From NCBI GenBank assembly GCA_025358255.1, contig JANYKC010000086.1, positions 24,698 through 88,697 on the forward strand: a DNA stretch of 64,000 nucleotides, given 5' to 3'. Below are positions 1 to 64,000 of the stretch, in pieces. A program made the translations under genes and the position numbers. This DNA comes from Spirochaetaceae bacterium. GTDB taxonomy: Bacteria; Spirochaetota; Spirochaetia; Treponematales; Rectinemataceae. How positions within the stretch are numbered: position 1 is the stretch's first letter; every line of letters starts with the position of its first letter. The notes under the pieces are model-generated. The model did no database searches. It was not told the DNA's origin and saw nothing but the letters and a program-made list of their open reading frames with translations.

Positions 1-1199
1 TCGGACTCTTCCATGCCGGCGTCGACTACAGCTACGGCGGACAGACCGCCACCACGCCCTCAAACGAAAATGCCGCCCAGCTCGTCGCCGAGCAGGTTCC
101 CGGCTTTGACTTCATCATGGTCGGCCATGACCACCAGGGCTGGGATGGCCAGGGTTGGGACGTCACGGGCAAGAAGAAAGTCGATGTGAAGAATGGCGCC
201 GGCCAGATCGTCCCCATCTTCGGCCCTGTCAATGCCGCCAAGAACGTGGCCAAGGTCAATGTCACCCTCACCTGGGACAAGACGACCAAGAGCTATGCCA
301 AGTCCATCAAGGGAGCCCTCGTGCCCGTGGAAGGCGTCGCCGTGGATCCGGCCTTCACCGCCAAGTTCCAGCCCTTCAGTGACGAGATCAAGGCCTGGGT
401 AGACCAGCCCGTCGGCGCCGTCGCCGGCTCCATCACGACCAAGGACTCGATGTTCGGCGATTCCGCCTTCGTCGACCTCATCCATCGCATCCAGCTCGAC
501 CTCTGCGCCGACCCGGCCATGGGCCTCAAGCCCGCCCAGATCTCCTTCGCCGCCCCCCTCACCTTCAACGCGACCATCAATGCGGGACAGGTTTTTGTCC
601 GCGACATGTTCAACCTCTACCAGTACGAGAACTTCCTTTACACGATGAACCTTACCGGGAAGCAGGTGAAGGACTTCCTCGAGTTCTCCTACCAGAACTG
701 GGTGGAGACGATGCCCAATGATGGCAACCACATCATCAGCTTCGTGCGCGATCCCTCCGGCAAGCTCCTCCAGGACGCCCGCACCGGCGCCTACCGGCAG
801 ACCGTCGCCTACTACAATTACGACTCGGCCGCCGGCATCAACTACACGGTCGATGTCACCCAGCCAGCCGGAAAACGTGTCGTCATCGCCTCCATGGCTG
901 ACGGTTCCGCCTTCGACCTGGCCAAAACCTATTCTGTGGCGATCAACTCCTATCGCGGTTCGGGCGGCGGCGGACTCCTCACCACCGGCGCTGGCCTCGA
1001 CAAGGTAGCCGTCGGCAAGCTCCAGTTTGTCACCGGCGCCACGACCAAGGATCTCCGCTTCTACCTCCTTGACTGGTTCAAGAAGCAGAAGGGCGCCATC
1101 ACCGTGAACCCCATCGGCAACTGGAAGTTCGTCCCCGAGGACCTCGCCGCCCAGGGCAAGGCGGTGGACTACCCACTCCTCTATCCCGCCGCCAAGTAA
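1..1199 (+). CDS. metallophosphatase/5'-nucleotidase family protein (UshA/CpdB-like), 5' end outside window
   Basis: Frame open from nt 3. DFIMVGHDHQGW metallophosphoesterase motif, then a 5'-nucleotidase C-terminal-type domain. The stop is followed by a strong intrinsic terminator. Confidence 0.8.
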   Translation, partial: GLFHAGVDYSYGGQTATTPSNENAAQLVAEQVPGFDFIMVGHDHQGWDGQGWDVTGKKKVDVKNGAGQIVPIFGPVNAAKNVAKVNVTLTWDKTTKSYAKSIKGALVPVEGVAVDPAFTAKFQPFSDEIKAWVDQPVGAVAGSITTKDSMFGDSAFVDLIHRIQLDLCADPAMGLKPAQISFAAPLTFNATINAGQVFVRDMFNLYQYENFLYTMNLTGKQVKDFLEFSYQNWVETMPNDGNHIISFVRDPSGKLLQDARTGAYRQTVAYYNYDSAAGINYTVDVTQPAGKRVVIASMADGSAFDLAKTYSVAINSYRGSGGGGLLTTGAGLDKVAVGKLQFVTGATTKDLRFYLLDWFKKQKGAITVNPIGNWKFVPEDLAAQGKAVDYPLLYPAAK

Positions 1200-1219
1200 T
1201 CCTCCTTTCCGGATCCTTC

Positions 1220-1253
1220 GGGGCTGCCCATATGGGCGGCCCCGTTTTTTTTT
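1220..1253 (+). terminator. rho-independent terminator
   Basis: 10-bp stem ggggctgccc/gggcggcccc (one G-U pair), loop atat, then a run of 9 T. Confidence 0.85.
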
Positions 1254-1535
1254 GCGCTGCTCGGGCTTGTGGTCCCGCATCGAACTGCCGCGCGCGCGGG
1301 ACTCCACCCCCGCTTGCCTGCCCAGGCCCCGCGGATCTCGTTCCTGAAGGTTCCCGCAAGCCCTCCCCGACAAGGCCGTCCGCCCGCCGGTTTGCTTTCC
1401 CCTTGCTCCTTTGCCGACTCCTTGCTACCTTGGATATAGGGTTGTTCGCCTAGAAGAAAAAGAATAAGGGACTCCCCGCCGCGAAGGCTGCGGAGCATCG
1501 CGGGATAGGACAATCGCTTCCCAAGGAGGAAGGAT

Positions 1536-2066
1536 ATGAAGGGAAACAAGACGTACATGGACATCGGGAGCATCCTCGATGAGGTTTTCGAGGTCGCCAA
1601 GGACTTTGGAGCGAAGATGAACAGCGAATTCGGGGAGGGCAACCCGGATGGCTTCAAGAAACCCTGGCACGAAGGGCCACGGGACGAAAACGCCGATTAT
1701 TATCCAAGCTATTCCTATCCACCCATGAACATATTCCTCACGCCCGAACGAAGCATCATGTTCGAATTCGCCCTAGCGGGTTTCAACGAATCGGATATCA
1801 GCCTCTCCTTCCAAGGAGATTACATGGTGTTCTCCGCGAAGATCGGTATCGAGGAGCAGGCCGAGGACGGCTCCCGCTACATCAAGCGCCGCCTCAAGCT
1901 GAAAGACGTGGAAAAGCAGAAGTACTATGTGCCCGCGGACAAGTTCGCGCAGGAGAAGGTCAAGGCACTCTTCAAGAACGGCATCCTCAAGGTGATCGTT
2001 CCGCCCAAGGAAGAAAGCGAAGGCGGCGAGGGGATCCGCATCGAGATCGTGAAAGACGGCGAATAG
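1536..2066 (+). CDS. Hsp20/alpha-crystallin family small heat-shock protein
   Basis: GGAGG 6 nt upstream of the ATG. Alpha-crystallin core (FEFALAGFNESDISLSFQGDYMVFSA ... ALFKNGILKVIVP). Confidence 0.9.
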   Translation: MKGNKTYMDIGSILDEVFEVAKDFGAKMNSEFGEGNPDGFKKPWHEGPRDENADYYPSYSYPPMNIFLTPERSIMFEFALAGFNESDISLSFQGDYMVFSAKIGIEEQAEDGSRYIKRRLKLKDVEKQKYYVPADKFAQEKVKALFKNGILKVIVPPKEESEGGEGIRIEIVKDGE

Positions 2067-2081
2067 CCCTTGCAAGCATGG

Positions 2082-2116
2082 AAAAAAAGACCGCCCGTCG
2101 TGGGCGGCTTTTTTTT
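2082..2116. terminator. bidirectional terminator between convergent genes
   Basis: A-run, 6-bp GC stem ccgccc/gggcgg with a 5-nt loop, then a T-run. Sits between the hsp20 stop and the anti-sigma stop. Confidence 0.7.
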
Positions 2117-2127
2117 CCTCAAAAAGT

Positions 2128-2598
2128 CTAGGCGTGGGGCATATAGCGCTTGAGGATGGGCTCCAGCTCGTCAATGTGGGTGGCGATGAAGACCCCGCCA
2201 AAGACGGTCAGGGTGGACGCCAGCACCAACGCTAGCGAGAGGGAGTAGCTTGTCCCGAAAAGCTCCTTGATGAGGGAAAAATTCGGATCGAAGGGAATGA
2301 TGGCCACCGAGGCCACAAGGACAAAACCCGAGACCGCCCAGTCGCGCGCGTGGAGTTCCCGCTTCGGTTTCGGAAGGAGACGCACCGCGACCATGATGCG
2401 GTCTTCGACTAGGTCTCCTATCGGGCCTGCCGAGTCGGACGCGGAAACTGCGGCAAGGTAGCTTGCCGAGGCTTCCTTGAGGAGGGCGACCTTTGCCCGG
2501 CATTCGGGGCAAGCGGCCAGGTGGAGCCGGAGGAGGACACCGGGTTCTTCGTCCGCGTCCAGGCGATCGTAGCGATCCAGGAATGACTCACAGCGCAT
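2128..2598 (-). CDS. putative zinc-finger (zf-HC2) anti-sigma factor, membrane anchored
   Basis: MRCESFLDRY...HLAACPECRAKV (H-x3-C-x2-C) and C-terminal hydrophobic helices. The ATG at 2598 overlaps the sigma factor stop. The longer ORF to 2658 was rejected. Confidence 0.65.
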   Translation of the reverse strand: MRCESFLDRYDRLDADEEPGVLLRLHLAACPECRAKVALLKEASASYLAAVSASDSAGPIGDLVEDRIMVAVRLLPKPKRELHARDWAVSGFVLVASVAIIPFDPNFSLIKELFGTSYSLSLALVLASTLTVFGGVFIATHIDELEPILKRYMPHA

Positions 2599-3157
2599 CG
2601 TCGACCTCCGGGCCGATCCCGAGCCGCTCCCGCAGGAGCTTCTTGGCCCTGAAAACATGGGACTTTATCGTATTCACCGGGAATCCGGTGATCTCGCTGA
2701 TCTCGGCATACTTCAGGCTATATCCAAAAAACAACTCGATGCAGACCGCCTGGCGGGGAGGGAGGCCATCCATGGCCGCACGCACCGCCCGTATCGTCTC
2801 GCCCCGCTCATGGGTCTCATCCGCTCCTATGTCCCCGGGAAGGATATCGTCGGGGTCGAGGGGAAGGCTCTCCCTACGGCGCTGTTTCGCGTTGACCGCC
2901 GTGTTGTAGGCGATTCGAAGGAGCCAGGTCGAAAAGAGGGAACGTCCCTTGAAGGAACCCAAGGCGGTGTAGGCCTTGAGGAAAACATCCTGGGTGAAAT
3001 CGGCCGCTTCCTCGGCGTCATGGAAAAAACCCATGCCCAACCTCTCGACGCGCGACCGGTGCCGCAGGACAAGGATGGAAAAGGCCTCGCGATCACCCTC
3101 GAGAACCAGGTCCAGTACATCCTCGTCGCGGAGATCCTCGGCTCTCCGCTCCGTCAT
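2588..3157 (-). CDS. ECF (sigma-70 family, group 4) RNA polymerase sigma factor
   Basis: Region 2 (DFTQDVFLKAYTAL, STWLLRIAYN) and region 4 HTH (YAEISEITGFPVNTIKSHVFRAKKLL). Confidence 0.9.
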   Translation of the reverse strand: MTERRAEDLRDEDVLDLVLEGDREAFSILVLRHRSRVERLGMGFFHDAEEAADFTQDVFLKAYTALGSFKGRSLFSTWLLRIAYNTAVNAKQRRRESLPLDPDDILPGDIGADETHERGETIRAVRAAMDGLPPRQAVCIELFFGYSLKYAEISEITGFPVNTIKSHVFRAKKLLRERLGIGPEVDDAL

Positions 3158-3492
3158 GAAATAAGCCGGCGGCTCCTGATACCGTAAAAGACGAGAAGGC
3201 CTATTCCGAGGGCCAATGGGATGAGGCCTCCAAGGATTCCGTAGCCGAGCCCGTCCTTCGCGATGAAAAGCGCGGTAAGGACGGTGCCGACACCGCCAAG
3301 GAGGATTCCCGTGAGGAGGGCGAAGGTGTCCAGCTCGATCCGGTTCGGCGTATAGGCGCCGCGCTCGATCAGCAGCACTTTTTCCTTGTGGCTCCAGAGC
3401 AGGTAAAAGAACACGACGACACTTCCCATGACGATACCCACGATTGGTATGACGGAAATGACAACCTGCGCGGCCACGGAAGGAAAAGACAT
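3154..3492 (-). CDS. small membrane protein (about 3 TM helices), first gene of the ECF sigma module
   Basis: MSFPSVAAQVVISVIPIVGIV... hydrophobic throughout. The stop overlaps the sigma factor ATG (ATGA). The longer ORF to 3945 overlaps the DUF1667 gene and was rejected. Confidence 0.6.
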   Translation of the reverse strand: MSFPSVAAQVVISVIPIVGIVMGSVVVFFYLLWSHKEKVLLIERGAYTPNRIELDTFALLTGILLGGVGTVLTALFIAKDGLGYGILGGLIPLALGIGLLVFYGIRSRRLIS

Positions 3493-3602
3493 CTTGGGGG
3501 GCCCTCCATTCTCGAATTTGGGCGTGCGGCTCTTCCTTTTTTGGAACGCCCGACGGTATATAGACAGGAGCGGGAAGATAATAGTTGCGGTCGCAACGCC
3601 CC

Positions 3603-3992
3603 TTATCCTATGGAGCGCGTCACCACCACGTCTATCCCCGTTCCAAGGACATCCCGCATGACGACATCCCCCTTGCGGACCGGCAAGGAGAGTTCCAGCG
3701 CATAAAGCGATTCGAGGAGTCCGGCTATGCCTTCCCTGGGGATGGCACCTGTCGTCCGGATGGGCACGCGCCGCGGGGCAGCCAGGCTGGGCCTGGGTCC
3801 ATGCGGATCGCGGTAGCCCCCGGCCCGGCAGGTGGCCGTCACCACGCGCTTTGGCGCTACCGTCTCCTCGCGGGCATAGACGGCGCCGCGGGGGCACTTG
3901 TTGCCACTCACCTGTATTTCGCCGCCGGCGAGCCCCTCCACCCAAAGGTGGCAGCCGATCGGGCAGGTGATGCAGATCAGTTCCTGTCTCAT
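3603..3992 (-). CDS. DUF1667 domain protein (Cys-rich small subunit of GlpA-like flavoprotein complexes)
   Basis: CITCPIGCHL...GNKCPRG cysteine motifs. Lies directly downstream of two FAD oxidoreductase genes, the arrangement typical of this family. Confidence 0.8.
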   Translation of the reverse strand: MRQELICITCPIGCHLWVEGLAGGEIQVSGNKCPRGAVYAREETVAPKRVVTATCRAGGYRDPHGPRPSLAAPRRVPIRTTGAIPREGIAGLLESLYALELSLPVRKGDVVMRDVLGTGIDVVVTRSIG

Positions 3993-4002
3993 GATGCCCT
4001 CC

Positions 4003-5259
4003 TCATAGGATGGAAACTTCGAGCACGGAGTCGGGCGACTCCCTGGCAGCGGCCAGCTCCGATGGACCGAGATTGAAGCTGATCATCTCGGACGGCTGGA
4101 CGTGGCTCTTCTTCTGCGAGCGCACGGTCTTGTTGTTGAGTCTCACCTCGAGGACCGCGTCGTTCTTCACGATGAGGGTCCGCAGGTAGAGCTTGTTGTC
4201 CCGGGCCGGATCAAGCCTCCCCGGCGTGACGTAACGGACATTGGAGCCGGCCTTGACCCGGAGTTCCTTGTCCTTGCGCCTGCCCGCGAGCCAGTCGGCC
4301 GCGAAAGAGCCCGCGCGCCGCGCCTCCTCCACGACGAAATCCACCAGGTCGTGGACATGGAGGACGTTGCCGCAGGCGAAGACTCCCGGCACGCTCGTCA
4401 TGAGGGTGGAATCCACCCAAGGGCCATTGGTCATCGGGCTTAAGTCGATCCCGAGGCTCCGCGAAAGCTCGTTCTCCGGCACAAGGCCCACGGAGAGCAA
4501 GACCGTGTCGCAGGGTATCCGGAAACTGCGGTCGAACATGAGGGCGCCGTTCTCGATGGGGGTGACCTCGACGCCCTCCACCCTGTCCTGGCCGTAGATG
4601 TTCGTGGTGAGATGGGAGAGGTAAAGGGGGATGCCGAAGTCCTTGAGGCATTGCACGATGTTGCGCGTAAGGCCCGAGGGGTAGGGGAGGATCTCGACCA
4701 CCGCGTGGACCTTGCAGCCGATCCAGCTCATGCGCCGCGCCATGATGAGGCCGATGTCTCCAGAGCCAATTATGACGACATCCTTGCCGGGTATGTAGCC
4801 TTCGATGTTCACGAGCCGCTGCGCAAGCCCGGCCGTGAACACGCCCGCGGGGCGTGAGCCGGGGATGCGGATGTTGCCGCGGTTTCGTTCCCTGCAGCCC
4901 ATGGCCAGGACAACGGCCCGGGCCTTGATGCGGATCACGCCCCAGGCACCCGAGACGCAGGAGATAACCTTGTGCTCGCCGTTGTCCTCCACCTCGATGA
5001 CGGTGGCGCCGCAAAACGGGGTGATGGCGGCGCTCCTTACCTTCTCCTCAAGGCGTTGCGCGAATTCAGGGCCCGAGAGCTCCTCGTTGAACTCGATGAG
5101 CCCGAAGCCGTTGTGGATGCATTGCATGAGGATGCCGCCCAGCTCGTCCTCCCGCTCGATCACGGCGCAGGAAAGTCCCCTCGCGGATAGCTCCAGGGCA
5201 GCCGCCATCCCCGCGGCTCCGCCCCCTATCACCGCCGAATCGAATTGCAGTTCCTTCAT
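4003..5259 (-). CDS. FAD/NAD(P)-dependent pyridine nucleotide-disulfide oxidoreductase
   Basis: Two Rossmann motifs (VIGGGAAGMAAA; VIIGSGDIGLIMA) and a GD motif (FACGNVLHVHDLVD). 4-nt overlap with the upstream gene. Confidence 0.85.
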   Translation of the reverse strand: MKELQFDSAVIGGGAAGMAAALELSARGLSCAVIEREDELGGILMQCIHNGFGLIEFNEELSGPEFAQRLEEKVRSAAITPFCGATVIEVEDNGEHKVISCVSGAWGVIRIKARAVVLAMGCRERNRGNIRIPGSRPAGVFTAGLAQRLVNIEGYIPGKDVVIIGSGDIGLIMARRMSWIGCKVHAVVEILPYPSGLTRNIVQCLKDFGIPLYLSHLTTNIYGQDRVEGVEVTPIENGALMFDRSFRIPCDTVLLSVGLVPENELSRSLGIDLSPMTNGPWVDSTLMTSVPGVFACGNVLHVHDLVDFVVEEARRAGSFAADWLAGRRKDKELRVKAGSNVRYVTPGRLDPARDNKLYLRTLIVKNDAVLEVRLNNKTVRSQKKSHVQPSEMISFNLGPSELAAARESPDSVLEVSIL

Positions 5260-6695
5260 AGCTCGCCCCTCAGCACGGTGCTCGCCCCGCCGCGCTTCGT
5301 GATTTCGCCGGCCTTCATGCCCGTCTCGCGCATGATGATCTTGAGGATCTTGTAGGTGCAGAACCCGCCCTGGCAGCGCCCCATCTGGGCCCGCGTGAAA
5401 TACTTGATCCCGTCGAGGGTCGTGTGGCCGCGCCTGATCGCCTCGACGATCTCGGCCTCGGTCACGCGCTCGCAGCGGCAGACCAGCTCGCCGTAGGCCG
5501 GATCCTTCTGGATGAGGGCATCCAGCTCGAAGGGGGAAAGGTCCTTGGCCCTCGGCACCTTGCGCACGAACGGGTCGAAGTCGGCTTTCTCGACAAGGCG
5601 CAAGCCGGCTTTTTTCAGGAGGTCCTTCACGTATTCGCCGATGGCGGGGCTCGCGGTCAGGCCGGGCGACTGGATTCCGGCGACGTGGATGAAGGCAGGG
5701 ACCTTCGCGGAGGCCTCGATCATGAAGTCCTCCTCGATCACCGACCTGATCCCCGCGAAGCTCGTGATGACGTCGCCTTCGGAGATCGAAGGGATCATGT
5801 TGCGTGCGCTCTTGAGGATCGTGTCGAGTTCCTCCCTCGTGGTGGCGCAGTCCTCCTTGTCGTCCACCTTCGTGGCCGTCGGCCCGATGAGGACGGTGCC
5901 CTCCACCGTGGGCACGATGAGCATGCCCTTTGAGACCGAGGTCGGCACGGGAAAGACGACGCGGTCCGGCTTGGCCTTGGTCTGCCGGTCCAGGAGGTAG
6001 TATTCGCCCTTGCGCGCATGCACCAGGTATTCCTCGGCGCCGAAGATCCTCGAGACCTCGTCCGCGAAGAGGCCGGCCGCGTTGACGACATACCTGGCCT
6101 GCACCGCGCGCCCGTCGGCGGCCGTCACGGTCCAGAGCTCACCGGCGCGGCGCGCCTGGACGACCTTGTAGTCGGTGAGGAGGCTCAGGCCGTTCTTTTG
6201 GGCATTCTCGACAAGGGAGAAGACAAAGCGGTAGGGTTCGACAATGCCACCCCCCGGAGCGTAGAGGCCGCCTACTGTATCCGAGGAGAGCTTGGGCTCG
6301 AGCTCCAGCATCCGCTCGCGGGAGCACATCTCGATGCCTATGACGCCGTTTTCCACGCCCTGGGTGTACAACTGCTCGACGGAGCGCATCTCGTCCTCAT
6401 GGAGGGCCACGACCACGATGCCGCAGCGCTCGAAGGGAAAGTCGAGTTCGGCCTTGAGGCGATCGAACATCGAGGCGCCAAGCACCTCAAGGCGGGCCTT
6501 CAGGTACTTGCTTCCATGATGGAAGCCACCATGGACAATCCCCGAGTTGGCCTTGGAGATGCCGAAGGAGACATCGGCCTCCTTTTCCACAAGGGCGACA
6601 TCAAGCTCGTAGGAGCATAGCCTGCGGGCAATGTTCGCCCCGCTGACACCGGCGCCGATTATGACCACGTCGAAGGTATCCGAACCCTGTTTCAT
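5256..6695 (-). CDS. FAD-dependent oxidoreductase, anaerobic glycerol-3-phosphate dehydrogenase-like, with BFD-like [2Fe-2S] domain
   Basis: DVVIIGAGVSGANIA dinucleotide fold. C-terminal CRCERVTEAEI...GRCQGGFC BFD-type motif. Start chosen at the ATG preceded by GGGAGGG. Confidence 0.85.
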   Translation of the reverse strand: MKQGSDTFDVVIIGAGVSGANIARRLCSYELDVALVEKEADVSFGISKANSGIVHGGFHHGSKYLKARLEVLGASMFDRLKAELDFPFERCGIVVVALHEDEMRSVEQLYTQGVENGVIGIEMCSRERMLELEPKLSSDTVGGLYAPGGGIVEPYRFVFSLVENAQKNGLSLLTDYKVVQARRAGELWTVTAADGRAVQARYVVNAAGLFADEVSRIFGAEEYLVHARKGEYYLLDRQTKAKPDRVVFPVPTSVSKGMLIVPTVEGTVLIGPTATKVDDKEDCATTREELDTILKSARNMIPSISEGDVITSFAGIRSVIEEDFMIEASAKVPAFIHVAGIQSPGLTASPAIGEYVKDLLKKAGLRLVEKADFDPFVRKVPRAKDLSPFELDALIQKDPAYGELVCRCERVTEAEIVEAIRRGHTTLDGIKYFTRAQMGRCQGGFCTYKILKIIMRETGMKAGEITKRGGASTVLRGEL

Positions 6696-6810
6696 GTCGC
6701 TTGCCCTCCCTTTCGGACAGTATAGCGCCAGATTTTCTGGTATACAGATCCGGAAGATGTCGAATTTGTCTTGCAACCCTGTAATCTGGATTCTATAGTT
6801 TCATATTACA

Positions 6811-7968
6811 GTGTTAATACAAAGGAGAATGCTACGGGTTATCCTCGAAACCCTCCTCGATGAAACCCTGCTGTTGATTGAAAGCCCACCGCGTTCGGGC
6901 AAGACGACCCTGGCAAGCCAACTCCAGCGCGCCGCCACCGCAGCGGCCGGCTCCGCCATCCTGGTCGACGCCTCGGCAGCGGGGGCCGCCAACATCCTCC
7001 GCGAGCCGGGTCTGGCATTCAAGGCCATCGGCGGCGGCCGGGATCGCGTCCTCATCGTGGACAACGCCGACCGGGACCAGGCCATCCTCGAAGGCTTGCT
7101 TCGCCCTGATGCCGGCTGGCCCCGGATGGTCCTGCTGGGAACGGGATTCCCGCCATCCTTGGCGCTGCCTCGTCTTGAGCTCGGTCCGCTTGGAATCCTG
7201 GAGGTCGGAGGCGATTCGCGGAACCGCCACTGGCTCAGGGGCGGCTATCCCGAGGCGTATTTCGCCCACAGCGATGCGGAGTCGTTTGCTGGATTGATGC
7301 TTTCCCTGGAAAACCTGGCCGAATCGCGCGTTGCGGGTGCCGGCCTTCCCTGGGAACCGGGACGTTCACGCAACCTGCTTTCCATGCTCGCACTGTCCCA
7401 CGGTGAAGCCCTCAACGAGAATGCGATCGCTCGGTCCCTCGGCGTCTCCCGACCTACGGTCGCGCGCAGCCTGGCCAAGCTCGCGCGACTCGGCATCCTT
7501 CGTGTGCTTCCTTCCCTGCCCTCCCCGGAGGGCAAAAGAACAAGGCGTTCGGGCGCATTCTATTTGCGGGACTCTGGCCATCTCCATGCCATCCTTGGCA
7601 TCGGGTCGATGCAGGCCCTCGTCGGGAACCCGCGGCTGGCCTCTTCCTGGGAAGGCTATGTGATAGAACAGGCCCTCACCCTCCTGCCCCAAGGCCTTGA
7701 AGCCGCGCGATATCGAAGCCAGGACGGCGCAGGCCTCGAGCTCGTCATCATGGATTCAGGCAGGCCGGTAGCCGGCGCAGCGATCCGCTGGGCCAGCCAC
7801 CTGGCCGCCGTGCCCCGGGGCGTCCGCATTGCCGCTGGTGACCTGGGCCTCGAGCAGGTACAGCTTGTCCTTCCCGAGGCCGACAACTCCGATCTCGGCG
7901 ATGGCTTCCAGACAATCGGCCTTCCCCGCTTCCTCGAGGAGATAAGCAGCCTAGGCGCAGGCGCGTGA
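6811..7968 (+). CDS. AAA-type ATPase (DUF4143-like architecture)
   Basis: Walker A SPPRSGKTT, Walker B-like VLIVDNAD, C-terminal wHTH-like segment (IARSLGVSRPTVARSLAKL). The start could instead be the ATG at 6829. Confidence 0.65.
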   Translation: MLIQRRMLRVILETLLDETLLLIESPPRSGKTTLASQLQRAATAAAGSAILVDASAAGAANILREPGLAFKAIGGGRDRVLIVDNADRDQAILEGLLRPDAGWPRMVLLGTGFPPSLALPRLELGPLGILEVGGDSRNRHWLRGGYPEAYFAHSDAESFAGLMLSLENLAESRVAGAGLPWEPGRSRNLLSMLALSHGEALNENAIARSLGVSRPTVARSLAKLARLGILRVLPSLPSPEGKRTRRSGAFYLRDSGHLHAILGIGSMQALVGNPRLASSWEGYVIEQALTLLPQGLEAARYRSQDGAGLELVIMDSGRPVAGAAIRWASHLAAVPRGVRIAAGDLGLEQVQLVLPEADNSDLGDGFQTIGLPRFLEEISSLGAGA

Positions 7969-7984
7969 AATGCCATCATGCGAA

Positions 7985-8006
7985 GAGCCGGGCTTTCGTC
8001 CGGCTC
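7985..8006. terminator. hairpin between convergent genes (possible terminator)
   Basis: gagccgg / ccggctc 7-bp stem with an 8-nt loop. No clear T-run. Confidence 0.35.
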
Positions 8007-8044
8007 TCCGCGGTGGTCACGGGGCGCCTTCTGTGCCGGATCCT

Positions 8045-10582
8045 TCAGGCCCAGCGGACCAGGCCCGGGACGAAGGGGCTGACAAGCGACTCATGCTTCG
8101 GCAGCACGCGCACCGCATAGCCCTGCTTTCCGGTCTGCGCGCAGACCACTGAGAGGCGATAGAGCCAGGCGCTCCCCTGCTTCTCCTCGGCCTTCATCTC
8201 GATCCGCACGGGGCCGCCGATCTCGCCCTGGTTGGTGAGCGGCCCGTAGTAGAGCTCCACCGCCGCCTCGGAGGGCTCAAGTCCCCCTAGTTCCACCACC
8301 GCGTCGACGGTCACCGTATCGCCCCTGTTCATCACGGGCACGGCATCGGTCTTGAGCTCGGTCACCGCCACCTGCGGCCAGGCTGCCCTGGCCTTGTCCA
8401 GGTAGTGGGCGACTTTTTTCGCCGGAAGGAAATCCGCGGCGGCGAAATTGCGCGAGTTCTCGAGCGCAGGGAAATAGAAGCGCTCGCTGTACTGCCTCAG
8501 CATCCGGTGGGAAGAGAAGCCTTTGCCCACTTCCCGCATGGATGCCTTCATGCGGCGGATCCACTCCCTGGGCAGTCCATCCCGTCCGCGCTGGAAGAAC
8601 AGCGGCACGATCTCGTGCTCCAGGAGGTCATAGAGCGCCTCGCTTTCTATGCTGTCCTGAAGCTCCTCGTCCGCATAAATCTCCCCGGAGCCGATGGCCC
8701 AGCCGATATCCGACTGGTAGCCCTCCGCCCACCATCCGTCGAGGATGGAGCAATTGAGCACGCCGTTCATCCCGGCCTTCATGCCGCTCGTGCCGGAGGC
8801 TTCCAGGGGACGGCGCGGCGTGTTGAGCCAGACGTCGGAACCCGACGTGAGATAGCGCGCCATCGTCATGTCGTAGTCCTCGAGGAAGATGATGCGGCTC
8901 TGCACTTCCTCCCGGCGGGAGAAATGCACGAGCTCCTTGATCAGCTCCTTGCCGGGGATGTCGTTCGGATGGGCCTTGCCCGCGAAGATGATCTGCACCG
9001 GGCGGTCCCGGTCGGAGAGTAGGCGGATGAGGCGGTCCGGATCGCGGAGGAGGAGGTTGCCGCGCTTGTAGGTCGCGAAGCGCCTCGCGAAGGATATGGT
9101 CAGCGCATTGGGCGAGAGCGCGTCCTCCGCGCGGATCAAGGCGCCTTCCCCCGCGCCGGAGCGCTTGGCCGCCCGCTTGATGCGGTCCCTGGCGAAGACG
9201 ACGAGGCGCTCCCTGCGCCTTTCATGGGTGCGCCAAAGCTCCTCGTCCGAGATGCGCGTCATGCGGTCCCAGATATCCAGGTTCGCCGGCTCCTCGTAGA
9301 AGCGGGGACCGAAATACCTGTCAAGGAGGTCGAGCATGTTGTTCGAGATCCAGGTCCGGGGATGGACTCCGTTGGTAATAGCTCCAATTGGTACTTCTTC
9401 CTCGGAAAGCCCCGGCCAGAGCCCCTTCCACATGGTTCGGGACACGTTTCCGTGGAGCTGCGCGACTCCGTTGCTGTAGGCCGAAAGTTTGAGGGCCAGG
9501 ATCGTCATGCAGAAAGGCTCACCCTGGTCATCGGCCCTCTCGCGGCCCAAGGCAAGGAAATCCCTCCACTCGAGGCCCAAGTCCTGGGCCCATCGGCGGA
9601 AGTACTTCTCCATGAGGTCGAGGCTGAACCGCTCGTTGCCGGCAGGCACCGGTGTATGGGTCGTGAAGACATTGGTGGGCCAGACCGTCTGCATGGCCTC
9701 GGCGAAGCTGAACTTTCGCTGCTGCATCATTTCGCGGATGCGCTCCAGGCCCAGGAAGGCCGAATGCCCCTCGTTCATGTGCGTGACGGCGGGGTTGATG
9801 CCAAGCGCACGCAAGGCCCTGATCCCGCCCACGCCGAGGAGTATCTCCTGGCGGATCCGGGTCTCCTTGTCGCCGCCGTAAAGGGCGGCGGTGATGGGGC
9901 GCTCGTCAGGACCGTTCTCTTCGATGTTGGTGTCCAGGAGGTAAAGCGAGGACCGGCCCACCTTCACCTCCCAGATCTGCGCCGCCACGAGGCGGCCTGC
10001 CAGTTCTACGGCGATGCGGACGGGTGCGCCTTGGGCATCCAGGCATCGATGCACCGGCATGTTATACCAGTCATTCTCGGGGTAGGATTCCTGCTGGAAT
10101 CCGTCCGGGTTGAGGTATTGCTTGAAATAGCCCTGCCGGTACAGGAGGCCGACGCCGACGAGGGGCAGGCCCATGTCGCTCGCGGTCTTCATGTGGTCGC
10201 CGGAAAGTATGCCCAGTCCGCCAGAGTACACGGGCAAGGAAACGTCCAGCCCGTATTCCATCGAGAAATACGCGACCATCTCCTCGTGGCTGCCCTTGTA
10301 CCATGTGTCGCCGAGCTTGTAGCGTTCGAACTTGGCCGAGACTTCCTTGAGCGCGGCGAGGTAGGAATCGTCCTGTGCCACCTGGTCATAGCGGTCCTGG
10401 GAGACCATGCCGAGCATCTTGGCGGGGTTCTGGGAGGAGGTCAGCCAGACATCGTAGTCGAGTCGGATGAATAGCTGGATTGCCTCGAAGTTCCAGGAGA
10501 GCCAGAGGTTATGGGCGATTTCCTCGAGGGGCGCGAGGACCGCGGGGATTTTCGGTTTGACAGTATGGGAAATGATTTTCAT
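8045..10582 (-). CDS. glgP: alpha-glucan (glycogen/maltodextrin) phosphorylase, GlgP family with DUF3417-type N-terminus
   Basis: EASGTSGMKAGMNG pyridoxal-phosphate lysine motif and GT35-like core. ATG at 10582 chosen because a promoter-like element lies inside the longer ORF. Confidence 0.9.
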   Translation of the reverse strand: MKIISHTVKPKIPAVLAPLEEIAHNLWLSWNFEAIQLFIRLDYDVWLTSSQNPAKMLGMVSQDRYDQVAQDDSYLAALKEVSAKFERYKLGDTWYKGSHEEMVAYFSMEYGLDVSLPVYSGGLGILSGDHMKTASDMGLPLVGVGLLYRQGYFKQYLNPDGFQQESYPENDWYNMPVHRCLDAQGAPVRIAVELAGRLVAAQIWEVKVGRSSLYLLDTNIEENGPDERPITAALYGGDKETRIRQEILLGVGGIRALRALGINPAVTHMNEGHSAFLGLERIREMMQQRKFSFAEAMQTVWPTNVFTTHTPVPAGNERFSLDLMEKYFRRWAQDLGLEWRDFLALGRERADDQGEPFCMTILALKLSAYSNGVAQLHGNVSRTMWKGLWPGLSEEEVPIGAITNGVHPRTWISNNMLDLLDRYFGPRFYEEPANLDIWDRMTRISDEELWRTHERRRERLVVFARDRIKRAAKRSGAGEGALIRAEDALSPNALTISFARRFATYKRGNLLLRDPDRLIRLLSDRDRPVQIIFAGKAHPNDIPGKELIKELVHFSRREEVQSRIIFLEDYDMTMARYLTSGSDVWLNTPRRPLEASGTSGMKAGMNGVLNCSILDGWWAEGYQSDIGWAIGSGEIYADEELQDSIESEALYDLLEHEIVPLFFQRGRDGLPREWIRRMKASMREVGKGFSSHRMLRQYSERFYFPALENSRNFAAADFLPAKKVAHYLDKARAAWPQVAVTELKTDAVPVMNRGDTVTVDAVVELGGLEPSEAAVELYYGPLTNQGEIGGPVRIEMKAEEKQGSAWLYRLSVVCAQTGKQGYAVRVLPKHESLVSPFVPGLVRWA

Positions 10583-10648
10583 GCTTCTGCCTCGCTTGCT
10601 GGGGTCGGGCGGTCGTCCCGCGGGTTTCGCTTTCGCGGCTCTGCGCAA

Positions 10649-10677
10649 AGCCTAATTTCGTCGTCATGACAAGTCAA
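10649..10677 (-). promoter_or_regulatory. candidate sigma-70 promoter for glgP
   Basis: On the minus strand: TTGACT, 17 nt, TAGGCT. Confidence 0.35.
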
Positions 10678-10716
10678 TATTGGGGCGGCACGACCGATCA
10701 TCGGCCGCCAGGATGG

Positions 10717-10744
10717 AAAAAGGCCGCCCCGCATGGAGGCAGCC
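10717..10744 (-). terminator. rho-independent terminator downstream of the helicase-like gene
   Basis: Minus-strand RNA GGCUGCC...GGCGGCC (7 bp, one G-U pair) followed by UUUUU. Confidence 0.5.
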
Positions 10745-10758
10745 CTTCGAGCAGTCGG

Positions 10759-12795
10759 TTACTTCCCGCTTCCGCCGAACAGCCGCCTGAAAAAGCCCCG
10801 TTTCGGCGCTGGCGCCATGTTCTCTGGCGAGCGGACCTTGCCGGCAGGCGGAAAAGGCGGGCGAGATGCGCTGCCCTTCTTGGGCGCTGGCTTGTGCCCC
10901 TGCTGCACCGGCTTGGCTGCCTTGGCCCCCTGGCCTCGGGATGGCGCAGGGCTCTTCACGCCGCTATCCTTTCGCGCAAGGTCCTGTGTCTGGCGTCGCC
11001 CCTTCCCTTTCTTGCCTGCTGTCCCCTTGGCCGGGCCATCGCCTGGTGGGCCAGCCTTGGAAGCACGGCCGGAGGGCTGGTATTTTTCACGATAGAGCCT
11101 CATCCGCTCTTCCGTGGACAGGTCATAGGGGTTGCGGGCGGAGGCTTCCGGCCTTGCTGCGCCAGAGGGAGGACGACGCGACGCATCGGCGGGGCGCCGG
11201 CCGCCCTTACCTTCGGCACCCGCGCCTTTCTCCTTGCCTGCCAAGGGCGGCCCGCCCTGAGCGCGGCTGTTCGGCGATCGAGCGCTTTTTCCGCGGCCCG
11301 TGGCAGCCTTGTTCCTGCCACCCGCATTTTCGCCGCCTGGCTTGCCGGACTTCCGGCCGTTCGCACCGGCAGGCCTCTCTTCTCCTCGGGGTTGGAGCGA
11401 ACTTACGTCCAAAGAACCGCCGGTCGCATCGGCTATGCTCCTCTGGATATCCGGACTGCGGTCCGGCGCCCCCCGCCGGTCATTGCGGTCACGCGAAGCC
11501 GGTCCCTGCCGCGCCCCGCGCTGGTCGCGGTCGCTTCGGCTCGGGCGGAAATCACGTCTGGCATCCTGGCCTTCGTTCCGCTTCACCTCGTGGACCGCGA
11601 CAAGGCGGCCAGCGCGAGGCGCTGCCCTCCCGTCGGACTTCTCCGCGGAGGGGAGCTCAAACATAAAAAACGCGCTCTTGTCCTCGGCGAGGAGCAGCGA
11701 TTCGGGCGCGCTCTGGGCGTCAAGCTTGGCATCGATGCGGCGTTCCACGGCGGGAAGGCCGTAGACATAGCGCTCGCAAGCCAGGTTCACCACGGCGCTC
11801 CCCTTGTCATTGCCCGCGAGCATCGCGAGGCGGGTCACATAGAGTTCGGGGTCAAGGGGGAAATCAAAATTCACGACAAGGGGAAAGCCGCCCCGGACAA
11901 GTCCGGCGGCACCTTCATCGGTAAGGACAAGGATCGAGCCGGCTTCCGCCTCGAGGTCGGCCTTGAGGGCCGCCATCTTCCCGCTGTCGAGCGGCCCCGT
12001 TGCACAATGGGCCTCGAGGCCGTTATGCCTCAGGCGAAGCGCCAACTCATCCGCTCCATTTTTCAGGTTGCAGAATACGCAGGTCCGGGAGGGCCGACGA
12101 CGGGCCAGGAGGCCGAGAAGGAAACGCAGTTTCTGGTCCGACGCGATATGCCATGTTTCCTGGGCGATGCCAAAGGCCCGGGCCGCGTCCTCCTCGATCT
12201 GGATTTCCACGGGGTTGTCCGAAAGGTCCCATGCGAGGTTTTTCGCCTTCACGGAGATCTTCGAGCAAGCGAAAACCGTCTTTCGCTCCCATGAAGGAAG
12301 GAGGCTGGACTGGAGCTTCCGGAGCTCCTCCGAAGGCAGCTCGGCGATCCTCTCCCCCCCGTCCACGAGGAGGAAGCCGAAATCATGCAGTGAGATCCTT
12401 CCCTCGGCCTGGGCCTGGAGGAGGACTGAAAGGCTCCCGACGAGAATATCCGAATCATCCTGCATCCCGGAAGGAAGCTCCTCGACATCGGTGGCCCTGA
12501 GGGATAGGCCCTTGCCGAGGACAGCTGCGGCGTCAATGCATCGCCTCGTCGCGGCCGCATCAGGGACGACCGCAAGCACACGCCGCTTGTCCCCTTCGCC
12601 TGCGGAAGCGAGCCATTGAAGGGCGGGAAGGAGCCATATCGACTCTCGATCCGCGGATATCGTGATCTTGGCGCATACATTTTCGCCCTTCAGGAGGGCA
12701 TGGGAAAGCATTTTTTCATGGAAGGCGGACTGCTCCGCGAGCACGGGGGCTCCGGAAAGCAGGCGTTCGTCGATGCCGAATTGTCGAAGATCCAT
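10759..12795 (-). CDS. DEAD-box helicase-like protein with degenerate catalytic motifs and a long basic low-complexity C-terminal tail
   Basis: Two RecA-like domain layout is recognisable, but motif I reads ISADRESI, motif II VDGGER, motif III ACS, motif V TDEGAAGLV and motif VI TRLAMLAGN. The last roughly 290 aa are rich in R/K/G/P/A/S. Confidence 0.7.
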   Translation of the reverse strand: MDLRQFGIDERLLSGAPVLAEQSAFHEKMLSHALLKGENVCAKITISADRESIWLLPALQWLASAGEGDKRRVLAVVPDAAATRRCIDAAAVLGKGLSLRATDVEELPSGMQDDSDILVGSLSVLLQAQAEGRISLHDFGFLLVDGGERIAELPSEELRKLQSSLLPSWERKTVFACSKISVKAKNLAWDLSDNPVEIQIEEDAARAFGIAQETWHIASDQKLRFLLGLLARRRPSRTCVFCNLKNGADELALRLRHNGLEAHCATGPLDSGKMAALKADLEAEAGSILVLTDEGAAGLVRGGFPLVVNFDFPLDPELYVTRLAMLAGNDKGSAVVNLACERYVYGLPAVERRIDAKLDAQSAPESLLLAEDKSAFFMFELPSAEKSDGRAAPRAGRLVAVHEVKRNEGQDARRDFRPSRSDRDQRGARQGPASRDRNDRRGAPDRSPDIQRSIADATGGSLDVSSLQPRGEERPAGANGRKSGKPGGENAGGRNKAATGRGKSARSPNSRAQGGPPLAGKEKGAGAEGKGGRRPADASRRPPSGAARPEASARNPYDLSTEERMRLYREKYQPSGRASKAGPPGDGPAKGTAGKKGKGRRQTQDLARKDSGVKSPAPSRGQGAKAAKPVQQGHKPAPKKGSASRPPFPPAGKVRSPENMAPAPKRGFFRRLFGGSGK

Positions 12796-12948
12796 TACGC
12801 AACTCACTCGCTCTGGTTTATATGGGCGCAAAGGCGGCCAAATTCGCATGATACTACGGCGGACGGGAAAATGTAACAGGGATCGTCAAGGCTGGACGGT
12901 CTTCAGGTATTCATCGCCCTTGGCTCCCCCCGACCTGGAGAAGCCCAG

Positions 12949-13449
12949 TCACTTGAGGTAGGCGACATGGGCATGGGTCCGGGAGCGCTCATAGAAGTCC
13001 AGCCGATGTCCCTTCGAATTGTCCTTCGCCGCGGCGGCAAAATAGAACTCGGCGTTCTGGTAGTCGCGATAGGCGGGAACCGAGTAGTCCAGAACGACGT
13101 CGATCGCCCCTTCGCCGCGTCGACGATAGAGCACCAGCGAGGCCGGAACCATGTCGCAGAGCACTAAAACCGCCTCTGCGCCTCCGCTTTCCTCCCTTGA
13201 GAACCCAGGCGCATACCTGGCAATGTCCGCCTTGTAGCAGGACAGGAAGGCATCGAGGTACTCCGCATCCCTGGAACCAAGATGGAGAAGGGAGAAGTCG
13301 GAGCGCCGAGCCTGCGCCCTCGCGAGGAACCAGGCGTCGATGCCGACGATGAAGGCATCGACGACGATGAAGGCATTGACGACGAAAACGGGCCGGACAT
13401 TACTGACCCGGCAACCGAACCTTGGCTTCAGCCCATGATTCTGACCCAT
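12949..13449 (-). CDS. hypothetical protein (N-terminal boundary doubtful)
   Basis: Only long ORF here. The first roughly 45 codons run through a hairpin element and an 18-nt tandem duplication. No family recognised. Confidence 0.35.
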   Translation of the reverse strand: MGQNHGLKPRFGCRVSNVRPVFVVNAFIVVDAFIVGIDAWFLARAQARRSDFSLLHLGSRDAEYLDAFLSCYKADIARYAPGFSREESGGAEAVLVLCDMVPASLVLYRRRGEGAIDVVLDYSVPAYRDYQNAEFYFAAAAKDNSKGHRLDFYERSRTHAHVAYLK

Positions 13450-13506
13450 AGGGACGGGCCAGAATCATGGGAAAGCACCCGATGTTATGTTGCCGGGTCA
13501 GTAATG
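13399..13506. repeat. 108-nt compound inverted repeat (long imperfect hairpin)
   Basis: Outer 18-bp perfect arms cattactgacccggcaac / gttgccgggtcagtaatg. Inner arms cccatgattctgaccc / gggccagaatcatggg (one mismatch). Confidence 0.7.
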
Positions 13507-13792
13507 CCAAGTCCGTAGCGGGCGAAAAGCACCGCGCCGATGAGATTTATAAGTCGAAGGCGCTTTAGGATCTTCATCATGAGTGAAGCGGCGACGTGTG
13601 ACCTCCGGGAATTGGTGAATTTTCTCCGAAAAAACACAAATACATCGGCAAGTGCAAGCAAGACGCTATAGCAACAAGAATGCCCAATATAGTAAATTAT
13701 GCACCATTAAAGCGTCTTCGCATTTATACTCGCTCAATACAAATGTGTTACCCGGTCAAAAACCGGAAATCTGGCTTGAAGGAGACAGTTGA

Positions 13793-15730
13793 ATGGCGGA
13801 AAAAAAGCGAATTCTCATAGTCGGCGGCGGTTACGGCGGCGTTTGGGCCGGCAAGATCCTGGAAAAGCATTTCCGCAAAGTCCTGGATGTCGAGATAACC
13901 CTTGTTGATCGACATCCCTACCATACCCTCATGACCGAGCTTCATGAAGTGGCCGGCTGGCGAACCGAACCCGAGTCCGTCCAGGTCAGTTTCAAGCGGA
14001 TCTTTGGCGCCAAGCGCATCAGGATCGTGACCGATTCCATCGAGAAAGTCGATTTCGAGGCCAAGGTCGCCAAGTCCTCCCGGACCAGCTATCCCTTCGA
14101 CTACGTCATCGTGGGCAGTGGCGCCGAGCCCGAGTATTTCGGTATTCCCGGCGTCCAGGACAATTCCTTCGCGCTCTGGTCCTTTGAGGACGCCATGCGG
14201 ATCCGCCATCACCTGGAGGATTGCTTCGCGAAAGCGGCCATGGAAACCGATCCCGCAGCCCGCAGGAAGCTCCTCAACTTCGTCGTGGCCGGCGCGGGTT
14301 TCACGGGCATGGAGATGATCGGAGAGCTCCTGGAATACCGCAAGGTGATGTGCCGCAAGCACCACCTTGACCTCGCCGAGACACGGGTCATCGTCGTCGA
14401 AGCGCTGCCCACCATCCTTCCCATCCTTGAGGAACCCCTCCGCGTCAGCGCCGAGACCTACCTCAAGAAACATGGTTGCGAGATGATGATCGGCAGGTCA
14501 ATCATCGGCGCGGAGAAAGGCAAGGTCCTCCTCAAGGATGCGGAACCCCTCGAGACCGAAACCTTCATCTGGACCTGTGGCGTCAAGGGCTCATCCTTCG
14601 CTGGATCCCTCGTTGTCCCCTGCGGCAAGCGCAACCGTCTCGAGGCCGATGCCGAGATGAAATGCTCCAAGTATCCCTTCGTCTACATCGTCGGGGACAA
14701 CTCCGGCTACCTCCACGATGGCAAGCCCCTTGCCCAGATCGTCGAGACCGCCCACTTCACCGCGGAAGCTGCCGCCAAGAACATCATCGCGGACATCGAT
14801 GGCGGAGCGCGCCACGTATTCAAGCCCAACTACCACGGCGTCATGGTGTCGCTGGGAAGCCGCTATGGCGTTTCCAACGCCGGAAACATGCAGACCAAGG
14901 GCTTCTTCGCCTTGGCGATCAAGCATTTCATCAACCTCTTCTACCTGTTCAACATCGCCGGCGCGAACCAGTGCTGGGAATACTTCAAGCACGAGTTCCT
15001 CGACATCAAGGACGGCCGGTCCATCGTCGGTGCGCTCTTCGCCTACAAGGTCCGCGGCTACTGGCCCCTCCTCCTCCGCATGTGGCTTGGCTTCATGTGG
15101 TTCGTCGAGTCGATGAACAAGATCAAGGAAGGCTGGCTCGACTTCTCCACGGGGACGAGCAAGTCCGCGTGGCTCTTCTCTCCCGGCGTCGTCCAAGCTG
15201 GCCTCAAGATCGCGGATGCGGGCTCCGCCGCGTCGGAAGCCGTCGCCGCAGCGCCCGCCGTCGTCGACGCTACCGCAGCCGCCTCGGCAGCCGCCACAGG
15301 CGCTGCCCCCGCCGCCACGGCAAAGGCCACCATCTTCCTCGATACGGCCAAGGCCATCATCGACCCGAATTCCGGTTTCGCGACCTGGTTCCGCCACACC
15401 TTCATGGACGGCATCTTCGCCCTCCTTCCCTACAGCGCCATGCAGATCATGGTCGTCGTGATGGAAGGCCTCATCGGGCTTGCCCTCTTCGGCGGCTTCT
15501 TCACCTGGTGGGCAGCGGCCGCCTCGATCGCCATGTGCTTCCTCTTCACCTTCAATGGGATGTTCATGTGGAGCCAACTCTGGTTCCTCTTCGCCGGAAT
15601 CCTGATGCTCGGCGGTGCCGGACGTTCCTTCGGCATGGACAACTGGTCGGTCCCCTTCTTCAAGCGCTGGTGGAACGGCACCCGCCTTGCCAGGAAATTC
15701 CATCTCTATTGCGACGATCCCTCAAAATAA
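13793..15730 (+). CDS. type II NADH dehydrogenase (NDH-2)-like flavoprotein fused to a DoxX/DoxD-like membrane domain
   Basis: ILIVGGGYGGV and FVVAGAGFTGME Rossmann motifs. The C-terminal roughly 230 aa are polytopic (WPLLLRMWLGFMWFVES..., GGAGRSFGMD) and interrupted by an Ala-rich linker. Confidence 0.8.
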   Translation: MAEKKRILIVGGGYGGVWAGKILEKHFRKVLDVEITLVDRHPYHTLMTELHEVAGWRTEPESVQVSFKRIFGAKRIRIVTDSIEKVDFEAKVAKSSRTSYPFDYVIVGSGAEPEYFGIPGVQDNSFALWSFEDAMRIRHHLEDCFAKAAMETDPAARRKLLNFVVAGAGFTGMEMIGELLEYRKVMCRKHHLDLAETRVIVVEALPTILPILEEPLRVSAETYLKKHGCEMMIGRSIIGAEKGKVLLKDAEPLETETFIWTCGVKGSSFAGSLVVPCGKRNRLEADAEMKCSKYPFVYIVGDNSGYLHDGKPLAQIVETAHFTAEAAAKNIIADIDGGARHVFKPNYHGVMVSLGSRYGVSNAGNMQTKGFFALAIKHFINLFYLFNIAGANQCWEYFKHEFLDIKDGRSIVGALFAYKVRGYWPLLLRMWLGFMWFVESMNKIKEGWLDFSTGTSKSAWLFSPGVVQAGLKIADAGSAASEAVAAAPAVVDATAAASAAATGAAPAATAKATIFLDTAKAIIDPNSGFATWFRHTFMDGIFALLPYSAMQIMVVVMEGLIGLALFGGFFTWWAAAASIAMCFLFTFNGMFMWSQLWFLFAGILMLGGAGRSFGMDNWSVPFFKRWWNGTRLARKFHLYCDDPSK

Positions 15731-15743
15731 AAAGACGGTTCAT

Positions 15744-15768
15744 GCGCCAGGTCTTTCTGACCTGGCGC
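15744..15768 (+). terminator. terminator-like hairpin after the NDH-2 gene
   Basis: Perfect 10-bp stem gcgccaggtc / gacctggcgc with a 5-nt loop. No T-run. Confidence 0.45.
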
Positions 15769-15855
15769 CCGACCCTGGGGAGTGCGGCTTGGTCACGCAT
15801 CCCTCGTGTCGAGACGCTGAAAACGCCCCCTTGAGGCGAAAGGCCCATTCCCACG

Positions 15856-16863
15856 ATGACTGATTTCTGGAAAGACAACCCGCGCCTTGGCGAGCGGCTC
15901 GCCAAGGTCGCCGGGATAATGGACGAGACGATCAGGACCGACGGCTTTCCCCTCGCCGACGCGGTTTCCGTCCTCATCGACTCGAAGGGAAAGATGCTCA
16001 GGCCGGCCTTCCTCCTCATCGGTTCGGACTTCGGCCAAGGCCCTGGTTCAGCCCGCGCCAAGAAGCTGGTACAAGAGCGGGTGCTTGCCCTTGCCGCAGC
16101 CGTGGAACTCCTCCATGTCTCTACCCTGATCCACGATGACGTCATCGACGACGCCGACCTCAGGCGCGGGAAGCCGACCCTCCACACGCTCTTCGGGACC
16201 AAGGAAGCCATCCTCGCGGGCGACTGGCTGTTCTCCCGCTGCTTCACGCTCGCTGCGGAAAGCTCGGACCCCCAAGGCGCCCGGGCCCTTTCGAGGGTCA
16301 TCGCCGCGATCTGCTCCGCCGAGATCAGGCAGGACCTCGACAAGTGGAGCTATTCGACGAGCGTCCGCGCCTACCTGCATAAAATCGCAGGGAAGACAGC
16401 GGCCCTTTTCACCCTGTCCCTGCAAGTCGGCGCGCAGGAAGCCAAGGCGCCGGCCAAGCAGACCGAGCACCTTCGCAGGGCCGGCTATGATATCGGCATG
16501 GCCTTCCAGATCATCGATGACATCCTGGATTTCGAATCGAGCCTTGGGGTCATGCGGAAACCGGTGGGCAAGGACCTGGCAGAAGGCCTGTGCACCCTTC
16601 CTCTCATTTACGCGCTCAAGGAAGACGAGGTGGGCATGCGCCGCCTCATTGCTGCGATCAGGCCCGACGGCGCGGGCATCGACCAAGGAGCTGTGGCGGC
16701 TGTCATCGAGCGCTGTATGGAACTTGGAGCCATCGAATCGGCAAAGAAGGAAGCCCTACGCTTTACCGATCGCGCCCGTTCGGAAATCCTCCGCCTTCCG
16801 AAAGGTCCATCGCGTGACGACCTCGCCTGGATTGCGGAGCGGCTCCTGAACCGCGACTATTGA
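15856..16863 (+). CDS. polyprenyl diphosphate synthase (trans-isoprenyl, long-chain type)
   Basis: First and second Asp-rich motifs LIHDDVIDDADLRRG and FQIIDDILDF. Confidence 0.9.
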   Translation: MTDFWKDNPRLGERLAKVAGIMDETIRTDGFPLADAVSVLIDSKGKMLRPAFLLIGSDFGQGPGSARAKKLVQERVLALAAAVELLHVSTLIHDDVIDDADLRRGKPTLHTLFGTKEAILAGDWLFSRCFTLAAESSDPQGARALSRVIAAICSAEIRQDLDKWSYSTSVRAYLHKIAGKTAALFTLSLQVGAQEAKAPAKQTEHLRRAGYDIGMAFQIIDDILDFESSLGVMRKPVGKDLAEGLCTLPLIYALKEDEVGMRRLIAAIRPDGAGIDQGAVAAVIERCMELGAIESAKKEALRFTDRARSEILRLPKGPSRDDLAWIAERLLNRDY

Positions 16864-19016
16864 TTTCGCGGGGGCACCGGCATGCCCAGCCGGGAAAGGA
16901 CGTGCCAGGAAGGCACGGGTGCCGGCTTGTAGAATGCGAAGCAGCAGAAGGACGCGATGGGTGCGAGGCGCGCCAGTTCCACCAGGATGGCATGGGCCGA
17001 CGGGCCAACCGCCTCACAACCCCGCATTGTCAGGACCAAGGGTCGCCTCCTCCTGCCCAGCGAAGCAAGGACCAACGCCGATCGCATTGCCCCTTCCGTC
17101 GACTCGGTCCAATCAGGATCTGGCTCCTCCCCGTCTGAACCCAGAAGCAGCGCTCCCAGCGGCGCCGCCGAAAATGCGCCTGCACGGTCAATGAGCCTCA
17201 GTCGCTTCGCAAGCACGGCGCGTGCCTGCGGGGATTCGTAGGAAAGCCCCTCGGCCAGGGAGCTTCGGAGCAACCGGAGGAGATCGGTGGCATCGGCTCC
17301 TGCGCGCACCGTTCCCAAGTCGGCTACAAGGCCTCGCGCGCGGAAACGCGCGAAAATGCGGGCGAAGGCCACGGCACCCGGGCCTGGCGGCGGTTCCTGG
17401 ATGAAGCGGAACGCTCCGGTGCCCTTGAACGCGTGGGTAAACGCCCCTTCCATGCCCGCAACGACAGTTTCAAGCAAGGCCGCGTAGGGCCTCCACGAGA
17501 CGCCCCCGGCATCGACATTTTCCTGGATGAGGTCGGATTTCTTCCGCCGGCGAGGAGCCGGATCAGAGGCAAAGGCACCAACCGTGATGGGTGCGGCCCT
17601 GGGTGGCTCGGGCGTCATGAAGCGCGGTGGCTGACGCGTTGCCTTGCCGACAGCCGGGGCCTCGGTTGAGGTGGCAGCGGAACCTGCCTTGCCCGCCACA
17701 GGGCCGTTCTCGGTGTCAAAGCCCTTGCCGGCACCTGGGACACCGGCATCACCACCTTCAGCGATTGGCGGCGGCCTAAGCCCGTCTTCATGCCCGGCCG
17801 CCGCCTTCCCGCGCGTGGACAGGATCGTCGGGGCTGGGCTTTCTGGGATCGGTGCATTGGGGCGCCTTGAAGCCGTCTCGCCCTTGAGGCTCCTGACCGC
17901 CTCTTCTATATAGCTGTCCAGGTTCCGGCGGCCATCGTCCTCATCCCCCTCTGCCTCGGCGGCTTCCATCCGGTCCACTTCCGTGGGGGACTCGAAATCC
18001 TCCACAGGGAAAAGAAGGATTGGACCGGGAGTCGATGGAGCCATCCAAGCCTGGGAAAGGGAACGGAAATAGTCTGCGGTATCGAGGCTTTTTATGGCTT
18101 GGGTGGCGTCCACCCTGTCCTTTCCAAGGTTCAGGACAAGAAGCTCGGCGACGGGATCCACTTCTCCCCGCGCCAGGATATCCCGACGCCTCTCGTCCAT
18201 GAAGGCCCGTAGCTCCGCGATCAGCTCCAGCACCTCCGAAGGCCTTTGCCTCGGATCTTTTCGCAGCGCCTTGAGGACAACCCTCGATACCGAAAGGGGC
18301 ACGCCACGGCGAGAAAGCGCTTTGGAGACATAGGAAAGGCTCACTGAACCCGTTTTTGCCCGCTTCGCGGTCGAATAGGGCAACTTCCCGACAATAAAGC
18401 GGAATAGATGGACTGCCAGCGAATAGATGTCGCTCCGCCGGTCACCTTTGCTCCCTGACTTGATCTCGGGCGCGACGTATGCCCAGTTCTCGAAGATGCT
18501 TCGCGCATCTGTTTCGGCCAGGTAGCGAAGGAAAGGCAGGTAGCCGGGCTTTTGGATGCGTATCGTATCCACGATTCCGGCTTGGCACGTCACCAGGACA
18601 TTCTCGGCATTGAGGCAGCCATAGACAATGCCGCGTTTGTGGAAGGCATCGAGCCCTTGGCCAAGCTCGATGACGAAGCGGCAGGCATGCTCCAGCCTGA
18701 TTTGCGGGGAAGCGCCATAGTAGGCCAAAAGATGGCGCTGGCCGCCGAACTCCGCCCCAATAAAGCTTCGTTCACCCCAGCGCTCGATCTCGACAAAGTC
18801 CATGATCGCGGGAGCGGTTATGGAATAGGAATCCATCGCCAGCTTCCTGAACTCATCCAATCCGGCTTCGAAACCCATGCCTGTCTTGATGAAGCGGAGC
18901 AGGAACTGCGTGGCCGAATATATCGAACTCGCCCTCCATAGCTCGCAGACACTGTCTTCCCCGAGATTTTCCTGGAGGATATAGCACTGATTGACCATCA
19001 ACCGGGGCTCAAGCAT
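16857..19016 (-). CDS. Hanks-type Ser/Thr protein pseudokinase with a degenerate AAA_16/STAND-like C-terminal region
   Basis: Kinase fold landmarks retained (APE: YVAPEIKSG; DIYSLAVHLF; DPRQRPS). The catalytic loop is HKRGIVYGCLNAEN (no Asp) and there is no DFG. In the C-terminal region, EPPPGPGA replaces a P-loop and LVLTMRGCE replaces Walker B. ATG at 19016 chosen because the TTG at 19061 lies inside a terminator. Confidence 0.7.
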   Translation of the reverse strand: MLEPRLMVNQCYILQENLGEDSVCELWRASSIYSATQFLLRFIKTGMGFEAGLDEFRKLAMDSYSITAPAIMDFVEIERWGERSFIGAEFGGQRHLLAYYGASPQIRLEHACRFVIELGQGLDAFHKRGIVYGCLNAENVLVTCQAGIVDTIRIQKPGYLPFLRYLAETDARSIFENWAYVAPEIKSGSKGDRRSDIYSLAVHLFRFIVGKLPYSTAKRAKTGSVSLSYVSKALSRRGVPLSVSRVVLKALRKDPRQRPSEVLELIAELRAFMDERRRDILARGEVDPVAELLVLNLGKDRVDATQAIKSLDTADYFRSLSQAWMAPSTPGPILLFPVEDFESPTEVDRMEAAEAEGDEDDGRRNLDSYIEEAVRSLKGETASRRPNAPIPESPAPTILSTRGKAAAGHEDGLRPPPIAEGGDAGVPGAGKGFDTENGPVAGKAGSAATSTEAPAVGKATRQPPRFMTPEPPRAAPITVGAFASDPAPRRRKKSDLIQENVDAGGVSWRPYAALLETVVAGMEGAFTHAFKGTGAFRFIQEPPPGPGAVAFARIFARFRARGLVADLGTVRAGADATDLLRLLRSSLAEGLSYESPQARAVLAKRLRLIDRAGAFSAAPLGALLLGSDGEEPDPDWTESTEGAMRSALVLASLGRRRRPLVLTMRGCEAVGPSAHAILVELARLAPIASFCCFAFYKPAPVPSWHVLSRLGMPVPPRNQ

Positions 19017-19059
19017 GGGAAAAATACCGCCGCCGTGATTGACTTGGGCCACGCGGGCC

Positions 19060-19093
19060 AAAAAAAAGGGGCGGGCCCGATGGAAGCCGCCCC
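19060..19093 (-). terminator. rho-independent terminator after paralogue A
   Basis: Minus strand: GGGGCGG...CCGCCCC 7-bp GC stem followed by 8 U. Confidence 0.75.
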
Positions 19094-19116
19094 CTCATGT
19101 TCAAGAAAGCCGTTTC

Positions 19117-19818
19117 CTAGATGTCGATCTTCGGGACGTTCGGCATGATTTCATTCTTGGTATAGTCGCCGCGCACAAGGAGGACATCGGGGATGGACTC
19201 GTTGAGCTTCTTGGTCATGTCCAGGAACTTGCCGCGGATATTGTTCGCTTGGAGGGCGACGTCCTGTATCTCACGGGACGGCATCGGCTTCTGGGGTTCG
19301 ATGAGACCCGCGACCCGGTCGAGGGTGGACAGGACGGTCCGGTTCAAAGGCTCCATCTGGTCCTTCGACTTGTCGAGGTGCTTTCCAAGGTTGTTCACGT
19401 CATTGACCGTAAGGGGATAGAGGCGGTAGCCCTCTTCCGGGACGGCATAGCAGAACGAGAGCAATCCATAGATTATGACCAAGGCCTTCGGATAGACCTC
19501 TCCGGACTTCCACTTCGTCAGCATCCGGAAGCATTCCTGGAGCATGAAGGTGTTCGGCTGGATGCTCCCGAACATCTTGGCGGGGTCCTTGTCGCCGATA
19601 AGGGCATCGATGACCCAGCGGTTGCCGGATTCGATAAGGTGGAAGAAAATGGGATAGTTGTCAGGAGTAAGACCGACCTTGTTTACGAGGTAGTGGGCGA
19701 AAGCGACGGCGGCAAACGCGCTGTATCCATCGCCGCTCGTGATTATGTCGTTTATGTAGCCGAGCGCGAGGTTATCGATCTCACCCTCGGACCAGAGCGG
19801 CCAAGCGGAACCGGACAT
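19117..19818 (-). CDS. uncharacterised paralogue family protein, copy A (233 aa)
   Basis: Aligns end to end with the ORFs at 19881, 20613 and 23326 (NYPIFF, WVIDAL, IQPN, EVYP, EGYRLY, DVNNLGKHL, NRTVL, NNIR, IPDVLL). GGAGG upstream of the start. Confidence 0.8.
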   Translation of the reverse strand: MSGSAWPLWSEGEIDNLALGYINDIITSGDGYSAFAAVAFAHYLVNKVGLTPDNYPIFFHLIESGNRWVIDALIGDKDPAKMFGSIQPNTFMLQECFRMLTKWKSGEVYPKALVIIYGLLSFCYAVPEEGYRLYPLTVNDVNNLGKHLDKSKDQMEPLNRTVLSTLDRVAGLIEPQKPMPSREIQDVALQANNIRGKFLDMTKKLNESIPDVLLVRGDYTKNEIMPNVPKIDI

Positions 19819-19841
19819 CCTTCATCCTCCTCTCTGGATAG

Positions 19842-19873
19842 AAAAAAGCGCCGCGCCTTGAAGCGCGGCGCTT
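19842..19873 (-). terminator. rho-independent terminator/attenuator between paralogues B and A
   Basis: Perfect 11-bp stem aagcgccgcgc / gcgcggcgctt with a 6-nt loop and a U-run on the minus strand. Only about 24 nt remain before the copy A start codon. Confidence 0.75.
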
Positions 19874-19880
19874 GGATCGC

Positions 19881-20588
19881 TTACTTCGCGGCCTCTTCCA
19901 CAGGCAACCGCTTGCGGGGCTGGACGTCCTTGTCGAGGTTGGGCTCCGTGCGGAGCAGAACCTCGGGGATGATGTCCACGAGCCGCTTCGTGCTGTCGAA
20001 GAAGTTGTTGCGGATGTTGTGGGCGTGCACGGCCAGGTCTTCCATGTCCTCGTCGATGTTCTGTCCCTCGAGTGAGGAGACCTTGTCGAGGATGTCGAGG
20101 ATGGAGCGGTTCAGGAGATCGTCCTGCCCCTTCTCCTCGTTGAGATGCTTGCCGAGTGCGTTTACGTCCGCGACGGAGGGAGGATAGATCTTGTAGCCAT
20201 CCAGGGGCGAGTTATAGGCCGCCTGGAAGACACCGAGGATGATCCCCAGGGTCTTCGGATAGATCTCGCCCTTGCGGTACTTCGTGAGGATGCTGAAACA
20301 GGTCGCGACGATGAAGTAGTTCGGCTGGATCGAACTCATGAAGAGGAAGGGGTCGCGTGTCCCGAGAAGGGCATCGATCACGTGGTGATTGCGCACGGTG
20401 AGGATGTTGAGGAAAACGGGATAGTTCCCGTTCGTGATCCCCGTGAAATTCAGATAGCTGGCATAGGTAATCGCCGCTTCGACCGCTTCAACCGAGCGGC
20501 AGCCGATGATTCCCTTGAGCATGCTATATTCGATGTTCTGGACTTCGGACTCGTTCCAGTCCTGTTTCTTTTCGAACAGCTCTTTCAT
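19881..20588 (-). CDS. uncharacterised paralogue family protein, copy B (235 aa)
   Basis: Shares the family motifs (NYPVFL, HVIDAL, IQPN, EIYP, DGYKIY, DVNALGKHL, NRSIL, HNIR, IPEVLL). Confidence 0.8.
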   Translation of the reverse strand: MKELFEKKQDWNESEVQNIEYSMLKGIIGCRSVEAVEAAITYASYLNFTGITNGNYPVFLNILTVRNHHVIDALLGTRDPFLFMSSIQPNYFIVATCFSILTKYRKGEIYPKTLGIILGVFQAAYNSPLDGYKIYPPSVADVNALGKHLNEEKGQDDLLNRSILDILDKVSSLEGQNIDEDMEDLAVHAHNIRNNFFDSTKRLVDIIPEVLLRTEPNLDKDVQPRKRLPVEEAAK

Positions 20589-20612
20589 ACGGTAGCTCCT
20601 TTCCTACGCCGG

Positions 20613-21323
20613 TTAGTCTGTGTAAATCTGACGGGGCGCCGTTTCTTTGGCGATGTAGTCAGATTTGACAAGCAGGACTTGCGGAATAACGTCCTCCATC
20701 TTCTTTCTCTTGTCGAAATAGAAGGTACGGATGTTGTTCGCCTGGCGCGCCATCGTTTCCTTCTCGGGATCCCCGGAGGTGCCAGCCAGATGGCCGAGGC
20801 GATCGAGAATGTCGAGGATGCAACGATTGTTCGGATCGTCCTGCCCGGTTTCCTTGTTCAGGTGTTTCCCGAGGTTGTTGACGTCGTTGATGGAGACGGC
20901 ATAGATCTTGTAGCCATCTTTGGGCGACGCGGCAGCTCCCTGGAGAACGCCGAGAACGATGGAGAGCGTGACGGGATAAATTCCGCCCGGGTGCCAGTTG
21001 GTAAGCAGCTTGTAGGCCGTGAAAATGAGATAGCTGTTCGGCTGGATGGGGCTGATGATGAGAAATGGATCCTTCGCACCGACCATCGTATCGATGACCC
21101 AGTGGTTTTCCACCTCAAGCAGCTTGAGGAAGAGGGGATAGTTGTCGTTGCTCAAACCCGACAAGCTCAAGAACCTGGCAAAGCTGATGGAGGCCTCGAC
21201 GGCTTCCTCAGTACGGCTTCCGAGCATGTTCTGCACGATGCCGAGCTCGACCTGCATAATGGTCTCTTTGGACCAGGTCCTTTCATTAACCTTTTCTGTC
21301 TGTTTGTCCATCATGACCTCCAC
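20613..21323 (-). CDS. uncharacterised paralogue family protein, copy C (about 233-236 aa)
   Basis: Shares the family motifs (NYPLFL, WVIDTM, IQPN, GIYP, DGYKIY, DVNNLGKHL, NRCIL, NNIR, IPQVLL). GGAGG lies inside the first codons, so the real start may be the ATG at 21314 or 21311. Confidence 0.8.
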   Translation of the reverse strand: MEVMMDKQTEKVNERTWSKETIMQVELGIVQNMLGSRTEEAVEASISFARFLSLSGLSNDNYPLFLKLLEVENHWVIDTMVGAKDPFLIISPIQPNSYLIFTAYKLLTNWHPGGIYPVTLSIVLGVLQGAAASPKDGYKIYAVSINDVNNLGKHLNKETGQDDPNNRCILDILDRLGHLAGTSGDPEKETMARQANNIRTFYFDKRKKMEDVIPQVLLVKSDYIAKETAPRQIYTD

Positions 21324-21364
21324 ATGGCGATGAACCCACGAGTTGCACTCGATTCCTGCGGAAA

Positions 21365-21393
21365 ATTGTAGGTCGAGGTAGGGACCAAGTCAA
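21365..21393 (-). promoter_or_regulatory. strong sigma-70-type promoter upstream of paralogue C
   Basis: Minus strand: TTGACT, 17 nt, TACAAT, about 40 nt upstream of the copy C start. Preceded by an 8-bp hairpin ccaagtca/tgacttgg. Confidence 0.6.
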
Positions 21394-21410
21394 GGGAATT
21401 CTGACTTGGG

Positions 21411-22331
21411 CTATTTTTTATCCTGATACATGTTGATAAAGCTCGATCCGAACATGGAATAATCGGCGTCGTGGCTTAAATCCTCGCTTTGCGCTGCCGG
21501 CTTGATCATCCGGCGGAAGTACTCGTCGATATAAGCCCGTCGGGAAAGGATATTGGAGGCGATACGGGCCGAGTACTCCTCAGGCTCGGGCAGGAATCCT
21601 TTCAGGACGCCGAGGGCAAGCGCCGAGATCGTATCCGCCGGTATATCGGACAGGGCCTTGAGCCTAGCTTCGAAAACCTCGATGCCGACGCCGTGGAAAT
21701 GATCGGGCCTGAGAAGTGTGAGGAAGCGGGTTTTTTCCTGCCTGAACCAACCGAACTTGTCAGGATTGCCCGTGATTTTCATCTTGTCGGACTCAAGGTC
21801 CGCCTTGTCATAATCGATGGCCACCACAAAAGGCACATTTGCCTTGTTGTGGATGACAAGGTAATTATTTGGGTTCCTGTCCTCGTCGAAATAGAGCCAG
21901 CGATTGACGAGGTCGGCCCGGAGGATGTCCACAAAAGGCTGGGCCAGGTAATTATAGGAAGAAATCTGGATGGAGTTGCGGACAACCTTTGTCGCGCGGT
22001 AGGGCTTGTCGCCGATGCGCACCAAGGTGGTCGGCGCCGCCAGGGTACCCATGGCATGGTCAAGCAGGAAGGCAAGCCCGCAAAGGCGGTGGTAGACAAT
22101 CTCCTTCTCGTTCAGGGCGGGCTTGAGGATCCAGGGATGTCCTTCCCCGTCCTCCGCACCGATGTAGCCCTTCACTTGGGCGTTGAAAGGGACTGCATCC
22201 TGGCTTTCGGTTATGCGGAGCGCGATCCTGTCCAGGTGGAGCCTGAGCTCGAGGGCAGGCAAGCGCAGATAGAAATATTCCACAAGCTCGGCATCCCCGA
22301 CCAGCGCCGCCACTTTTTCCCGCTCATCCAT
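21411..22331 (-). CDS. atypical kinase-like protein (PI3/PI4-kinase-like catalytic core)
   Basis: Candidate ATP lysine in HPWILKPA, Glu in NEKEIVYHR, catalytic loop FDEDRNPNNYLV (compare DRHxxN), metal-binding VAIDYD (compare IDFG). GGAGG 9 nt upstream. 8-nt overlap with the phosphatase gene. Confidence 0.5.
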   Translation of the reverse strand: MDEREKVAALVGDAELVEYFYLRLPALELRLHLDRIALRITESQDAVPFNAQVKGYIGAEDGEGHPWILKPALNEKEIVYHRLCGLAFLLDHAMGTLAAPTTLVRIGDKPYRATKVVRNSIQISSYNYLAQPFVDILRADLVNRWLYFDEDRNPNNYLVIHNKANVPFVVAIDYDKADLESDKMKITGNPDKFGWFRQEKTRFLTLLRPDHFHGVGIEVFEARLKALSDIPADTISALALGVLKGFLPEPEEYSARIASNILSRRAYIDEYFRRMIKPAAQSEDLSHDADYSMFGSSFINMYQDKK

Positions 22332-23280
22332 AATAATAGACCTCCGGCTTCTTGGGGATTCCTACCTTCACGACGAGCTCTCCACCCTCGAAGGTGAGGA
22401 AAGGCGCCTGGCTACCTGATCCCGAGTAGATGATATGATGGTTCTTGATGCCGACCACGTCCTTCCAGAATCCGACCGTGTTGCCATCGCCCCACAAAGG
22501 GTTGTGGCCGACCACGAAATGCGTCTCAGGTGGCATATTGAGCATTTCAAGGGCAAGCTTGATGTCGCGGCCGCCGTATTCCTTGGGGCTTGGGGTTCCG
22601 TCCCGGAATTCGTTGACCCGAGTCCACATGAGCTGGTGGTATTTCTCCGGGTAGCGCCTGATGTCCACAAGCTCCTGCCGATCCAGGCCGCCATGGGGAG
22701 GGCCGGCATGGGTTATGACAAAGTTCTCGCCCATGACAAAGATCGGGAGGGCCTCAAAAAAGCGCTGAACGGCCGCCACGTACTCGGGACCTCGCTTGGC
22801 CAGGAGAAGCATCTTGAATTCAAGGCCTTGGGCTATGCCGCTCTTGCGGAGACGCTCGTCAAAGGTGTCGTGGTTGCCGCGAAGGTAATGGATATGGCCG
22901 TCGTAGCGGTCGAGGAGCCGGAACAGCTCTTCGAGGATTGCGAGGGAGGAATCCATCTCCTTCATGTGTCCGGTACGATCGTCGTGCTCTATGTCGCCGA
23001 CGATGATGCACTCGATGGCACCTGCTTCGAGGTCGGCACGGTTGGTTCCGAAGTCGAAGATCCTGTTGAGATTCTCCAAGTTGGCGTGGAGGTCCCCGAT
23101 GATGATGGGTCTTGCCTTTTTGGGCAATTCGATGAGGCCGCCGGGCCGCTTTTCAGAATCGCCCGGACGATAGGGATCCGATTCGACGACTTCGATGGCC
23201 CTCTCAATGAGGGCAACACCTTCAAGGGGACCCTTCGCGGTCGCTTTCGCCACCCCCGCGGGATCGGGCTTTCGGGACAC
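22324..23280 (-). CDS. PPP/calcineurin-like Ser/Thr (metallo)phosphatase
   Basis: GDLHAN, GDIEHDD, GNHD, ITHAGP and VVGHN motifs in canonical order. GTG start preceded by AGGAGG. Confidence 0.8.
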   Translation of the reverse strand: MSRKPDPAGVAKATAKGPLEGVALIERAIEVVESDPYRPGDSEKRPGGLIELPKKARPIIIGDLHANLENLNRIFDFGTNRADLEAGAIECIIVGDIEHDDRTGHMKEMDSSLAILEELFRLLDRYDGHIHYLRGNHDTFDERLRKSGIAQGLEFKMLLLAKRGPEYVAAVQRFFEALPIFVMGENFVITHAGPPHGGLDRQELVDIRRYPEKYHQLMWTRVNEFRDGTPSPKEYGGRDIKLALEMLNMPPETHFVVGHNPLWGDGNTVGFWKDVVGIKNHHIIYSGSGSQAPFLTFEGGELVVKVGIPKKPEVYYYG

Positions 23281-23325
23281 GAGAACCTCCTGGGGCCGCC
23301 TTCGATCGAGCCCTCGTGAGGACTC

Positions 23326-24285
23326 CTAACTCCTGGAACGCTTCTTTGAAGCCGCCGGCTTGGCGCTCCCTTTCTTCCCCGCCTGCCTTGGCGTCGCCTT
23401 GGATGGCGCTACCTTGACCGGCGGAGCCTTCGCGGGCGCGGCCTTGGCGCTCGGCGTCTTGGCCGTCGGCTCCTTGGCCTCTGGAACCGCGACAGGCACT
23501 TCAGGCTGGGGTACCGTGACAGATACCGGCCCGGTGGTTTCGCGCACGAATCGACCGGCTGAATCCCGCTTTCGCAGCCGCCTATTGGCCACGAGATCGG
23601 CGTAATCCTCTTCAGGCCGAACCTTTCCGTGATCTGGGACCCGGACGAGCAGGGGATGGGGGATTGCGTCGACGAGCTCCCGGGTCGTATCGAAATAGGC
23701 GAATCTGACATTGAATGCATGCTTGGAGAGCACGCTCTTGTCCTGTTCGCCATAATACTCGCCGAGGTGGGTGATCCTGTCAAGAATCTCCAGGATGAGG
23801 CGATTCTGGGCATTGTCCTGTGATTCGTTTTTCAGGAGGAACTTGCCCAGGGCGTTGATGTCCATGATCGTGAGGCGACGGATGCGATATCCGTCGTCTG
23901 GATCGAAATAGGCGCTTTCGATGATGCCGAGCAGGGCTTCAAGGGCCAGGGGATAAAGTTCCTCCGGATGGCGCGAATACAGGGTCTGGAAAGCCAGCTC
24001 GATCAGCTCGGCTTCTGGACGTATCGTGGAGAAGAGGAGCCGTGCCTGACGCTCGTGGAGAAGCTCATCGATCACCCAGGGGTTGTTGGTCATGATGAGG
24101 CGGAGGAAAAGCCAGTAGTTCTCGTTGTTGAGGCCGAAGCGGTTGAGGTAGCGCGCGAAAGCGACGGAACATTCGACCTGGGCTTCGGTCATGCAGGTAA
24201 ATAGGGCTTCCCGCACGTAGAACGCGTTGTCCCGGATGAGTCGCTTGTCGCTGTCTGATATCGCGGACCCGCTCTTTAGTGACAT
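23326..24285 (-). CDS. uncharacterised paralogue family protein, copy D (319 aa) with Ala/Pro/Lys-rich basic C-terminal tail
   Basis: Family motifs present but divergent (NYWLFL, WVIDEL, IRPE, ELYP, DGYRIR, DINALGKFL, NRLIL, FNVR, IPHPLL). Tail reads PEAKEPTAKTPSAKAAPAKAPPVKVAPSKATPRQAGKKGSAKPAASKKRSRS. ATG at 24285 is preceded by AAGGGGAAGGTGGGA. Confidence 0.8.
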   Translation of the reverse strand: MSLKSGSAISDSDKRLIRDNAFYVREALFTCMTEAQVECSVAFARYLNRFGLNNENYWLFLRLIMTNNPWVIDELLHERQARLLFSTIRPEAELIELAFQTLYSRHPEELYPLALEALLGIIESAYFDPDDGYRIRRLTIMDINALGKFLLKNESQDNAQNRLILEILDRITHLGEYYGEQDKSVLSKHAFNVRFAYFDTTRELVDAIPHPLLVRVPDHGKVRPEEDYADLVANRRLRKRDSAGRFVRETTGPVSVTVPQPEVPVAVPEAKEPTAKTPSAKAAPAKAPPVKVAPSKATPRQAGKKGSAKPAASKKRSRS

Positions 24286-24309
24286 TCCCACCTTCCCCTT
24301 ACCGTTATC

Positions 24310-24424
24310 GGCAGGAGAGTCGGGGGGAATGAGCGGTAGGTACCTGGAATCCACGCTGGGAGTATGGCACGGCTTGAATCGAGACGCAACTTGACCGCGA
24401 CCGCACAGGGACAGTAAGGTGCCC
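24310..24424 (+). promoter_or_regulatory. candidate yybP-ykoY (Mn2+) riboswitch in the mntP leader
   Basis: GGAGAGUCG (compare GGGGAGUAG), CACGGCUUGA (compare CCGGCUUUG), UUGACC (compare UUGACA), GGGACAG (compare AAGAC). Possible P1 pairing GGCA...UGCC overlaps the mntP RBS AAGGUG. Confidence 0.4.
24361..24389 (-). promoter_or_regulatory. candidate sigma-70 promoter for the paralogue D-phosphatase-kinase operon
   Basis: Minus strand: TTGCGT, 17 nt, CATACT. Confidence 0.3.
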
Positions 24425-24427
24425 GCA

Positions 24428-25015
24428 ATGTCCACCTTCCTTCTTATCGCCCTCGGCCTGGCAATGGACGCCTTCGCCGTCTCCATCTCGAGCGGGATCT
24501 GCATCCCCCGCCTTGAGCTCCGCTTCGCCCTGCGGGCGGCTTTGGCCTTCGGCCTGTTCCAATTCGGCATGCCGGTCGCGGGCTGGCTCCTTGGCATGTC
24601 GTTCCGCGGCCTTATCCAGGGTTTTGACCACTGGATCGCCTTTGGCCTCCTTGCCATCGTCGGGGGGAAGATGATCGTCGAATTCGTCCGGGACTCGGCC
24701 AAGCCGCAGGAAGCCTGCGACGATGGCGAAAGGCCGCGCCGCAGCATCCTCACCTGGAGGGGCCTCCTTGTACTGGCTGTGGCCACGAGCGTGGACGCCT
24801 TGGCCGTCGGGCTTTCCTACAGCCTCCTCGGGACGGCGATACTCCAGCCCGCGGCCATCATTGGCGTCGTTACATTCGCGCTTTCTTTGGTCGGGTGCGA
24901 GTTCGGCAAGAGGATAGGGCAGAAATTCGAGGGCTGGGCGGAGCTGGCCGGGGGCATAGTCCTCGTGGGCATCGGCGCGAAGATCCTGGTCGAGCACCTG
25001 GCGAAGGGACTATAG
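24428..25015 (+). CDS. mntP: manganese efflux pump MntP
   Basis: Duplicated LAMDAFAVS / VATSVDALAVG motifs, about 6 TM helices. ATG at 24428 sits 6 nt after TAAGGTG. The track's GTG at 24419 is less likely. Confidence 0.85.
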   Translation: MSTFLLIALGLAMDAFAVSISSGICIPRLELRFALRAALAFGLFQFGMPVAGWLLGMSFRGLIQGFDHWIAFGLLAIVGGKMIVEFVRDSAKPQEACDDGERPRRSILTWRGLLVLAVATSVDALAVGLSYSLLGTAILQPAAIIGVVTFALSLVGCEFGKRIGQKFEGWAELAGGIVLVGIGAKILVEHLAKGL

Positions 25016-25024
25016 GGCGAAAAA

Positions 25025-26884
25025 CTAGAGCAAGGCGGTTTTAAGGAGTCCTGGGCCTACCTTGCAGGCCGATTCGAAAATGCCTGGCCAGGCAATAAGC
25101 AGCTCTCCAAATCGCAGGAAATGCTCGGCAAGCCTGGTTTTCGCCTCGCCTGCGACCATCCCTCCAAATTCCGGGGGAATCCAAAATCCAGGAGCTTCAA
25201 GCTTCGAGCATAGGGCTCGGATCGTTGCCTCGATGTCCAGAGCCCAGGCTTCGGGCATCCTTCCATAATCCGAGAGCGCCATTTCAAGCGTATCGATCCT
25301 GGCCATGATCAGGCGTGCCGCCGCCTCGGACAGGGCGAGGCGCAAGCCCGATCGTGGTCCCCGTGCCAAGGACGCCAGCCTCCGGCCAAGGGTCTCGTAG
25401 GCGCAAGGGCCGGCTTCGAGCCGGTTTGCGATCAATCCCATCACCGCTCCGAGGATTTCGTTCAACAGGAGATGATGGCGGCTCGGGTCACGCGCGGGCC
25501 CACGACGGACGCCTGTGGGAACATGGTGGATGGCCTGGGCCGGATAGGCGATGGCTTGCTCGGGATGGAGGTAACCCAGGGATGCGGCCCAGAGGCCGTC
25601 CTCGTAGGCTCCCCAAGGCGCGAAGGGCGGGAGGAGGGACCTTGCATCCAGTGCGATGTGCATACCCATGAGGCCCTTCCCCCCGATCGTCGTCCGGCGC
25701 GGCGCGCGGAAAAGCAGTTCGCTCTCCCTTGCCTTCGCATAGACTCCATCCCCGTAAACATCCTGGTCGCCCGCATCGACCGCCGCGCGCATCGATAGGA
25801 GGTAATATACCGAGGCCGTGCCGGAGGCGCCCCAGGTGCCGAAGCAGAGCGCCGCGACTCGGGAGTTCCCCGATAGAGCCGCGGACAGGAGGGCCGCAGT
25901 TGCATTCCTGAAATCCTTTTCATTTGCCTCGGCGAGGATATCGCGGACGAGCCTCCCAAGAAGCCGCCGGTGCGGACAGAGGACTCCCTCGGCAGAGCTT
26001 TGAGATTCCGCTCCGGGTAATCCCCACGAACCGAGCGCTTCGCTGTCGGCGAAGGGCGTCGGCAAGGCCGGATCCTGATCGGCGCTTAGCGCTATGCCGG
26101 GACAGGCATCGGGACGGAGACGGAAGGCGGCGACCGTATCGTCATCGGCCATCGCCACGGTCCTTCCTGCGGCCGCCATGAGGGCAAGATTGCGCGCCGC
26201 GCCGTAGCTGGCGATCCCCGGTCCCGGGCTGCCTTCGAGGCCGAGGGCAAAGGATGCTTCGCGGCCAGGCTTTGCCTCCAAGGCATCGGCAAGTCGGTGC
26301 CTGAAAGCGCGGTCGAGGTGGTAGACCTTGCCTGGATGGGAAGCGGCGAAAGCAAGGGCGATGGCTCGGGTGGCAGTCGGATCCTGGACCGAGTCATCGG
26401 CGATCAGGAAATCCGGCGTCGCGGTCCCATTGAAAGCACCGGCATCGGCCCAGGATCCGAGGGCGCGTCCAAGGCTATCTGGCCGGTCTCTCGTTGGCCA
26501 AGCGATGCAGGAAAGGCCCGGACCCGCCGAGACGGAAGCCACCGGCGCTTCCTTTTGGCCATCGAGGCAATCCCCAAGCCGGAGCAAAAAACCCCGAGCC
26601 TCGAGGTCTTTTATCATGTCCGGCAGGGTCGACAGGGCCTCGCCTTCCCAACCGCTTTTCCCTAGCCGCCGCTCCAGTTCTTCGAGCCCACGTGGCCTTT
26701 CGAGGGCCTGGAGGAGGGCGGCTTCGGTGGGATCCGGCAGCCGAAGCCCGCCATCCGCTCCGATCGCCGCGATACGGCCACCCGGGGCGTCGCCAAGGAA
26801 GCGGAATGGACGGGCCATCGGCGTATCGGTTCCAGGAAAGAAAGTCCGCGCCCAGTCGCCGGGCGCGGAGCGGGATTCCTTCAT
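25025..26884 (-). CDS. PqqD/RRE-like N-terminal domain fused to a GT-A (family 2-like) glycosyltransferase-like protein
   Basis: N-terminus LLQALERPRGLEELERRLG...DMIKDLEARGFLL resembles PqqD-type peptide-binding domains. Then IAWPTRDRP, LIADDS, GAARNLAL and MADDDT match the order of GT2 motifs. Large unassigned C-terminal region. Confidence 0.45.
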   Translation of the reverse strand: MKESRSAPGDWARTFFPGTDTPMARPFRFLGDAPGGRIAAIGADGGLRLPDPTEAALLQALERPRGLEELERRLGKSGWEGEALSTLPDMIKDLEARGFLLRLGDCLDGQKEAPVASVSAGPGLSCIAWPTRDRPDSLGRALGSWADAGAFNGTATPDFLIADDSVQDPTATRAIALAFAASHPGKVYHLDRAFRHRLADALEAKPGREASFALGLEGSPGPGIASYGAARNLALMAAAGRTVAMADDDTVAAFRLRPDACPGIALSADQDPALPTPFADSEALGSWGLPGAESQSSAEGVLCPHRRLLGRLVRDILAEANEKDFRNATAALLSAALSGNSRVAALCFGTWGASGTASVYYLLSMRAAVDAGDQDVYGDGVYAKARESELLFRAPRRTTIGGKGLMGMHIALDARSLLPPFAPWGAYEDGLWAASLGYLHPEQAIAYPAQAIHHVPTGVRRGPARDPSRHHLLLNEILGAVMGLIANRLEAGPCAYETLGRRLASLARGPRSGLRLALSEAAARLIMARIDTLEMALSDYGRMPEAWALDIEATIRALCSKLEAPGFWIPPEFGGMVAGEAKTRLAEHFLRFGELLIAWPGIFESACKVGPGLLKTALL

Positions 26885-26893
26885 GCGGTCGGC

Positions 26894-28087
26894 TTAGATA
26901 GGACCATGGGTATACGAATCGATCGTCCCTCCGACTTCGAACTCGAAACCATAGGAGTTGCCGAGGCTATCCTGGAAGTTGATCCTGAATCGCTTGCGGA
27001 AGGTGTACAAGGGCGGGCTGTAGGGGAAGGAGCCATTGGCGCCGTTGATGATCGTGAAAGACGCAGGGGTATCGATGGTCACCGGAGTCCCCGATGAAAT
27101 TCCCCCGATGCTGAGCGCCGCGATTGGATCAAAAGTATAGGTACCGCCGACCTTGTACCATCCGCCGAGCTCCTCGATATCGCGCACCGTCAGATAGAGG
27201 GCTGTATCATTATAGATGTCCAATGTCCTCGTTCCGATCGCATTATAGCCCAGGTATTCCATGGGGGCGTAATCGCCATTGTACAAGGTGGTTCCTGAAG
27301 AGGAGTCGTTCAGGTAGACGTTCGAACCGCCGACTCCGAACGATTGGACTGGACCTACATAGACTGTCGCGCCCTTGAACAGGATGGCCACGTTCCAGGT
27401 TGTCCCGCCATCCGAAGAGGTACGCATGTATGCGTCGCCGGAGATGTAGGACGCATGCCAGCTCGCCGATCCATCGACGCTGTACTCGATCTGCAAGTTC
27501 GGCGCGTCGGCGCCGCTTGCCCCGGTTATCCGTAGCGCTCCGCTCCAGGTCGCGCCGCCATCCACGGAGGTCCTGAGGTAATTGTCACCCGTGGCGTTGA
27601 TGGCATGCCAGGCGGTCAAACCGTCGATGCTATAGCCGATCTGGAGAAGGGGAGCGTCCGAGCCGGTGGCACCGACAACCAGGAGGGCGGCGCTCCACGT
27701 CGTGCCGCCGTCCACCGAACTGCGGATGTACCTGTCACCCGTGGCAAAGGCCTCATGCCAACCCGTTGTCCCATCGACGCTGTATTCCAGTTGCAGGGCG
27801 GGGGCGGCCGCGCCAGTGGCGCCGGCGGATCCGGCGACCCGCAATCCCTCGCTCCAGGTCAGGCCGTCGTCCACGGACATGCGGATGAAGCTATCACCGG
27901 AAACGCTAGCCACGTGCCAGTCTGCCACGCCGTCTGCGCTGTATTCGATCTGGAGCAGGGGTGCGTCGGCTCCGCTTTCGAGCCCCAAGAGGCCCGCAAG
28001 GTTCGAGCATCCAAAGGCCAGGATCGCAAGGGCTACACAAATCGCCGCCAAAAAAGCTTCGGGCCGGGTCTTTTTTTTCCCATGCAC
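26894..28087 (-). CDS. lipoprotein with four Asp-box (BNR, SxDxGxTW) repeat units plus an unassigned C-terminal domain
   Basis: Signal peptide with lipobox LAFGC. Four 44-48 aa repeats of LQIEYSxDG..WH....GD.Y.R.S.DGG.TW. The stop is 9 nt before the start of the next gene. Confidence 0.75.
   Translation of the reverse strand: MHGKKKTRPEAFLAAICVALAILAFGCSNLAGLLGLESGADAPLLQIEYSADGVADWHVASVSGDSFIRMSVDDGLTWSEGLRVAGSAGATGAAAPALQLEYSVDGTTGWHEAFATGDRYIRSSVDGGTTWSAALLVVGATGSDAPLLQIGYSIDGLTAWHAINATGDNYLRTSVDGGATWSGALRITGASGADAPNLQIEYSVDGSASWHASYISGDAYMRTSSDGGTTWNVAILFKGATVYVGPVQSFGVGGSNVYLNDSSSGTTLYNGDYAPMEYLGYNAIGTRTLDIYNDTALYLTVRDIEELGGWYKVGGTYTFDPIAALSIGGISSGTPVTIDTPASFTIINGANGSFPYSPPLYTFRKRFRINFQDSLGNSYGFEFEVGGTIDSYTHGPI
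27421..27964 (-). repeat. four tandem coding repeats of about 135 bp (Asp-box units)
   Basis: Repeated protein units visible in the translation of 26894..28087. Confidence 0.7.
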
Positions 28088-28170
28088 GCACTCCTTTATG
28101 GGCGTATGGCATCGACTTTTCCTGATCTCTAGTATATCCCTCAGGTTTATTATTTGTGGTGCGGAGGATT

Positions 28171-28196
28171 AAAAAAAGCCGCCCAAAAGGGCAGCT
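28171..28196 (-). terminator. rho-independent terminator after dnaJ
   Basis: Minus-strand RNA AGCUGCCC-UUUU-GGGCGGCU (one G-U pair) followed by 7 U. Confidence 0.8.
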
Positions 28197-28226
28197 TCAT
28201 AACCAGGCAGGAGACTAGCTGGCTTG

Positions 28227-29369
28227 TCAGTTCTTGAGCTCCGAGAGCTTGATGGGCTTGGGCTCGTTGTCCTCGCCTTCGAGCTTCCGGAGCTCCTCAA
28301 GCAGTTCTTTTCCTTTCCGGGAGAGCTTCTGGGGGACCTGGACGAGAAGCTTGAGGTACAGGTCCCCGCGGCGGCCGGACGGGGACGGCACGCCCTCCTC
28401 GCGGACACGCAGCATGCGGGCGTTCTGGGAGCCTGAAGGAATGCTGACCGCGATCTTCCTGCCTTCTATCGTGGTGAAATTGATGTCCCCGCCGAGCGCC
28501 GCCATCGTGAGGCTGATGGGGAGGGCGCAGTACAGGTCATTTCCGTCCCGTTCGAAATACTCATGTGGCCGGACGCGGATGAATACGTAAAGATCGCCGG
28601 CCGCGCCGCCGTTGGGACCTGAATCCCCCTGGCCGGGGATGACGACCCGCTTGCCGTCCTCGACGCCGGCCGGGATGGTCACCTTGATCTTCTGCTTTTT
28701 CTTCGCCAGCCCAGAGCCATCGCAGTCCCGGCAGGGCTTCTCGATCACATAGCCTTCCCCTCGGCAGGAAGGACAGGTCTGGGCGATGGAAAAGAAGCCG
28801 GAGCTCCTGCGGACCTGGCCCGAGCCCTGACAGGTCGGGCAGACATGTCGTGCAGACCCGTCAGCCGATCCAGAACCCGTACAAGTCTTGCAGACGTCAT
28901 TCTTGCCGTAGACAATCTCCCGGGAAGCGCCGAATACGGCCTCTTCGAAGGGGAGCTCCAGGTCATAGCGGAGGTTGGACCCGCGGGCGGTACGCTCATG
29001 GCCACCGCCGCCGGAAGCCCCGCCGCGGCGGCCGCCGCCGAAGAAGGAATCGAATATGTTGGAAAAATCCCCAAAACCGAAGATGTCCTCGAAGTCCTTG
29101 AAGACAGTAGAGAAGTCCTGGGGGTTGCCTGCCCCGCCCATGCCCTCCACACCGGCGAAGCCGAAGCGGTCGTAAGCGCCTCGCTTCTGCTCGTCGGCCA
29201 GGACCTCGTAGGCTTCGGTGGCTTCCTTGAAGCGCTCCTCGGCCGCGTGATCGCCGGGATTCTTGTCGGGATGGTTCGCGATGGCGAGGCGGCGGTATGC
29301 CTTCTTGATGTCATCCTTCGTAGCGCCTTTTTCGACGCCGAGGACTTCGTAATAATCACGCTTGGCCAC
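28227..29369 (-). CDS. dnaJ: molecular chaperone DnaJ
   Basis: J domain with HPDKNP, G/F-rich region, four CxxCxGxG zinc-finger repeats. Confidence 0.97.
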   Translation of the reverse strand: MAKRDYYEVLGVEKGATKDDIKKAYRRLAIANHPDKNPGDHAAEERFKEATEAYEVLADEQKRGAYDRFGFAGVEGMGGAGNPQDFSTVFKDFEDIFGFGDFSNIFDSFFGGGRRGGASGGGGHERTARGSNLRYDLELPFEEAVFGASREIVYGKNDVCKTCTGSGSADGSARHVCPTCQGSGQVRRSSGFFSIAQTCPSCRGEGYVIEKPCRDCDGSGLAKKKQKIKVTIPAGVEDGKRVVIPGQGDSGPNGGAAGDLYVFIRVRPHEYFERDGNDLYCALPISLTMAALGGDINFTTIEGRKIAVSIPSGSQNARMLRVREEGVPSPSGRRGDLYLKLLVQVPQKLSRKGKELLEELRKLEGEDNEPKPIKLSELKN

Positions 29370-29427
29370 GTAAGATCCTTATAATGCGAATGGTGGACGG
29401 TGCTCGCCACCATCCACCGATTCTCTG

Positions 29428-31401
29428 CTATTTCTTGTCTTCGTCGTCCACGACGCGATAGTCGACATCGTCGGCCGAGCCTCCCGTGGGTCCGCTGGAC
29501 GATCCGCCCGTCGGGCCGCTCCCGGGTCCGCCTGGCTGGCCGCCGCCGAAATCGGGACCGGCTCCACCTTGGTCGCCGCCACCTTGGCCGGGCTGAGCGC
29601 CGGTTGTCTTGTAGACCTCCTCGGAAAGCTTGTAGAAAGCCTGCTTGAGAACCTCGGTCTTGGCCTTGATGGCCTCGAGGTCCTGTCCTTCGAGGGTTTT
29701 CCTGAGGTCTGCGATGGCGGTCTCGATATTGGCCCTGTCGCCGGGGCTGGCCTTGTCCCCGAGGTCCTTGAGCGATTTCTCGGTGGTGTACATGAGGCTA
29801 TCCGCCTCGTTTTTCACCTCGGCCCTTTCGCGCTCCAGCTTGTCCTCGGCGGCGTGCGCCTCCGCTTCCTTGACCATCCGCTCGATGTCCGATTCATTGA
29901 GGCCGGACGCTGCCTCGATGCGGATCTTCTGCTCCTTGCCGGTGCCGAGGTCCTTGGCGGAGACGTGGACGATTCCGTTCGCGTCGATGTCGAAGGTGAC
30001 CTCGACCTGGGGCACTCCGCGCGGAGCGGGAGGTATGCCAACGAGGTCGAAGCGCCCGAGGGTGCGGTTCTGGGTGGCCATCTCCCGTTCGCCTTGGAGG
30101 ACATGGATGGATACCGCGGTCTGGCCGTCGGCGGCCGTGGAGAATATCTGGCTCTTCCGGCAGGGGATGGTGGTGTTGCGCTGGATGAGCTTGGTCATGA
30201 CCTGGCCGAGGGTCTCGATGCCCAAGGACAACGGAGTCACGTCGAGGAGGAGGACATCCTTGACCTCACCGCCGAGGATGCCGCCCTGAATGGCGGCGCC
30301 GACAGCGACGGCCTCGTCAGGGTTGACACCTTTTGAGGGCTCCTTGCCAAAAAGCTCGCGGACGATCTGCTGGACCTTAGGGATGCGGGTGGAGCCGCCG
30401 ACAAGGATGACCTCATCGATCTGGGAAGCCTGGAGGCCAGCGTCGGCAAGGGCCTTCGTGCAGGGGGTCTTTGAGCGCTCGAGGAGGTCCACCACGAGGT
30501 TCTCGAAGTTGGCGCGGGAAAGGGTCTTCTGGAGATGCTTCGGGCCCGCGGCGTCGGCAGTGATGAAGGGCAGGTTTATCTCGGCCTGCATGACGTTGGA
30601 GAGCTCGATCTTGGCCTTCTCCGACACATCCTTGAGTCGCTGGAGGGCCATCTTGTCCTTGGAGAGGTCGATGCCAGTGTCTTTCCTGAACTCATCGATG
30701 AGCCACTGCATGATGCGGCGGTCAAAATCGTCGCCGCCCAAGTGGGTATCGCCGTTGGTGGACTTGACCTCGAAGACGCCTTCGCCAAGCTCAAGGATGG
30801 ATATGTCGAAGGTGCCCCCGCCGAGGTCGTAGACAGCGATGGTCTTCTCTTTCTTCTGGTCCTTGTTGTAGCCGTAGGCAAGCGCCGCGGCTGTCGGTTC
30901 GTTGATGATGCGCTTGACCTCGAGGCCGGCGATCTTGCCGGCATCCTTGGTGGCCTGGCGCTGGGCATCGTTGAAATAGGCAGGAACGGTGATGACGGCC
31001 TCGGTGACAGGTTCGCCGAGATAGTCCTCCGCGGTCTTCTTCATCTTCTGGAGGACGAAGGCGGAGATCTCCTGGGGGCTGTACTGCTTTCCACCGGCCT
31101 CGACCCGGACGTCGTTGCCATTATCAAGGACCTTGTAGGGGACCAGCTTGGTCTCATCGCCGACCTCGGCCAGGCGACGGCCCATGAACCGCTTTATCGA
31201 GTAGATCGTGCTTTCGGGATTGGTGATCATCTGGTTTTTCGCCGGCTGGCCGACGACGCGCTCGCCTTTCGGCGTGAAGCCGACGACGGAAGCGGTGGTC
31301 CGCTGCCCCTCTGAATTCGCGATGACGAGGGGCTCGCCGCCCTCCATGACCGCGACGCAGGAATACGTCGTTCCAAGATCGATTCCGATTATCCTACCCA
31401 T
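29428..31401 (-). CDS. dnaK: molecular chaperone DnaK (Hsp70)
   Basis: [26 protein letters not shown] and [13 protein letters not shown] signatures. Confidence 0.98.
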
Positions 31402-31479
31402 ATTCTGGCTCCTTGCTATGGCTTTCGTTCTCTATATGCCCGCGAAACGGCGGGCCATTGGCCGGCAAACGGCCCCTTC

Positions 31480-32283
31480 CTACTTTTGCCCTTTTTCCGC
31501 CGCCGTGCCGTTTTCAGGAGGCGAGTCCACCCCGGCACCCTGCTCCACATCGCCCTCATCATCCGGACCGGACGCGGTCCTCATCCCCGGGCCCGCTTCC
31601 ACCCCCCCTGAGGCAGGCGGTTCGGCAGGATTCTCCTGCGCCGAGCGCATCGCCTCCGGAGATGGCATCTGCACTTTCACCTTGGCACTCCTGATCACGC
31701 GGTCATTCAACTTGTAGCCAGGAAGGAATTCCTGGGACACCAAGGGCTCCGACACATCGGCAAGCTCGCTCGCGACTGCTTCATGGATGTTCGGGTCAAA
31801 GGCCTGGCCCGTCGCGGAGAAAGCCGAGAGGGCGTACTTGTTCGAAAGCATCTGCCCGAACTGCCTGCGTATGAGGACAACGCCGTCATGGAGGATAGCA
31901 TACTCATTCACGTGTTCGGCGCTTCCCACCGCTCGATCGAAGTCATCCAAAATCTGGATGAGGTCAGAAAGCAAGCCGGTGTTGGCGAATTTCAAGGACT
32001 CTTCGCGCTCCCGGAACATCCGCTTCCTGAAGTTTTCATAGTCGGCAAGCTTGCGGAGGTACTGGTCCTTGAGTGAGGAGACTTCCTCCACCAGTGCCGA
32101 TTCCCGGGCTTCGAGGGCAGCGACGCGTTCGCGAAGGGCAGCGACTTCTACCTCATCCGATTCGCTCACGAGTGAGGACTCGGGCTTTTCCGCGCCTTCC
32201 GTTCCTGGAGCGCCGACAGGGTCCGCCGGCACTGTTTCTGGGCTGACCCGGCCATCGGGGCGCTCGGGGTGTTTGCTTGACAT
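31480..32283 (-). CDS. grpE: nucleotide exchange factor GrpE (with extended acidic/Pro-rich termini)
   Basis: LADYENFRKR coiled-coil motif and C-terminal beta domain (PGYKLNDRVIRSAKVKV). Position upstream of dnaK. Confidence 0.93.
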   Translation of the reverse strand: MSSKHPERPDGRVSPETVPADPVGAPGTEGAEKPESSLVSESDEVEVAALRERVAALEARESALVEEVSSLKDQYLRKLADYENFRKRMFREREESLKFANTGLLSDLIQILDDFDRAVGSAEHVNEYAILHDGVVLIRRQFGQMLSNKYALSAFSATGQAFDPNIHEAVASELADVSEPLVSQEFLPGYKLNDRVIRSAKVKVQMPSPEAMRSAQENPAEPPASGGVEAGPGMRTASGPDDEGDVEQGAGVDSPPENGTAAEKGQK

Positions 32284-32338
32284 CTTTCCACCTGGGTGTG
32301 GCCCGGTTGAGCCTTTTTAGTATCCATAAAATAATAAA

Positions 32339-32367
32339 CAGCTGATGAGTGCGTCAACACGAATCCG
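32339..32367 (-). promoter_or_regulatory. candidate sigma-70 promoter for grpE-dnaK-dnaJ
   Basis: Minus strand: TTGACG followed 15-17 nt later by the AT-rich TATTATTTTAT. Confidence 0.4.
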
Positions 32368-32510
32368 AAACAGCCGGCTCGCGGGTTTCGAGCCCCGGGC
32401 AAAGCCCTTGGAAAGATCGGAAATTTTTCGATGTTTTATTTATATGCATACACGGTCACAATTTAGGCACACTTTTTGCGCATGTTTTTGCTCCCGGAGA
32501 AGACAGAATC

Positions 32511-32538
32511 TTGACAAAAGTCCCATGGGGCCTAGAAT
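32511..32538 (+). promoter_or_regulatory. candidate sigma-70 promoter for rpoN
   Basis: TTGACA, 16 nt, TAGAAT, about 45 nt upstream of the rpoN start. Confidence 0.55.
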
Positions 32539-32580
32539 TTGACCAGTAATCACTACTTGAAATAGCCGGCGGAGGTCAGG

Positions 32581-33960
32581 TTGCAGCTCCAGAAGCCCGT
32601 TCTTTTAACGGAACAGCGCCAGCATCTCAGCCCTCAAATGATCCAATCCATAAAACTCATGGCACTTCCCCTCCAGGAGCTGAAGGAGCAAATCCAGGAG
32701 GAAATTGAGGCGAATCCGGCACTCGAAGTGGTCGAAGACCGTTCAACGGTTTCTCTTGAAACCCTGCCAGAAAACGAGGAAAGGGAAGGCGAGGAAGTCC
32801 AGGCCTTTGAAAACAGCTCCGATCCGGGCTTCGCCTCGCGGTCGGGTTCGGATGACGATTCCAAGCGGATGTTCATTGAAGGTGCCATCGCCCGCCCCGA
32901 GACCCTCCAGGAGCACCTCCTTTGGCAGCTTCGGCTCCAGCCCCTCGATGAGGATCGCCGGGCCATGGGCGAGGCATTGATCCAGAACCTCGATGACGAC
33001 GGTTTTCACAAGGAAAGTCCCTACAGTCTCAAATCCAGCGTCGAGACGGCCTTCGTGGACGAAATCGTCGAGCTCGTGAGGGGATTCGAGCCCCTTGGCA
33101 CCTGCACCTCCGATTTCCGCGAAAGCCTCAAGGTCCAGGCAAGGCTTTCTCCCGAGAAGGCCCCACCTTCCGCGGTCCTGATCCTCGCCGACCATATAGA
33201 CCTCCTCGAGCGCGCCAAGCATAGGGAGATCCAGAAGCGGCTCAAGCTTTCGGAAGTCCAGCTTCAGGAAGCCCTGGTATTCATCAAGGGGCTTTCTCCC
33301 TTCCCCGGTCGGGCCTATTCCTCCACCGAGCCGAATTACGTGACACCCGACATCCTCGTCAAGCTCAAGGAGGGCGACTTCGTCATCGTCCTCAACGACG
33401 AGGAAATACCGGTGCTTGGCATCGATCCATTTTTCGACAGCCTCGCGGGCGAGAAGGGTGGGGACAAGGCCACCGGGGTCTACGTGCGGGACAACATCAA
33501 GCGGGCCAAATTCTTCATCCGATCGATCCACCAGCGGAACCAGACCCTCCTCAAGGTCACCAGGGCCGTCGTGGAATTCCAGCGCGCCTTTTTCGCCCGC
33601 GGCCCCAAGCACCTCGCGCCGCTCACCCTGAAAGACGTCGCAGAGGAGATCGGCGTCCACGAGACGACGGTTTCGCGCATCGCGCACAAGAAGTACATCC
33701 AGACCGACTGGGGCATCTACGAACTCCGTTACTTCTTCACGAATTCGATCTCCGGAGCCGGGTCCTCCGGGTCCAGGTTCTCGAAGGAAGGGGTCAAGCA
33801 GATCATCAAGGAGATCATCGAGTCGGAGGACCGCGTCCTGGCCGACCATGACATCGTCGACATCCTCGGCCGGCGGGGCATCAAGCTGGCGCGGCGGACG
33901 GTCGCCAAATACCGTTCGGAGCTCGATCTCAATTCGTCGTTCGGCCGGAAGCGGGGATAG
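32581..33960 (+). CDS. rpoN: RNA polymerase sigma-54 factor RpoN
   Basis: TTG start 8 nt after GGAGG. Region I Q/L-rich (QRQHLSPQMIQSIKLMALPLQELKEQI). HTH and RpoN box (ARRTVAKYR). Confidence 0.95.
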   Translation: MQLQKPVLLTEQRQHLSPQMIQSIKLMALPLQELKEQIQEEIEANPALEVVEDRSTVSLETLPENEEREGEEVQAFENSSDPGFASRSGSDDDSKRMFIEGAIARPETLQEHLLWQLRLQPLDEDRRAMGEALIQNLDDDGFHKESPYSLKSSVETAFVDEIVELVRGFEPLGTCTSDFRESLKVQARLSPEKAPPSAVLILADHIDLLERAKHREIQKRLKLSEVQLQEALVFIKGLSPFPGRAYSSTEPNYVTPDILVKLKEGDFVIVLNDEEIPVLGIDPFFDSLAGEKGGDKATGVYVRDNIKRAKFFIRSIHQRNQTLLKVTRAVVEFQRAFFARGPKHLAPLTLKDVAEEIGVHETTVSRIAHKKYIQTDWGIYELRYFFTNSISGAGSSGSRFSKEGVKQIIKEIIESEDRVLADHDIVDILGRRGIKLARRTVAKYRSELDLNSSFGRKRG

Positions 33961-34079
33961 GCGCGGCTCCGCTTGTTTTTTGGTTGATGCGGCCGGAGAC
34001 GGCGGCCCGCTGCCACACAGCGACAGCCGGAGCCGCGCCGACGGCACCTTGGGGTGTCGCATATCGCAAGGAGGTGTCC

Positions 34080-34370
34080 ATGACTGTCGACGTTCGCTCC
34101 GTGCATTTCGATCTGGCGCCCAAGAGCAGGGAATATCTCGACAAGAAACTAGAGCGGATTGAGTATGCGAAGGACATGATCGTCGATCTCATTTTCGTCT
34201 TCAAGAAGGACAAGGAATTCGAGGTGGAGGCGACGGTGAACTTCCGATGGGGCACCGTGGCCCATGTCGAGGAGAAGGATTACAGCCTGGACGCCGGCAT
34301 AGACAAGCTCGTCGACAGGCTGGAGCAGAAGATCGCGAAGGAAAAGGAGAAGGTCCAGGAGCATAAATAG
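34080..34370 (+). CDS. hpf: ribosome hibernation promoting factor / sigma-54 modulation protein (short HPF/RaiA type)
   Basis: AGGAGG upstream of the ATG at 34080. The roughly 96-aa protein has the YfiA/HPF pattern (VHFDLAPKSREYLDKKLERI...). Position after rpoN. Confidence 0.8.
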   Translation: MTVDVRSVHFDLAPKSREYLDKKLERIEYAKDMIVDLIFVFKKDKEFEVEATVNFRWGTVAHVEEKDYSLDAGIDKLVDRLEQKIAKEKEKVQEHK

Positions 34371-34395
34371 GGCTCGAAGCGTCAACCGGGCAAAA

Positions 34396-34421
34396 AGCGG
34401 CCCTTCCGGGCCGCTCTTTTT
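34396..34421 (+). terminator. rho-independent terminator after hpf
   Basis: agcggccc-ttcc-gggccgct stem-loop followed by ctttttg. Confidence 0.8.
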
Positions 34422-34486
34422 GCGCCTTGACCGAAAATCAGGCGTTTGCGCTATTCGCCGCTTCGTAGTACACTCGACTTCGCATC

Positions 34487-35476
34487 ATGGACGACAAGAG
34501 TTTCACGGTCCTCGACCTCCTCGACCTCGACCTCAAGGAGCAGAACGCCCTCGACATCCGCTGCATCGGCGGAAGGAAGGGCTTGTCCCGCGAGATCAGC
34601 GTCCCTGACCTGAACAGGCCCGGCCTCGCGCTCTCGGGATTTTTCGAGTCCTTTGCGTGGCAGCGCCTCCAGATCTTCGGGCGGGGCGAGAATGCCTATC
34701 TCAAGAAACTCGAGGAAGAGGGGAAGACCGAAACCTACGAGAAGCTCTTCTCCTATCCCATTCCCGCCTGCATCTTCACGCACAACCTCGCCCCTGGGCG
34801 GGATTTCTTCAAGTACGCGGAAGCCGCGGGCTGTCCCCTTATCCAGACGGACCTGCCCTCCTCGGAGTTCACGAGCCGGATTCTCCGGGTGCTCTCCGAC
34901 ATCTTCGCTCCCCAGACTTCCCTCCACGGCGTCCTGGTGGAGGTCTACGGCATCGGCATCCTCATCACGGGGGATTCAGGCGTCGGAAAGAGCGAGACCG
35001 CCCTGGAGCTCATCGAACGCGGACACCGTCTCGTGGCCGACGACGTGGTGGAAATCCGTTGCGTCAATGGCTCCATCCTCATGGGCCAAGGCGCGAACAA
35101 GGTCATCGGACACCACATGGAGATCCGCGGGCTCGGGATCATCAACATCACCCATCTATTCGGCGTCGGAGCCATCCGCGACAAGAAGCAGATACAGCTT
35201 GTCTGCGGCCTGGAGGAATGGGATTCGGAAAAGGTCTATGACCGGATCGGGACGGACGAGAAGACCCTGGAGATACTTGGCGTGCAGGTCCCGATGCTTG
35301 AGATCCCGGTCAAGCCAGGGCGAAACATCCCCATCATCATCGAGACGGCCTCGATGAACGAGCGCCTCAAGAAGATGGGCTACCATTCTGCGAAGGAGTT
35401 CAACCAGAACATCCTTCGCTGGCTGGAGAGCGAGAACGCCAGGGCAGTCTATTTCAACCGGGACGACTACCTCTAG
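34487..35476 (+). CDS. hprK: HPr kinase/phosphorylase
   Basis: P-loop GDSGVGKSETALELI and the HprK signature HRLVADDVVEI...EIRGLGIINI. Confidence 0.93.
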   Translation: MDDKSFTVLDLLDLDLKEQNALDIRCIGGRKGLSREISVPDLNRPGLALSGFFESFAWQRLQIFGRGENAYLKKLEEEGKTETYEKLFSYPIPACIFTHNLAPGRDFFKYAEAAGCPLIQTDLPSSEFTSRILRVLSDIFAPQTSLHGVLVEVYGIGILITGDSGVGKSETALELIERGHRLVADDVVEIRCVNGSILMGQGANKVIGHHMEIRGLGIINITHLFGVGAIRDKKQIQLVCGLEEWDSEKVYDRIGTDEKTLEILGVQVPMLEIPVKPGRNIPIIIETASMNERLKKMGYHSAKEFNQNILRWLESENARAVYFNRDDYL

Positions 35477-35511
35477 CAAGTGCTTCAGCGGAAAGAAAAA
35501 AGGGAGCGCAC

Positions 35512-35778
35512 ATGACCGAACGATTGGTGACCATCAAGAACCGGGCGGGAATCCACGCGAGACCGGCGGCCCTTATCGTGCAGACGGCCAGCAAATTCGC
35601 CGCCAAGATATGGCTGGAAAAAGGCTCGGACAAGATAAACGCCAAGTCCATCATGGGCATCATCACCCTAGGAGCATCCTTCGGGACGCCCATCCGCATC
35701 ACGGCGGACGGGGCGGACGAGGAAGGGGCGGCGGCCGCGATTGAGGCCCTGTTCCTGAGCCGCTTCGAAGAGGAATGA
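35512..35778 (+). CDS. ptsH: phosphocarrier protein HPr
   Basis: 88 aa. His-15 context NRAGIHARPA and Ser-46 context INAKSIMGI. Confidence 0.93.
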   Translation: MTERLVTIKNRAGIHARPAALIVQTASKFAAKIWLEKGSDKINAKSIMGIITLGASFGTPIRITADGADEEGAAAAIEALFLSRFEEE

Positions 35779-37586
35779 CGGCCCGGGACGCAGGAGGCCC
35801 AGGGAGGGCCGACGAGGATCTCCCCACTCCCGAACCTCTGTCCGCGGCCTGGAGCAGGCAACCCCTCACCGAGCTTTTCCAGATCCTCATCGTCTATGCC
35901 CTGTCTGCCTTGGTCATCTCTATCTACGCCGGGCAAGCGCTTAAAGGAGCCCCTCGCTACCCCCTCCCTTCGGAGGCCCTGCCCCTTGTCATCCTTGGAC
36001 TCCTTCCGCTGGCCCTCCTCATCCTCTTCCTCGTGCGGATCCGTGGCCTATTCGTGGATCTCCTCCGCCGCCGTTTCGGTTCGCGGCTCAGGCTTCGCCT
36101 GGTCACGCTCTTCTTCGTCGCCATCGCCGCGGCCTCCCTTCCCCAGGGCATGGTCCTCCTCAAGCTCGCCAGGAGCACCCAATCACAGGCGGCCTCCGCC
36201 GAAATCCGGAAGGGCATCAGCCAGGGCCTCGACCTGGTCCTCGACTACTATGCCGATGACAGCCGCCGGCTCGAGTACGCCGCCCGCAACGACCTGCCCC
36301 GTCTGGCCTTCGGCAGCATCCCCGCCCATCCGGATCGCGTGCTGGACTCCCTGCGCGAACGCGAGCCTCGCATGGACGCCCTAGAGATATTCGAAAAAGG
36401 TCGATCGGTCGCCTTCGCCGGGGATTCGCAGGCCAAGCTCGGACAGGCGCCGGCTGCAGGGATAGCCGGGCCCCTTTCGGCTTCCACCCATGGGGAAGTG
36501 GTAAGGCTTCGCTATCTCCTTCCCTGGGGCGGGAAAGATGGCTCCATCGTGCTTTCGCTGAGACTCGTGGACAATTTCGGGACGGGGGCCTCGGCCCTCT
36601 CAAGGGCAAAGGTCCAGTCCGAGCTCATGGCTCCCTTCTCCGATCGCTGGGTGCGACTCCTGGTCCTCTTCTACGTCCTTCTCGTCCTCCCCCTCCTCCT
36701 CATCGCGACAATCCTGGGAATCGCAGCCGCCAATTATGTCATCGACCCCATCATCTCCCTCGAAGGGGCGACCCGCCGCGTCGCCTCGGGGGACCTGGGC
36801 ATCCGCCTCCTCGTGAAGCCGGGGGACGAGACCGGCAGGCTGGTGGCCTCGTTCAACCGGATGCTCATGGAAATCGAGCGCTACCGGGAAGGCGACCTCC
36901 AACGAGGCAAGGTGAGCGCATGGAAGGACATAGCCCAACGCCTAGCCCACGAACTAAAGAACCCCCTCACCCCAATCAGGCTGGCCGCGGAAAGGCTCCT
37001 CCGCGTCTCCAAGACTGACCCGTCCAGGGCTTTGGAGCTCCTCGAGCCCTCCATGATGGCCGTCGTTGCCGAAGTCGAGGGCATGGATGCCCTCCTATCG
37101 GATTTCCGGGCCTTCGCCGCCCTCCCCGAGCCGGAGCGGGACTGGGCTGACCTGCGAGGCATCATCGCGGATTCGGTGAGCCTCTACGCGGCATCCTACC
37201 CGGATGTCGTCTTCTCCTTTGATGGCGTCGCCGAGGGCATGGCGCTTCGCGCCGATCGGGCCCAGCTCAAGCGCGCCTTGGCAAACCTGTTCACCAATGC
37301 GATCGAGGCGATGGACGGCAAGGGCCGGATCGAGATACGCTCCGATCTTGTAAAGACGGCTGATTCACGGTATTGTAGGCTCCAAGTCAGCGACGATGGG
37401 CCAGGCATGGCGCCCGAGGTGCTCGAGCGAATCTTTGCGCCCTACTTTTCGACCAAGAAAACGGGCACTGGACTGGGGTTGGCCATCGTCGAGCGCATAA
37501 TCGTCGATCACGGCGGATCGATCCATTGCGAATCGGCGGAAGGCGCCGGCGCATCGTTCTACATCGACCTTCCGATGGACAGATAG
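35775..37586 (+). CDS. NtrY-like membrane sensor histidine kinase (TM, HAMP, HisKA, HATPase_c)
   Basis: HAMP (GDLGIRL...RLVASFNRML), H-box AHELKNPLTPI, N/G boxes (NLFTNAIEAM, DDGPGM, GTGLGLAIV). ATGA overlap with ptsH. Confidence 0.88.
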   Translation: MTARDAGGPGRADEDLPTPEPLSAAWSRQPLTELFQILIVYALSALVISIYAGQALKGAPRYPLPSEALPLVILGLLPLALLILFLVRIRGLFVDLLRRRFGSRLRLRLVTLFFVAIAAASLPQGMVLLKLARSTQSQAASAEIRKGISQGLDLVLDYYADDSRRLEYAARNDLPRLAFGSIPAHPDRVLDSLREREPRMDALEIFEKGRSVAFAGDSQAKLGQAPAAGIAGPLSASTHGEVVRLRYLLPWGGKDGSIVLSLRLVDNFGTGASALSRAKVQSELMAPFSDRWVRLLVLFYVLLVLPLLLIATILGIAAANYVIDPIISLEGATRRVASGDLGIRLLVKPGDETGRLVASFNRMLMEIERYREGDLQRGKVSAWKDIAQRLAHELKNPLTPIRLAAERLLRVSKTDPSRALELLEPSMMAVVAEVEGMDALLSDFRAFAALPEPERDWADLRGIIADSVSLYAASYPDVVFSFDGVAEGMALRADRAQLKRALANLFTNAIEAMDGKGRIEIRSDLVKTADSRYCRLQVSDDGPGMAPEVLERIFAPYFSTKKTGTGLGLAIVERIIVDHGGSIHCESAEGAGASFYIDLPMDR

Positions 37587-37604
37587 CGACACAAAGGGAT
37601 ATGC

Positions 37605-38975
37605 ATGGCGACGATCCTGGTCATCGACGACGAACCCGGCATCCGCAGCGCGGTACGCGGCATTCTCGAGGATGAGGACTACAATGTCCTCGTCGCCGAG
37701 GACGCAATTGTCGGACTCGAACTCCTGGATCGCGGCGGCATAGACCTGGTCCTGCTGGACGTGTGGCTTCCCAGGATGGGCGGGATCGAGGCCCTGGAGG
37801 AAATGAAGCGGCGCCGGCCTGAACTCGCGGTCGCCGTCATCTCCGGCCATGGCAACGTCGAGATGGCGGTCCGCGCCGTCAAGCTTGGCGCCTGGGACTT
37901 CATCGAAAAGCCCCTTTCCATCGAGCGCCTCCTCACCGTAGTGCGCAATGCCCTGGAGACGGCCACACTCCGTCAGGAGAACAAGGCCCTCAAGCAGCAC
38001 AAGGGCGCCGGCATCCCGGTCGAACCCCTCCTTGGCCACTCCACCGCGATGAGCGAAGTATGCAAGCTGGCCATGCTGGCCGCGACCTCCGATGCCAGGG
38101 TCCTTGTCACCGGAGAGAACGGCACGGGCAAGGAACTCCTGGCCCGCTACATCCACGCGAACAGCGATAGGGCCCTTAAGCCCTTCATCGCCCTGAACTG
38201 CGCCGCCATCCCCGAAGGCCTGGTCGAGAGCGAGCTTTTCGGCCATGAACGTGGGGCTTTCACCGATGCCGTAAGCCGGCGGATCGGCCGGTTCGAAGCC
38301 GCCAACGGCGGAACACTCTTCCTTGACGAAGTGGCCGACCTGTCCCTGTCCGCCCAGTCCAAGCTCCTCCGCGTCCTCCAGGAAATGCGTTTTGAGCGGC
38401 TCGGCGGCGAGGAGACCATATCCATCGATGTGCGCGTCGTGGCGGCGACCAACAAGGACATCCGCGCGGAGATCGAAGCCGGGCGTTTCCGCGAAGACCT
38501 CTATTTCCGGCTCGCCGTCATCCCGATCCGCATGCCGTCTCTCAGCGAGCGCAAGGATGACATCCCTGAGCTTTGCGATGCCTTCCTCACCCTCGCGAAC
38601 GGCATCGCGTCCAGGAGCCTCAGCCCCGAAGCCGCCGAAGCCCTCGCGGCGAGGAATTGGCCAGGCAACGTCCGCGAGCTCAAGAACGCCATGGAACGCC
38701 TGGTGGTGCTTTCGGACGAGGTCGTGATCAGCCGCGCCACGGTCGAAAAGGTCCTTGGGCTCCAGAAGGCGGCGGAAGCGGCGTTTTCGGACATCCCGGG
38801 CCGCTACCTTGACCTCGGGCTCCAGGACGCGAAGGAGCTTTTCGAGCGCGACTATCTTGCGCACAAACTGAAGGAAAGCCATTATAATATTTCCCGCACC
38901 GCGGAAGCGATCGGCGTCTACCCGAGCGGACTCCACGCCAAGATCAAAAAGTTCGGGATCGAGCAGGAAAAATGA
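37605..38975 (+). CDS. sigma-54-dependent response regulator (NtrC/NtrX family enhancer-binding protein)
   Basis: Receiver domain (DLVLLDVWLP). AAA+ domain with GENGTGKE, ESELFGHERGAFTDA (GAFTGA variant) and VRVVAATN. C-terminal HTH. Confidence 0.92.
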   Translation: MATILVIDDEPGIRSAVRGILEDEDYNVLVAEDAIVGLELLDRGGIDLVLLDVWLPRMGGIEALEEMKRRRPELAVAVISGHGNVEMAVRAVKLGAWDFIEKPLSIERLLTVVRNALETATLRQENKALKQHKGAGIPVEPLLGHSTAMSEVCKLAMLAATSDARVLVTGENGTGKELLARYIHANSDRALKPFIALNCAAIPEGLVESELFGHERGAFTDAVSRRIGRFEAANGGTLFLDEVADLSLSAQSKLLRVLQEMRFERLGGEETISIDVRVVAATNKDIRAEIEAGRFREDLYFRLAVIPIRMPSLSERKDDIPELCDAFLTLANGIASRSLSPEAAEALAARNWPGNVRELKNAMERLVVLSDEVVISRATVEKVLGLQKAAEAAFSDIPGRYLDLGLQDAKELFERDYLAHKLKESHYNISRTAEAIGVYPSGLHAKIKKFGIEQEK

Positions 38976-39574
38976 AAAACTTGACCGAGCGCCAGCAGGC
39001 AGTGCTCGACTTCATCGCGCAATTCATCGAGGGGCATGCCTATCCTCCGACGATCCGCGAAATCGCGGATCATTTCTCGATATCCGTCAAGGGTGCCTAC
39101 GACCATGTGAAGGCCCTTGAGAAGAAGGGCAAGCTGCGCCTGGGCGAAAACCGCTCGCGTGCCCTCGAGATCATCCGCGATGACCGGCATGAAAGGGCGG
39201 TGGTCGACGTGCCCCTCCTCGGCGTCGTGGCCGCGGGGAAGCCCATATTCGCCGAGGAGAACTTCTCCGGTCGCATCCCTATCCCCGCCGACATGGTCAG
39301 GCAGGCTTCCACCTGTTTCGCGCTCACCGTCCGCGGGGACAGCATGCGGGACGCCGGCATCTTCCATGGGGATATCGCCGTCATCGAGGAAAGGCAGACG
39401 GCGGAAAATGGCGAGATCGTCGTGGCCATGATCGATGACGCCGTGACCCTGAAGCGCTTCTTCCGGGAGAACAACCGGGTGAGGCTCGTCGCGGAGAACT
39501 CGGCCTATTCGCCCATCTACACCCAGGACGTCAAGATCCTCGGTCGCCTCAAGGGCATCATCCGGAAGTACTGA
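38972..39574 (+). CDS. lexA: LexA repressor
   Basis: N-terminal wHTH (PTIREIADHF), cleavage site VAAG, catalytic Ser (RGDSM) and Lys (TLKRF). ATGA overlap with the upstream gene. Confidence 0.92.
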   Translation: MKNLTERQQAVLDFIAQFIEGHAYPPTIREIADHFSISVKGAYDHVKALEKKGKLRLGENRSRALEIIRDDRHERAVVDVPLLGVVAAGKPIFAEENFSGRIPIPADMVRQASTCFALTVRGDSMRDAGIFHGDIAVIEERQTAENGEIVVAMIDDAVTLKRFFRENNRVRLVAENSAYSPIYTQDVKILGRLKGIIRKY

Positions 39575-39576
39575 GC

Positions 39577-40563
39577 ATGAAGCTGGAGACGGTTTACCTC
39601 CTGGCTGGGCCTGAAGCGGGCAAGCGACAGGCTTTCATCGCCGAGGTCAAGGCCGCCATCCTGGCGGTGGACAAGGCTCCCGCCGAGGAGCATCGCCTTT
39701 ACGCCCAAGACACGACCGTGGGCGACCTCCTCTCCCTCCTCAGGAACGGCTCCCTTTTCTCCTCTCGCCGCATCGTGGAATTCCGTGGCGTCGAATCGGT
39801 CAAGGCCAAGGACGATATCCGCGCCTTGGCCGACTATGCGGCCCAGCCAGCGAAGGACGCGGTCCTCATCCTCGTCACCGAATCCTTTTACGCCGAAAAA
39901 GGGCTCGAAGACGCCGTGGGCAAGGACAGGAAGCGGACCTTCTATGAGCTGTTCGACAACGAGAAACCGCGCTGGGTCGAACGAAGGCTCCGAGAACAGG
40001 GCGTCTCCATCGACGAAGACGCCGTCGAGACCCTCCTTGAGCTCATCGAAAACGACACCGAGGACCTGGAGGCCGCCTGTTCCCGGTTGTCCTTGCTCTT
40101 TCCCGAAGGGAGCCGCCTGCATGCACAGGACGTCGAGGCCGCCCTCTCGCGCAACCGGCAGGAGGACGCCTTCAGCCTCTTCGCGCGCATGGTGGAGGAC
40201 GAGCCGCCTTGGGCACTTGAGACCCTGGACACGGTCCTGGCTGAACGCCAGGGAGGCGCGGTCCAGATCGTCTCCGCCCTCACCTGGAGCTTCCGCCGCC
40301 TCCTCAAGCTCCACGCCCTGCTCCAAGGCGGAGAAGCCTTCGATACGGCCTGCCTCAAGCAAGGCATCAGGGCAAAAAGCCTCCAAGCCCTCCACCGACG
40401 GGCGGTCGAGCGATACCCTAGGCCGGACTGCGAGCGCATCATCCGCCTGGCCTCGGAATTCGACGAACGCTCACGCGTCTCGGGTTCCGCCCTCGAGCGA
40501 GCGGTCCTCCAGCTATTCGTCTATGGCTGCATGGTGAAGAAGGGACAGCTCTCGCTCCGCTGA
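39577..40563 (+). CDS. holA: DNA polymerase III subunit delta
   Basis: Length, and an N-terminus (VYLLAGPE...) and helical C-terminal domain typical of HolA. Starts 2 nt after the lexA stop. Confidence 0.75.
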   Translation: MKLETVYLLAGPEAGKRQAFIAEVKAAILAVDKAPAEEHRLYAQDTTVGDLLSLLRNGSLFSSRRIVEFRGVESVKAKDDIRALADYAAQPAKDAVLILVTESFYAEKGLEDAVGKDRKRTFYELFDNEKPRWVERRLREQGVSIDEDAVETLLELIENDTEDLEAACSRLSLLFPEGSRLHAQDVEAALSRNRQEDAFSLFARMVEDEPPWALETLDTVLAERQGGAVQIVSALTWSFRRLLKLHALLQGGEAFDTACLKQGIRAKSLQALHRRAVERYPRPDCERIIRLASEFDERSRVSGSALERAVLQLFVYGCMVKKGQLSLR

Positions 40564-40567
40564 TCCT

Positions 40568-42214
40568 TCAGCGGGATCCATCGGGTGCGACGAATAGCGC
40601 CTCGCATGGGCCCAACTCGAGACGCCCCGAGGGGACAGTCCCCGCGTGCGGCGAACCGCCGCCAATTCCCGCCGACAGGAGGACGACGCCGCCTTCTGGC
40701 AGTTCCACCGTCCGGGCACGGGATGCGAGATTGAGCAGGACCACGGTGGTGTCGGAGCCGGCCCATGGCGCTCCATGCCCCTCCTTCCCCCTTTCCCAGG
40801 CAAGCACATCCCCTCCATTCCCCAGGTCGAGGAAGCGGATCGCACCTTCGCGCAATGAAGGCCGGCTCTTCCTGAGGGAAATCACCGCTTTATACCAATT
40901 AAGCATGGACTGTGCGTCCCCTTCCTGGACGGCGACGTTCCGCGATTCCCAGTCGGAATTGATGGGCAGCCAGGGCTGGGCCGGGAAGGAGCCGAAGCCC
41001 GCGTCCTCTCCCTGGTCCCATTGCATCGGGGTCCTCTCGGGGTCGCGCCCCAGGAAGCCCAAGGGCCAGGTCCGGACGCCCAGCGGGTCCCTGAGGCGCG
41101 ACCTGGGCACCCTTTGGCAGATCATCGCCAGCTCCTCGCCGTAGTACACGAAAGGCGTCCCGCGCAAGCCAAGGAGCATGGCCGCTGCGACGCGGGCACG
41201 CGCCTCGGTGATCGCCGGGGAGGCGTCGCGGAAACGGAAGGCGGCACGCGGACGATCATGGTTCGAGAGGGTGAAGTTCGGCCATGCGCCCACCGGGAGG
41301 GCTTTGTACCAGCGCTCGGCCGAATCCCTGAAGGCGGTGGCGCTCCAAGGCTGGTTGAGGAAATCGAAGTTGAAGGCCATGTGAAGCTCGTCGTCATGTT
41401 CCCCATGGCAAGCCGCCGCGAGCTCCGCCTCCTGCCCGTGGGTCTCGCCGATGAGGACGCGCTCCCCGGCTTCCTCGGAGATGCGCCGCATCGCCTTGAA
41501 CACCTCATGGCATTCCGGCCCGTTCCTGTCGTGGTCATGCTTCTGGAAGAGATCGGGATTGGCCTTCCATGAAAAGGGGTTTGAGCGGAATCCGGCATCC
41601 TTGAAATAGGCGGTGGCAACGTCCAGCCGGAAGCCATCAACTCCGATATCATACCAATAGGTCATGATGTCGTAGATCTCCCTCCGGAAATCCGGGTTGC
41701 GCCAGTCGAACTCGGGCTGGAACCGCGTGAACGTGGCCAGATAGCGTTCCCCGGTCGCCTTGTTCGGATACCAGGCGGAGCGGAGCTCGAAAAGGCTCTT
41801 CCAGTTGTTGGGGACTTTCCCCGCCAGGGGCTTCCAGATGTAGAAAGCATGCTCGGGGGCGGTCTTGGAGGCGCGAGCCGCCTTGAACCAGGGATGTTCG
41901 TCCGAGGAGTGGTTCACGACCAGGTCCAGGACTATCCTGATGCCCCGCCGGTGTGCCTCGGCGGAGAGGACCTTGAAATCCTCGATGGTGCCGAACATCG
42001 GGTCGACTCCCCGGTAGTCGGCGACGTCGTAGCCAAAGTCCTTCATCGGACTCGGGAAGAAAGGCGATATCCAGAGGGCATCCACACCCAGGCCGGACAG
42101 GTAGTCGAGCTTCCCCGTTATGCCAGAAAGGTCGCCGATGCCGTCGCCATTGGAATCAGCGAAACTCCGTGGGTAAATCTGGTAAAACACCGCGTCTTTC
42201 CACCACTGCCGCAT
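40568..42214 (-). CDS. GH13 alpha-glucosidase (oligo-1,6-glucosidase / trehalose-6-P hydrolase-like)
   Basis: YQIYPRSFADSNGDGIGDL, GVDGFRLDV, GETH and FLSNHD-type (TLSNHDRPR) conserved regions. Confidence 0.9.
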   Translation of the reverse strand: MRQWWKDAVFYQIYPRSFADSNGDGIGDLSGITGKLDYLSGLGVDALWISPFFPSPMKDFGYDVADYRGVDPMFGTIEDFKVLSAEAHRRGIRIVLDLVVNHSSDEHPWFKAARASKTAPEHAFYIWKPLAGKVPNNWKSLFELRSAWYPNKATGERYLATFTRFQPEFDWRNPDFRREIYDIMTYWYDIGVDGFRLDVATAYFKDAGFRSNPFSWKANPDLFQKHDHDRNGPECHEVFKAMRRISEEAGERVLIGETHGQEAELAAACHGEHDDELHMAFNFDFLNQPWSATAFRDSAERWYKALPVGAWPNFTLSNHDRPRAAFRFRDASPAITEARARVAAAMLLGLRGTPFVYYGEELAMICQRVPRSRLRDPLGVRTWPLGFLGRDPERTPMQWDQGEDAGFGSFPAQPWLPINSDWESRNVAVQEGDAQSMLNWYKAVISLRKSRPSLREGAIRFLDLGNGGDVLAWERGKEGHGAPWAGSDTTVVLLNLASRARTVELPEGGVVLLSAGIGGGSPHAGTVPSGRLELGPCEALFVAPDGSR

Positions 42215-42229
42215 GGGACCTCCACCTTG

Positions 42230-42577
42230 TCACTCGGCGCGGACGCGCCCGACTATCTCCAGTTCGACGTCCCGCGCGGCGAAGGCCTGGCATGCCAGTC
42301 GCTCGTCGCTCCCGCCGCCTACTGCGGCCAGGCGGAGGAGCTCACCCGGCCCCGGACGGGAAAGCCCCGCGCCGCCCTGGAGGACGCGGATCCTGCAGGT
42401 GCCGCAGCGCGCCTTGCCGCCGCAGTCGTGGGGAATGGCCTCGCCCGCGGCCAGGAGGCTGTTCAGGATCGAGAACGCCGCTGAGCCGGGGATGAGGTCG
42501 ACTGGTCCATCCGCCGGGGCAGGCGCTTCCCCTGGGAGGCCGACCGGGGCGGCGCGGTGAACCTTCAGTATTGCCAT
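42230..42577 (-). CDS. (2Fe-2S) ferredoxin-like protein
   Basis: HDCGGKARCGTCRIRV...LACQ cysteine pattern. ATG at 42577 chosen over the longer ORF. Confidence 0.7.
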   Translation of the reverse strand: MAILKVHRAAPVGLPGEAPAPADGPVDLIPGSAAFSILNSLLAAGEAIPHDCGGKARCGTCRIRVLQGGAGLSRPGPGELLRLAAVGGGSDERLACQAFAARDVELEIVGRVRAE

Positions 42578-42608
42578 GCTTCGAAGTTGCCTCCGGGCGG
42601 GACGCCGG

Positions 42609-43685
42609 TCATTCCGCGATCGTGACGCGGTCCCGGCCGGCCTGCTTGGAGGAGTAGAGGGCCCTGTCGGCGCGGTCGATGAGGGATTTGCCCGAGACAT
42701 CCCGCGCGGGATCGTACTGGGCCGCGCCGAGGGATATCGTCACGTGGAGGGTAAGTCCGTCATAGACGGTGGCAGTACCCGAGACGCCCTTCCGTATCCG
42801 CTCGGCGACCGCAAGGGCATGCTCCTTGTCCGTATCGGGAAGGAGGACGCAGAATTCCTCGCCGCCGTAGCGCGCCGCGAGGTCGACGGTCCGGACGCTC
42901 GCCTGTATGATGCGCGCGACCTGCTTGAGGACGGCGTCACCGCACTGATGGCCGTAGGTGTCGTTGAATTTCTTGAAGAAATCGATGTCGATCATGACGA
43001 TGGAAAGGGCGCGGTCATGGACGGCCGAATGCTCCATCTTCTCGAGGAGGACGGTGTAGAAATAGTGCTTCATCTTGAGCTTCGTCATCATGTCCGTCGT
43101 GGTCATCTCGAAAAGGAATGCGTTGTTGATGGCTATCGCCGCCAGGATGGCGATGTCGAGGACATAGGACTTGTCGTTGTCGGTGAAGGCCTCGTCCTCG
43201 ATCTGCTTGCCGATGATGATGATGCCGTTGATGACGCCCTTGGCCTTGAGGGGCACGACGAGGGAAGGCTCAAGGGAAGCGAGCCCCTCTATTCCGCGGA
43301 AGGAGCCCAAGCGCTCCTTGATCTCGTCCAGGCTGTAGCAGCGATAATGGCGGGAGAGGAGCTTGATGAGGTCATGGTCCTCGGCTATGGCAAAATTCGT
43401 GGCGTGGTCGACCTCGAAGCCCTTGTAATTCCGGTGCAGGCTGAAATAGGGGGTGTCGATCCCCTTCTTGGCAAAGAGGCCGGCCTTGAGCACCTTCATC
43501 TGCCCCATTATCGTGAAGAGGATCGAGTCTATGAGGATATTGTAGTCGAGGGTCGAATTGAGGCTTTTTGACACTTCCACGAGTTGCCGGAGATCGAATA
43601 CCTGTTTTTCATAGGCGTCTCGCTCGGTCTCATCGAGAGCCCCGAGTGTCGCGGGCTTTTCTGGCATGCTGATAGGGCCCTCCAC
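42609..43685 (-). CDS. GAF domain-containing diguanylate cyclase (GGDEF)
   Basis: Active-site RYGGEEF and an RxxD-type I-site candidate upstream. N-terminal GAF-like half. Confidence 0.88.
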   Translation of the reverse strand: MEGPISMPEKPATLGALDETERDAYEKQVFDLRQLVEVSKSLNSTLDYNILIDSILFTIMGQMKVLKAGLFAKKGIDTPYFSLHRNYKGFEVDHATNFAIAEDHDLIKLLSRHYRCYSLDEIKERLGSFRGIEGLASLEPSLVVPLKAKGVINGIIIIGKQIEDEAFTDNDKSYVLDIAILAAIAINNAFLFEMTTTDMMTKLKMKHYFYTVLLEKMEHSAVHDRALSIVMIDIDFFKKFNDTYGHQCGDAVLKQVARIIQASVRTVDLAARYGGEEFCVLLPDTDKEHALAVAERIRKGVSGTATVYDGLTLHVTISLGAAQYDPARDVSGKSLIDRADRALYSSKQAGRDRVTIAE

Positions 43686-43810
43686 GAATAACTCCCCAAG
43701 TATACCGGGGTCTTCTCGATCGCACCAGAGCAGAAGCCCGCCACGCGGAAAGAAACTCTCGAATGGAAAGCCGGTCCAGGAAATGTCGCTTGCGTCCCTG
43801 AAGATGGGAT

Positions 43811-43837
43811 GATAATATGACCATAGGTCATATTATC
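43811..43837. promoter_or_regulatory. perfect 12-3-12 palindromic operator candidate
   Basis: gataatatgacc ata ggtcatattatc, ending 13 nt before the ATG at 43851. Contains -10-like TAATAT/TATTAT hexamers. Confidence 0.6.
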
Positions 43838-43850
43838 TGCGAGGTCATTT

Positions 43851-44744
43851 ATGGAACCGACTTTTGACATTCCATCCGCATTGATCGACAACGGGGCCGA
43901 ATTCGTCGCACCCTTGTTCCAAGGACTCAGCCTGTCCGCGGCGAGACATCCCTTGGCCATCGATGGAAAAGCCAGGGACTACCTCTTCCCGACCCTGTAT
44001 GCCGACGTGCGCTGTGCGGTAGGGATTTTCCATTGCTCCTTCGCGCGGGCCAAGGACTTCCTGCGTGAAAGGCTCGGGGAAGATGCCCAGCCGCCCAGGA
44101 TGCTCGGTGGCAGGAGCATCGTGGCCATCTCCTGCTATGAATACCGCAAGGTCCGCGGCGTCCGCCCCTACAACGAGATCGCCATCGCCATACCGGTGCG
44201 GATGGACGGGAAAAAGGGGATCCCTGTCCTCGGCGCCTTTTCCGCATCTCCTGATTCGGGCTATCACATCGCCTCGATGCCGGTTACCTCGGAGGAGAAC
44301 CGACTTCGCGGCCATCACTTCTGGAACCTTCCCAAGATCACGCGCCGCATCGACATCCTGGAAGGTCAGGGAAAATGCCGCTTCGAGAGCTTTGACGAGG
44401 ACGGCACGACCCTCGATATCGCCCTTGATGTGGCCACCTCCGGCAAGCCCAGGCAATTCTCCGTCCGGTCCTTCCTGGCCACGAAAAAGGACGGGGTGGC
44501 TCAGAGGAACCCCACGGCCTTTGAAGGCGAGTTCCAGGTGATGGTCAATGTGGGCACCCTCTGGGGTGCAAGGAGGGGAAGCCCGGCCCTTGGGCTAGGG
44601 AAGGGTGAGGCGTCCGGCCTCCTCAGGCGGATCGGCGCCGAAACGGTCCCCCTGCAGACCCGCTATGCGTCAAGCATGAACTCATGGTTTGACCTTCCGG
44701 CACGGGATCACCTGGGATACGACGAAAAGGGAGGCAAGGCATGA
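43851..44744 (+). CDS. acetoacetate decarboxylase (ADC) family protein
   Basis: Length and overall pattern resemble ADC-fold proteins (YNEIAIAIPV...). Assignment is by recollection only. Confidence 0.5.
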   Translation: MEPTFDIPSALIDNGAEFVAPLFQGLSLSAARHPLAIDGKARDYLFPTLYADVRCAVGIFHCSFARAKDFLRERLGEDAQPPRMLGGRSIVAISCYEYRKVRGVRPYNEIAIAIPVRMDGKKGIPVLGAFSASPDSGYHIASMPVTSEENRLRGHHFWNLPKITRRIDILEGQGKCRFESFDEDGTTLDIALDVATSGKPRQFSVRSFLATKKDGVAQRNPTAFEGEFQVMVNVGTLWGARRGSPALGLGKGEASGLLRRIGAETVPLQTRYASSMNSWFDLPARDHLGYDEKGGKA

Positions 44745-45778
44745 AGGTGGGCAAGCTGGTTTTCGTGGGAGCGGGAGCCATCGGCGGCAGCGTCGCGGCA
44801 TGGATCGCCGAGAGCCGCCCGGAGATCTATTGCTACGACAGGCCCGAGGTCCTGGACACCATCGAGGCGAAGGGCATTTCCCACTATGACGGCGCCGCGG
44901 GAAACGAATCCGCGAGAACCGTCCACGTCGGCGTCCTGCGCGGCCTCGAATCGCTTGCCGCCGAAGATGTGCTTGTTTTCGGCGTCAAGAATTTCAGCCT
45001 TGACGCGGTGGCAAGCGAAGCAAGCCGGCAATCGGGGGGAAGGCCCTTTGCCCTCTCCATGGCCAATGGCGTCGAGAACCAGGAGATCCTGCCCAGGCAT
45101 TTCCGCCGCTGTGCCTATGCCGTCGTCGGCTATAATGCCTGGCTCGACGGACCTGGCCTCATCGGATGGCAGAACCGCGGCCCCCTCGTCCTCGGTTCCC
45201 CTGACAAGGGCGTGAAGGACGAGCTTGCGGCGATCGCGGCGGAGTTCGCCAAGGGAGTCGAGGTAGTCGTCACCGACCGCCTCCAGGACGCCGCCCGCTC
45301 CAAACTGGTGGTCAACCTCATCAACACCATCACGACCCTTGTTGGCCAGGGCTACCGCCCCATCACCGACATCGCCTCGATGCAAAAGCTGGTCTCCAGG
45401 ACGCTCTACGAAGGCGTGCGCGTCGTCGAGGCCGCGGGCTGCCGTGAGTTCCACGTGGGCAACATGCCCGGCTTCTCGAAGATCCGCGCCTCCGCCACCC
45501 TCCCGGCCTTCCTGACCCGCGGGATGTTCAAACAGAGCCTGGCCAAGATGGTCCGCTCGAGCATGAGCCAGGATGTCCTCCTGCGCGGCGGCACGGCCAC
45601 GGAGCTCGAGTCCCTCACCGGCTACATCGTGCGGCTCGCGAAGGAAAAGGGAATCCCCGCGCCATGGAACGAAGGCCTCTACCGGATCGCGAAAGAGGCC
45701 TTTGCGAAACCCGGCTTCACTCCCTACGAACCGGCCGCCGTCGTGGAGGCAATCCTCAACGGCAGCATGCCCGGATAG
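44741..45778 (+). CDS. ketopantoate reductase (ApbA/PanE) family oxidoreductase
   Basis: N-terminal Rossmann VFVGAGAIGGSVAAWIA and family-typical C-terminal helical domain. ATGA overlap with the upstream gene. Confidence 0.75.
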   Translation: MKVGKLVFVGAGAIGGSVAAWIAESRPEIYCYDRPEVLDTIEAKGISHYDGAAGNESARTVHVGVLRGLESLAAEDVLVFGVKNFSLDAVASEASRQSGGRPFALSMANGVENQEILPRHFRRCAYAVVGYNAWLDGPGLIGWQNRGPLVLGSPDKGVKDELAAIAAEFAKGVEVVVTDRLQDAARSKLVVNLINTITTLVGQGYRPITDIASMQKLVSRTLYEGVRVVEAAGCREFHVGNMPGFSKIRASATLPAFLTRGMFKQSLAKMVRSSMSQDVLLRGGTATELESLTGYIVRLAKEKGIPAPWNEGLYRIAKEAFAKPGFTPYEPAAVVEAILNGSMPG

Positions 45779-45829
45779 GTGGCGAAAGAGCCCCATTTCC
45801 CCTCCGGCCTCGAGCGACCGTCCCTTGCG

Positions 45830-46390
45830 CTATGCCTCGCAATCGAAGAATCGCTTGAGCAGGTCCTCGAGCATCGCCTGGGCTTCCTTGTCCGAATCGA
45901 TGCGTCCTTCGACAGTGGGCCAGGAGCATAGGTCGAGGGCGGCTCCGACGATGAGTTCCGAATAGCTGTCGAGGTCGCCGACCTCATGGCGTGGATCGCG
46001 GCGGAAATAGGCCCGTGTCATGGGCCCGAACAACGCGCGGGCCGCGGCCACAAACCGGTAGTCCGAGCGCCCGCGCCATGCTGTCCTCAGCTCGGAGAGC
46101 AGGAGGGGATGGGCCGCGAAAAAAGCCAGGATGCGCCCGGCAATGTCGTGGATCCTGGGCTTTCCGCCGTCCCCGGCCATGACACGGGCGAGCTCGGCCG
46201 TTTCAGGCAGGAAGAGGGCATCGACCAGGGCCTCTTTGGATTCGAAGTAGCGATAGAAGGTGCCCTTGGCGATGCCGGTCCCCGAGGCGAGGTCGGAGAT
46301 CGAGGTAGCCGCCACGCCCTTGGCCGCGAAGAGGGAACGGGCCGCGGCCAGGACGGCTTCCGCCGAGGTCTTGCGTGGCGCGCCGCGCAT
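45830..46390 (-). CDS. TetR/AcrR family transcriptional regulator
   Basis: N-terminal HTH (LFAAKGVAATSISDLASGTGIAKGTFYRYFESKEAL). Confidence 0.88.
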   Translation of the reverse strand: MRGAPRKTSAEAVLAAARSLFAAKGVAATSISDLASGTGIAKGTFYRYFESKEALVDALFLPETAELARVMAGDGGKPRIHDIAGRILAFFAAHPLLLSELRTAWRGRSDYRFVAAARALFGPMTRAYFRRDPRHEVGDLDSYSELIVGAALDLCSWPTVEGRIDSDKEAQAMLEDLLKRFFDCEA

Positions 46391-46393
46391 GGC

Positions 46394-47183
46394 TTAGCTG
46401 GCGCCCCGGGCTGCCGCGACGCCACGCTCGAAAAGGTCGATGCCCAGGACGGGTTCGGAGCCGCGGCGGCGCATGGGGCCGTTCTCGCGGATGAGGAAGG
46501 CTTCGGGATGGGGCATCAGGCCAAAAACGCGGCCGGTGGGATCGCATATTCCGGCGATATCGGCGACCGAGCCATTCGGGTTTCCTTGTCCGGTGGGCGA
46601 TGCCTTCAGGCCGTAGCGCAGGGCCACCAATCCCTCGGCCTCGAGGGCCGCCAGGACCGTCGCAGCCCGCACGACAAAACGCCCTTCACCATGGCGGATC
46701 GGAAGGCTTCGTGACGGAAGCCCGCCCGAGGTCCAGACGCAGCGCGACCTCGCCTCGAACCGCACATCGACCCAATCGTCGAGGAAGCTCCCTGAGACAT
46801 TGTGCACGAGGCTCACGTCACGCAACCAGCTGGCGCCATTTTCACTCCGGCGGTTCGGCAGCATGCCCATCTTCACCAAGGCCTGGAATCCGTTGCATAC
46901 CCCAAGGCAGACCCCCCCCCCGGGCTATGAAAGCGTCAAGGGCGGGCTTGAGGCTGCGCCGGAAAAGCAGGGCGAGGACTTGGCCGGAACCGAGGTGGTC
47001 GCCCCAGGAAAAGCCGCCAGGCAAGCCAAGGATACCGAAGCCTTCGAGGCGTTGCGGATTGGCCACGAGATCGTTGACATGAAGGCGTTCGCATTCCGCA
47101 CCCGCGATGCGGAAGGCTTCGGCCAGCTCGGCATCCGCGTTGATGCCGTTCCCGCCGATTATCAGGGCCTTGGGTTTGGGCAT
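46394..47183 (-). pseudogene. purQ: phosphoribosylformylglycinamidine synthase glutaminase subunit PurQ, split by a +1 frameshift in a G10 homopolymer (C10 on the plus strand)
   Basis: The N-terminal 113-aa ORF (ALIIGGNGINAD...LPGGFSWGD) and the C-terminal ORF are in different frames. Removing one C from 46912-46921 reads ...[24 protein letters not shown]..., restoring the catalytic Cys motif. HPE is present near the C-terminus. Confidence 0.8.
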
Positions 47184-50100
47184 CAGGTCCTCCCACGGGG
47201 AAGGATGGGCGTCTTCCAGGCCGCTTCGATGTGCGGAAGGTCCGCGTCGAGGAGGGTCTGGCCTCCAAGGCTTGCGCGCAGGCGCGCATCGGCGGTGCTG
47301 CGACCGAGGAGGAGGACCATGGAGCCTGCCATCGTGCCCTCAAAGCGCTCCCGGTCTTCGGGCCGGATCGAAACGAGGAGGCGACCGGGGGCTTCGGAAA
47401 ACAGAAGCCGGGCAGCAAGATCGGCGGCAGCCAGGGCATGTTTTCCCAAGGCGGCGCCAAGCCGTGCGGCCGGTCCATCCAGCCGAATTTCCGCTCCAAG
47501 ACGGCCACCAAGGCAGGACTCCGCCAGGGCGACCGCCAGCCCGCCGTCCGACAGGTCGTGGATGGAGCGGAGCATCCTCCCCGAAATGGCCCGGGCCAGG
47601 AGGCGATATTGGGCAGCCAGGCGCCGCGGCTCGCAGGGAACGACTTCATCGATGAACGGCAGGTCAGGGGAAGGATCTCCCGGCAAGGAGCCCGGATTGA
47701 ACCCTCGGCTGGGGTCAAGGACCCGCTCGAAGATCGAGGCGCCGAGTCCCGCCCTGCCCTCGCTTCCCACAAGATAGACGAGGTCACCGGCGGACATGAA
47801 ATCGGTGGACGGGCATTTCCGCACATCGGCCACCGGGCCCACGACGGTCACGAGGAGGGTGGGCTTGACGGAAATGCGCTTGCCCCCCACGGCCGAATCA
47901 TTCTTCATCGAGTCCTTTCCCGAAACGAGGGGAAGGCCATAGGCGAGGCAGGCCTCCTTGAGCGCGGCGCAGGCGCGCACTAGTCCGGCGAGCTTGCGCT
48001 CGCCGCCCGGGTTGGAGGCTCCGGCCACGGGGTCTGGCCAGCAGAAATTGTCGAGGGCCACGGCCGCGTCGGGCTCTCCGCCCAAGGCGATATAGGCGCG
48101 GTACGCCTCATCCACCGCCGCGCTCGCCATGAGGCCTGGATCGCAGGCGGATACGCGCACGGCGATTCCATGCCCTATCGCCAGGCCTCGCCAGGAATCA
48201 AAGCGCGGCTTGACGACACAGCCATCGCTTGGGGCGTCGCGTTCGACGCCGGTAAAGGGCTTCTCGATGGAGATTGCCTTCACCTCGTGGTCGTACTGCC
48301 GAACCAGCGCCTCCTTGCTCGCGACATCCGGGTCGGCAAGGACCTTGAGGAAGAGGGGGCCAAGGTCGGCGATCCCGACAGGGGGCAGGGCGGTCACGGT
48401 GGCGGGATTCCAGATCGCGGCCAGGTCCATGACCGGCAGGCCATCATGAAGGAAATCCAATGGAAGAAGGCCGACGGGCTTCCCGCCGGAGCTTATCTCG
48501 ACCGATCCGGAAGCGGTGAAGGCGCCTACGACTGCCGCTTCGACACCTCTGCGCTGGGCCAGGTCCAGGAGGCCAGGCAGGCTTTCCGGCAGGACGGCGA
48601 GGCTCATGCGCTCCTGGCTCTCCGAGACTAGGACTTCCCAAGGCGAGAGGCCTGGGTATTTCCTCGGGCAGGCATCGAGGTCGATCCTGATGCCCCCGCA
48701 GGCCGTCGCCATCTCGCCCAGGCTCGAGGACAGGCCCCCGGCGCCATTGTCGGTTATCCCTTGGTAAAGGCCGGCGTCCCGGGCCTCGAGGAGGAAATCG
48801 CTCATCTTCCTCTGGATGATGGGATCGCCGATCTGCACGGCGGAGACAGGGCTGCCTTCATCCAGGGCGAGGCTCGAGAAGGTGGCGCCATGGATGCCAT
48901 CCTTGCCCACCCGGCCACCGACCATGACAGCGAGCATCCCTGCCTCGATCCGCTTTTCCCAGGAAGGCCTGCCACGGACCACGAGCGGCATGATGCCTCC
49001 GGTCCCGCAGAAGACGAGGGGCTTGCCGAGGAAGGACGGGTCGAAGACAAAGGCCCCGCCGGCGTTCGGGATGCCCGACTGGTTGCCGCCGTCCACGATG
49101 CCGCGATGCACGCCCTCAAGGAGGTCCCTCGGCTTCTTGAGCCCCGCGGGGACCGAAGCGTCGGGCGTCGCGGGGTGGGCAAAACAGAGGACGTCGGTAT
49201 TGAAGAGGGGCGCCGCGCCGATTCCCGTCCCGAGGATGTCGCGGTTCACGCCGACAATGCCGGTTATCGCCCCGCCGTAGGGATCGAGGGCGGAGGGCGA
49301 GTTGTGCGTCTCGGCCTTGACGCAGATCGCATAGTCGTCGTCGAACTTGAAGACTCCCGCATTGTCGGTGAAGACGGAGAGGAGATCGGGGCGCGACGGC
49401 GCAAGCGCCGTGGTGGTCGACTTGATGTAGGTCTTGAACAGCGAGGCGATGCGAAGGCGCTTCCCCTTCCCGTTGCCGAGGGCTTCCACATATTCGATGT
49501 CCGCATTGAAGATCTTGTGCTTGCAGTGCTCGCTCCAGGTCTGTGCGAGCATCTCGAGTTCGACATCCGTGGCCTCACGCGGGAGGCCGGCGGCCGCGCG
49601 GGAGGCCACCGTCCCCGGCAGCGCGAAGAACGCGGAGATCGCGCGCATTTCAGGAAGCGAAAGCGCGAGGAGCCGGCGCGTCGACAGGGCCTCGAGCGCC
49701 ATGTCGTCCAGGGACGCGATGTCGATGAGCGCGGGCTCGGCGGGATCCTCGAGGCTTACCGAAGGATAGAGGTCGGGAAGCCGATCCCCCCGGGTCCAGT
49801 CGGCGCGGGAGACGAAGAGACAGGATTGGATGAGGGGATTCCAGAGGGGGGCGAAGGCGGCCTGGACACCGTCCCGATCCATTGTCCTGCCTCCCGTTCC
49901 GAGGAGGAAAAGACGGGAAGTCTGGACCGTTCCCGCAACGACTCCCGCGATTGCGAGGGCTTCGCGGATGGTGATGGCAAGGGTGTCCGTCACGCCTGGG
50001 CGGAAGGAGGTCTCGACAAGCCAGTCCCATCCGCCCAGTTCCTCAGGCGCAGGGGAGGAGGCGAGCACCTGCACAACGGGGTCGACGAAGAGCTCATGCA

Positions 50101-50248
50101 CGAGGTCCCGTGGGATCGAAAAATCCGCAAGGACCACGTCGACCATCCGAAGGTCGGATGGCGCGGGGATGAAGGATCCTAGACGCGCGACGATGCCGTT
50201 GGCCCGGCCATCCAGCGCGGAATCCGCAAACCAGGTCTCGATCCGCAT
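47183..50248 (-). CDS. purL: phosphoribosylformylglycinamidine synthase, lgPurL-type N-terminal and synthetase domains without the glutaminase domain
   Basis: WSEHCKHKIFNA motif (large-PurL type) and duplicated AIR-synthase-like domains. 1021 aa. The stop overlaps the purQ ATG (TGATG). Confidence 0.9.
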   Translation of the reverse strand: MRIETWFADSALDGRANGIVARLGSFIPAPSDLRMVDVVLADFSIPRDLVHELFVDPVVQVLASSPAPEELGGWDWLVETSFRPGVTDTLAITIREALAIAGVVAGTVQTSRLFLLGTGGRTMDRDGVQAAFAPLWNPLIQSCLFVSRADWTRGDRLPDLYPSVSLEDPAEPALIDIASLDDMALEALSTRRLLALSLPEMRAISAFFALPGTVASRAAAGLPREATDVELEMLAQTWSEHCKHKIFNADIEYVEALGNGKGKRLRIASLFKTYIKSTTTALAPSRPDLLSVFTDNAGVFKFDDDYAICVKAETHNSPSALDPYGGAITGIVGVNRDILGTGIGAAPLFNTDVLCFAHPATPDASVPAGLKKPRDLLEGVHRGIVDGGNQSGIPNAGGAFVFDPSFLGKPLVFCGTGGIMPLVVRGRPSWEKRIEAGMLAVMVGGRVGKDGIHGATFSSLALDEGSPVSAVQIGDPIIQRKMSDFLLEARDAGLYQGITDNGAGGLSSSLGEMATACGGIRIDLDACPRKYPGLSPWEVLVSESQERMSLAVLPESLPGLLDLAQRRGVEAAVVGAFTASGSVEISSGGKPVGLLPLDFLHDGLPVMDLAAIWNPATVTALPPVGIADLGPLFLKVLADPDVASKEALVRQYDHEVKAISIEKPFTGVERDAPSDGCVVKPRFDSWRGLAIGHGIAVRVSACDPGLMASAAVDEAYRAYIALGGEPDAAVALDNFCWPDPVAGASNPGGERKLAGLVRACAALKEACLAYGLPLVSGKDSMKNDSAVGGKRISVKPTLLVTVVGPVADVRKCPSTDFMSAGDLVYLVGSEGRAGLGASIFERVLDPSRGFNPGSLPGDPSPDLPFIDEVVPCEPRRLAAQYRLLARAISGRMLRSIHDLSDGGLAVALAESCLGGRLGAEIRLDGPAARLGAALGKHALAAADLAARLLFSEAPGRLLVSIRPEDRERFEGTMAGSMVLLLGRSTADARLRASLGGQTLLDADLPHIEAAWKTPILPRGRT

Positions 50249-50305
50249 GGCGCACTCTACAGAAAGGCAGGCCGACCGTCAAGCATGGTTTGGCCTTGGC
50301 GGCCC

Positions 50306-52126
50306 TCAGTAGTAGAGCTCGATCTTCTCGGCTCCCTGCTTGTGCTTCATCTTGAGATAGAGGGCATTGGTGGCCTTGCGGTAGAGGTAGCCCGATACGT
50401 CATAGCTTTCGAAAGCCGAATCGGGGCTGTAGTTGATCCCGTAGAGCTTGATCGTCGAGAAGGGCTTGAGCCCGTAGATCGCCATGTAATGCGCGTAGCT
50501 CGTAGGGAAGTTGACCGTGATGACGGCGGAGGAAAAGGAGGAGGTCGCGGAAAGCGCCGGAACGCAGGTAAATGCCCATACCCCCGGACCAAGCTCCCGG
50601 TACAGGGAGATCTCGCGCGGATAGTAGGCGGTGGAAGCCACGAGGGTGTAGCAGTCCTCCGGCGCCAGGCTGCCCGATTTTTCGGTCGAGCCGTCAGGCT
50701 TCGGTGCGAGGCGGGCGGGCAGGAAACCGGAGGGATCGGCGAGGGCGAGGGCGCTGACGACGAGGCTCTGGCCGACGCCGACAAGGACGTCCTTGCCGGA
50801 TGCGCTTCCCCAGGCGATAAGGCCCTGGCCGGCGGCGAGGCTCAGCCTGAGGTCCACGGACCCATCGTCATCGGTCTTGAGGAACCAGCCATCCTGGGTC
50901 TTCACAAGGGCCCCGATGAGGCGGTCCGAGACGGCATCCACCGACTTGAAGGGATTGTCGGCGTCCTGGAGATAGCTCCTGGCCTCGATGCTCGCGGCGA
51001 TGTAGCCCGTGGCGCCCCGGATGGTGAGCTTGGTGGCGTCGAAGCCACCGATGGCCTGGAGCGCGGACTGGGCGAGGGACCAGGGGCTGCGGTCGAGGAG
51101 GAAACTGACCAAGCCCTCTTTTTCCAGAAGTGACGAATCCCCGGCCTGGGAGAGCGCGACGAGGCGCTTGACCTCGGCGAGATCCTGCGATTCCCGCACG
51201 GCCATCCTGTCGACGGTGTCGCCGAAATACGGGGTCGTGAGCCAAGAGAGCGACGAGGCGTTCCGTGCGGCCACCGACCTGGCCCGGGCATAGCCTTCAG
51301 CCCAGCCGCCACGAATGGCGGCTTCCGCGAGATAGGCCGCCAGGGCGCGTTCGCTGAAAAGCGCCAGGCCTGACTGGTTCCGCCAGGCAAGTTTCTCCTG
51401 GTCCCAACGGGTCGTGGATAGACCGGCCCAGGTCTTGGCGACAAAGGCTTCGAGGTCCGCCTTGAAGACCGCGGCGTCCATGGGCGCTTGCGGAAGGACC
51501 TTGGCCGGCGCCGGCTGCTTGACGGCGACGACGGCCGCCGGCGGCTGGAGCTTGCGGAGCGCCAGACGGCTGGCGCTGCCATCCGCGAAGGAAAGGATAA
51601 GCGCGGCATCCTCGCTCTCGAGGCTCGCCCCATCCAGGACGAGTTCGTAGGGAATCCCGCCAGCCTGGAAAAGCCGCTTGCTGTCAAAAACCGAGCGGCC
51701 ACCAAGGCTATAGTCGATCCGGATATTCGTCGCTTCGGCGCGGGGTCGTGTCGCGGAGAGCTTGAATGAGGTGGAAGCCGCGTCAGCCACGGCACGGATC
51801 TCACCGCCGCCCTCAAACAGGATCCGGGCTCCACCGGGGATTTTTTCCACGGCACGGACGGCGATCGGCGCGGCGCTGCCGTCGGCCAGGCCGATCCTCG
51901 CGGGACTGGAGCGCGACAGGCTCATGACAAGCCCCGCAAAATCGATCTTCACCGAGGTCGGCGGCCCTTTCCGGTCGCTTGTGGAATAGCTGGCGGATAC
52001 GGTGAGGCGGCCGGATTTGGCGAGAAAACCTCCGGAACGCCCGAATTGCAGGAGGATGAGGAGGAAGAAAACGACGATATACATTAGGACGAGGCCGAGG
52101 CCACGTCTGAGGACGGAAGTGTTCAT
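50306..52126 (-). CDS. hypothetical membrane-anchored protein
   Basis: ATG at 52126 gives MNTSVLRRGLGLVLMYIVVFFLLILLQF (N-terminal TM helix). No family recognised. Confidence 0.6.
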   Translation of the reverse strand: MNTSVLRRGLGLVLMYIVVFFLLILLQFGRSGGFLAKSGRLTVSASYSTSDRKGPPTSVKIDFAGLVMSLSRSSPARIGLADGSAAPIAVRAVEKIPGGARILFEGGGEIRAVADAASTSFKLSATRPRAEATNIRIDYSLGGRSVFDSKRLFQAGGIPYELVLDGASLESEDAALILSFADGSASRLALRKLQPPAAVVAVKQPAPAKVLPQAPMDAAVFKADLEAFVAKTWAGLSTTRWDQEKLAWRNQSGLALFSERALAAYLAEAAIRGGWAEGYARARSVAARNASSLSWLTTPYFGDTVDRMAVRESQDLAEVKRLVALSQAGDSSLLEKEGLVSFLLDRSPWSLAQSALQAIGGFDATKLTIRGATGYIAASIEARSYLQDADNPFKSVDAVSDRLIGALVKTQDGWFLKTDDDGSVDLRLSLAAGQGLIAWGSASGKDVLVGVGQSLVVSALALADPSGFLPARLAPKPDGSTEKSGSLAPEDCYTLVASTAYYPREISLYRELGPGVWAFTCVPALSATSSFSSAVITVNFPTSYAHYMAIYGLKPFSTIKLYGINYSPDSAFESYDVSGYLYRKATNALYLKMKHKQGAEKIELYY

Positions 52127-52236
52127 GCGGCTTCGGAATATAGCCCTTTTCGACAAGCAATGCAAGCTTGTACAATGGCGGACTCCGGGAGTAACATCCC
52201 ATGACGCAGCGCCAGAATTGACGGAGTGAAACAATC

Positions 52237-53739
52237 ATGCACAAGCAGCGCCACGCCTCCCCTCATCTCGGCCAAGCAGGCCTTGCCTGCCTTGTCCTGG
52301 CCTTGGTCCTCTCCTGCGCCGGCGGTCCAAGCCGCGCGGTCGGCGGGGTCAAGCCCACTGAAGGCGGCGTGAAGCCTTTGCCCGAGGCGACCAAGCCAGT
52401 CACGGAGCCTGTGCCTCCCGTTGTCGAGCTGACACCCGAAGCGAAAAAGATAGTTGCCCTTGAAAAGGTCGATAGCCTCCTCGTGGAAGGAAAAGCCGAC
52501 GCGGCGGTCGCCAAGCTCGAGGAACTGGCAGCCCTCCAGTCCGCGAACGCCGATCTCCGCCTGCTCAAGGCGGCGGCCCTCGCCAGTTCCGGCAAGATCG
52601 TCGAAGCCCGCGCCTTGACCGATGATGTGGTAAAGGCCGAGCCTTCCAACCCGAAGGCCCTTGTCATGGCCGCCAACCTCGCCCGCTTCGCCGGCGATGA
52701 AAAAGCCCGACGGTCCTGGCTTGACCGAGCCTTGGCCGCGGCGCCGGCGGACGCCACCATCCTTTCGGCCTGGGGTGAACAGTACCTCGACCTGAAAGAC
52801 TGGAAACGGGCAGAGGATTTTTTCCGCCACTCGGCCGCGGCCGATCCGGGCAATCCCGATGCCGCCCTTGGGCTCGGCCAGAGCCTGTACCGCCAATCGC
52901 GCTACTCCGAGGCCGAGGCTGCCCTGGACAGGGCGATCGCCCTCGATCCGGGTTCAGCCTATGCCTATTCCGACCGGAGCAAGACCCGCCTCAAGGTCGG
53001 CAAGAGCAAGGAGGCCCTCGAGGACATGGACAAGGCCATTGGCTGTTCTCCTGATTCCTCCTGGCTCTATCTCGATCGGGGACGCTTCCTCCTGGAAGCG
53101 GGCAAGGCAGTGGAAGCCCAGTCCGATTTTTCCAAGGCCATCGAGCTTGAACCGGATTATTTCCTGCCCTATGCCTACCGTGCCGGTGTATATGAGGAAC
53201 TCTCGAAAGACGAAGAGGCATTGGCTGATTACCGGAAGATCCTGGTCCTCGAACCTGACTATTGGTACGCCCACGAATCGGTCGGTGCGGTCACCTTCAG
53301 GCTCGGCCTCTGGGCCCAGGCCGCCGAAGGTTTCAAGAAGGCCTATGGATACGCGGCCGACCGCTATGAATATGCCATCCTTGCGGGTCTTTCCCTTCTC
53401 AGGGCAGGCAAGAACGCGGATGCCAAGGCCTGGGCCGGATCCATCGCGCCTACCCTCGACCGCGAAAAAAGCGCCAACTACTGGTTGATGCTGCGCTTGA
53501 TCCAGGACCAGAACGACCAGTCATCCGAGCTCGAGATCAAGATCCAGACCGAGAAAAGCCTGGACACGAAGGCAGCCCTCCTGTTTTACCTTGGGGAATA
53601 CTGGGTGGCTCGTTCCAAGCCCTCCCTTGGCTCGAAGTATTTCCTCCTCTCTTCCGAGATGAAACGGGTCCAGACGCTTGAATACCGCCTCCTTGGCACA
53701 GAACTCAAGCGCTTGGCGCTCCCGGAGAGTCATGGCTGA
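52237..53739 (+). CDS. TPR-repeat lipoprotein
   Basis: Signal peptide with lipobox VLSC. Multiple 34-aa TPR units (for example AEAALDRAIALDPGSAYAYSDRS). Confidence 0.8.
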   Translation: MHKQRHASPHLGQAGLACLVLALVLSCAGGPSRAVGGVKPTEGGVKPLPEATKPVTEPVPPVVELTPEAKKIVALEKVDSLLVEGKADAAVAKLEELAALQSANADLRLLKAAALASSGKIVEARALTDDVVKAEPSNPKALVMAANLARFAGDEKARRSWLDRALAAAPADATILSAWGEQYLDLKDWKRAEDFFRHSAAADPGNPDAALGLGQSLYRQSRYSEAEAALDRAIALDPGSAYAYSDRSKTRLKVGKSKEALEDMDKAIGCSPDSSWLYLDRGRFLLEAGKAVEAQSDFSKAIELEPDYFLPYAYRAGVYEELSKDEEALADYRKILVLEPDYWYAHESVGAVTFRLGLWAQAAEGFKKAYGYAADRYEYAILAGLSLLRAGKNADAKAWAGSIAPTLDREKSANYWLMLRLIQDQNDQSSELEIKIQTEKSLDTKAALLFYLGEYWVARSKPSLGSKYFLLSSEMKRVQTLEYRLLGTELKRLALPESHG

Positions 53740-54727
53740 TCCCCTTTGCCCCAAAGGGAACTTTACAGCGCTCGCGGAGATCCTGGACGCCAAGAAGCCC
53801 GTCTACGTCCAGACCCATGACTTCCCGGACCTGGATGCCGTGGCCTCCGCATGGGCCCTTGCCGACCTCCTGCGAAGGCGCGGTTTCATCGTCGAGTGCG
53901 TCTACCGCGGCCGTATCCGTTCGCGGAGCCTCCAGCGCCTCGTCCTCGAATTCCATCATTCCCTCTGTGACAGCCTTCCATTGGCCATGACTGCCTCAGG
54001 GCGAGGCCAGATCGTTGTCGTGGATGGCTCGCCAGCGAACGGCAACGTAAGCCTCTTCCCGGGGGACCTGGTCGGCATCATCGACCATCATTGCTCGACG
54101 GCGGTCCCCGTGGCGGCCTACATCGATCTCCGCCCCGAGCTCGCAGCCTGCTCGACCATCATCCAGGGCTACTACGAAGCGGAAAACCTGGAGGTTCCGA
54201 GGGACCTCGCCACGGCCCTCATAGCCGGCATCCAGTCCGACACCGACTTCCTTTCCCGCCGGGCTGACCCCGAGGATTTCGCAGCCTATTCGGCCCTCTA
54301 CCGCCTTGGCGATTTCGTGATGGCAAGCCATATCGTGCGGACGGTCTTTGACCTTGCCGACCTCGCGCTCGCGACCAGGGCCCTCTCGTCTTCCGTCGTG
54401 GAAAATGGTATCTTCTGGGCCTTCCTCGAGGGCGAATGCAGCCAGGAAGTCCTGGCCGTCCTGGCCGAGTTCGTCCTCCGCACCGAGGAAATCCGCGCCG
54501 CAATCGTGGCGGAGCATGACCTTCTCCTCGGTGGCGTCCATCTATCGATCCGGTCAAAGGACCCTGGCCTCTCCGCTTTCGACCTTGTCCGCCGCGCCCT
54601 TGAGGGCCTCGGCTCGGGAGGGGGCCACTCGCATTCCGCGGGCGGTCTTGTCCCCGATTCCACCTTCCCCGGAGAAGGGGCCCTGAGGGAGCGCTTTTTC
54701 GCGGCCGTCCGGGAATTTCCAGCCTAA
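53732..54727 (+). CDS. DHH family phosphoesterase (NrnA-like)
   Basis: HDFPDLDAVASA (DHH motifs I/II), VVDGS, IIDHH, and a GGGH motif near the C-terminus (DHHA1). 8-nt overlap with the TPR gene. Confidence 0.8.
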   Translation: MADPLCPKGNFTALAEILDAKKPVYVQTHDFPDLDAVASAWALADLLRRRGFIVECVYRGRIRSRSLQRLVLEFHHSLCDSLPLAMTASGRGQIVVVDGSPANGNVSLFPGDLVGIIDHHCSTAVPVAAYIDLRPELAACSTIIQGYYEAENLEVPRDLATALIAGIQSDTDFLSRRADPEDFAAYSALYRLGDFVMASHIVRTVFDLADLALATRALSSSVVENGIFWAFLEGECSQEVLAVLAEFVLRTEEIRAAIVAEHDLLLGGVHLSIRSKDPGLSAFDLVRRALEGLGSGGGHSHSAGGLVPDSTFPGEGALRERFFAAVREFPA

Positions 54728-54738
54728 GGGAGCGTCTC

Positions 54739-55956
54739 ATGTCCAAGTCAGCCCGCCGCCTCGAACTCGGCGACCGCAGCATTGTCCTGGTGGGCACGGC
54801 CCATATTTCCCCCGAGAGCATCGGCGAGGTCTCGGACCTCATCCGTGAGGAAAGGCCCTCGCGCGTCTGCGTCGAGATCGACTCGGGCCGCTACACCTCG
54901 ATGAGCGAGGGACAGGGCTGGGCCAACCTCGACATCGGCAAGATACTCCGCGAAGGCAAGGGCTTCCTCCTCATGGCCAACCTGGCCCTGTCGGGCTTCC
55001 AGCGCCGCATGGGCGAGGGCGTGGGTGTCCGCCCAGGGGATGAGATGCTCGCCGCCGTCAAGGCAGCCGAGGACTGCGGCATCCCCTTCGATTTCTGCGA
55101 TCGGGAAGTGCAGCTCACCCTCAAGCGGGCCTGGGCTAAATCGGGCCTCTGGAACAAGGCCAAGCTCATCGCTAGCCTCGGCGAAAGCGCCTTTTCGAAC
55201 GAGAAGCTCACCGAGCTGGAGATCGAGCAGCTCAAGGACCGGAGCGAACTCGAGGAGATGATGGGCGAGCTCGCCGACTTCCTGCCCTCAGTGAAGGAAG
55301 TCCTCATCGATGAGCGGGACCGCTTCCTGGCCACCAAGATATTCGAGGCGGCGAACAGGGTAGGGCTTGCCCTGGATGGGACCGAAAAGCGGCCGACGGT
55401 GATCGCGGTCGTAGGCGCAGGCCACCTGACCGGGATCGAAGCCTGGCTTGGAAAGCTCCAGGCTGGCAGCGTATCGACCGACCTCTCAGAGATCGAGACC
55501 CTCCCCAAGCCCTCCATCTGGGGAAAGGTGGCAGGCTGGGCGATACCCGCGGCCATCGTCGGCCTCATAGTCCTTGGCTTCTTCAAATCGGGCACCCAGG
55601 CAAGCCTTGAGCTCCTCCTCCGATGGGTGCTGTTCAATGGTTCGCTCGCGGCACTGGGTTCCCTCATCTGCCTGGCCCACCCCCTCACGATACTCGCCTC
55701 CTTTGTCGCCGCGCCCATCGCGACCCTCAACCCCTTTGTCGGTGTCGGCCTCTTCGCCGGGTTGGCAGAAGCCTTCCTCCGAAAGCCCAGGGTTGCGGAC
55801 TTCGAATCCCTGGCCGATGACGTGACCAACTTCAAGGGTTTTTACCGGAACAGGGTCACCCATATACTTCTCATCTTTTTCCTGTCGAGCCTCGGCGGCA
55901 TGATCGGCAATTTCATCGCCCTGCCGATCCTGGCCACAAGGGCCATCGGCGGCTAA
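54739..55956 (+). CDS. TraB/GumN family protein with C-terminal membrane domain
   Basis: VGTAHISPESI motif, ERDRFLA, VVGAGHL. C-terminal TM helices. Confidence 0.8.
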   Translation: MSKSARRLELGDRSIVLVGTAHISPESIGEVSDLIREERPSRVCVEIDSGRYTSMSEGQGWANLDIGKILREGKGFLLMANLALSGFQRRMGEGVGVRPGDEMLAAVKAAEDCGIPFDFCDREVQLTLKRAWAKSGLWNKAKLIASLGESAFSNEKLTELEIEQLKDRSELEEMMGELADFLPSVKEVLIDERDRFLATKIFEAANRVGLALDGTEKRPTVIAVVGAGHLTGIEAWLGKLQAGSVSTDLSEIETLPKPSIWGKVAGWAIPAAIVGLIVLGFFKSGTQASLELLLRWVLFNGSLAALGSLICLAHPLTILASFVAAPIATLNPFVGVGLFAGLAEAFLRKPRVADFESLADDVTNFKGFYRNRVTHILLIFFLSSLGGMIGNFIALPILATRAIGG

Positions 55957-56186
55957 GAACGAAGCCGCCGAAGGAAACCGCCCACGAGGAAACATCGACG
56001 GCTGGGAAAGGGGCGGCTGCGCCTGTCGCCTCAGGCCTGGCTCGGGCGCCCTCCTCGCCTTCCTAGCCGCATGCGCCATCCCATCGGTCAATTGGCCACG
56101 AATGCTGGTGTGGCATGGAAACGCGAGGCATGGCCGTGCTAGGATTCGCCCACTCGAACCCGGGCCTTGTCCCAAGGAGAACCAAC

Positions 56187-56681
56187 ATGGAGAATTGCCC
56201 CTGCGGCTCCGGCCGTTCATATGAAACCTGCTGCGGCCCCTATATCGCCGGAAAAGCCAAGGCGCCCACTGCCGAGGCCTTGATGCGTGCCCGCTATTCG
56301 GCCTATGCCACGGGAGGGGTCGACTTCATCGTCTCGTCCTGCCTCCGCGAGGAAGGCGATGGTGGCCTCGATGTCGAGGCCACCAAGAAATGGGCCAAGG
56401 AGTCGCGCTGGCTTGGCCTCAAGATCATGAGGACCGAAAAAGGCGGAGCGGCCGACGACGAAGGCGTGGTTGAATTCGTGGCCACCTACGAACAAGGCGG
56501 CCTCCACGAGGAACACCACGAGATCGGCGGCTTCGTGAAGAAGGACGGCTCTTGGCTCTACCAAACGGGCAACGTCATCCCGACGACCGTGGTGCGCACG
56601 AGCCCCAAGGTCGGGCGCAACGATCCCTGCCCCTGCGGATCAGGCAAGAAATACAAGAAGTGCTGCGGGCTTAAAGACTAG
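56187..56681 (+). CDS. YchJ-family protein with N- and C-terminal SEC-C zinc motifs
   Basis: [14 protein letters not shown] and [17 protein letters not shown] at 56187 is preceded by AAGGAG. Confidence 0.85.
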
Positions 56682-56710
56682 CGCCAATAGATCGAGAAGC
56701 TTGCTTGAAC

Positions 56711-56786
56711 ATTTCCAGGACCCGCTCAAGGGGTCCTGGAAATGCAAAAGGGCCGGGGTGTCGCTTCGCGACCCCGGCCCTTTTGC
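56711..56786. terminator. two consecutive hairpins (bidirectional terminator region)
   Basis: ttccaggaccc-gctcaa-ggggtcctggaa, then gggccggggt...accccggccc flanked by A- and T-runs. Lies between convergent genes. Confidence 0.7.
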
Positions 56787-56985
56787 CATGCCACCCCCGG
56801 CGGCGCGAGTTCATGAAATGGTGGGGCACATGCTCAACCAATAGGTAGGTCTTGGATTAGCGCGGACATGACCTCGGCCGCAATGCAGGAAGCGGTTCAA
56901 TCCAGCGGTCTTGGAGCCGCGTTGATGGCCCTGGGCGAAAATTCGCCGTTGGGGCCAGGTGGGCGCCCGGATGCGGGGGGACTGC

Positions 56986-57966
56986 CTAGCCAAGGGCGCG
57001 GAGGATTTCCCCTTCCTTGGCCGCCGAAAGGGCCAGCGGTGAGGGATGGGCGGCGGTCCATCCGGCCACGTCGCGGATGGTCTGCTCGAGGGGCGTGATG
57101 GAGAAGCCGGCGGCCTGGGCCTTCCGGGTGTCGAGGTCCATGAGGGCGGCATGCAGGCCGTGTTCTGGACGGAAGAGGGGCAAGCCCACAAAGGAGAGGC
57201 CCGCGGCAGCCAGGATTTCCGCAGGGACCCATAGGGGCTCCTTCACGCCAAGAAGGCCTGCGAACTCCGCCCAGGTGGGCCTTTCGCCTCCCAGGTGGAA
57301 AGCGCCCGTCAAGCGCTCCCCAACCACCTTGGCCGCGAAGCCGGCGAGGTCGCGAACGTCGAGGACCTGCACATGGTCACTCCCGTCACCGGGAACCAGG
57401 GTCGGACCGCTTCGGGCGGCCCGCTGCACCCAATAGCCGAAACGGCCCGTCGGGTCCTCAGGGCCGGCGACGGTCTGCGGACGCAGGATGGCGTATCTTC
57501 CGGCGAAGGCCTCCGTCACGATGTTCTCGCAGGCCACTTTCAGGGGGCCGTAGGTGTCACCATCGATTTCGGTCACGCTCTCCTCGGCTGGCGCCACCCG
57601 GGACGTGGTCTCACGAACAGGACGGTCCTTGGTGTCGCCATATACCATGACCGCGCTCACATAGAGGTAAAACTCGACACGGTCCCTCAGGAGCTCCACG
57701 GTCGGCCTCACCTGGGTCGGTGTATAGCCGCATACGTCGATGCAGACGTCGAAGCGTCGATCCCGCAAAGTCTCCAGCCAAGGGCTGCCGCCATCGCGGT
57801 CGCCCAGGAGGCGCTCGACTCCGGAGGGCAGGACCAGGTCATGCCGCCCCCTGCTGAGCACCGTCACCCGATGGCCTCGACCCGCCAAAGCCCGCGCCAT
57901 AAAGCGGCCGAGGAATCCCGTCCCCCCTAAAATGAGCACCGAGGATGGCTCGGCCGCCCGCATCAT
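56986..57966 (-). CDS. NAD(P)-dependent epimerase/dehydratase family (atypical SDR) protein
   Basis: ILGGTGFLGRFMARAL Rossmann motif. Start chosen at the MM at 57966/57963, overlapping the MerR stop. The longer ORF was rejected. Confidence 0.8.
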   Translation of the reverse strand: MMRAAEPSSVLILGGTGFLGRFMARALAGRGHRVTVLSRGRHDLVLPSGVERLLGDRDGGSPWLETLRDRRFDVCIDVCGYTPTQVRPTVELLRDRVEFYLYVSAVMVYGDTKDRPVRETTSRVAPAEESVTEIDGDTYGPLKVACENIVTEAFAGRYAILRPQTVAGPEDPTGRFGYWVQRAARSGPTLVPGDGSDHVQVLDVRDLAGFAAKVVGERLTGAFHLGGERPTWAEFAGLLGVKEPLWVPAEILAAAGLSFVGLPLFRPEHGLHAALMDLDTRKAQAAGFSITPLEQTIRDVAGWTAAHPSPLALSAAKEGEILRALG

Positions 57967-58709
57967 GCTTTTGCCCTCATGCAGTAGACCTTCACCGCCT
58001 CGACCATGAACTCGGCGAGCTGGGGGTCCACGGCGTCGAAGTTGGCCTTGAAGCGGGGATCGGCGCAATAGTTTTCGGCCAGGGCGACCAACTGGTCGAG
58101 ACGAGGCGTCCAGAAATGGTCCATGTTTGTCCGCCAGCGTTGCACAAGGGCCTGGACCGCCGGAGCGGCCGCGCCTTGGGGCATGGCGGCAAGGAGTTCG
58201 ACATAGACCTGCGTGCCTTCCGCCAGGATAGAGGCCTTCTTCTCGGCGCTGTAGGCCTTCCACTTCCGGTTCGATTCGCGGACGATCTGTGGGTCATACA
58301 TTTGCTCCGCCTCGAGGGCGAATTTTTCCTCTTGTTCCGGGCTGAGTCCTGCGAATATCTCTTTGCTTTCCATAGGTTTCCCTCCTTTCAAATGCAAAAT
58401 GGTCCTGTCCACGGTCGCCGTGAGCAGCTCAAGGCGCCGCATGCGCTTGCCCAATTCGACCTTATGGCTCTCCAATGCGGCGCTCACGTCGAAATCACGG
58501 CGTCCCATGATCGCGCCGATCTCCTCGAGGGGCAGCCCCAGTTCACGGTAAAGCAGGATTTGCTGCATGGAAAGGACGGACTCCTCCCCGTAGTAGCGAT
58601 AGCCATTATCGCCAATCCGGGATGGCTTGAGGATGCCGATCCTGTCGTAGTGGCGGAGGGTGCGCGGGGTCACGCCCGCCATGTCGGAAAGCTGCTTTAC
58701 CGTGAACAT
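57963..58709 (-). CDS. MerR family transcriptional regulator with TipAS-like C-terminal domain
   Basis: MFTVKQLSDMAGVTPRTLRHYDRIGILKPS... HTH and coiled coil, then a TipAS-type antibiotic-recognition-like domain. Confidence 0.88.
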   Translation of the reverse strand: MFTVKQLSDMAGVTPRTLRHYDRIGILKPSRIGDNGYRYYGEESVLSMQQILLYRELGLPLEEIGAIMGRRDFDVSAALESHKVELGKRMRRLELLTATVDRTILHLKGGKPMESKEIFAGLSPEQEEKFALEAEQMYDPQIVRESNRKWKAYSAEKKASILAEGTQVYVELLAAMPQGAAAPAVQALVQRWRTNMDHFWTPRLDQLVALAENYCADPRFKANFDAVDPQLAEFMVEAVKVYCMRAKA

Positions 58710-58752
58710 CCTGCCTCTCCGATCGCGCCCCAGGCTCTGGGGCGCGATCGAA

Positions 58753-58783
58753 AGCATAAAACATGACGTAACGTCAACGTCAA
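58753..58783 (-). promoter_or_regulatory. MerR-type promoter with 19-nt spacer and central dyad
   Basis: Minus strand: TTGACG, 19 nt, TATGCT. The spacer contains the palindrome GACGT-T-ACGTC. Confidence 0.6.
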
Positions 58784-59024
58784 GAAAAACCCAACAAGGA
58801 AAAACAGGAAGTCTGCGCCCCGCCAAAGGCCTCGGTGCAAGACCATGGGCTATCGATCCGGAAATCGCGAAACCCTAGAATTCCCTCATCGGGATTTGAT
58901 GGTTTTCATGTCACGGCATGAGGCTCTGGGCATCGGGATGACGACCCAGGAGACAAAGCCAGCCTTGGTGAAGCTCCCCTGAAACGGGTTAGGCTTGGAG
59001 GCCGTCCTGAGCCGGCCCTCTTCC

Positions 59025-59879
59025 CTAATCGACCTGCTTCCGCCCCACATTCCTTCCCACCACCTCGTGCACGTTGTGGATGGAAAGGAAAGCGCCAGGA
59101 TCGATGCGTTTGGCGATCTCCTTGGCCTTGGGGACCTCGAGGCGCTGGACGACCATGTAGATGATGTCGGTCTCCTTCTTCGAATAGCCGCCCATGCCCT
59201 TGATGATGGTGACCGTGCTCTTCATCTCGTCCATGATGGCCTTGGAGATCTCGTCCGTCCTCTCCGAGATGACAAAGATGGACTTCGACTCGTCAAGACC
59301 CTCCACGATGAGGTCGATCGCCTTGTAGGCGACGATGTAGGCGACCACGGAATAGAGGGCCCGCTCGAGGCCGAAAATGAGGCCGGCCGCCGCGAAGATG
59401 AAGACATTGAAGAACATCACGATCTCGCCGAGTGAAAAAGCCACGCGCTTGGCGATGATGATGGCCAGGATCTCGGTGCCGTCCAGGCAACCGCCATTCC
59501 TGATGATGAGGCCGACGCCAAGGCCCAGGACCATGCCGCCGAAGATCGCTGCCAAAAAAAGATCCTTCGTGAGTTCGGGTGCGGTATGCAGGAGTGCCAG
59601 CCAAAGCGAGAGGCTCGCGATGGCATAGAGGGCAGTCAGTACGAACTTCCGCCCCAGGAGTTTCCAGCCGATGCCCAGGAAGGGGAGATTGATGACCAGG
59701 ACCAGGATCCCCAGCGGCAGCTTGAAAAGGTAGCTCGCGATCATGGAGACGCCTACTACGCCACCGTCGAAGATGCGGTTCGGCACCAGGAACTCGGCAA
59801 GGCCGAAAGCCGCGAGGAAGGCGCCAAGCTGGACGAGGGCGATCGCCAGGAGAAAATGCCAGATCCCGTTCTTCTTCAT
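59025..59879 (-). CDS. YitT family membrane protein (DUF2179 C-terminal domain)
   Basis: Five TM helices followed by a soluble DUF2179-like domain (TVTIIKGMGGYSKKE...). Confidence 0.85.
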   Translation of the reverse strand: MKKNGIWHFLLAIALVQLGAFLAAFGLAEFLVPNRIFDGGVVGVSMIASYLFKLPLGILVLVINLPFLGIGWKLLGRKFVLTALYAIASLSLWLALLHTAPELTKDLFLAAIFGGMVLGLGVGLIIRNGGCLDGTEILAIIIAKRVAFSLGEIVMFFNVFIFAAAGLIFGLERALYSVVAYIVAYKAIDLIVEGLDESKSIFVISERTDEISKAIMDEMKSTVTIIKGMGGYSKKETDIIYMVVQRLEVPKAKEIAKRIDPGAFLSIHNVHEVVGRNVGRKQVD

Positions 59880-59899
59880 GCTTAGGCCTTCCTTGGGGC

Positions 59900-61132
59900 T
59901 CAGCGGTCCTTTTCCAGGACGTAGAGGTATTCGCGCACGTGGATGTCGCGGCCGTGGAGGTTCCGCGATCCCCTGAAGGTATTATAGGGCTTGTGGAGAG
60001 TCTCCACCCGGCCGTGGGCCTCCAGGATCGATTGCATCTCGCCGGGCTTGATGAAGCCATCGGAGTTGAAGGAGACGAGGACAAATCGGGCACGGACCGT
60101 GTCGACGAGCCCGGCAAGGGCGGCGGCGGCGGCGGCGGCGCGGTTGTAGGCGGAACGACGCCAGGCCTTCGGTATCCCCGAGACGCGGGAGAGGCCCTCC
60201 GGCTCCTCGTATTCGACGAGGAGATTGAGCATGAAATAATTCGAGCCGTATGGATGCTGGTTGTAGGGAGGGTCGAGATAGGCGAGGTCCACCTCGGGAA
60301 GGTCGAGGCAGACAAGGTTCGCGTCGCCTTGGAGGACCCGCGATTCGCAGGAAAAGCGCGAGAGGACCGGGGGGCGGAGTTCTATGTCGCCCTTGATGCG
60401 GGTCAGGGCGTCGCCCTTCCTTCCGCCGAATTGCCCCAGTCCCGTTTCCGTGTTTTTGTAGAAGCCCTTGAAGACACCTGCGGTATTCGCGTGCACCGAG
60501 GCCTCGGAGAGAAGGGGGCCGAGGAAATACCGACCCAGGCTGGGAGGGAGCTCGCCCACGAGGCTCCTGGCCGTATCGAGGAAGCGCGCGTTCCGAGCCG
60601 TGTAGAACACGCGCTCGCCCGCCTTTATGGCCGCATCATCCTGAGGCGCGTAGAGCCGCGAGATGATGCCGTCCTCCAGAAGGCCGGACCGGAGTCGGTC
60701 TCCCATCCAGGCGAAGGCCTGGGCGTATTCCCGGGAGGGAAATTCCTCCCTGTTGGCCAGGAAGCACTCCGAGGCGGCCCGCGCATAGGCTTCAAGGTCA
60801 TTCACCCACAGTCGCCGCGCATGGCGCTTGAGGAAACGGGAGACCGCGCCGGAGCCCGAAAAGGCGTCCAGGACGTCGAGCTTCCTGCCCCCGAGCCGCG
60901 TGACCACTTTTTCCACGCCCTCCCCCACGAGGCCAAGGAGGGCCCGCTTGTTGCCGAGGCAGGTGATGAGCTGGCTTGAAAGGTAGCCGGCCTCTTCCCC
61001 GTCGTCGGCCGGGTCGCGGGCGTCATAGCCACCGTCCGCGCTAGCGAGCGAGGAGATAGGAGCCCCCGAGCTCTGCCTCCAGGCCTGCTTGGCCCGTAAA
61101 CCTGTAGGCATTGAGGCCCGCTGCCCTGGCAC
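59900..61132 (-). CDS. DNA amino-methyltransferase (alpha-class layout; probably N6-adenine)
   Basis: FxGxG AdoMet motif (DAFSGSGAV) about 195 aa upstream of LDPPYNQHPY. Start is either the GTG at 61132 or the ATG at 61111; both overlap the 3' end of the HAD gene. Confidence 0.8.
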   Translation of the reverse strand: MPGQRASMPTGLRAKQAWRQSSGAPISSLASADGGYDARDPADDGEEAGYLSSQLITCLGNKRALLGLVGEGVEKVVTRLGGRKLDVLDAFSGSGAVSRFLKRHARRLWVNDLEAYARAASECFLANREEFPSREYAQAFAWMGDRLRSGLLEDGIISRLYAPQDDAAIKAGERVFYTARNARFLDTARSLVGELPPSLGRYFLGPLLSEASVHANTAGVFKGFYKNTETGLGQFGGRKGDALTRIKGDIELRPPVLSRFSCESRVLQGDANLVCLDLPEVDLAYLDPPYNQHPYGSNYFMLNLLVEYEEPEGLSRVSGIPKAWRRSAYNRAAAAAAALAGLVDTVRARFVLVSFNSDGFIKPGEMQSILEAHGRVETLHKPYNTFRGSRNLHGRDIHVREYLYVLEKDR

Positions 61133-61715
61133 CTTCTACATTGGCCGCGATGTCGTCGATGAAAAGGCAGTCGCCGGGCGCCACCCCGAGGGAGCGCACC
61201 GCAAGGTCGTAGATCGCGCGGTCGGGCTTGACCAGGTGGTGCTCGGCGGAAAGTACGAGGTGGTCGAAAAAACCGAGCCACTGGGCCCGCGCGTGGAGGG
61301 CGGTGACACCATCCAGGGGCAGGTTGGACAGGATTGCCATATGGGTGACGCGGGACCGGAGCGCGGCGATGAGGGAGACCATCCCCGCGTCGAAGCGGAA
61401 CCAGCAGTCCATGTCGGCCATCCGGAGCCTTTCGGTCGCCCCAGCGTCCAGGACATAGCCTAGCTTCCCGCCCACAAGGCGCCAGTAGTCGATGGCATCG
61501 AGCTTCCCGCGGTCGTACTCGAGCCTGAAACCGAAGTACGCCGAAAGGAGTTCCTCCCGTGAAGGGGCGGTGGGTTTCGGGGCTCCCTTCCCCAAGGCCC
61601 GGGCCTGCCCGATGAGGTTCCGCATCAGGTCGAATTGGGCCTCGTCCGGAGGCAGGGTGATGACATTGCCGAAATCGAAGATGAGGGCTTTGACCGTCTT
61701 CACTGCGGCGCCCAT
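61041..61715 (-). CDS. HAD family hydrolase (YihX-like, DxGNV type)
   Basis: ALIFDFGNVI motif I, ILSN motif II, FIDD motif IV. The ATG shares one nt with the upstream stop. Confidence 0.85.
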   Translation of the reverse strand: MGAAVKTVKALIFDFGNVITLPPDEAQFDLMRNLIGQARALGKGAPKPTAPSREELLSAYFGFRLEYDRGKLDAIDYWRLVGGKLGYVLDAGATERLRMADMDCWFRFDAGMVSLIAALRSRVTHMAILSNLPLDGVTALHARAQWLGFFDHLVLSAEHHLVKPDRAIYDLAVRSLGVAPGDCLFIDDIAANVEGARAAGLNAYRFTGQAGLEAELGGSYLLAR

Positions 61716-63370
61716 CAGCGTTCCGTCGCCTTCTCGACAAGCTCGAAGAGGGCGGGCATGAGCTGCTTCTTGCGCGAAAGGATGTCCTTGAGCACATAGA
61801 CCCCTGTCTCCTCCTTGGGATAGGAGAGGAGGGGCAGGAACTCGCGGTCGGCGTCGATGAGGAGGAGGCTCGTGAGGTCGGTGATGTCGGTGACCATGAT
61901 GGCCGAAAGGTAATAGCCGCCCTCCCGCCTCAGGTGGGCAAGTCCTTGGGCGATCTCCGCGCGCCGCTCCATGATCTCCGCGGTGTCGGAGACCTCCACC
62001 TGGCTTACGGAAAGGCGCTTCCCCGAGGCTTCGTATTCCTTCAGGTCCAGCTTGATGATCTCCGCCGCCGGGCGGGAGGCCACCGCGGAGGCGGAACCCA
62101 TCATGTCCTTCCCCAGGGTATCGATCTCGAGGTCGCAGACATTGGCCAGGTAATCGGCGGTCTCGCGGTCCAGCTCCGTCGTCGTGGCGGAGCGCAGGAT
62201 GAGGGTGTCGGAGAGGATGCCGCACAGGAGGACCGAGGCGATCGGCTTGGGCAGGGGAACGCGTTGCTCGCGGTACATTCCGGCGATGATCGTGCTCGTG
62301 GAACCCACGACCCTGTTGATGAAGGTGATGGGGTACTTGGTGGCGAAGGAACCGAGGCGGTGGTGGTCGATGACCTCGAGGATCCGGTAGTTCTCGATCC
62401 CGTCCACGGCCTGGGAGAACTCGTTGTGGTCGACCATGATGAGCTCGATGTTGGGCTCGCGGATGAGGTCTCCCTCGGTGAAGAGGCCGACCACCCTCCC
62501 CTCGTCGTCCAGGACGGGCACCGAGCGGCTAGGGCTGTGGGCAAGGTGGACGCGGGCGGACTTCACCCAGTCGCTGCGGTTCACCGGCTTGATGGTGGTG
62601 TCGCCCATCGTGTTCACCGGGGTGGAGTAGATGGCCAGGAGGGCGGTGCTCGAGGTGTCATAGGGAGACACGAGGACGGAGACGCGCTTCTCCTCGGCGA
62701 GCTCGCGCAGGCCCTTGCCTATAAGGTTGCCGTTCGTGACGATGAGCGCGCGGACGCCGGCCTCGATGGCGATGCGCTGGATGTCCTCGCGGTCGCCCAC
62801 GAGGACGACCTTGTTGCTGGCGGGCTCCGAGAGGATGTGTGCCCTGAAGGTCTCCGTCTCCAGCGCCCCGACCGTGATCCTCGCCTTGAAGAACTGCTCC
62901 TCGTCGAAGGCCACGAGGGACTGGGCCTTGATGATCTTCATGAGATGGGCGACGCTCGTCGTGACCACGGCCTTCTTGTGTGGGTTGATCTTCGTCAGGA
63001 TGTTCTCCGCGAAAGCCCCGTAGTGGAGCATGGAGACGTATTTCCCTTCGGCGTCCACGATGGGCAGGGCCTTGATCTCGGCCTTGCCCATGACCTGCAA
63101 GGCCTCCCACAGCGGCGTGGTGTCGCGCACCGTGAGGGCTGGCCCGTTCAGCCAGTATTCGACCTTGGGGATCAGGTCGGGGACGAATTCCGGCAGGGGG
63201 ACTCCGAAGCGCTCGAAGATGTACTCCGTCTGGGGATTGACCGCGCCGGCCCTGGCGGCGCGGGCGGTGTCCATGCCCAGGGACCTCTTGAGCACGGCGT
63301 AGGCCGCCGCTGCGACCACGGAATCGGTGTCGGGGTTCTTGTGTCCGATGACATAGACGGTGGGGATCAC
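61715..63370 (-). CDS. CBS domain-containing family II inorganic pyrophosphatase (DHH-CBS-DRTGG-DHHA2)
   Basis: IGHKNPDTDSV, CBS pair, DRTGG-like insert (LVGDRED), IMVDHNE, VIDHHR, and a DHHA2 C-terminal domain. Confidence 0.85.
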   Translation of the reverse strand: MIPTVYVIGHKNPDTDSVVAAAAYAVLKRSLGMDTARAARAGAVNPQTEYIFERFGVPLPEFVPDLIPKVEYWLNGPALTVRDTTPLWEALQVMGKAEIKALPIVDAEGKYVSMLHYGAFAENILTKINPHKKAVVTTSVAHLMKIIKAQSLVAFDEEQFFKARITVGALETETFRAHILSEPASNKVVLVGDREDIQRIAIEAGVRALIVTNGNLIGKGLRELAEEKRVSVLVSPYDTSSTALLAIYSTPVNTMGDTTIKPVNRSDWVKSARVHLAHSPSRSVPVLDDEGRVVGLFTEGDLIREPNIELIMVDHNEFSQAVDGIENYRILEVIDHHRLGSFATKYPITFINRVVGSTSTIIAGMYREQRVPLPKPIASVLLCGILSDTLILRSATTTELDRETADYLANVCDLEIDTLGKDMMGSASAVASRPAAEIIKLDLKEYEASGKRLSVSQVEVSDTAEIMERRAEIAQGLAHLRREGGYYLSAIMVTDITDLTSLLLIDADREFLPLLSYPKEETGVYVLKDILSRKKQLMPALFELVEKATER

Positions 63371-64000
63371 CTGGCGACCTCATAGATCGAAATCGATCGC
63401 GGCTCAAAGGCGATCGTGGCCCCTCCCGCGGAGGAGGGATCCCGGCGCGCATGCTCGACGACCGCATCCCCGGACCAATGCGATGAAGCGTCCTTCCACG
63501 CGCGGTCCGACAGGTTGATGATGCCGCGAATCGCACCATCGCGCGATTCCAGTGCGAACACGTCCCGGGCGATCCGCCATGCGCCGTATTCCCGGCCTCC
63601 AAGGCGATCGAAAGCCGTCACGAGGCGCGCCGTGAAGGCCAGCACCCGCTCCGTCCGCAGCTCGTCCGCGCCGTCCGAGAACATGATCTGCGAGGCCAGG
63701 AGGAAGGCCACGAGGGCTACGAGCTCCTTTTCGCGGTCACGGAGGCGGTTGTTCCTCTCGCGGCAGAACACCACGTCAGGGTCGTTCACGAAGACCGTGC
63801 CGTCGAGGATGGACCGGCCTATGGTCGCGAGCATGTTCGCGTAGGCGGAAGGCCGTCCCTCGTGCTTCGCGAGCTTCAGGACCCGGTATTCCCAGGCCTC
63901 GCGTGTGTCCGCGCCGATGCGCATGAGGGGGAAATGCCGCCAGGACGACTCGAGCGGCGCGCCGCAGCCAAGCCAGGCCACCGGCAGCCCCGACCTGTCG
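63367..64000 (-). CDS. alpha-galactosidase (GH27/GH36 clan) C-terminal part, 5' end outside window
   Basis: VFVNDPDVV motif and a beta-sandwich C-terminus. The frame stays open to the window edge. 4-nt overlap with the next gene. Confidence 0.6.
   Translation of the reverse strand, partial: DRSGLPVAWLGCGAPLESSWRHFPLMRIGADTREAWEYRVLKLAKHEGRPSAYANMLATIGRSILDGTVFVNDPDVVFCRERNNRLRDREKELVALVAFLLASQIMFSDGADELRTERVLAFTARLVTAFDRLGGREYGAWRIARDVFALESRDGAIRGIINLSDRAWKDASSHWSGDAVVEHARRDPSSAGGATIAFEPRSISIYEVAR

Follow-up and report, generated by a model that had tools for sequence, protein, structure and literature searches.

A conserved kinase/phosphatase gene pair that is flanked by four copies of a gene without recognisable relatives raises the question of what such a set of proteins does together. 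The pair and the copies (A to D) were found in a stretch of 64,000 nucleotides from a Spirochaetaceae bacterium (hereafter the window), and were followed here through related genomes, sequence and structure comparisons and the arrangement of expression signals. The features discussed are listed in the table.

Gene content and distribution of the module

The six minus-strand open reading frames named in an earlier sequence-only reading were all present at the positions given there. The cluster is larger than that reading had it and comprises seven genes, as the adjoining pseudokinase gene (open reading frame 16857-19061) belongs to the module too. On the minus strand, the genes follow each other as D-P-K, C-B-A and the pseudokinase gene, with P denoting the phosphatase and K the kinase. 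For paralogue C, the most likely start is the ATG at 21311 and not the GTG at 21323, because a GGAGG Shine-Dalgarno sequence is located just 5' of the former and independent gene calls agree with it.

Features of the module in the window
Feature	Positions	Strand	Length	Basis and remarks
Paralogue D	23326..24285	-	319 aa	ORF and alignment; first gene of the D-P-K unit
P, PPP-like (calcineurin-like) metallophosphatase	22324..23280	-	318 aa	Pfam and motifs
K, atypical kinase	21411..22331	-	306 aa	AF2 and Foldseek
Putative σ70-like promoter, TTGACT-17-TACAAT	21365..21393	-		Consensus match; K-C spacer
Paralogue C	20613..21311	-	232 aa	ORF reaches GTG 21323; one of two ultra-conserved subunits
Paralogue B	19881..20588	-	235 aa	Second ultra-conserved subunit
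Hairpin between B and A	19836..19873	-		Consensus match; terminator-like hairpin placed at 19873-19846; GC-rich 12-bp stem and T-run
Paralogue A	19117..19818	-	233 aa	Third, less conserved member of the C-B-A unit
Hairpin downstream of A	19062..19096	-		Followed by T-run; window mfe -19.8 kcal/mol
Hanks-type pseudokinase	16857..18998	-	about 713 aa	Gene-call start; ORF open to TTG 19061

Linkage of the paralogues to the kinase/phosphatase pair across genomes had been set beforehand as a test of the sequence-only reading, and synteny of the module was found in 74 of the 77 Spirochaetota loci. Across these loci A, B, C and D form four ancient, non-redundant orthogroups, the transcription order C→B→A is fixed and D, P and K stay together. 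In 53 loci a member of the D orthogroup immediately precedes P-K, and the pseudokinase gene is present in 49 of the 77. Three deep spirochaete loci carry P-K without paralogues within 8 kb and K homologues occur alone in SAR324, which indicates that the enzymes do not strictly depend on the paralogues. Short proteins that resemble the paralogues were also seen singly, outside the module (L081). No conserved flanking genes were found beyond the module limits across the loci; a polyprenyl-synthase-like gene adjoins the module in the window and in about 6 loci, and an FHA-GerE regulator lies near it in one Marispirochaeta locus.

The module appears nearly confined to Spirochaetota and vertically inherited, and no described counterpart of it was found. 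The lower GC content noticed by eye was borne out (0.525-0.589 compared to about 0.62-0.67 in the flanks). It arises in the first and second codon positions, while GC3 (0.72-0.83) is genome-typical; the low GC thus reflects amino-acid composition and not foreign origin. No matches to the module were found in viral contigs or plasmids, and its identity tiers track taxonomy.

The encoded proteins

The paralogy of A to D was confirmed by pairwise BLASTP (36-47% identity, E 4e-35 to 8e-79), with B and C as the closest pair (47%). Most of the shared motifs quoted in the sequence-only reading were correct, with small deviations in D (NYW for NYP, IRPE for IQPN), B (HVID for WVID) and A (EGYRLY and NIRGKFLD). 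A transmembrane helix had been denied to these proteins, in line with the observation that no 19-residue window is clearly transmembrane-like (maximum Kyte-Doolittle values 1.07-1.65). Likewise, profile and structure searches, the second preset test, placed them in no known family: A to D gave no match in Pfam, NCBIfam, PADLOC, PHROGs or PDB sequences. The AF2 model of paralogue A is all-α and of moderate confidence (pLDDT 75.9, pTM 0.70); it had no fold match in the PDB or BFVD, the best Foldseek matches being weak ones to ARM/HEAT-like α-solenoids (probability 0.5-0.66, E 0.3-0.9). Neither internal repeats nor a nucleotide-binding motif nor a His-, Cys- or metal-type catalytic motif were found in the paralogues. 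The family is small, with 216 representative clusters among 1.84 billion proteins. About 12-15 polar residues are invariant among the paralogues, including N54, Y55, N66, D140, N142, K146, Q154, N159, D167, R195 and D200, and could form an active site or ligand pocket instead of interfaces. Paralogue D combines an acidic helical core (pI 5.2) with an Ala/Pro/Lys-rich polybasic C-terminal tail (pI 11.6); such tails (16-127 aa, pI 10-12) occur only in Treponematales-like orthologues and are absent from Spirochaetales-like ones.

The stop of P and the start of K overlap by 8 nt, as had been described (ATGGATGA at 22324-22331, GGAGG upstream). This overlap is kept in 48 loci, and K is predicted from it to be translationally coupled to P. 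The kinase-like nature proposed for K was supported by its AF2 model (pLDDT 88, pTM 0.86), for which Foldseek retrieved CtkA (1.2e-4), HipA (1.6e-4) and PI4KIIα (1.9e-4) with probability 1.0 and TM values of 0.39-0.48. The motifs DEDRNPNNY and ID..k.D do not vary among 79 orthologues, and among the matches listed nearly all homologues are 304-306 aa long. K matched nothing in Pfam, the HipA and PI3_PI4 models included, or among PDB sequences, and no membrane anchor was found in it. P had been called a canonical PPP metallophosphatase; it is PPP-like and has all metal-binding motifs, but is divergent. It passes the cut-off of Pfam PF00149 (Metallophos) with 7.3e-12, matches a NinI-like Ser/Thr phosphatase in PHROGs (4.5e-6) and has the PPP phosphatase BSU1 as best PDB sequence match (1e-3). 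The motifs GDLH, GD..H.D.tG, GNHD, tHaGP and VGHN are shared without exception by 73 orthologues.

The product of the seventh gene consists of an N-terminal degenerate kinase domain (Pfam Pkinase, 8.9e-12), a disordered, variable linker and, at the C-terminus, a conserved domain of ~200 aa. With its catalytic residues placed against a PknB sequence, the VAIK Lys is replaced by Arg, the HRD Asp by Cys and the DFG Asp by Lys. These losses recur in 36 orthologues, none of which has Asp at the HRD position, and the protein is therefore predicted by residue loss to be catalytically dead. One orthologue showed a weak, sub-threshold AAA_16 match (E 0.26). PADLOC matches to the kinase domain were to generic Ser/Thr kinase models.

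Conservation and expression signals

The module proteins differ widely in conservation. Median identities to the window in Treponematales-like and Spirochaetales-like loci are 88% and 72% for C, 89% and 75% for B and 74% and 50% for A, respectively. The gradient descends from C and B (about 88-89%) over A (74%) and D (66%) to P (60%) and K (57%), which are about equal, and the pseudokinase (32%) lies far below every other module protein. In matched genome pairs, C and B are more conserved than DnaK, DnaJ, GrpE and IspB: with DnaK at 83-85% identity, the two range from 88 to 95% and B alone from 92 to 95%. C and B are under extreme constraint. Constraint at this level, when it spans almost an entire protein, usually goes with many interaction surfaces. 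Four genomes carry the complete promoter-C-B-A unit in duplicate; the copies are 98.9-100% identical within a genome and only 72-88% between genomes, as is typical of concerted evolution between duplicates of highly expressed genes.

The promoter and graded hairpins of the sequence-only reading were recovered as consensus matches and are conserved across loci. A promoter-like site equivalent to that in the K-C spacer of the window was found elsewhere with a median of 10/12 matches (at least 10/12 in 21 of 35 loci), and the likely reading of this consensus match is that it drives the C-B(-A) unit. The C-B spacer (about 21-24 nt) holds a ribosome-binding site only, and a stable hairpin was found there in none of 60 loci. 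The B-A spacer has a stable hairpin in 44 of 59 loci, and in 22 of these a T-run follows; the hairpin in the window probably serves as a partial terminator, an attenuator or a 3'-stabiliser. Hairpins were also found in 23 of 33 A-pseudokinase spacers.

Functional readings and known systems

The module plausibly, though at somewhat less than an even chance, forms and regulates a hetero-oligomeric and possibly polymeric assembly in the cytoplasm, with C and B as core and K and P as its control. C and B would be produced at similar, high levels and make up the core, e.g. as heterodimer or lattice, with A as a sub-stoichiometric component produced by read-through. D may be a variant subunit joining the core to K and P, and in Treponematales its polybasic tail may join the core to an anionic surface, either membrane or nucleic acid. 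K would phosphorylate Ser/Thr residues on one or more module proteins, P would reverse this and so switch assembly or activity, and the pseudokinase might serve as scaffold or sensor. In favour of the assembly we count the paralogy and orphan status of A to D, the fixed orthogroup order, the conservation gradient, the expression architecture, the C-B-A duplication, the features of K, P and the pseudokinase, and the native origin. Against it stand the invariant polar residues, a monomer model of moderate confidence, promoter and terminator signals that are consensus matches, the lipid kinase PI4KIIα among the closest folds of K, K alone in SAR324, P-K without paralogues and the solitary paralogue-like proteins. 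If the assembly exists, it would be an undescribed, phosphorylation-controlled and nearly spirochaete-only one.

The co-operonic kinase, phosphatase and pseudokinase would also suit paralogues that form no structure but act as signalling adaptors, which like cyclins, 14-3-3 proteins or PP2A B-subunits would bind these proteins and regulate them or target them to different substrates in other parts of the cell. ARM/HEAT-like α-solenoids, the weak best folds, are of a type used as phosphatase regulatory subunits, and the FHA-GerE regulator of the Marispirochaeta locus points the same way. Adaptors are nevertheless rather unlikely: C and B (88-89%) are far more conserved than the enzymes supposedly regulated (57-60%), they have their own putative promoter and a duplication with concerted evolution, no cyclin, 14-3-3 or PP2A-B fold was among the Foldseek matches, and the paralogues have no internal repeats. 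We regard it as unlikely that A to D represent a new family of all-α enzymes or ligand-binding proteins (homo- or hetero-oligomeric) whose activity in a metabolic or biosynthetic step K and P would switch. A single enzymatic step rarely involves four to five non-redundant paralogues in set order, neither a His-, Cys- or metal-type catalytic motif nor an enzyme fold match (terpene synthases included) was obtained, and flanking genes beyond the module are not conserved, even though many polar residues are invariant across long-diverged paralogues, central enzymes show extreme conservation as well and the polyprenyl-synthase-like gene adjoins in the window and about 6 loci.

It is very unlikely that K is a phosphoinositide-like lipid kinase, with P or the paralogues acting on or binding the phosphorylated lipid and the D tail reading anionic membrane patches. 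K does have PI4KIIα among its best fold matches, a SAR324 homologue has a sub-threshold PI3_PI4_kinase match (E 0.0085) and D does carry a polybasic tail; however, the protein kinases HipA and CtkA match it at least as well as PI4KIIα does, K lacks a membrane anchor, its profile comparison with a PI4KIIα sequence gave no match, and the tail is missing in Spirochaetales-like orthologues. Moreover, PPP-like enzymes are chiefly protein phosphatases. A mobile defence island with K as HipA-like toxin kinase and P as antidote would account for the fold of K, the GC below that of the flanks and the PADLOC matches of the neighbouring kinase domain, but these are to generic models only and that kinase is predicted to be dead. 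This explanation is extremely improbable and largely refuted by the native GC3, the missing PADLOC matches for A to D, K and P and a conservation above that of DnaK, the opposite of fast-evolving defence genes; furthermore, there is no HipB-like HTH partner, the module is absent from viral contigs and plasmids, each locus has a single copy, and the identity tiers track taxonomy.

Compared to known systems, K has the atypical kinase fold in common with HipA (E. coli, Shewanella), CtkA (H. pylori) and human PI4KIIα, including an invariant DxDRNxNN catalytic-loop-like motif and an IDxD motif. It differs from them in being missed by the Pfam HipA and PI3_PI4 models and by comparison with PDB sequences, in having neither HipB partner nor membrane anchor, and in being apparently phosphatase-coupled in translation, single-copy, vertically inherited and of near-fixed length. 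The seventh protein resembles bacterial Hanks-type pseudokinases (PMC12599244) in keeping the kinase fold without the Lys of VAIK and the Asp residues of HRD and DFG, but carries in addition a disordered linker and a conserved C-terminal domain whose AAA_16 likeness is sub-threshold at best; that review makes no mention of spirochaetes, AAA domains or such a gene neighbourhood. P shares the motifs GDxH, GD…DR.G, GNH[DE], H and GH with λ phosphatase/NinI, PrpA/PrpB and eukaryotic PPP enzymes (BSU1), but its motif II has an insertion (GDIEHDDRTG), HAG replaces 'HGG' and only the generic Pfam Metallophos model matches. The actinobacterial pknB-pstP morphogenesis operon encodes a Hanks kinase and a PP2C phosphatase with FhaA/B, RodA and PbpA. 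There, as here, kinase and phosphatase are encoded beside presumed targets in a unit conserved phylum-wide; here, however, the enzymes are HipA-like and PPP, the Hanks-type protein is apparently dead and the partner proteins are an orphan family. Tubulin α/β and BtubA/BtubB are ancient paralogous pairs encoded side by side, with exceptional conservation and extra minor paralogues. C and B have no sequence or fold relation to them and no nucleotide-binding motif; the likeness is one of logic only, that of a neighbouring pair made in apparently equal amounts.

Gene organization and expression signals

The module comprises seven co-oriented minus-strand genes within 16857-24285. Six of them had been recognized in the sequence-only reading and were found as described, while the cluster also includes a seventh gene, encoding a pseudokinase, which that reading had left out. 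The products are four paralogous orphan proteins (A to D), a 306-aa atypical kinase (K), a 318-aa PPP-like metallophosphatase (P) and the pseudokinase (see table). The stop of P and the start of K share 8 nt (ATGGATGA), preceded by GGAGG, and this overlap, already noticed from the sequence, has the same length of 8 nt in 48 loci. Next to the module at its pseudokinase end follows a polyprenyl-synthase-like gene, and a gene for an MntP manganese efflux pump is located divergently upstream of D. Phosphatases of the class of P are often Mn2+-dependent; the position of MntP beside P is probably a coincidence. Opposite A, B and C run two antisense ORFs of 382 and 408 aa, whose GC3 values of 0.64 and 0.52, compared to 0.70-0.91 in real genes, mark them as probable shadow ORFs of a GC-rich genome rather than genes. 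Elsewhere in the window, a putative lipoprotein of 397 aa contains a repeat unit of about 50 aa four times, with S-x-D-G-G-x-T-W (Asp-box/BNR-like by eye); the adjoining 619-aa protein has no match beyond a sub-threshold one to GT2.

Locations of features in the window and in homologous loci of other genomes, with median identity of orthologues to the window proteins
Feature	Sequence	Coordinates	Strand	Treponematales-like	Spirochaetales-like	Remark
D	window	23326-24285	-	66%	46%	first in module order
P	window	22324-23280	-	60%	49%	second
K	window	21411-22331	-	57%	44%	third
C	window	20613-21311	-	88%	72%	fourth; ORF open to 21323
B	window	19881-20588	-	89%	75%	fifth
A	window	19117-19818	-	74%	50%	sixth
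Pseudokinase	window	16857-18998	-	32%	25%	seventh; Pkinase domain; ORF open to 19061
Promoter-like site	window	21393-21365				K-C spacer
Hairpin	window	19873-19846				B-A spacer
MntP	window	24419-25015	+			PF02659, 7e-47
Antisense ORFs	window	19039-20187; 20145-21371	+			
619-aa protein	window	25025-26884	-			
Putative lipoprotein	window	26894-28087	-			397 aa
DnaJ-DnaK-GrpE cluster	window	28227-32283	-			heat shock
Nearest GGDEF homologue	window	42609-43685				
Other 1-kb GC dips	window	13001-14000; 32001-33000; 43001-44000				GC 0.547-0.557
Promoter-C-B-A units	L012	788-3104; 8941-11257				duplicated
Small GGDEF protein	L012	5192-5950	+			PF00990, 9.5e-23
~600-aa protein	L062	4383-6218	-			
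FHA-GerE regulator and short fifth paralogue	L062	1903-2478 (-); 3797-4390 (+)				coordinates of the two jointly
Solitary family member	L081	8001-8564				187 aa

A promoter-like site (TTGACT-17-TACAAT) was found in the K-C spacer, and equivalent sites in other loci have a median of 10 out of 12 matches. The C-B spacer of about 21 nt contains only a ribosome-binding site (hairpin in 0 of 60 loci), and the B-A spacer harbors a GC-rich hairpin with a 12-bp stem and a T-run. Hairpins are present at this position in 44 of 59 loci, 22 of which also have the T-run, and a further hairpin is located downstream of A. The strong promoter and graded terminators read from the sequence alone thus recur across loci as a putative promoter site before C and hairpins after B and A. 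This pattern predicts expression levels in the order C ≈ B > A > pseudokinase; D-P-K would form a unit of its own upstream.

Conservation, distribution and inheritance

The orthologues of B and C are the most similar to their window counterparts (see table). At loci whose flanks also hold DnaK, DnaJ or GrpE, which allow a like-for-like benchmark, C and B were 88-95% identical, compared to 83-85% for DnaK, 69-83% for DnaJ, 53-55% for GrpE and 49-64% for an IspB-like protein. The most striking trait of the locus is that orphan proteins are under tighter constraint than Hsp70. Proteins evolving slower than Hsp70 are usually central in function, yet the paralogue family has neither a name nor a recognizable fold. 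The DnaJ-DnaK-GrpE cluster of the window itself was identified from the sequence and from matches in three homologous loci (L001, L011 and L037), and it provided the reference for this benchmark.

In four genomes (L012, L014, L017 and L047, probably also L016), the promoter-C-B-A unit of about 2.3 kb occurs in two directly repeated copies that flank pseudokinase-GGDEF-D-P-K; three of the four are complete MAG chromosomes. The C-B-A copies are 98.9-100% identical within a genome and 72-88% between genomes, which indicates concerted evolution. Highly expressed duplicated genes show such evolution, and the pattern argues for selection acting on the dosage of C-B-A.

Scanning genomes with the K alignment yielded 106 loci, 80 of which were kept. 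All but three, which belong to SAR324, are from Spirochaetota, namely Treponematales-like, Rectinemataceae and Spirochaetales-like genomes (including Marispirochaeta, Alkalispirochaeta and Sediminispirochaeta MAGs). The only isolate found with the paralogue family is Treponema sp. J25, cultured from a hot spring (PMC8307006). The supposed syntenic link between paralogues and kinase/phosphatase pair holds, at least one paralogue being encoded in the examined flank of 74 of the 77 spirochaete loci. The complete set A+B+C+D+P+K is present in 49 of these, and most others are truncated contigs. The paralogues fall into four orthogroups, each with a single member per locus; C→B→A is the order of transcription throughout, and D immediately precedes P-K. 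The C-B-A unit is found on the opposite strand in Spirochaetales-like genomes, and deep-branching loci encode five paralogues with C→B→A still kept. In three loci (L035, L022 and L029) the genes are circularly permuted, the pseudokinase gene preceding D. K is encoded alone in the SAR324 MAGs (L075, L076 and L080), as homologues of 32-35% identity without paralogues or P, one of them adjoining a DHH/DHHA1-like and an MtxA-like protein. A solitary, divergent 187-aa member of the paralogue family is encoded on a 45%-GC contig (L081) with neither K nor P nearby, so that the family may also occur outside the module or outside spirochaetes; a homologue search with this protein retrieved three proteins only.

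Several additional genes accompany the module in other genomes. In about 15 Treponematales-like loci a small GGDEF protein, whose motif reads GTDEF or SGDEF and which has hydrophobic N-terminal segments (a putative membrane anchor), is encoded between pseudokinase and D. Its presence hints at a possible link to c-di-GMP; the window has no GGDEF gene at this position. About 20 Spirochaetales-like loci encode a conserved protein of about 600 aa without a Pfam match and apparently with one hydrophobic (putative TM) helix near the C-terminal end, and an FHA-GerE (phosphothreonine-reading) regulator occurs in one locus of this set. Spirochaetales-like loci also encode a fifth, short paralogue (about 190 aa) roughly 2 kb upstream of D.

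The lower GC content seen by eye in the cluster proved to be real (0.525-0.589). It results from low GC1 and GC2, i.e. from amino acid composition, while GC3 (0.72-0.83) is genome-typical (DnaK 0.83), which speaks against a foreign island; given the other dips in the window, that of the module is the longest but not the sole one. No relatives were found in IMG/VR viral contigs or in the plasmids of PLSDB, and PADLOC families of known anti-phage defence gave zero matches for A-D, K and P. Judged by these sequence features, the module is native and vertically inherited and not a defence island.

Properties of the encoded proteins

A to D can be aligned over their full length (36-47% pairwise identity, BLASTP E values of 4e-35 to 8e-79, B and C being the closest pair), and the shared motifs are essentially those listed from the sequence, apart from minor deviations in individual paralogues. 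All four are acidic, with pI values of 5.2-5.6, and contain no clearly TM-like hydrophobic segment; D has a polybasic tail of 16-127 aa in Treponematales-like genomes only. That they belong to no recognized family was borne out by profile and structure searches. Pfam gave no match for A-D or any of 35 aligned members even at E ≤ 10, NCBIfam, PADLOC and PHROGs gave nothing for A-D, and profiles from 4- and 35-sequence alignments had only spurious best matches among PDB sequences (E 0.96-1.9). Every named family member or record examined is annotated as hypothetical protein, and the family is small: 1.84 billion representative proteins, searched exhaustively by HMM, contained only 216 clusters.

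The AlphaFold2 model of A (35-sequence alignment; pLDDT 75.9, pTM 0.70) is a compact all-helical domain of about ten helices, in which the conserved IPxVLL region forms a low-confidence C-terminal segment. Foldseek found nothing in BFVD and no PDB match with E < 0.3, all TM scores being below 0.4. The best PDB matches were weak ARM-repeat or designed-repeat proteins (ARM: E 0.35-0.9, TM 0.26-0.38); an ARM/HEAT α-solenoid was rejected, since the fold match is not significant and internal repeats were not detected when paralogue sub-segments were compared by hhalign (probability ≤ 2.2%). Likeness to known cytoskeletal families (FtsZ/tubulin, MreB/actin, bactofilin, coiled-coil IF-like, ESCRT-III/PspA) was found neither by Pfam nor in PDB sequences nor by Foldseek against PDB. 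An EF-hand reading of DxNxLGK was discarded as well, because positions 5 and 8 misfit by eye and the model places the motif in a helix.

P, called a canonical PPP metallophosphatase in the sequence-only reading, is a metallophosphatase (PF00149, 46.6 bits versus a cut-off of 21.5, E 7.3e-12) with all five metal-binding motifs kept (GDxH, GD, GNH[DE], H, GH). In the family these read GDLH, GD..H.D.tG, rGNHDtF, tHaGP and VGHNp, the capitals being at least 97% invariant in 73 orthologues. The term canonical probably does not apply, since motif II carries an insertion (GDIEHDDRTG versus GDxVDRG) and HAG replaces HGG. The only PDB sequence match is the PPP enzyme BSU1 (E 1e-3), and a PHROG of λ/NinI-type phosphatases is matched weakly (4.5e-6). 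By sequence, P is best described as PPP-like but divergent.

The atypical-kinase core proposed for K was recovered in a confident AlphaFold2 model (pLDDT 88, pTM 0.86). The bilobal fold matches H. pylori CtkA, HipA and human PI4KIIα (Foldseek E 1.2-1.9e-4, probability 1.0, TM 0.39-0.48), while a K profile found nothing among PDB sequences. Across 28-79 orthologues no variation was seen in K70, DEDRNPNNY (149-157) or ID..D (172-175), and a Lys within WILKP is invariant. These motifs would fit an active atypical kinase, the residue roles (catalytic-loop Asp/Asn, Mg-binding Asp and ATP-binding Lys) being assigned by analogy rather than by residue-level superposition.

The seventh gene product contains a Pkinase domain (PF00069, 8.9e-12, 45.4 bits versus a cut-off of 31.7). 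Compared to PknB, the VAIK Lys is replaced by Arg, the HRD Asp by Cys and the DFG Asp by Lys. Asp is found at the HRD position in none of 37 aligned sequences (36 orthologues and the window protein), and Arg replaces the VAIK Lys in 30 of them. With catalytic residues lost in the window protein and its orthologues, it is a conserved pseudokinase. Behind a variable, disordered linker, about 200 aa form a conserved C-terminal domain; a sub-threshold AAA_16 match in one orthologue (E 0.26) may serve as a lead only.

Possible function

Going beyond the gene-level facts, the module may encode a cytoplasmic hetero-oligomeric, possibly polymeric, assembly, the best-supported reading, though a tentative one to which we give slightly less than even probability. 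C and B would form its core and A a minor subunit, and D would be a variant subunit expressed together with K and P. These two enzymes would control the phosphorylation of the module proteins, and the pseudokinase might serve as a scaffold. A more specific version, in which C and B are subunits of an unrecognised, spirochaete-specific intracellular polymer or lattice of new fold, A and D are minor or anchoring components, and K and P together with the pseudokinase scaffold switch assembly, is considered unlikely.

Other explanations are less well supported. The paralogues could serve K and P, beside which they are encoded, as adaptor or regulatory subunits. They could also be a new enzyme family; terpene-synthase and other enzyme folds are absent among the Foldseek matches of the A model. 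A lipid-kinase system would suit the structural match of K to PI4KIIα, and one SAR324 homologue has a sub-threshold PI3_PI4_kinase match (PF00454, E 0.0085). Neither this Pfam model nor HipA_C nor NCBIfam models matched K itself at E ≤ 1, and the K profile gave no meaningful alignment with a PI4KIIα sequence. A toxin-antitoxin or defence system is largely excluded. The structural likeness of K to HipA might suggest a HipBA pair; the neighbours of K are P and the paralogues with no HipB-type HTH, and the distribution is vertical and phylum-restricted.

If C and B do form a phospho-regulated assembly, it would be a new structural or organising system for bacterial cell biology and a lineage-specific machine for spirochaete biology, and would provide a HipA/PI4KII-like kinase, paired with a PPP-like phosphatase, with a physiological role other than that of a toxin. 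Should its function prove enzymatic or signalling, the module still offers a clearly delimited target across the phylum. No description of it turned up in full-text literature searches, and a review of bacterial pseudokinases does not mention spirochaetes (PMC12599244). K, P and the pseudokinase add new members to known enzyme kinds; neither the paralogue family nor the complete module corresponds to any known system, the fold comparison having covered PDB and BFVD. The proposed C/B polymer, likened in its heterodimer logic to α/β-tubulin, would, if real, in effect give bacteria a new cytoskeleton or organising system.
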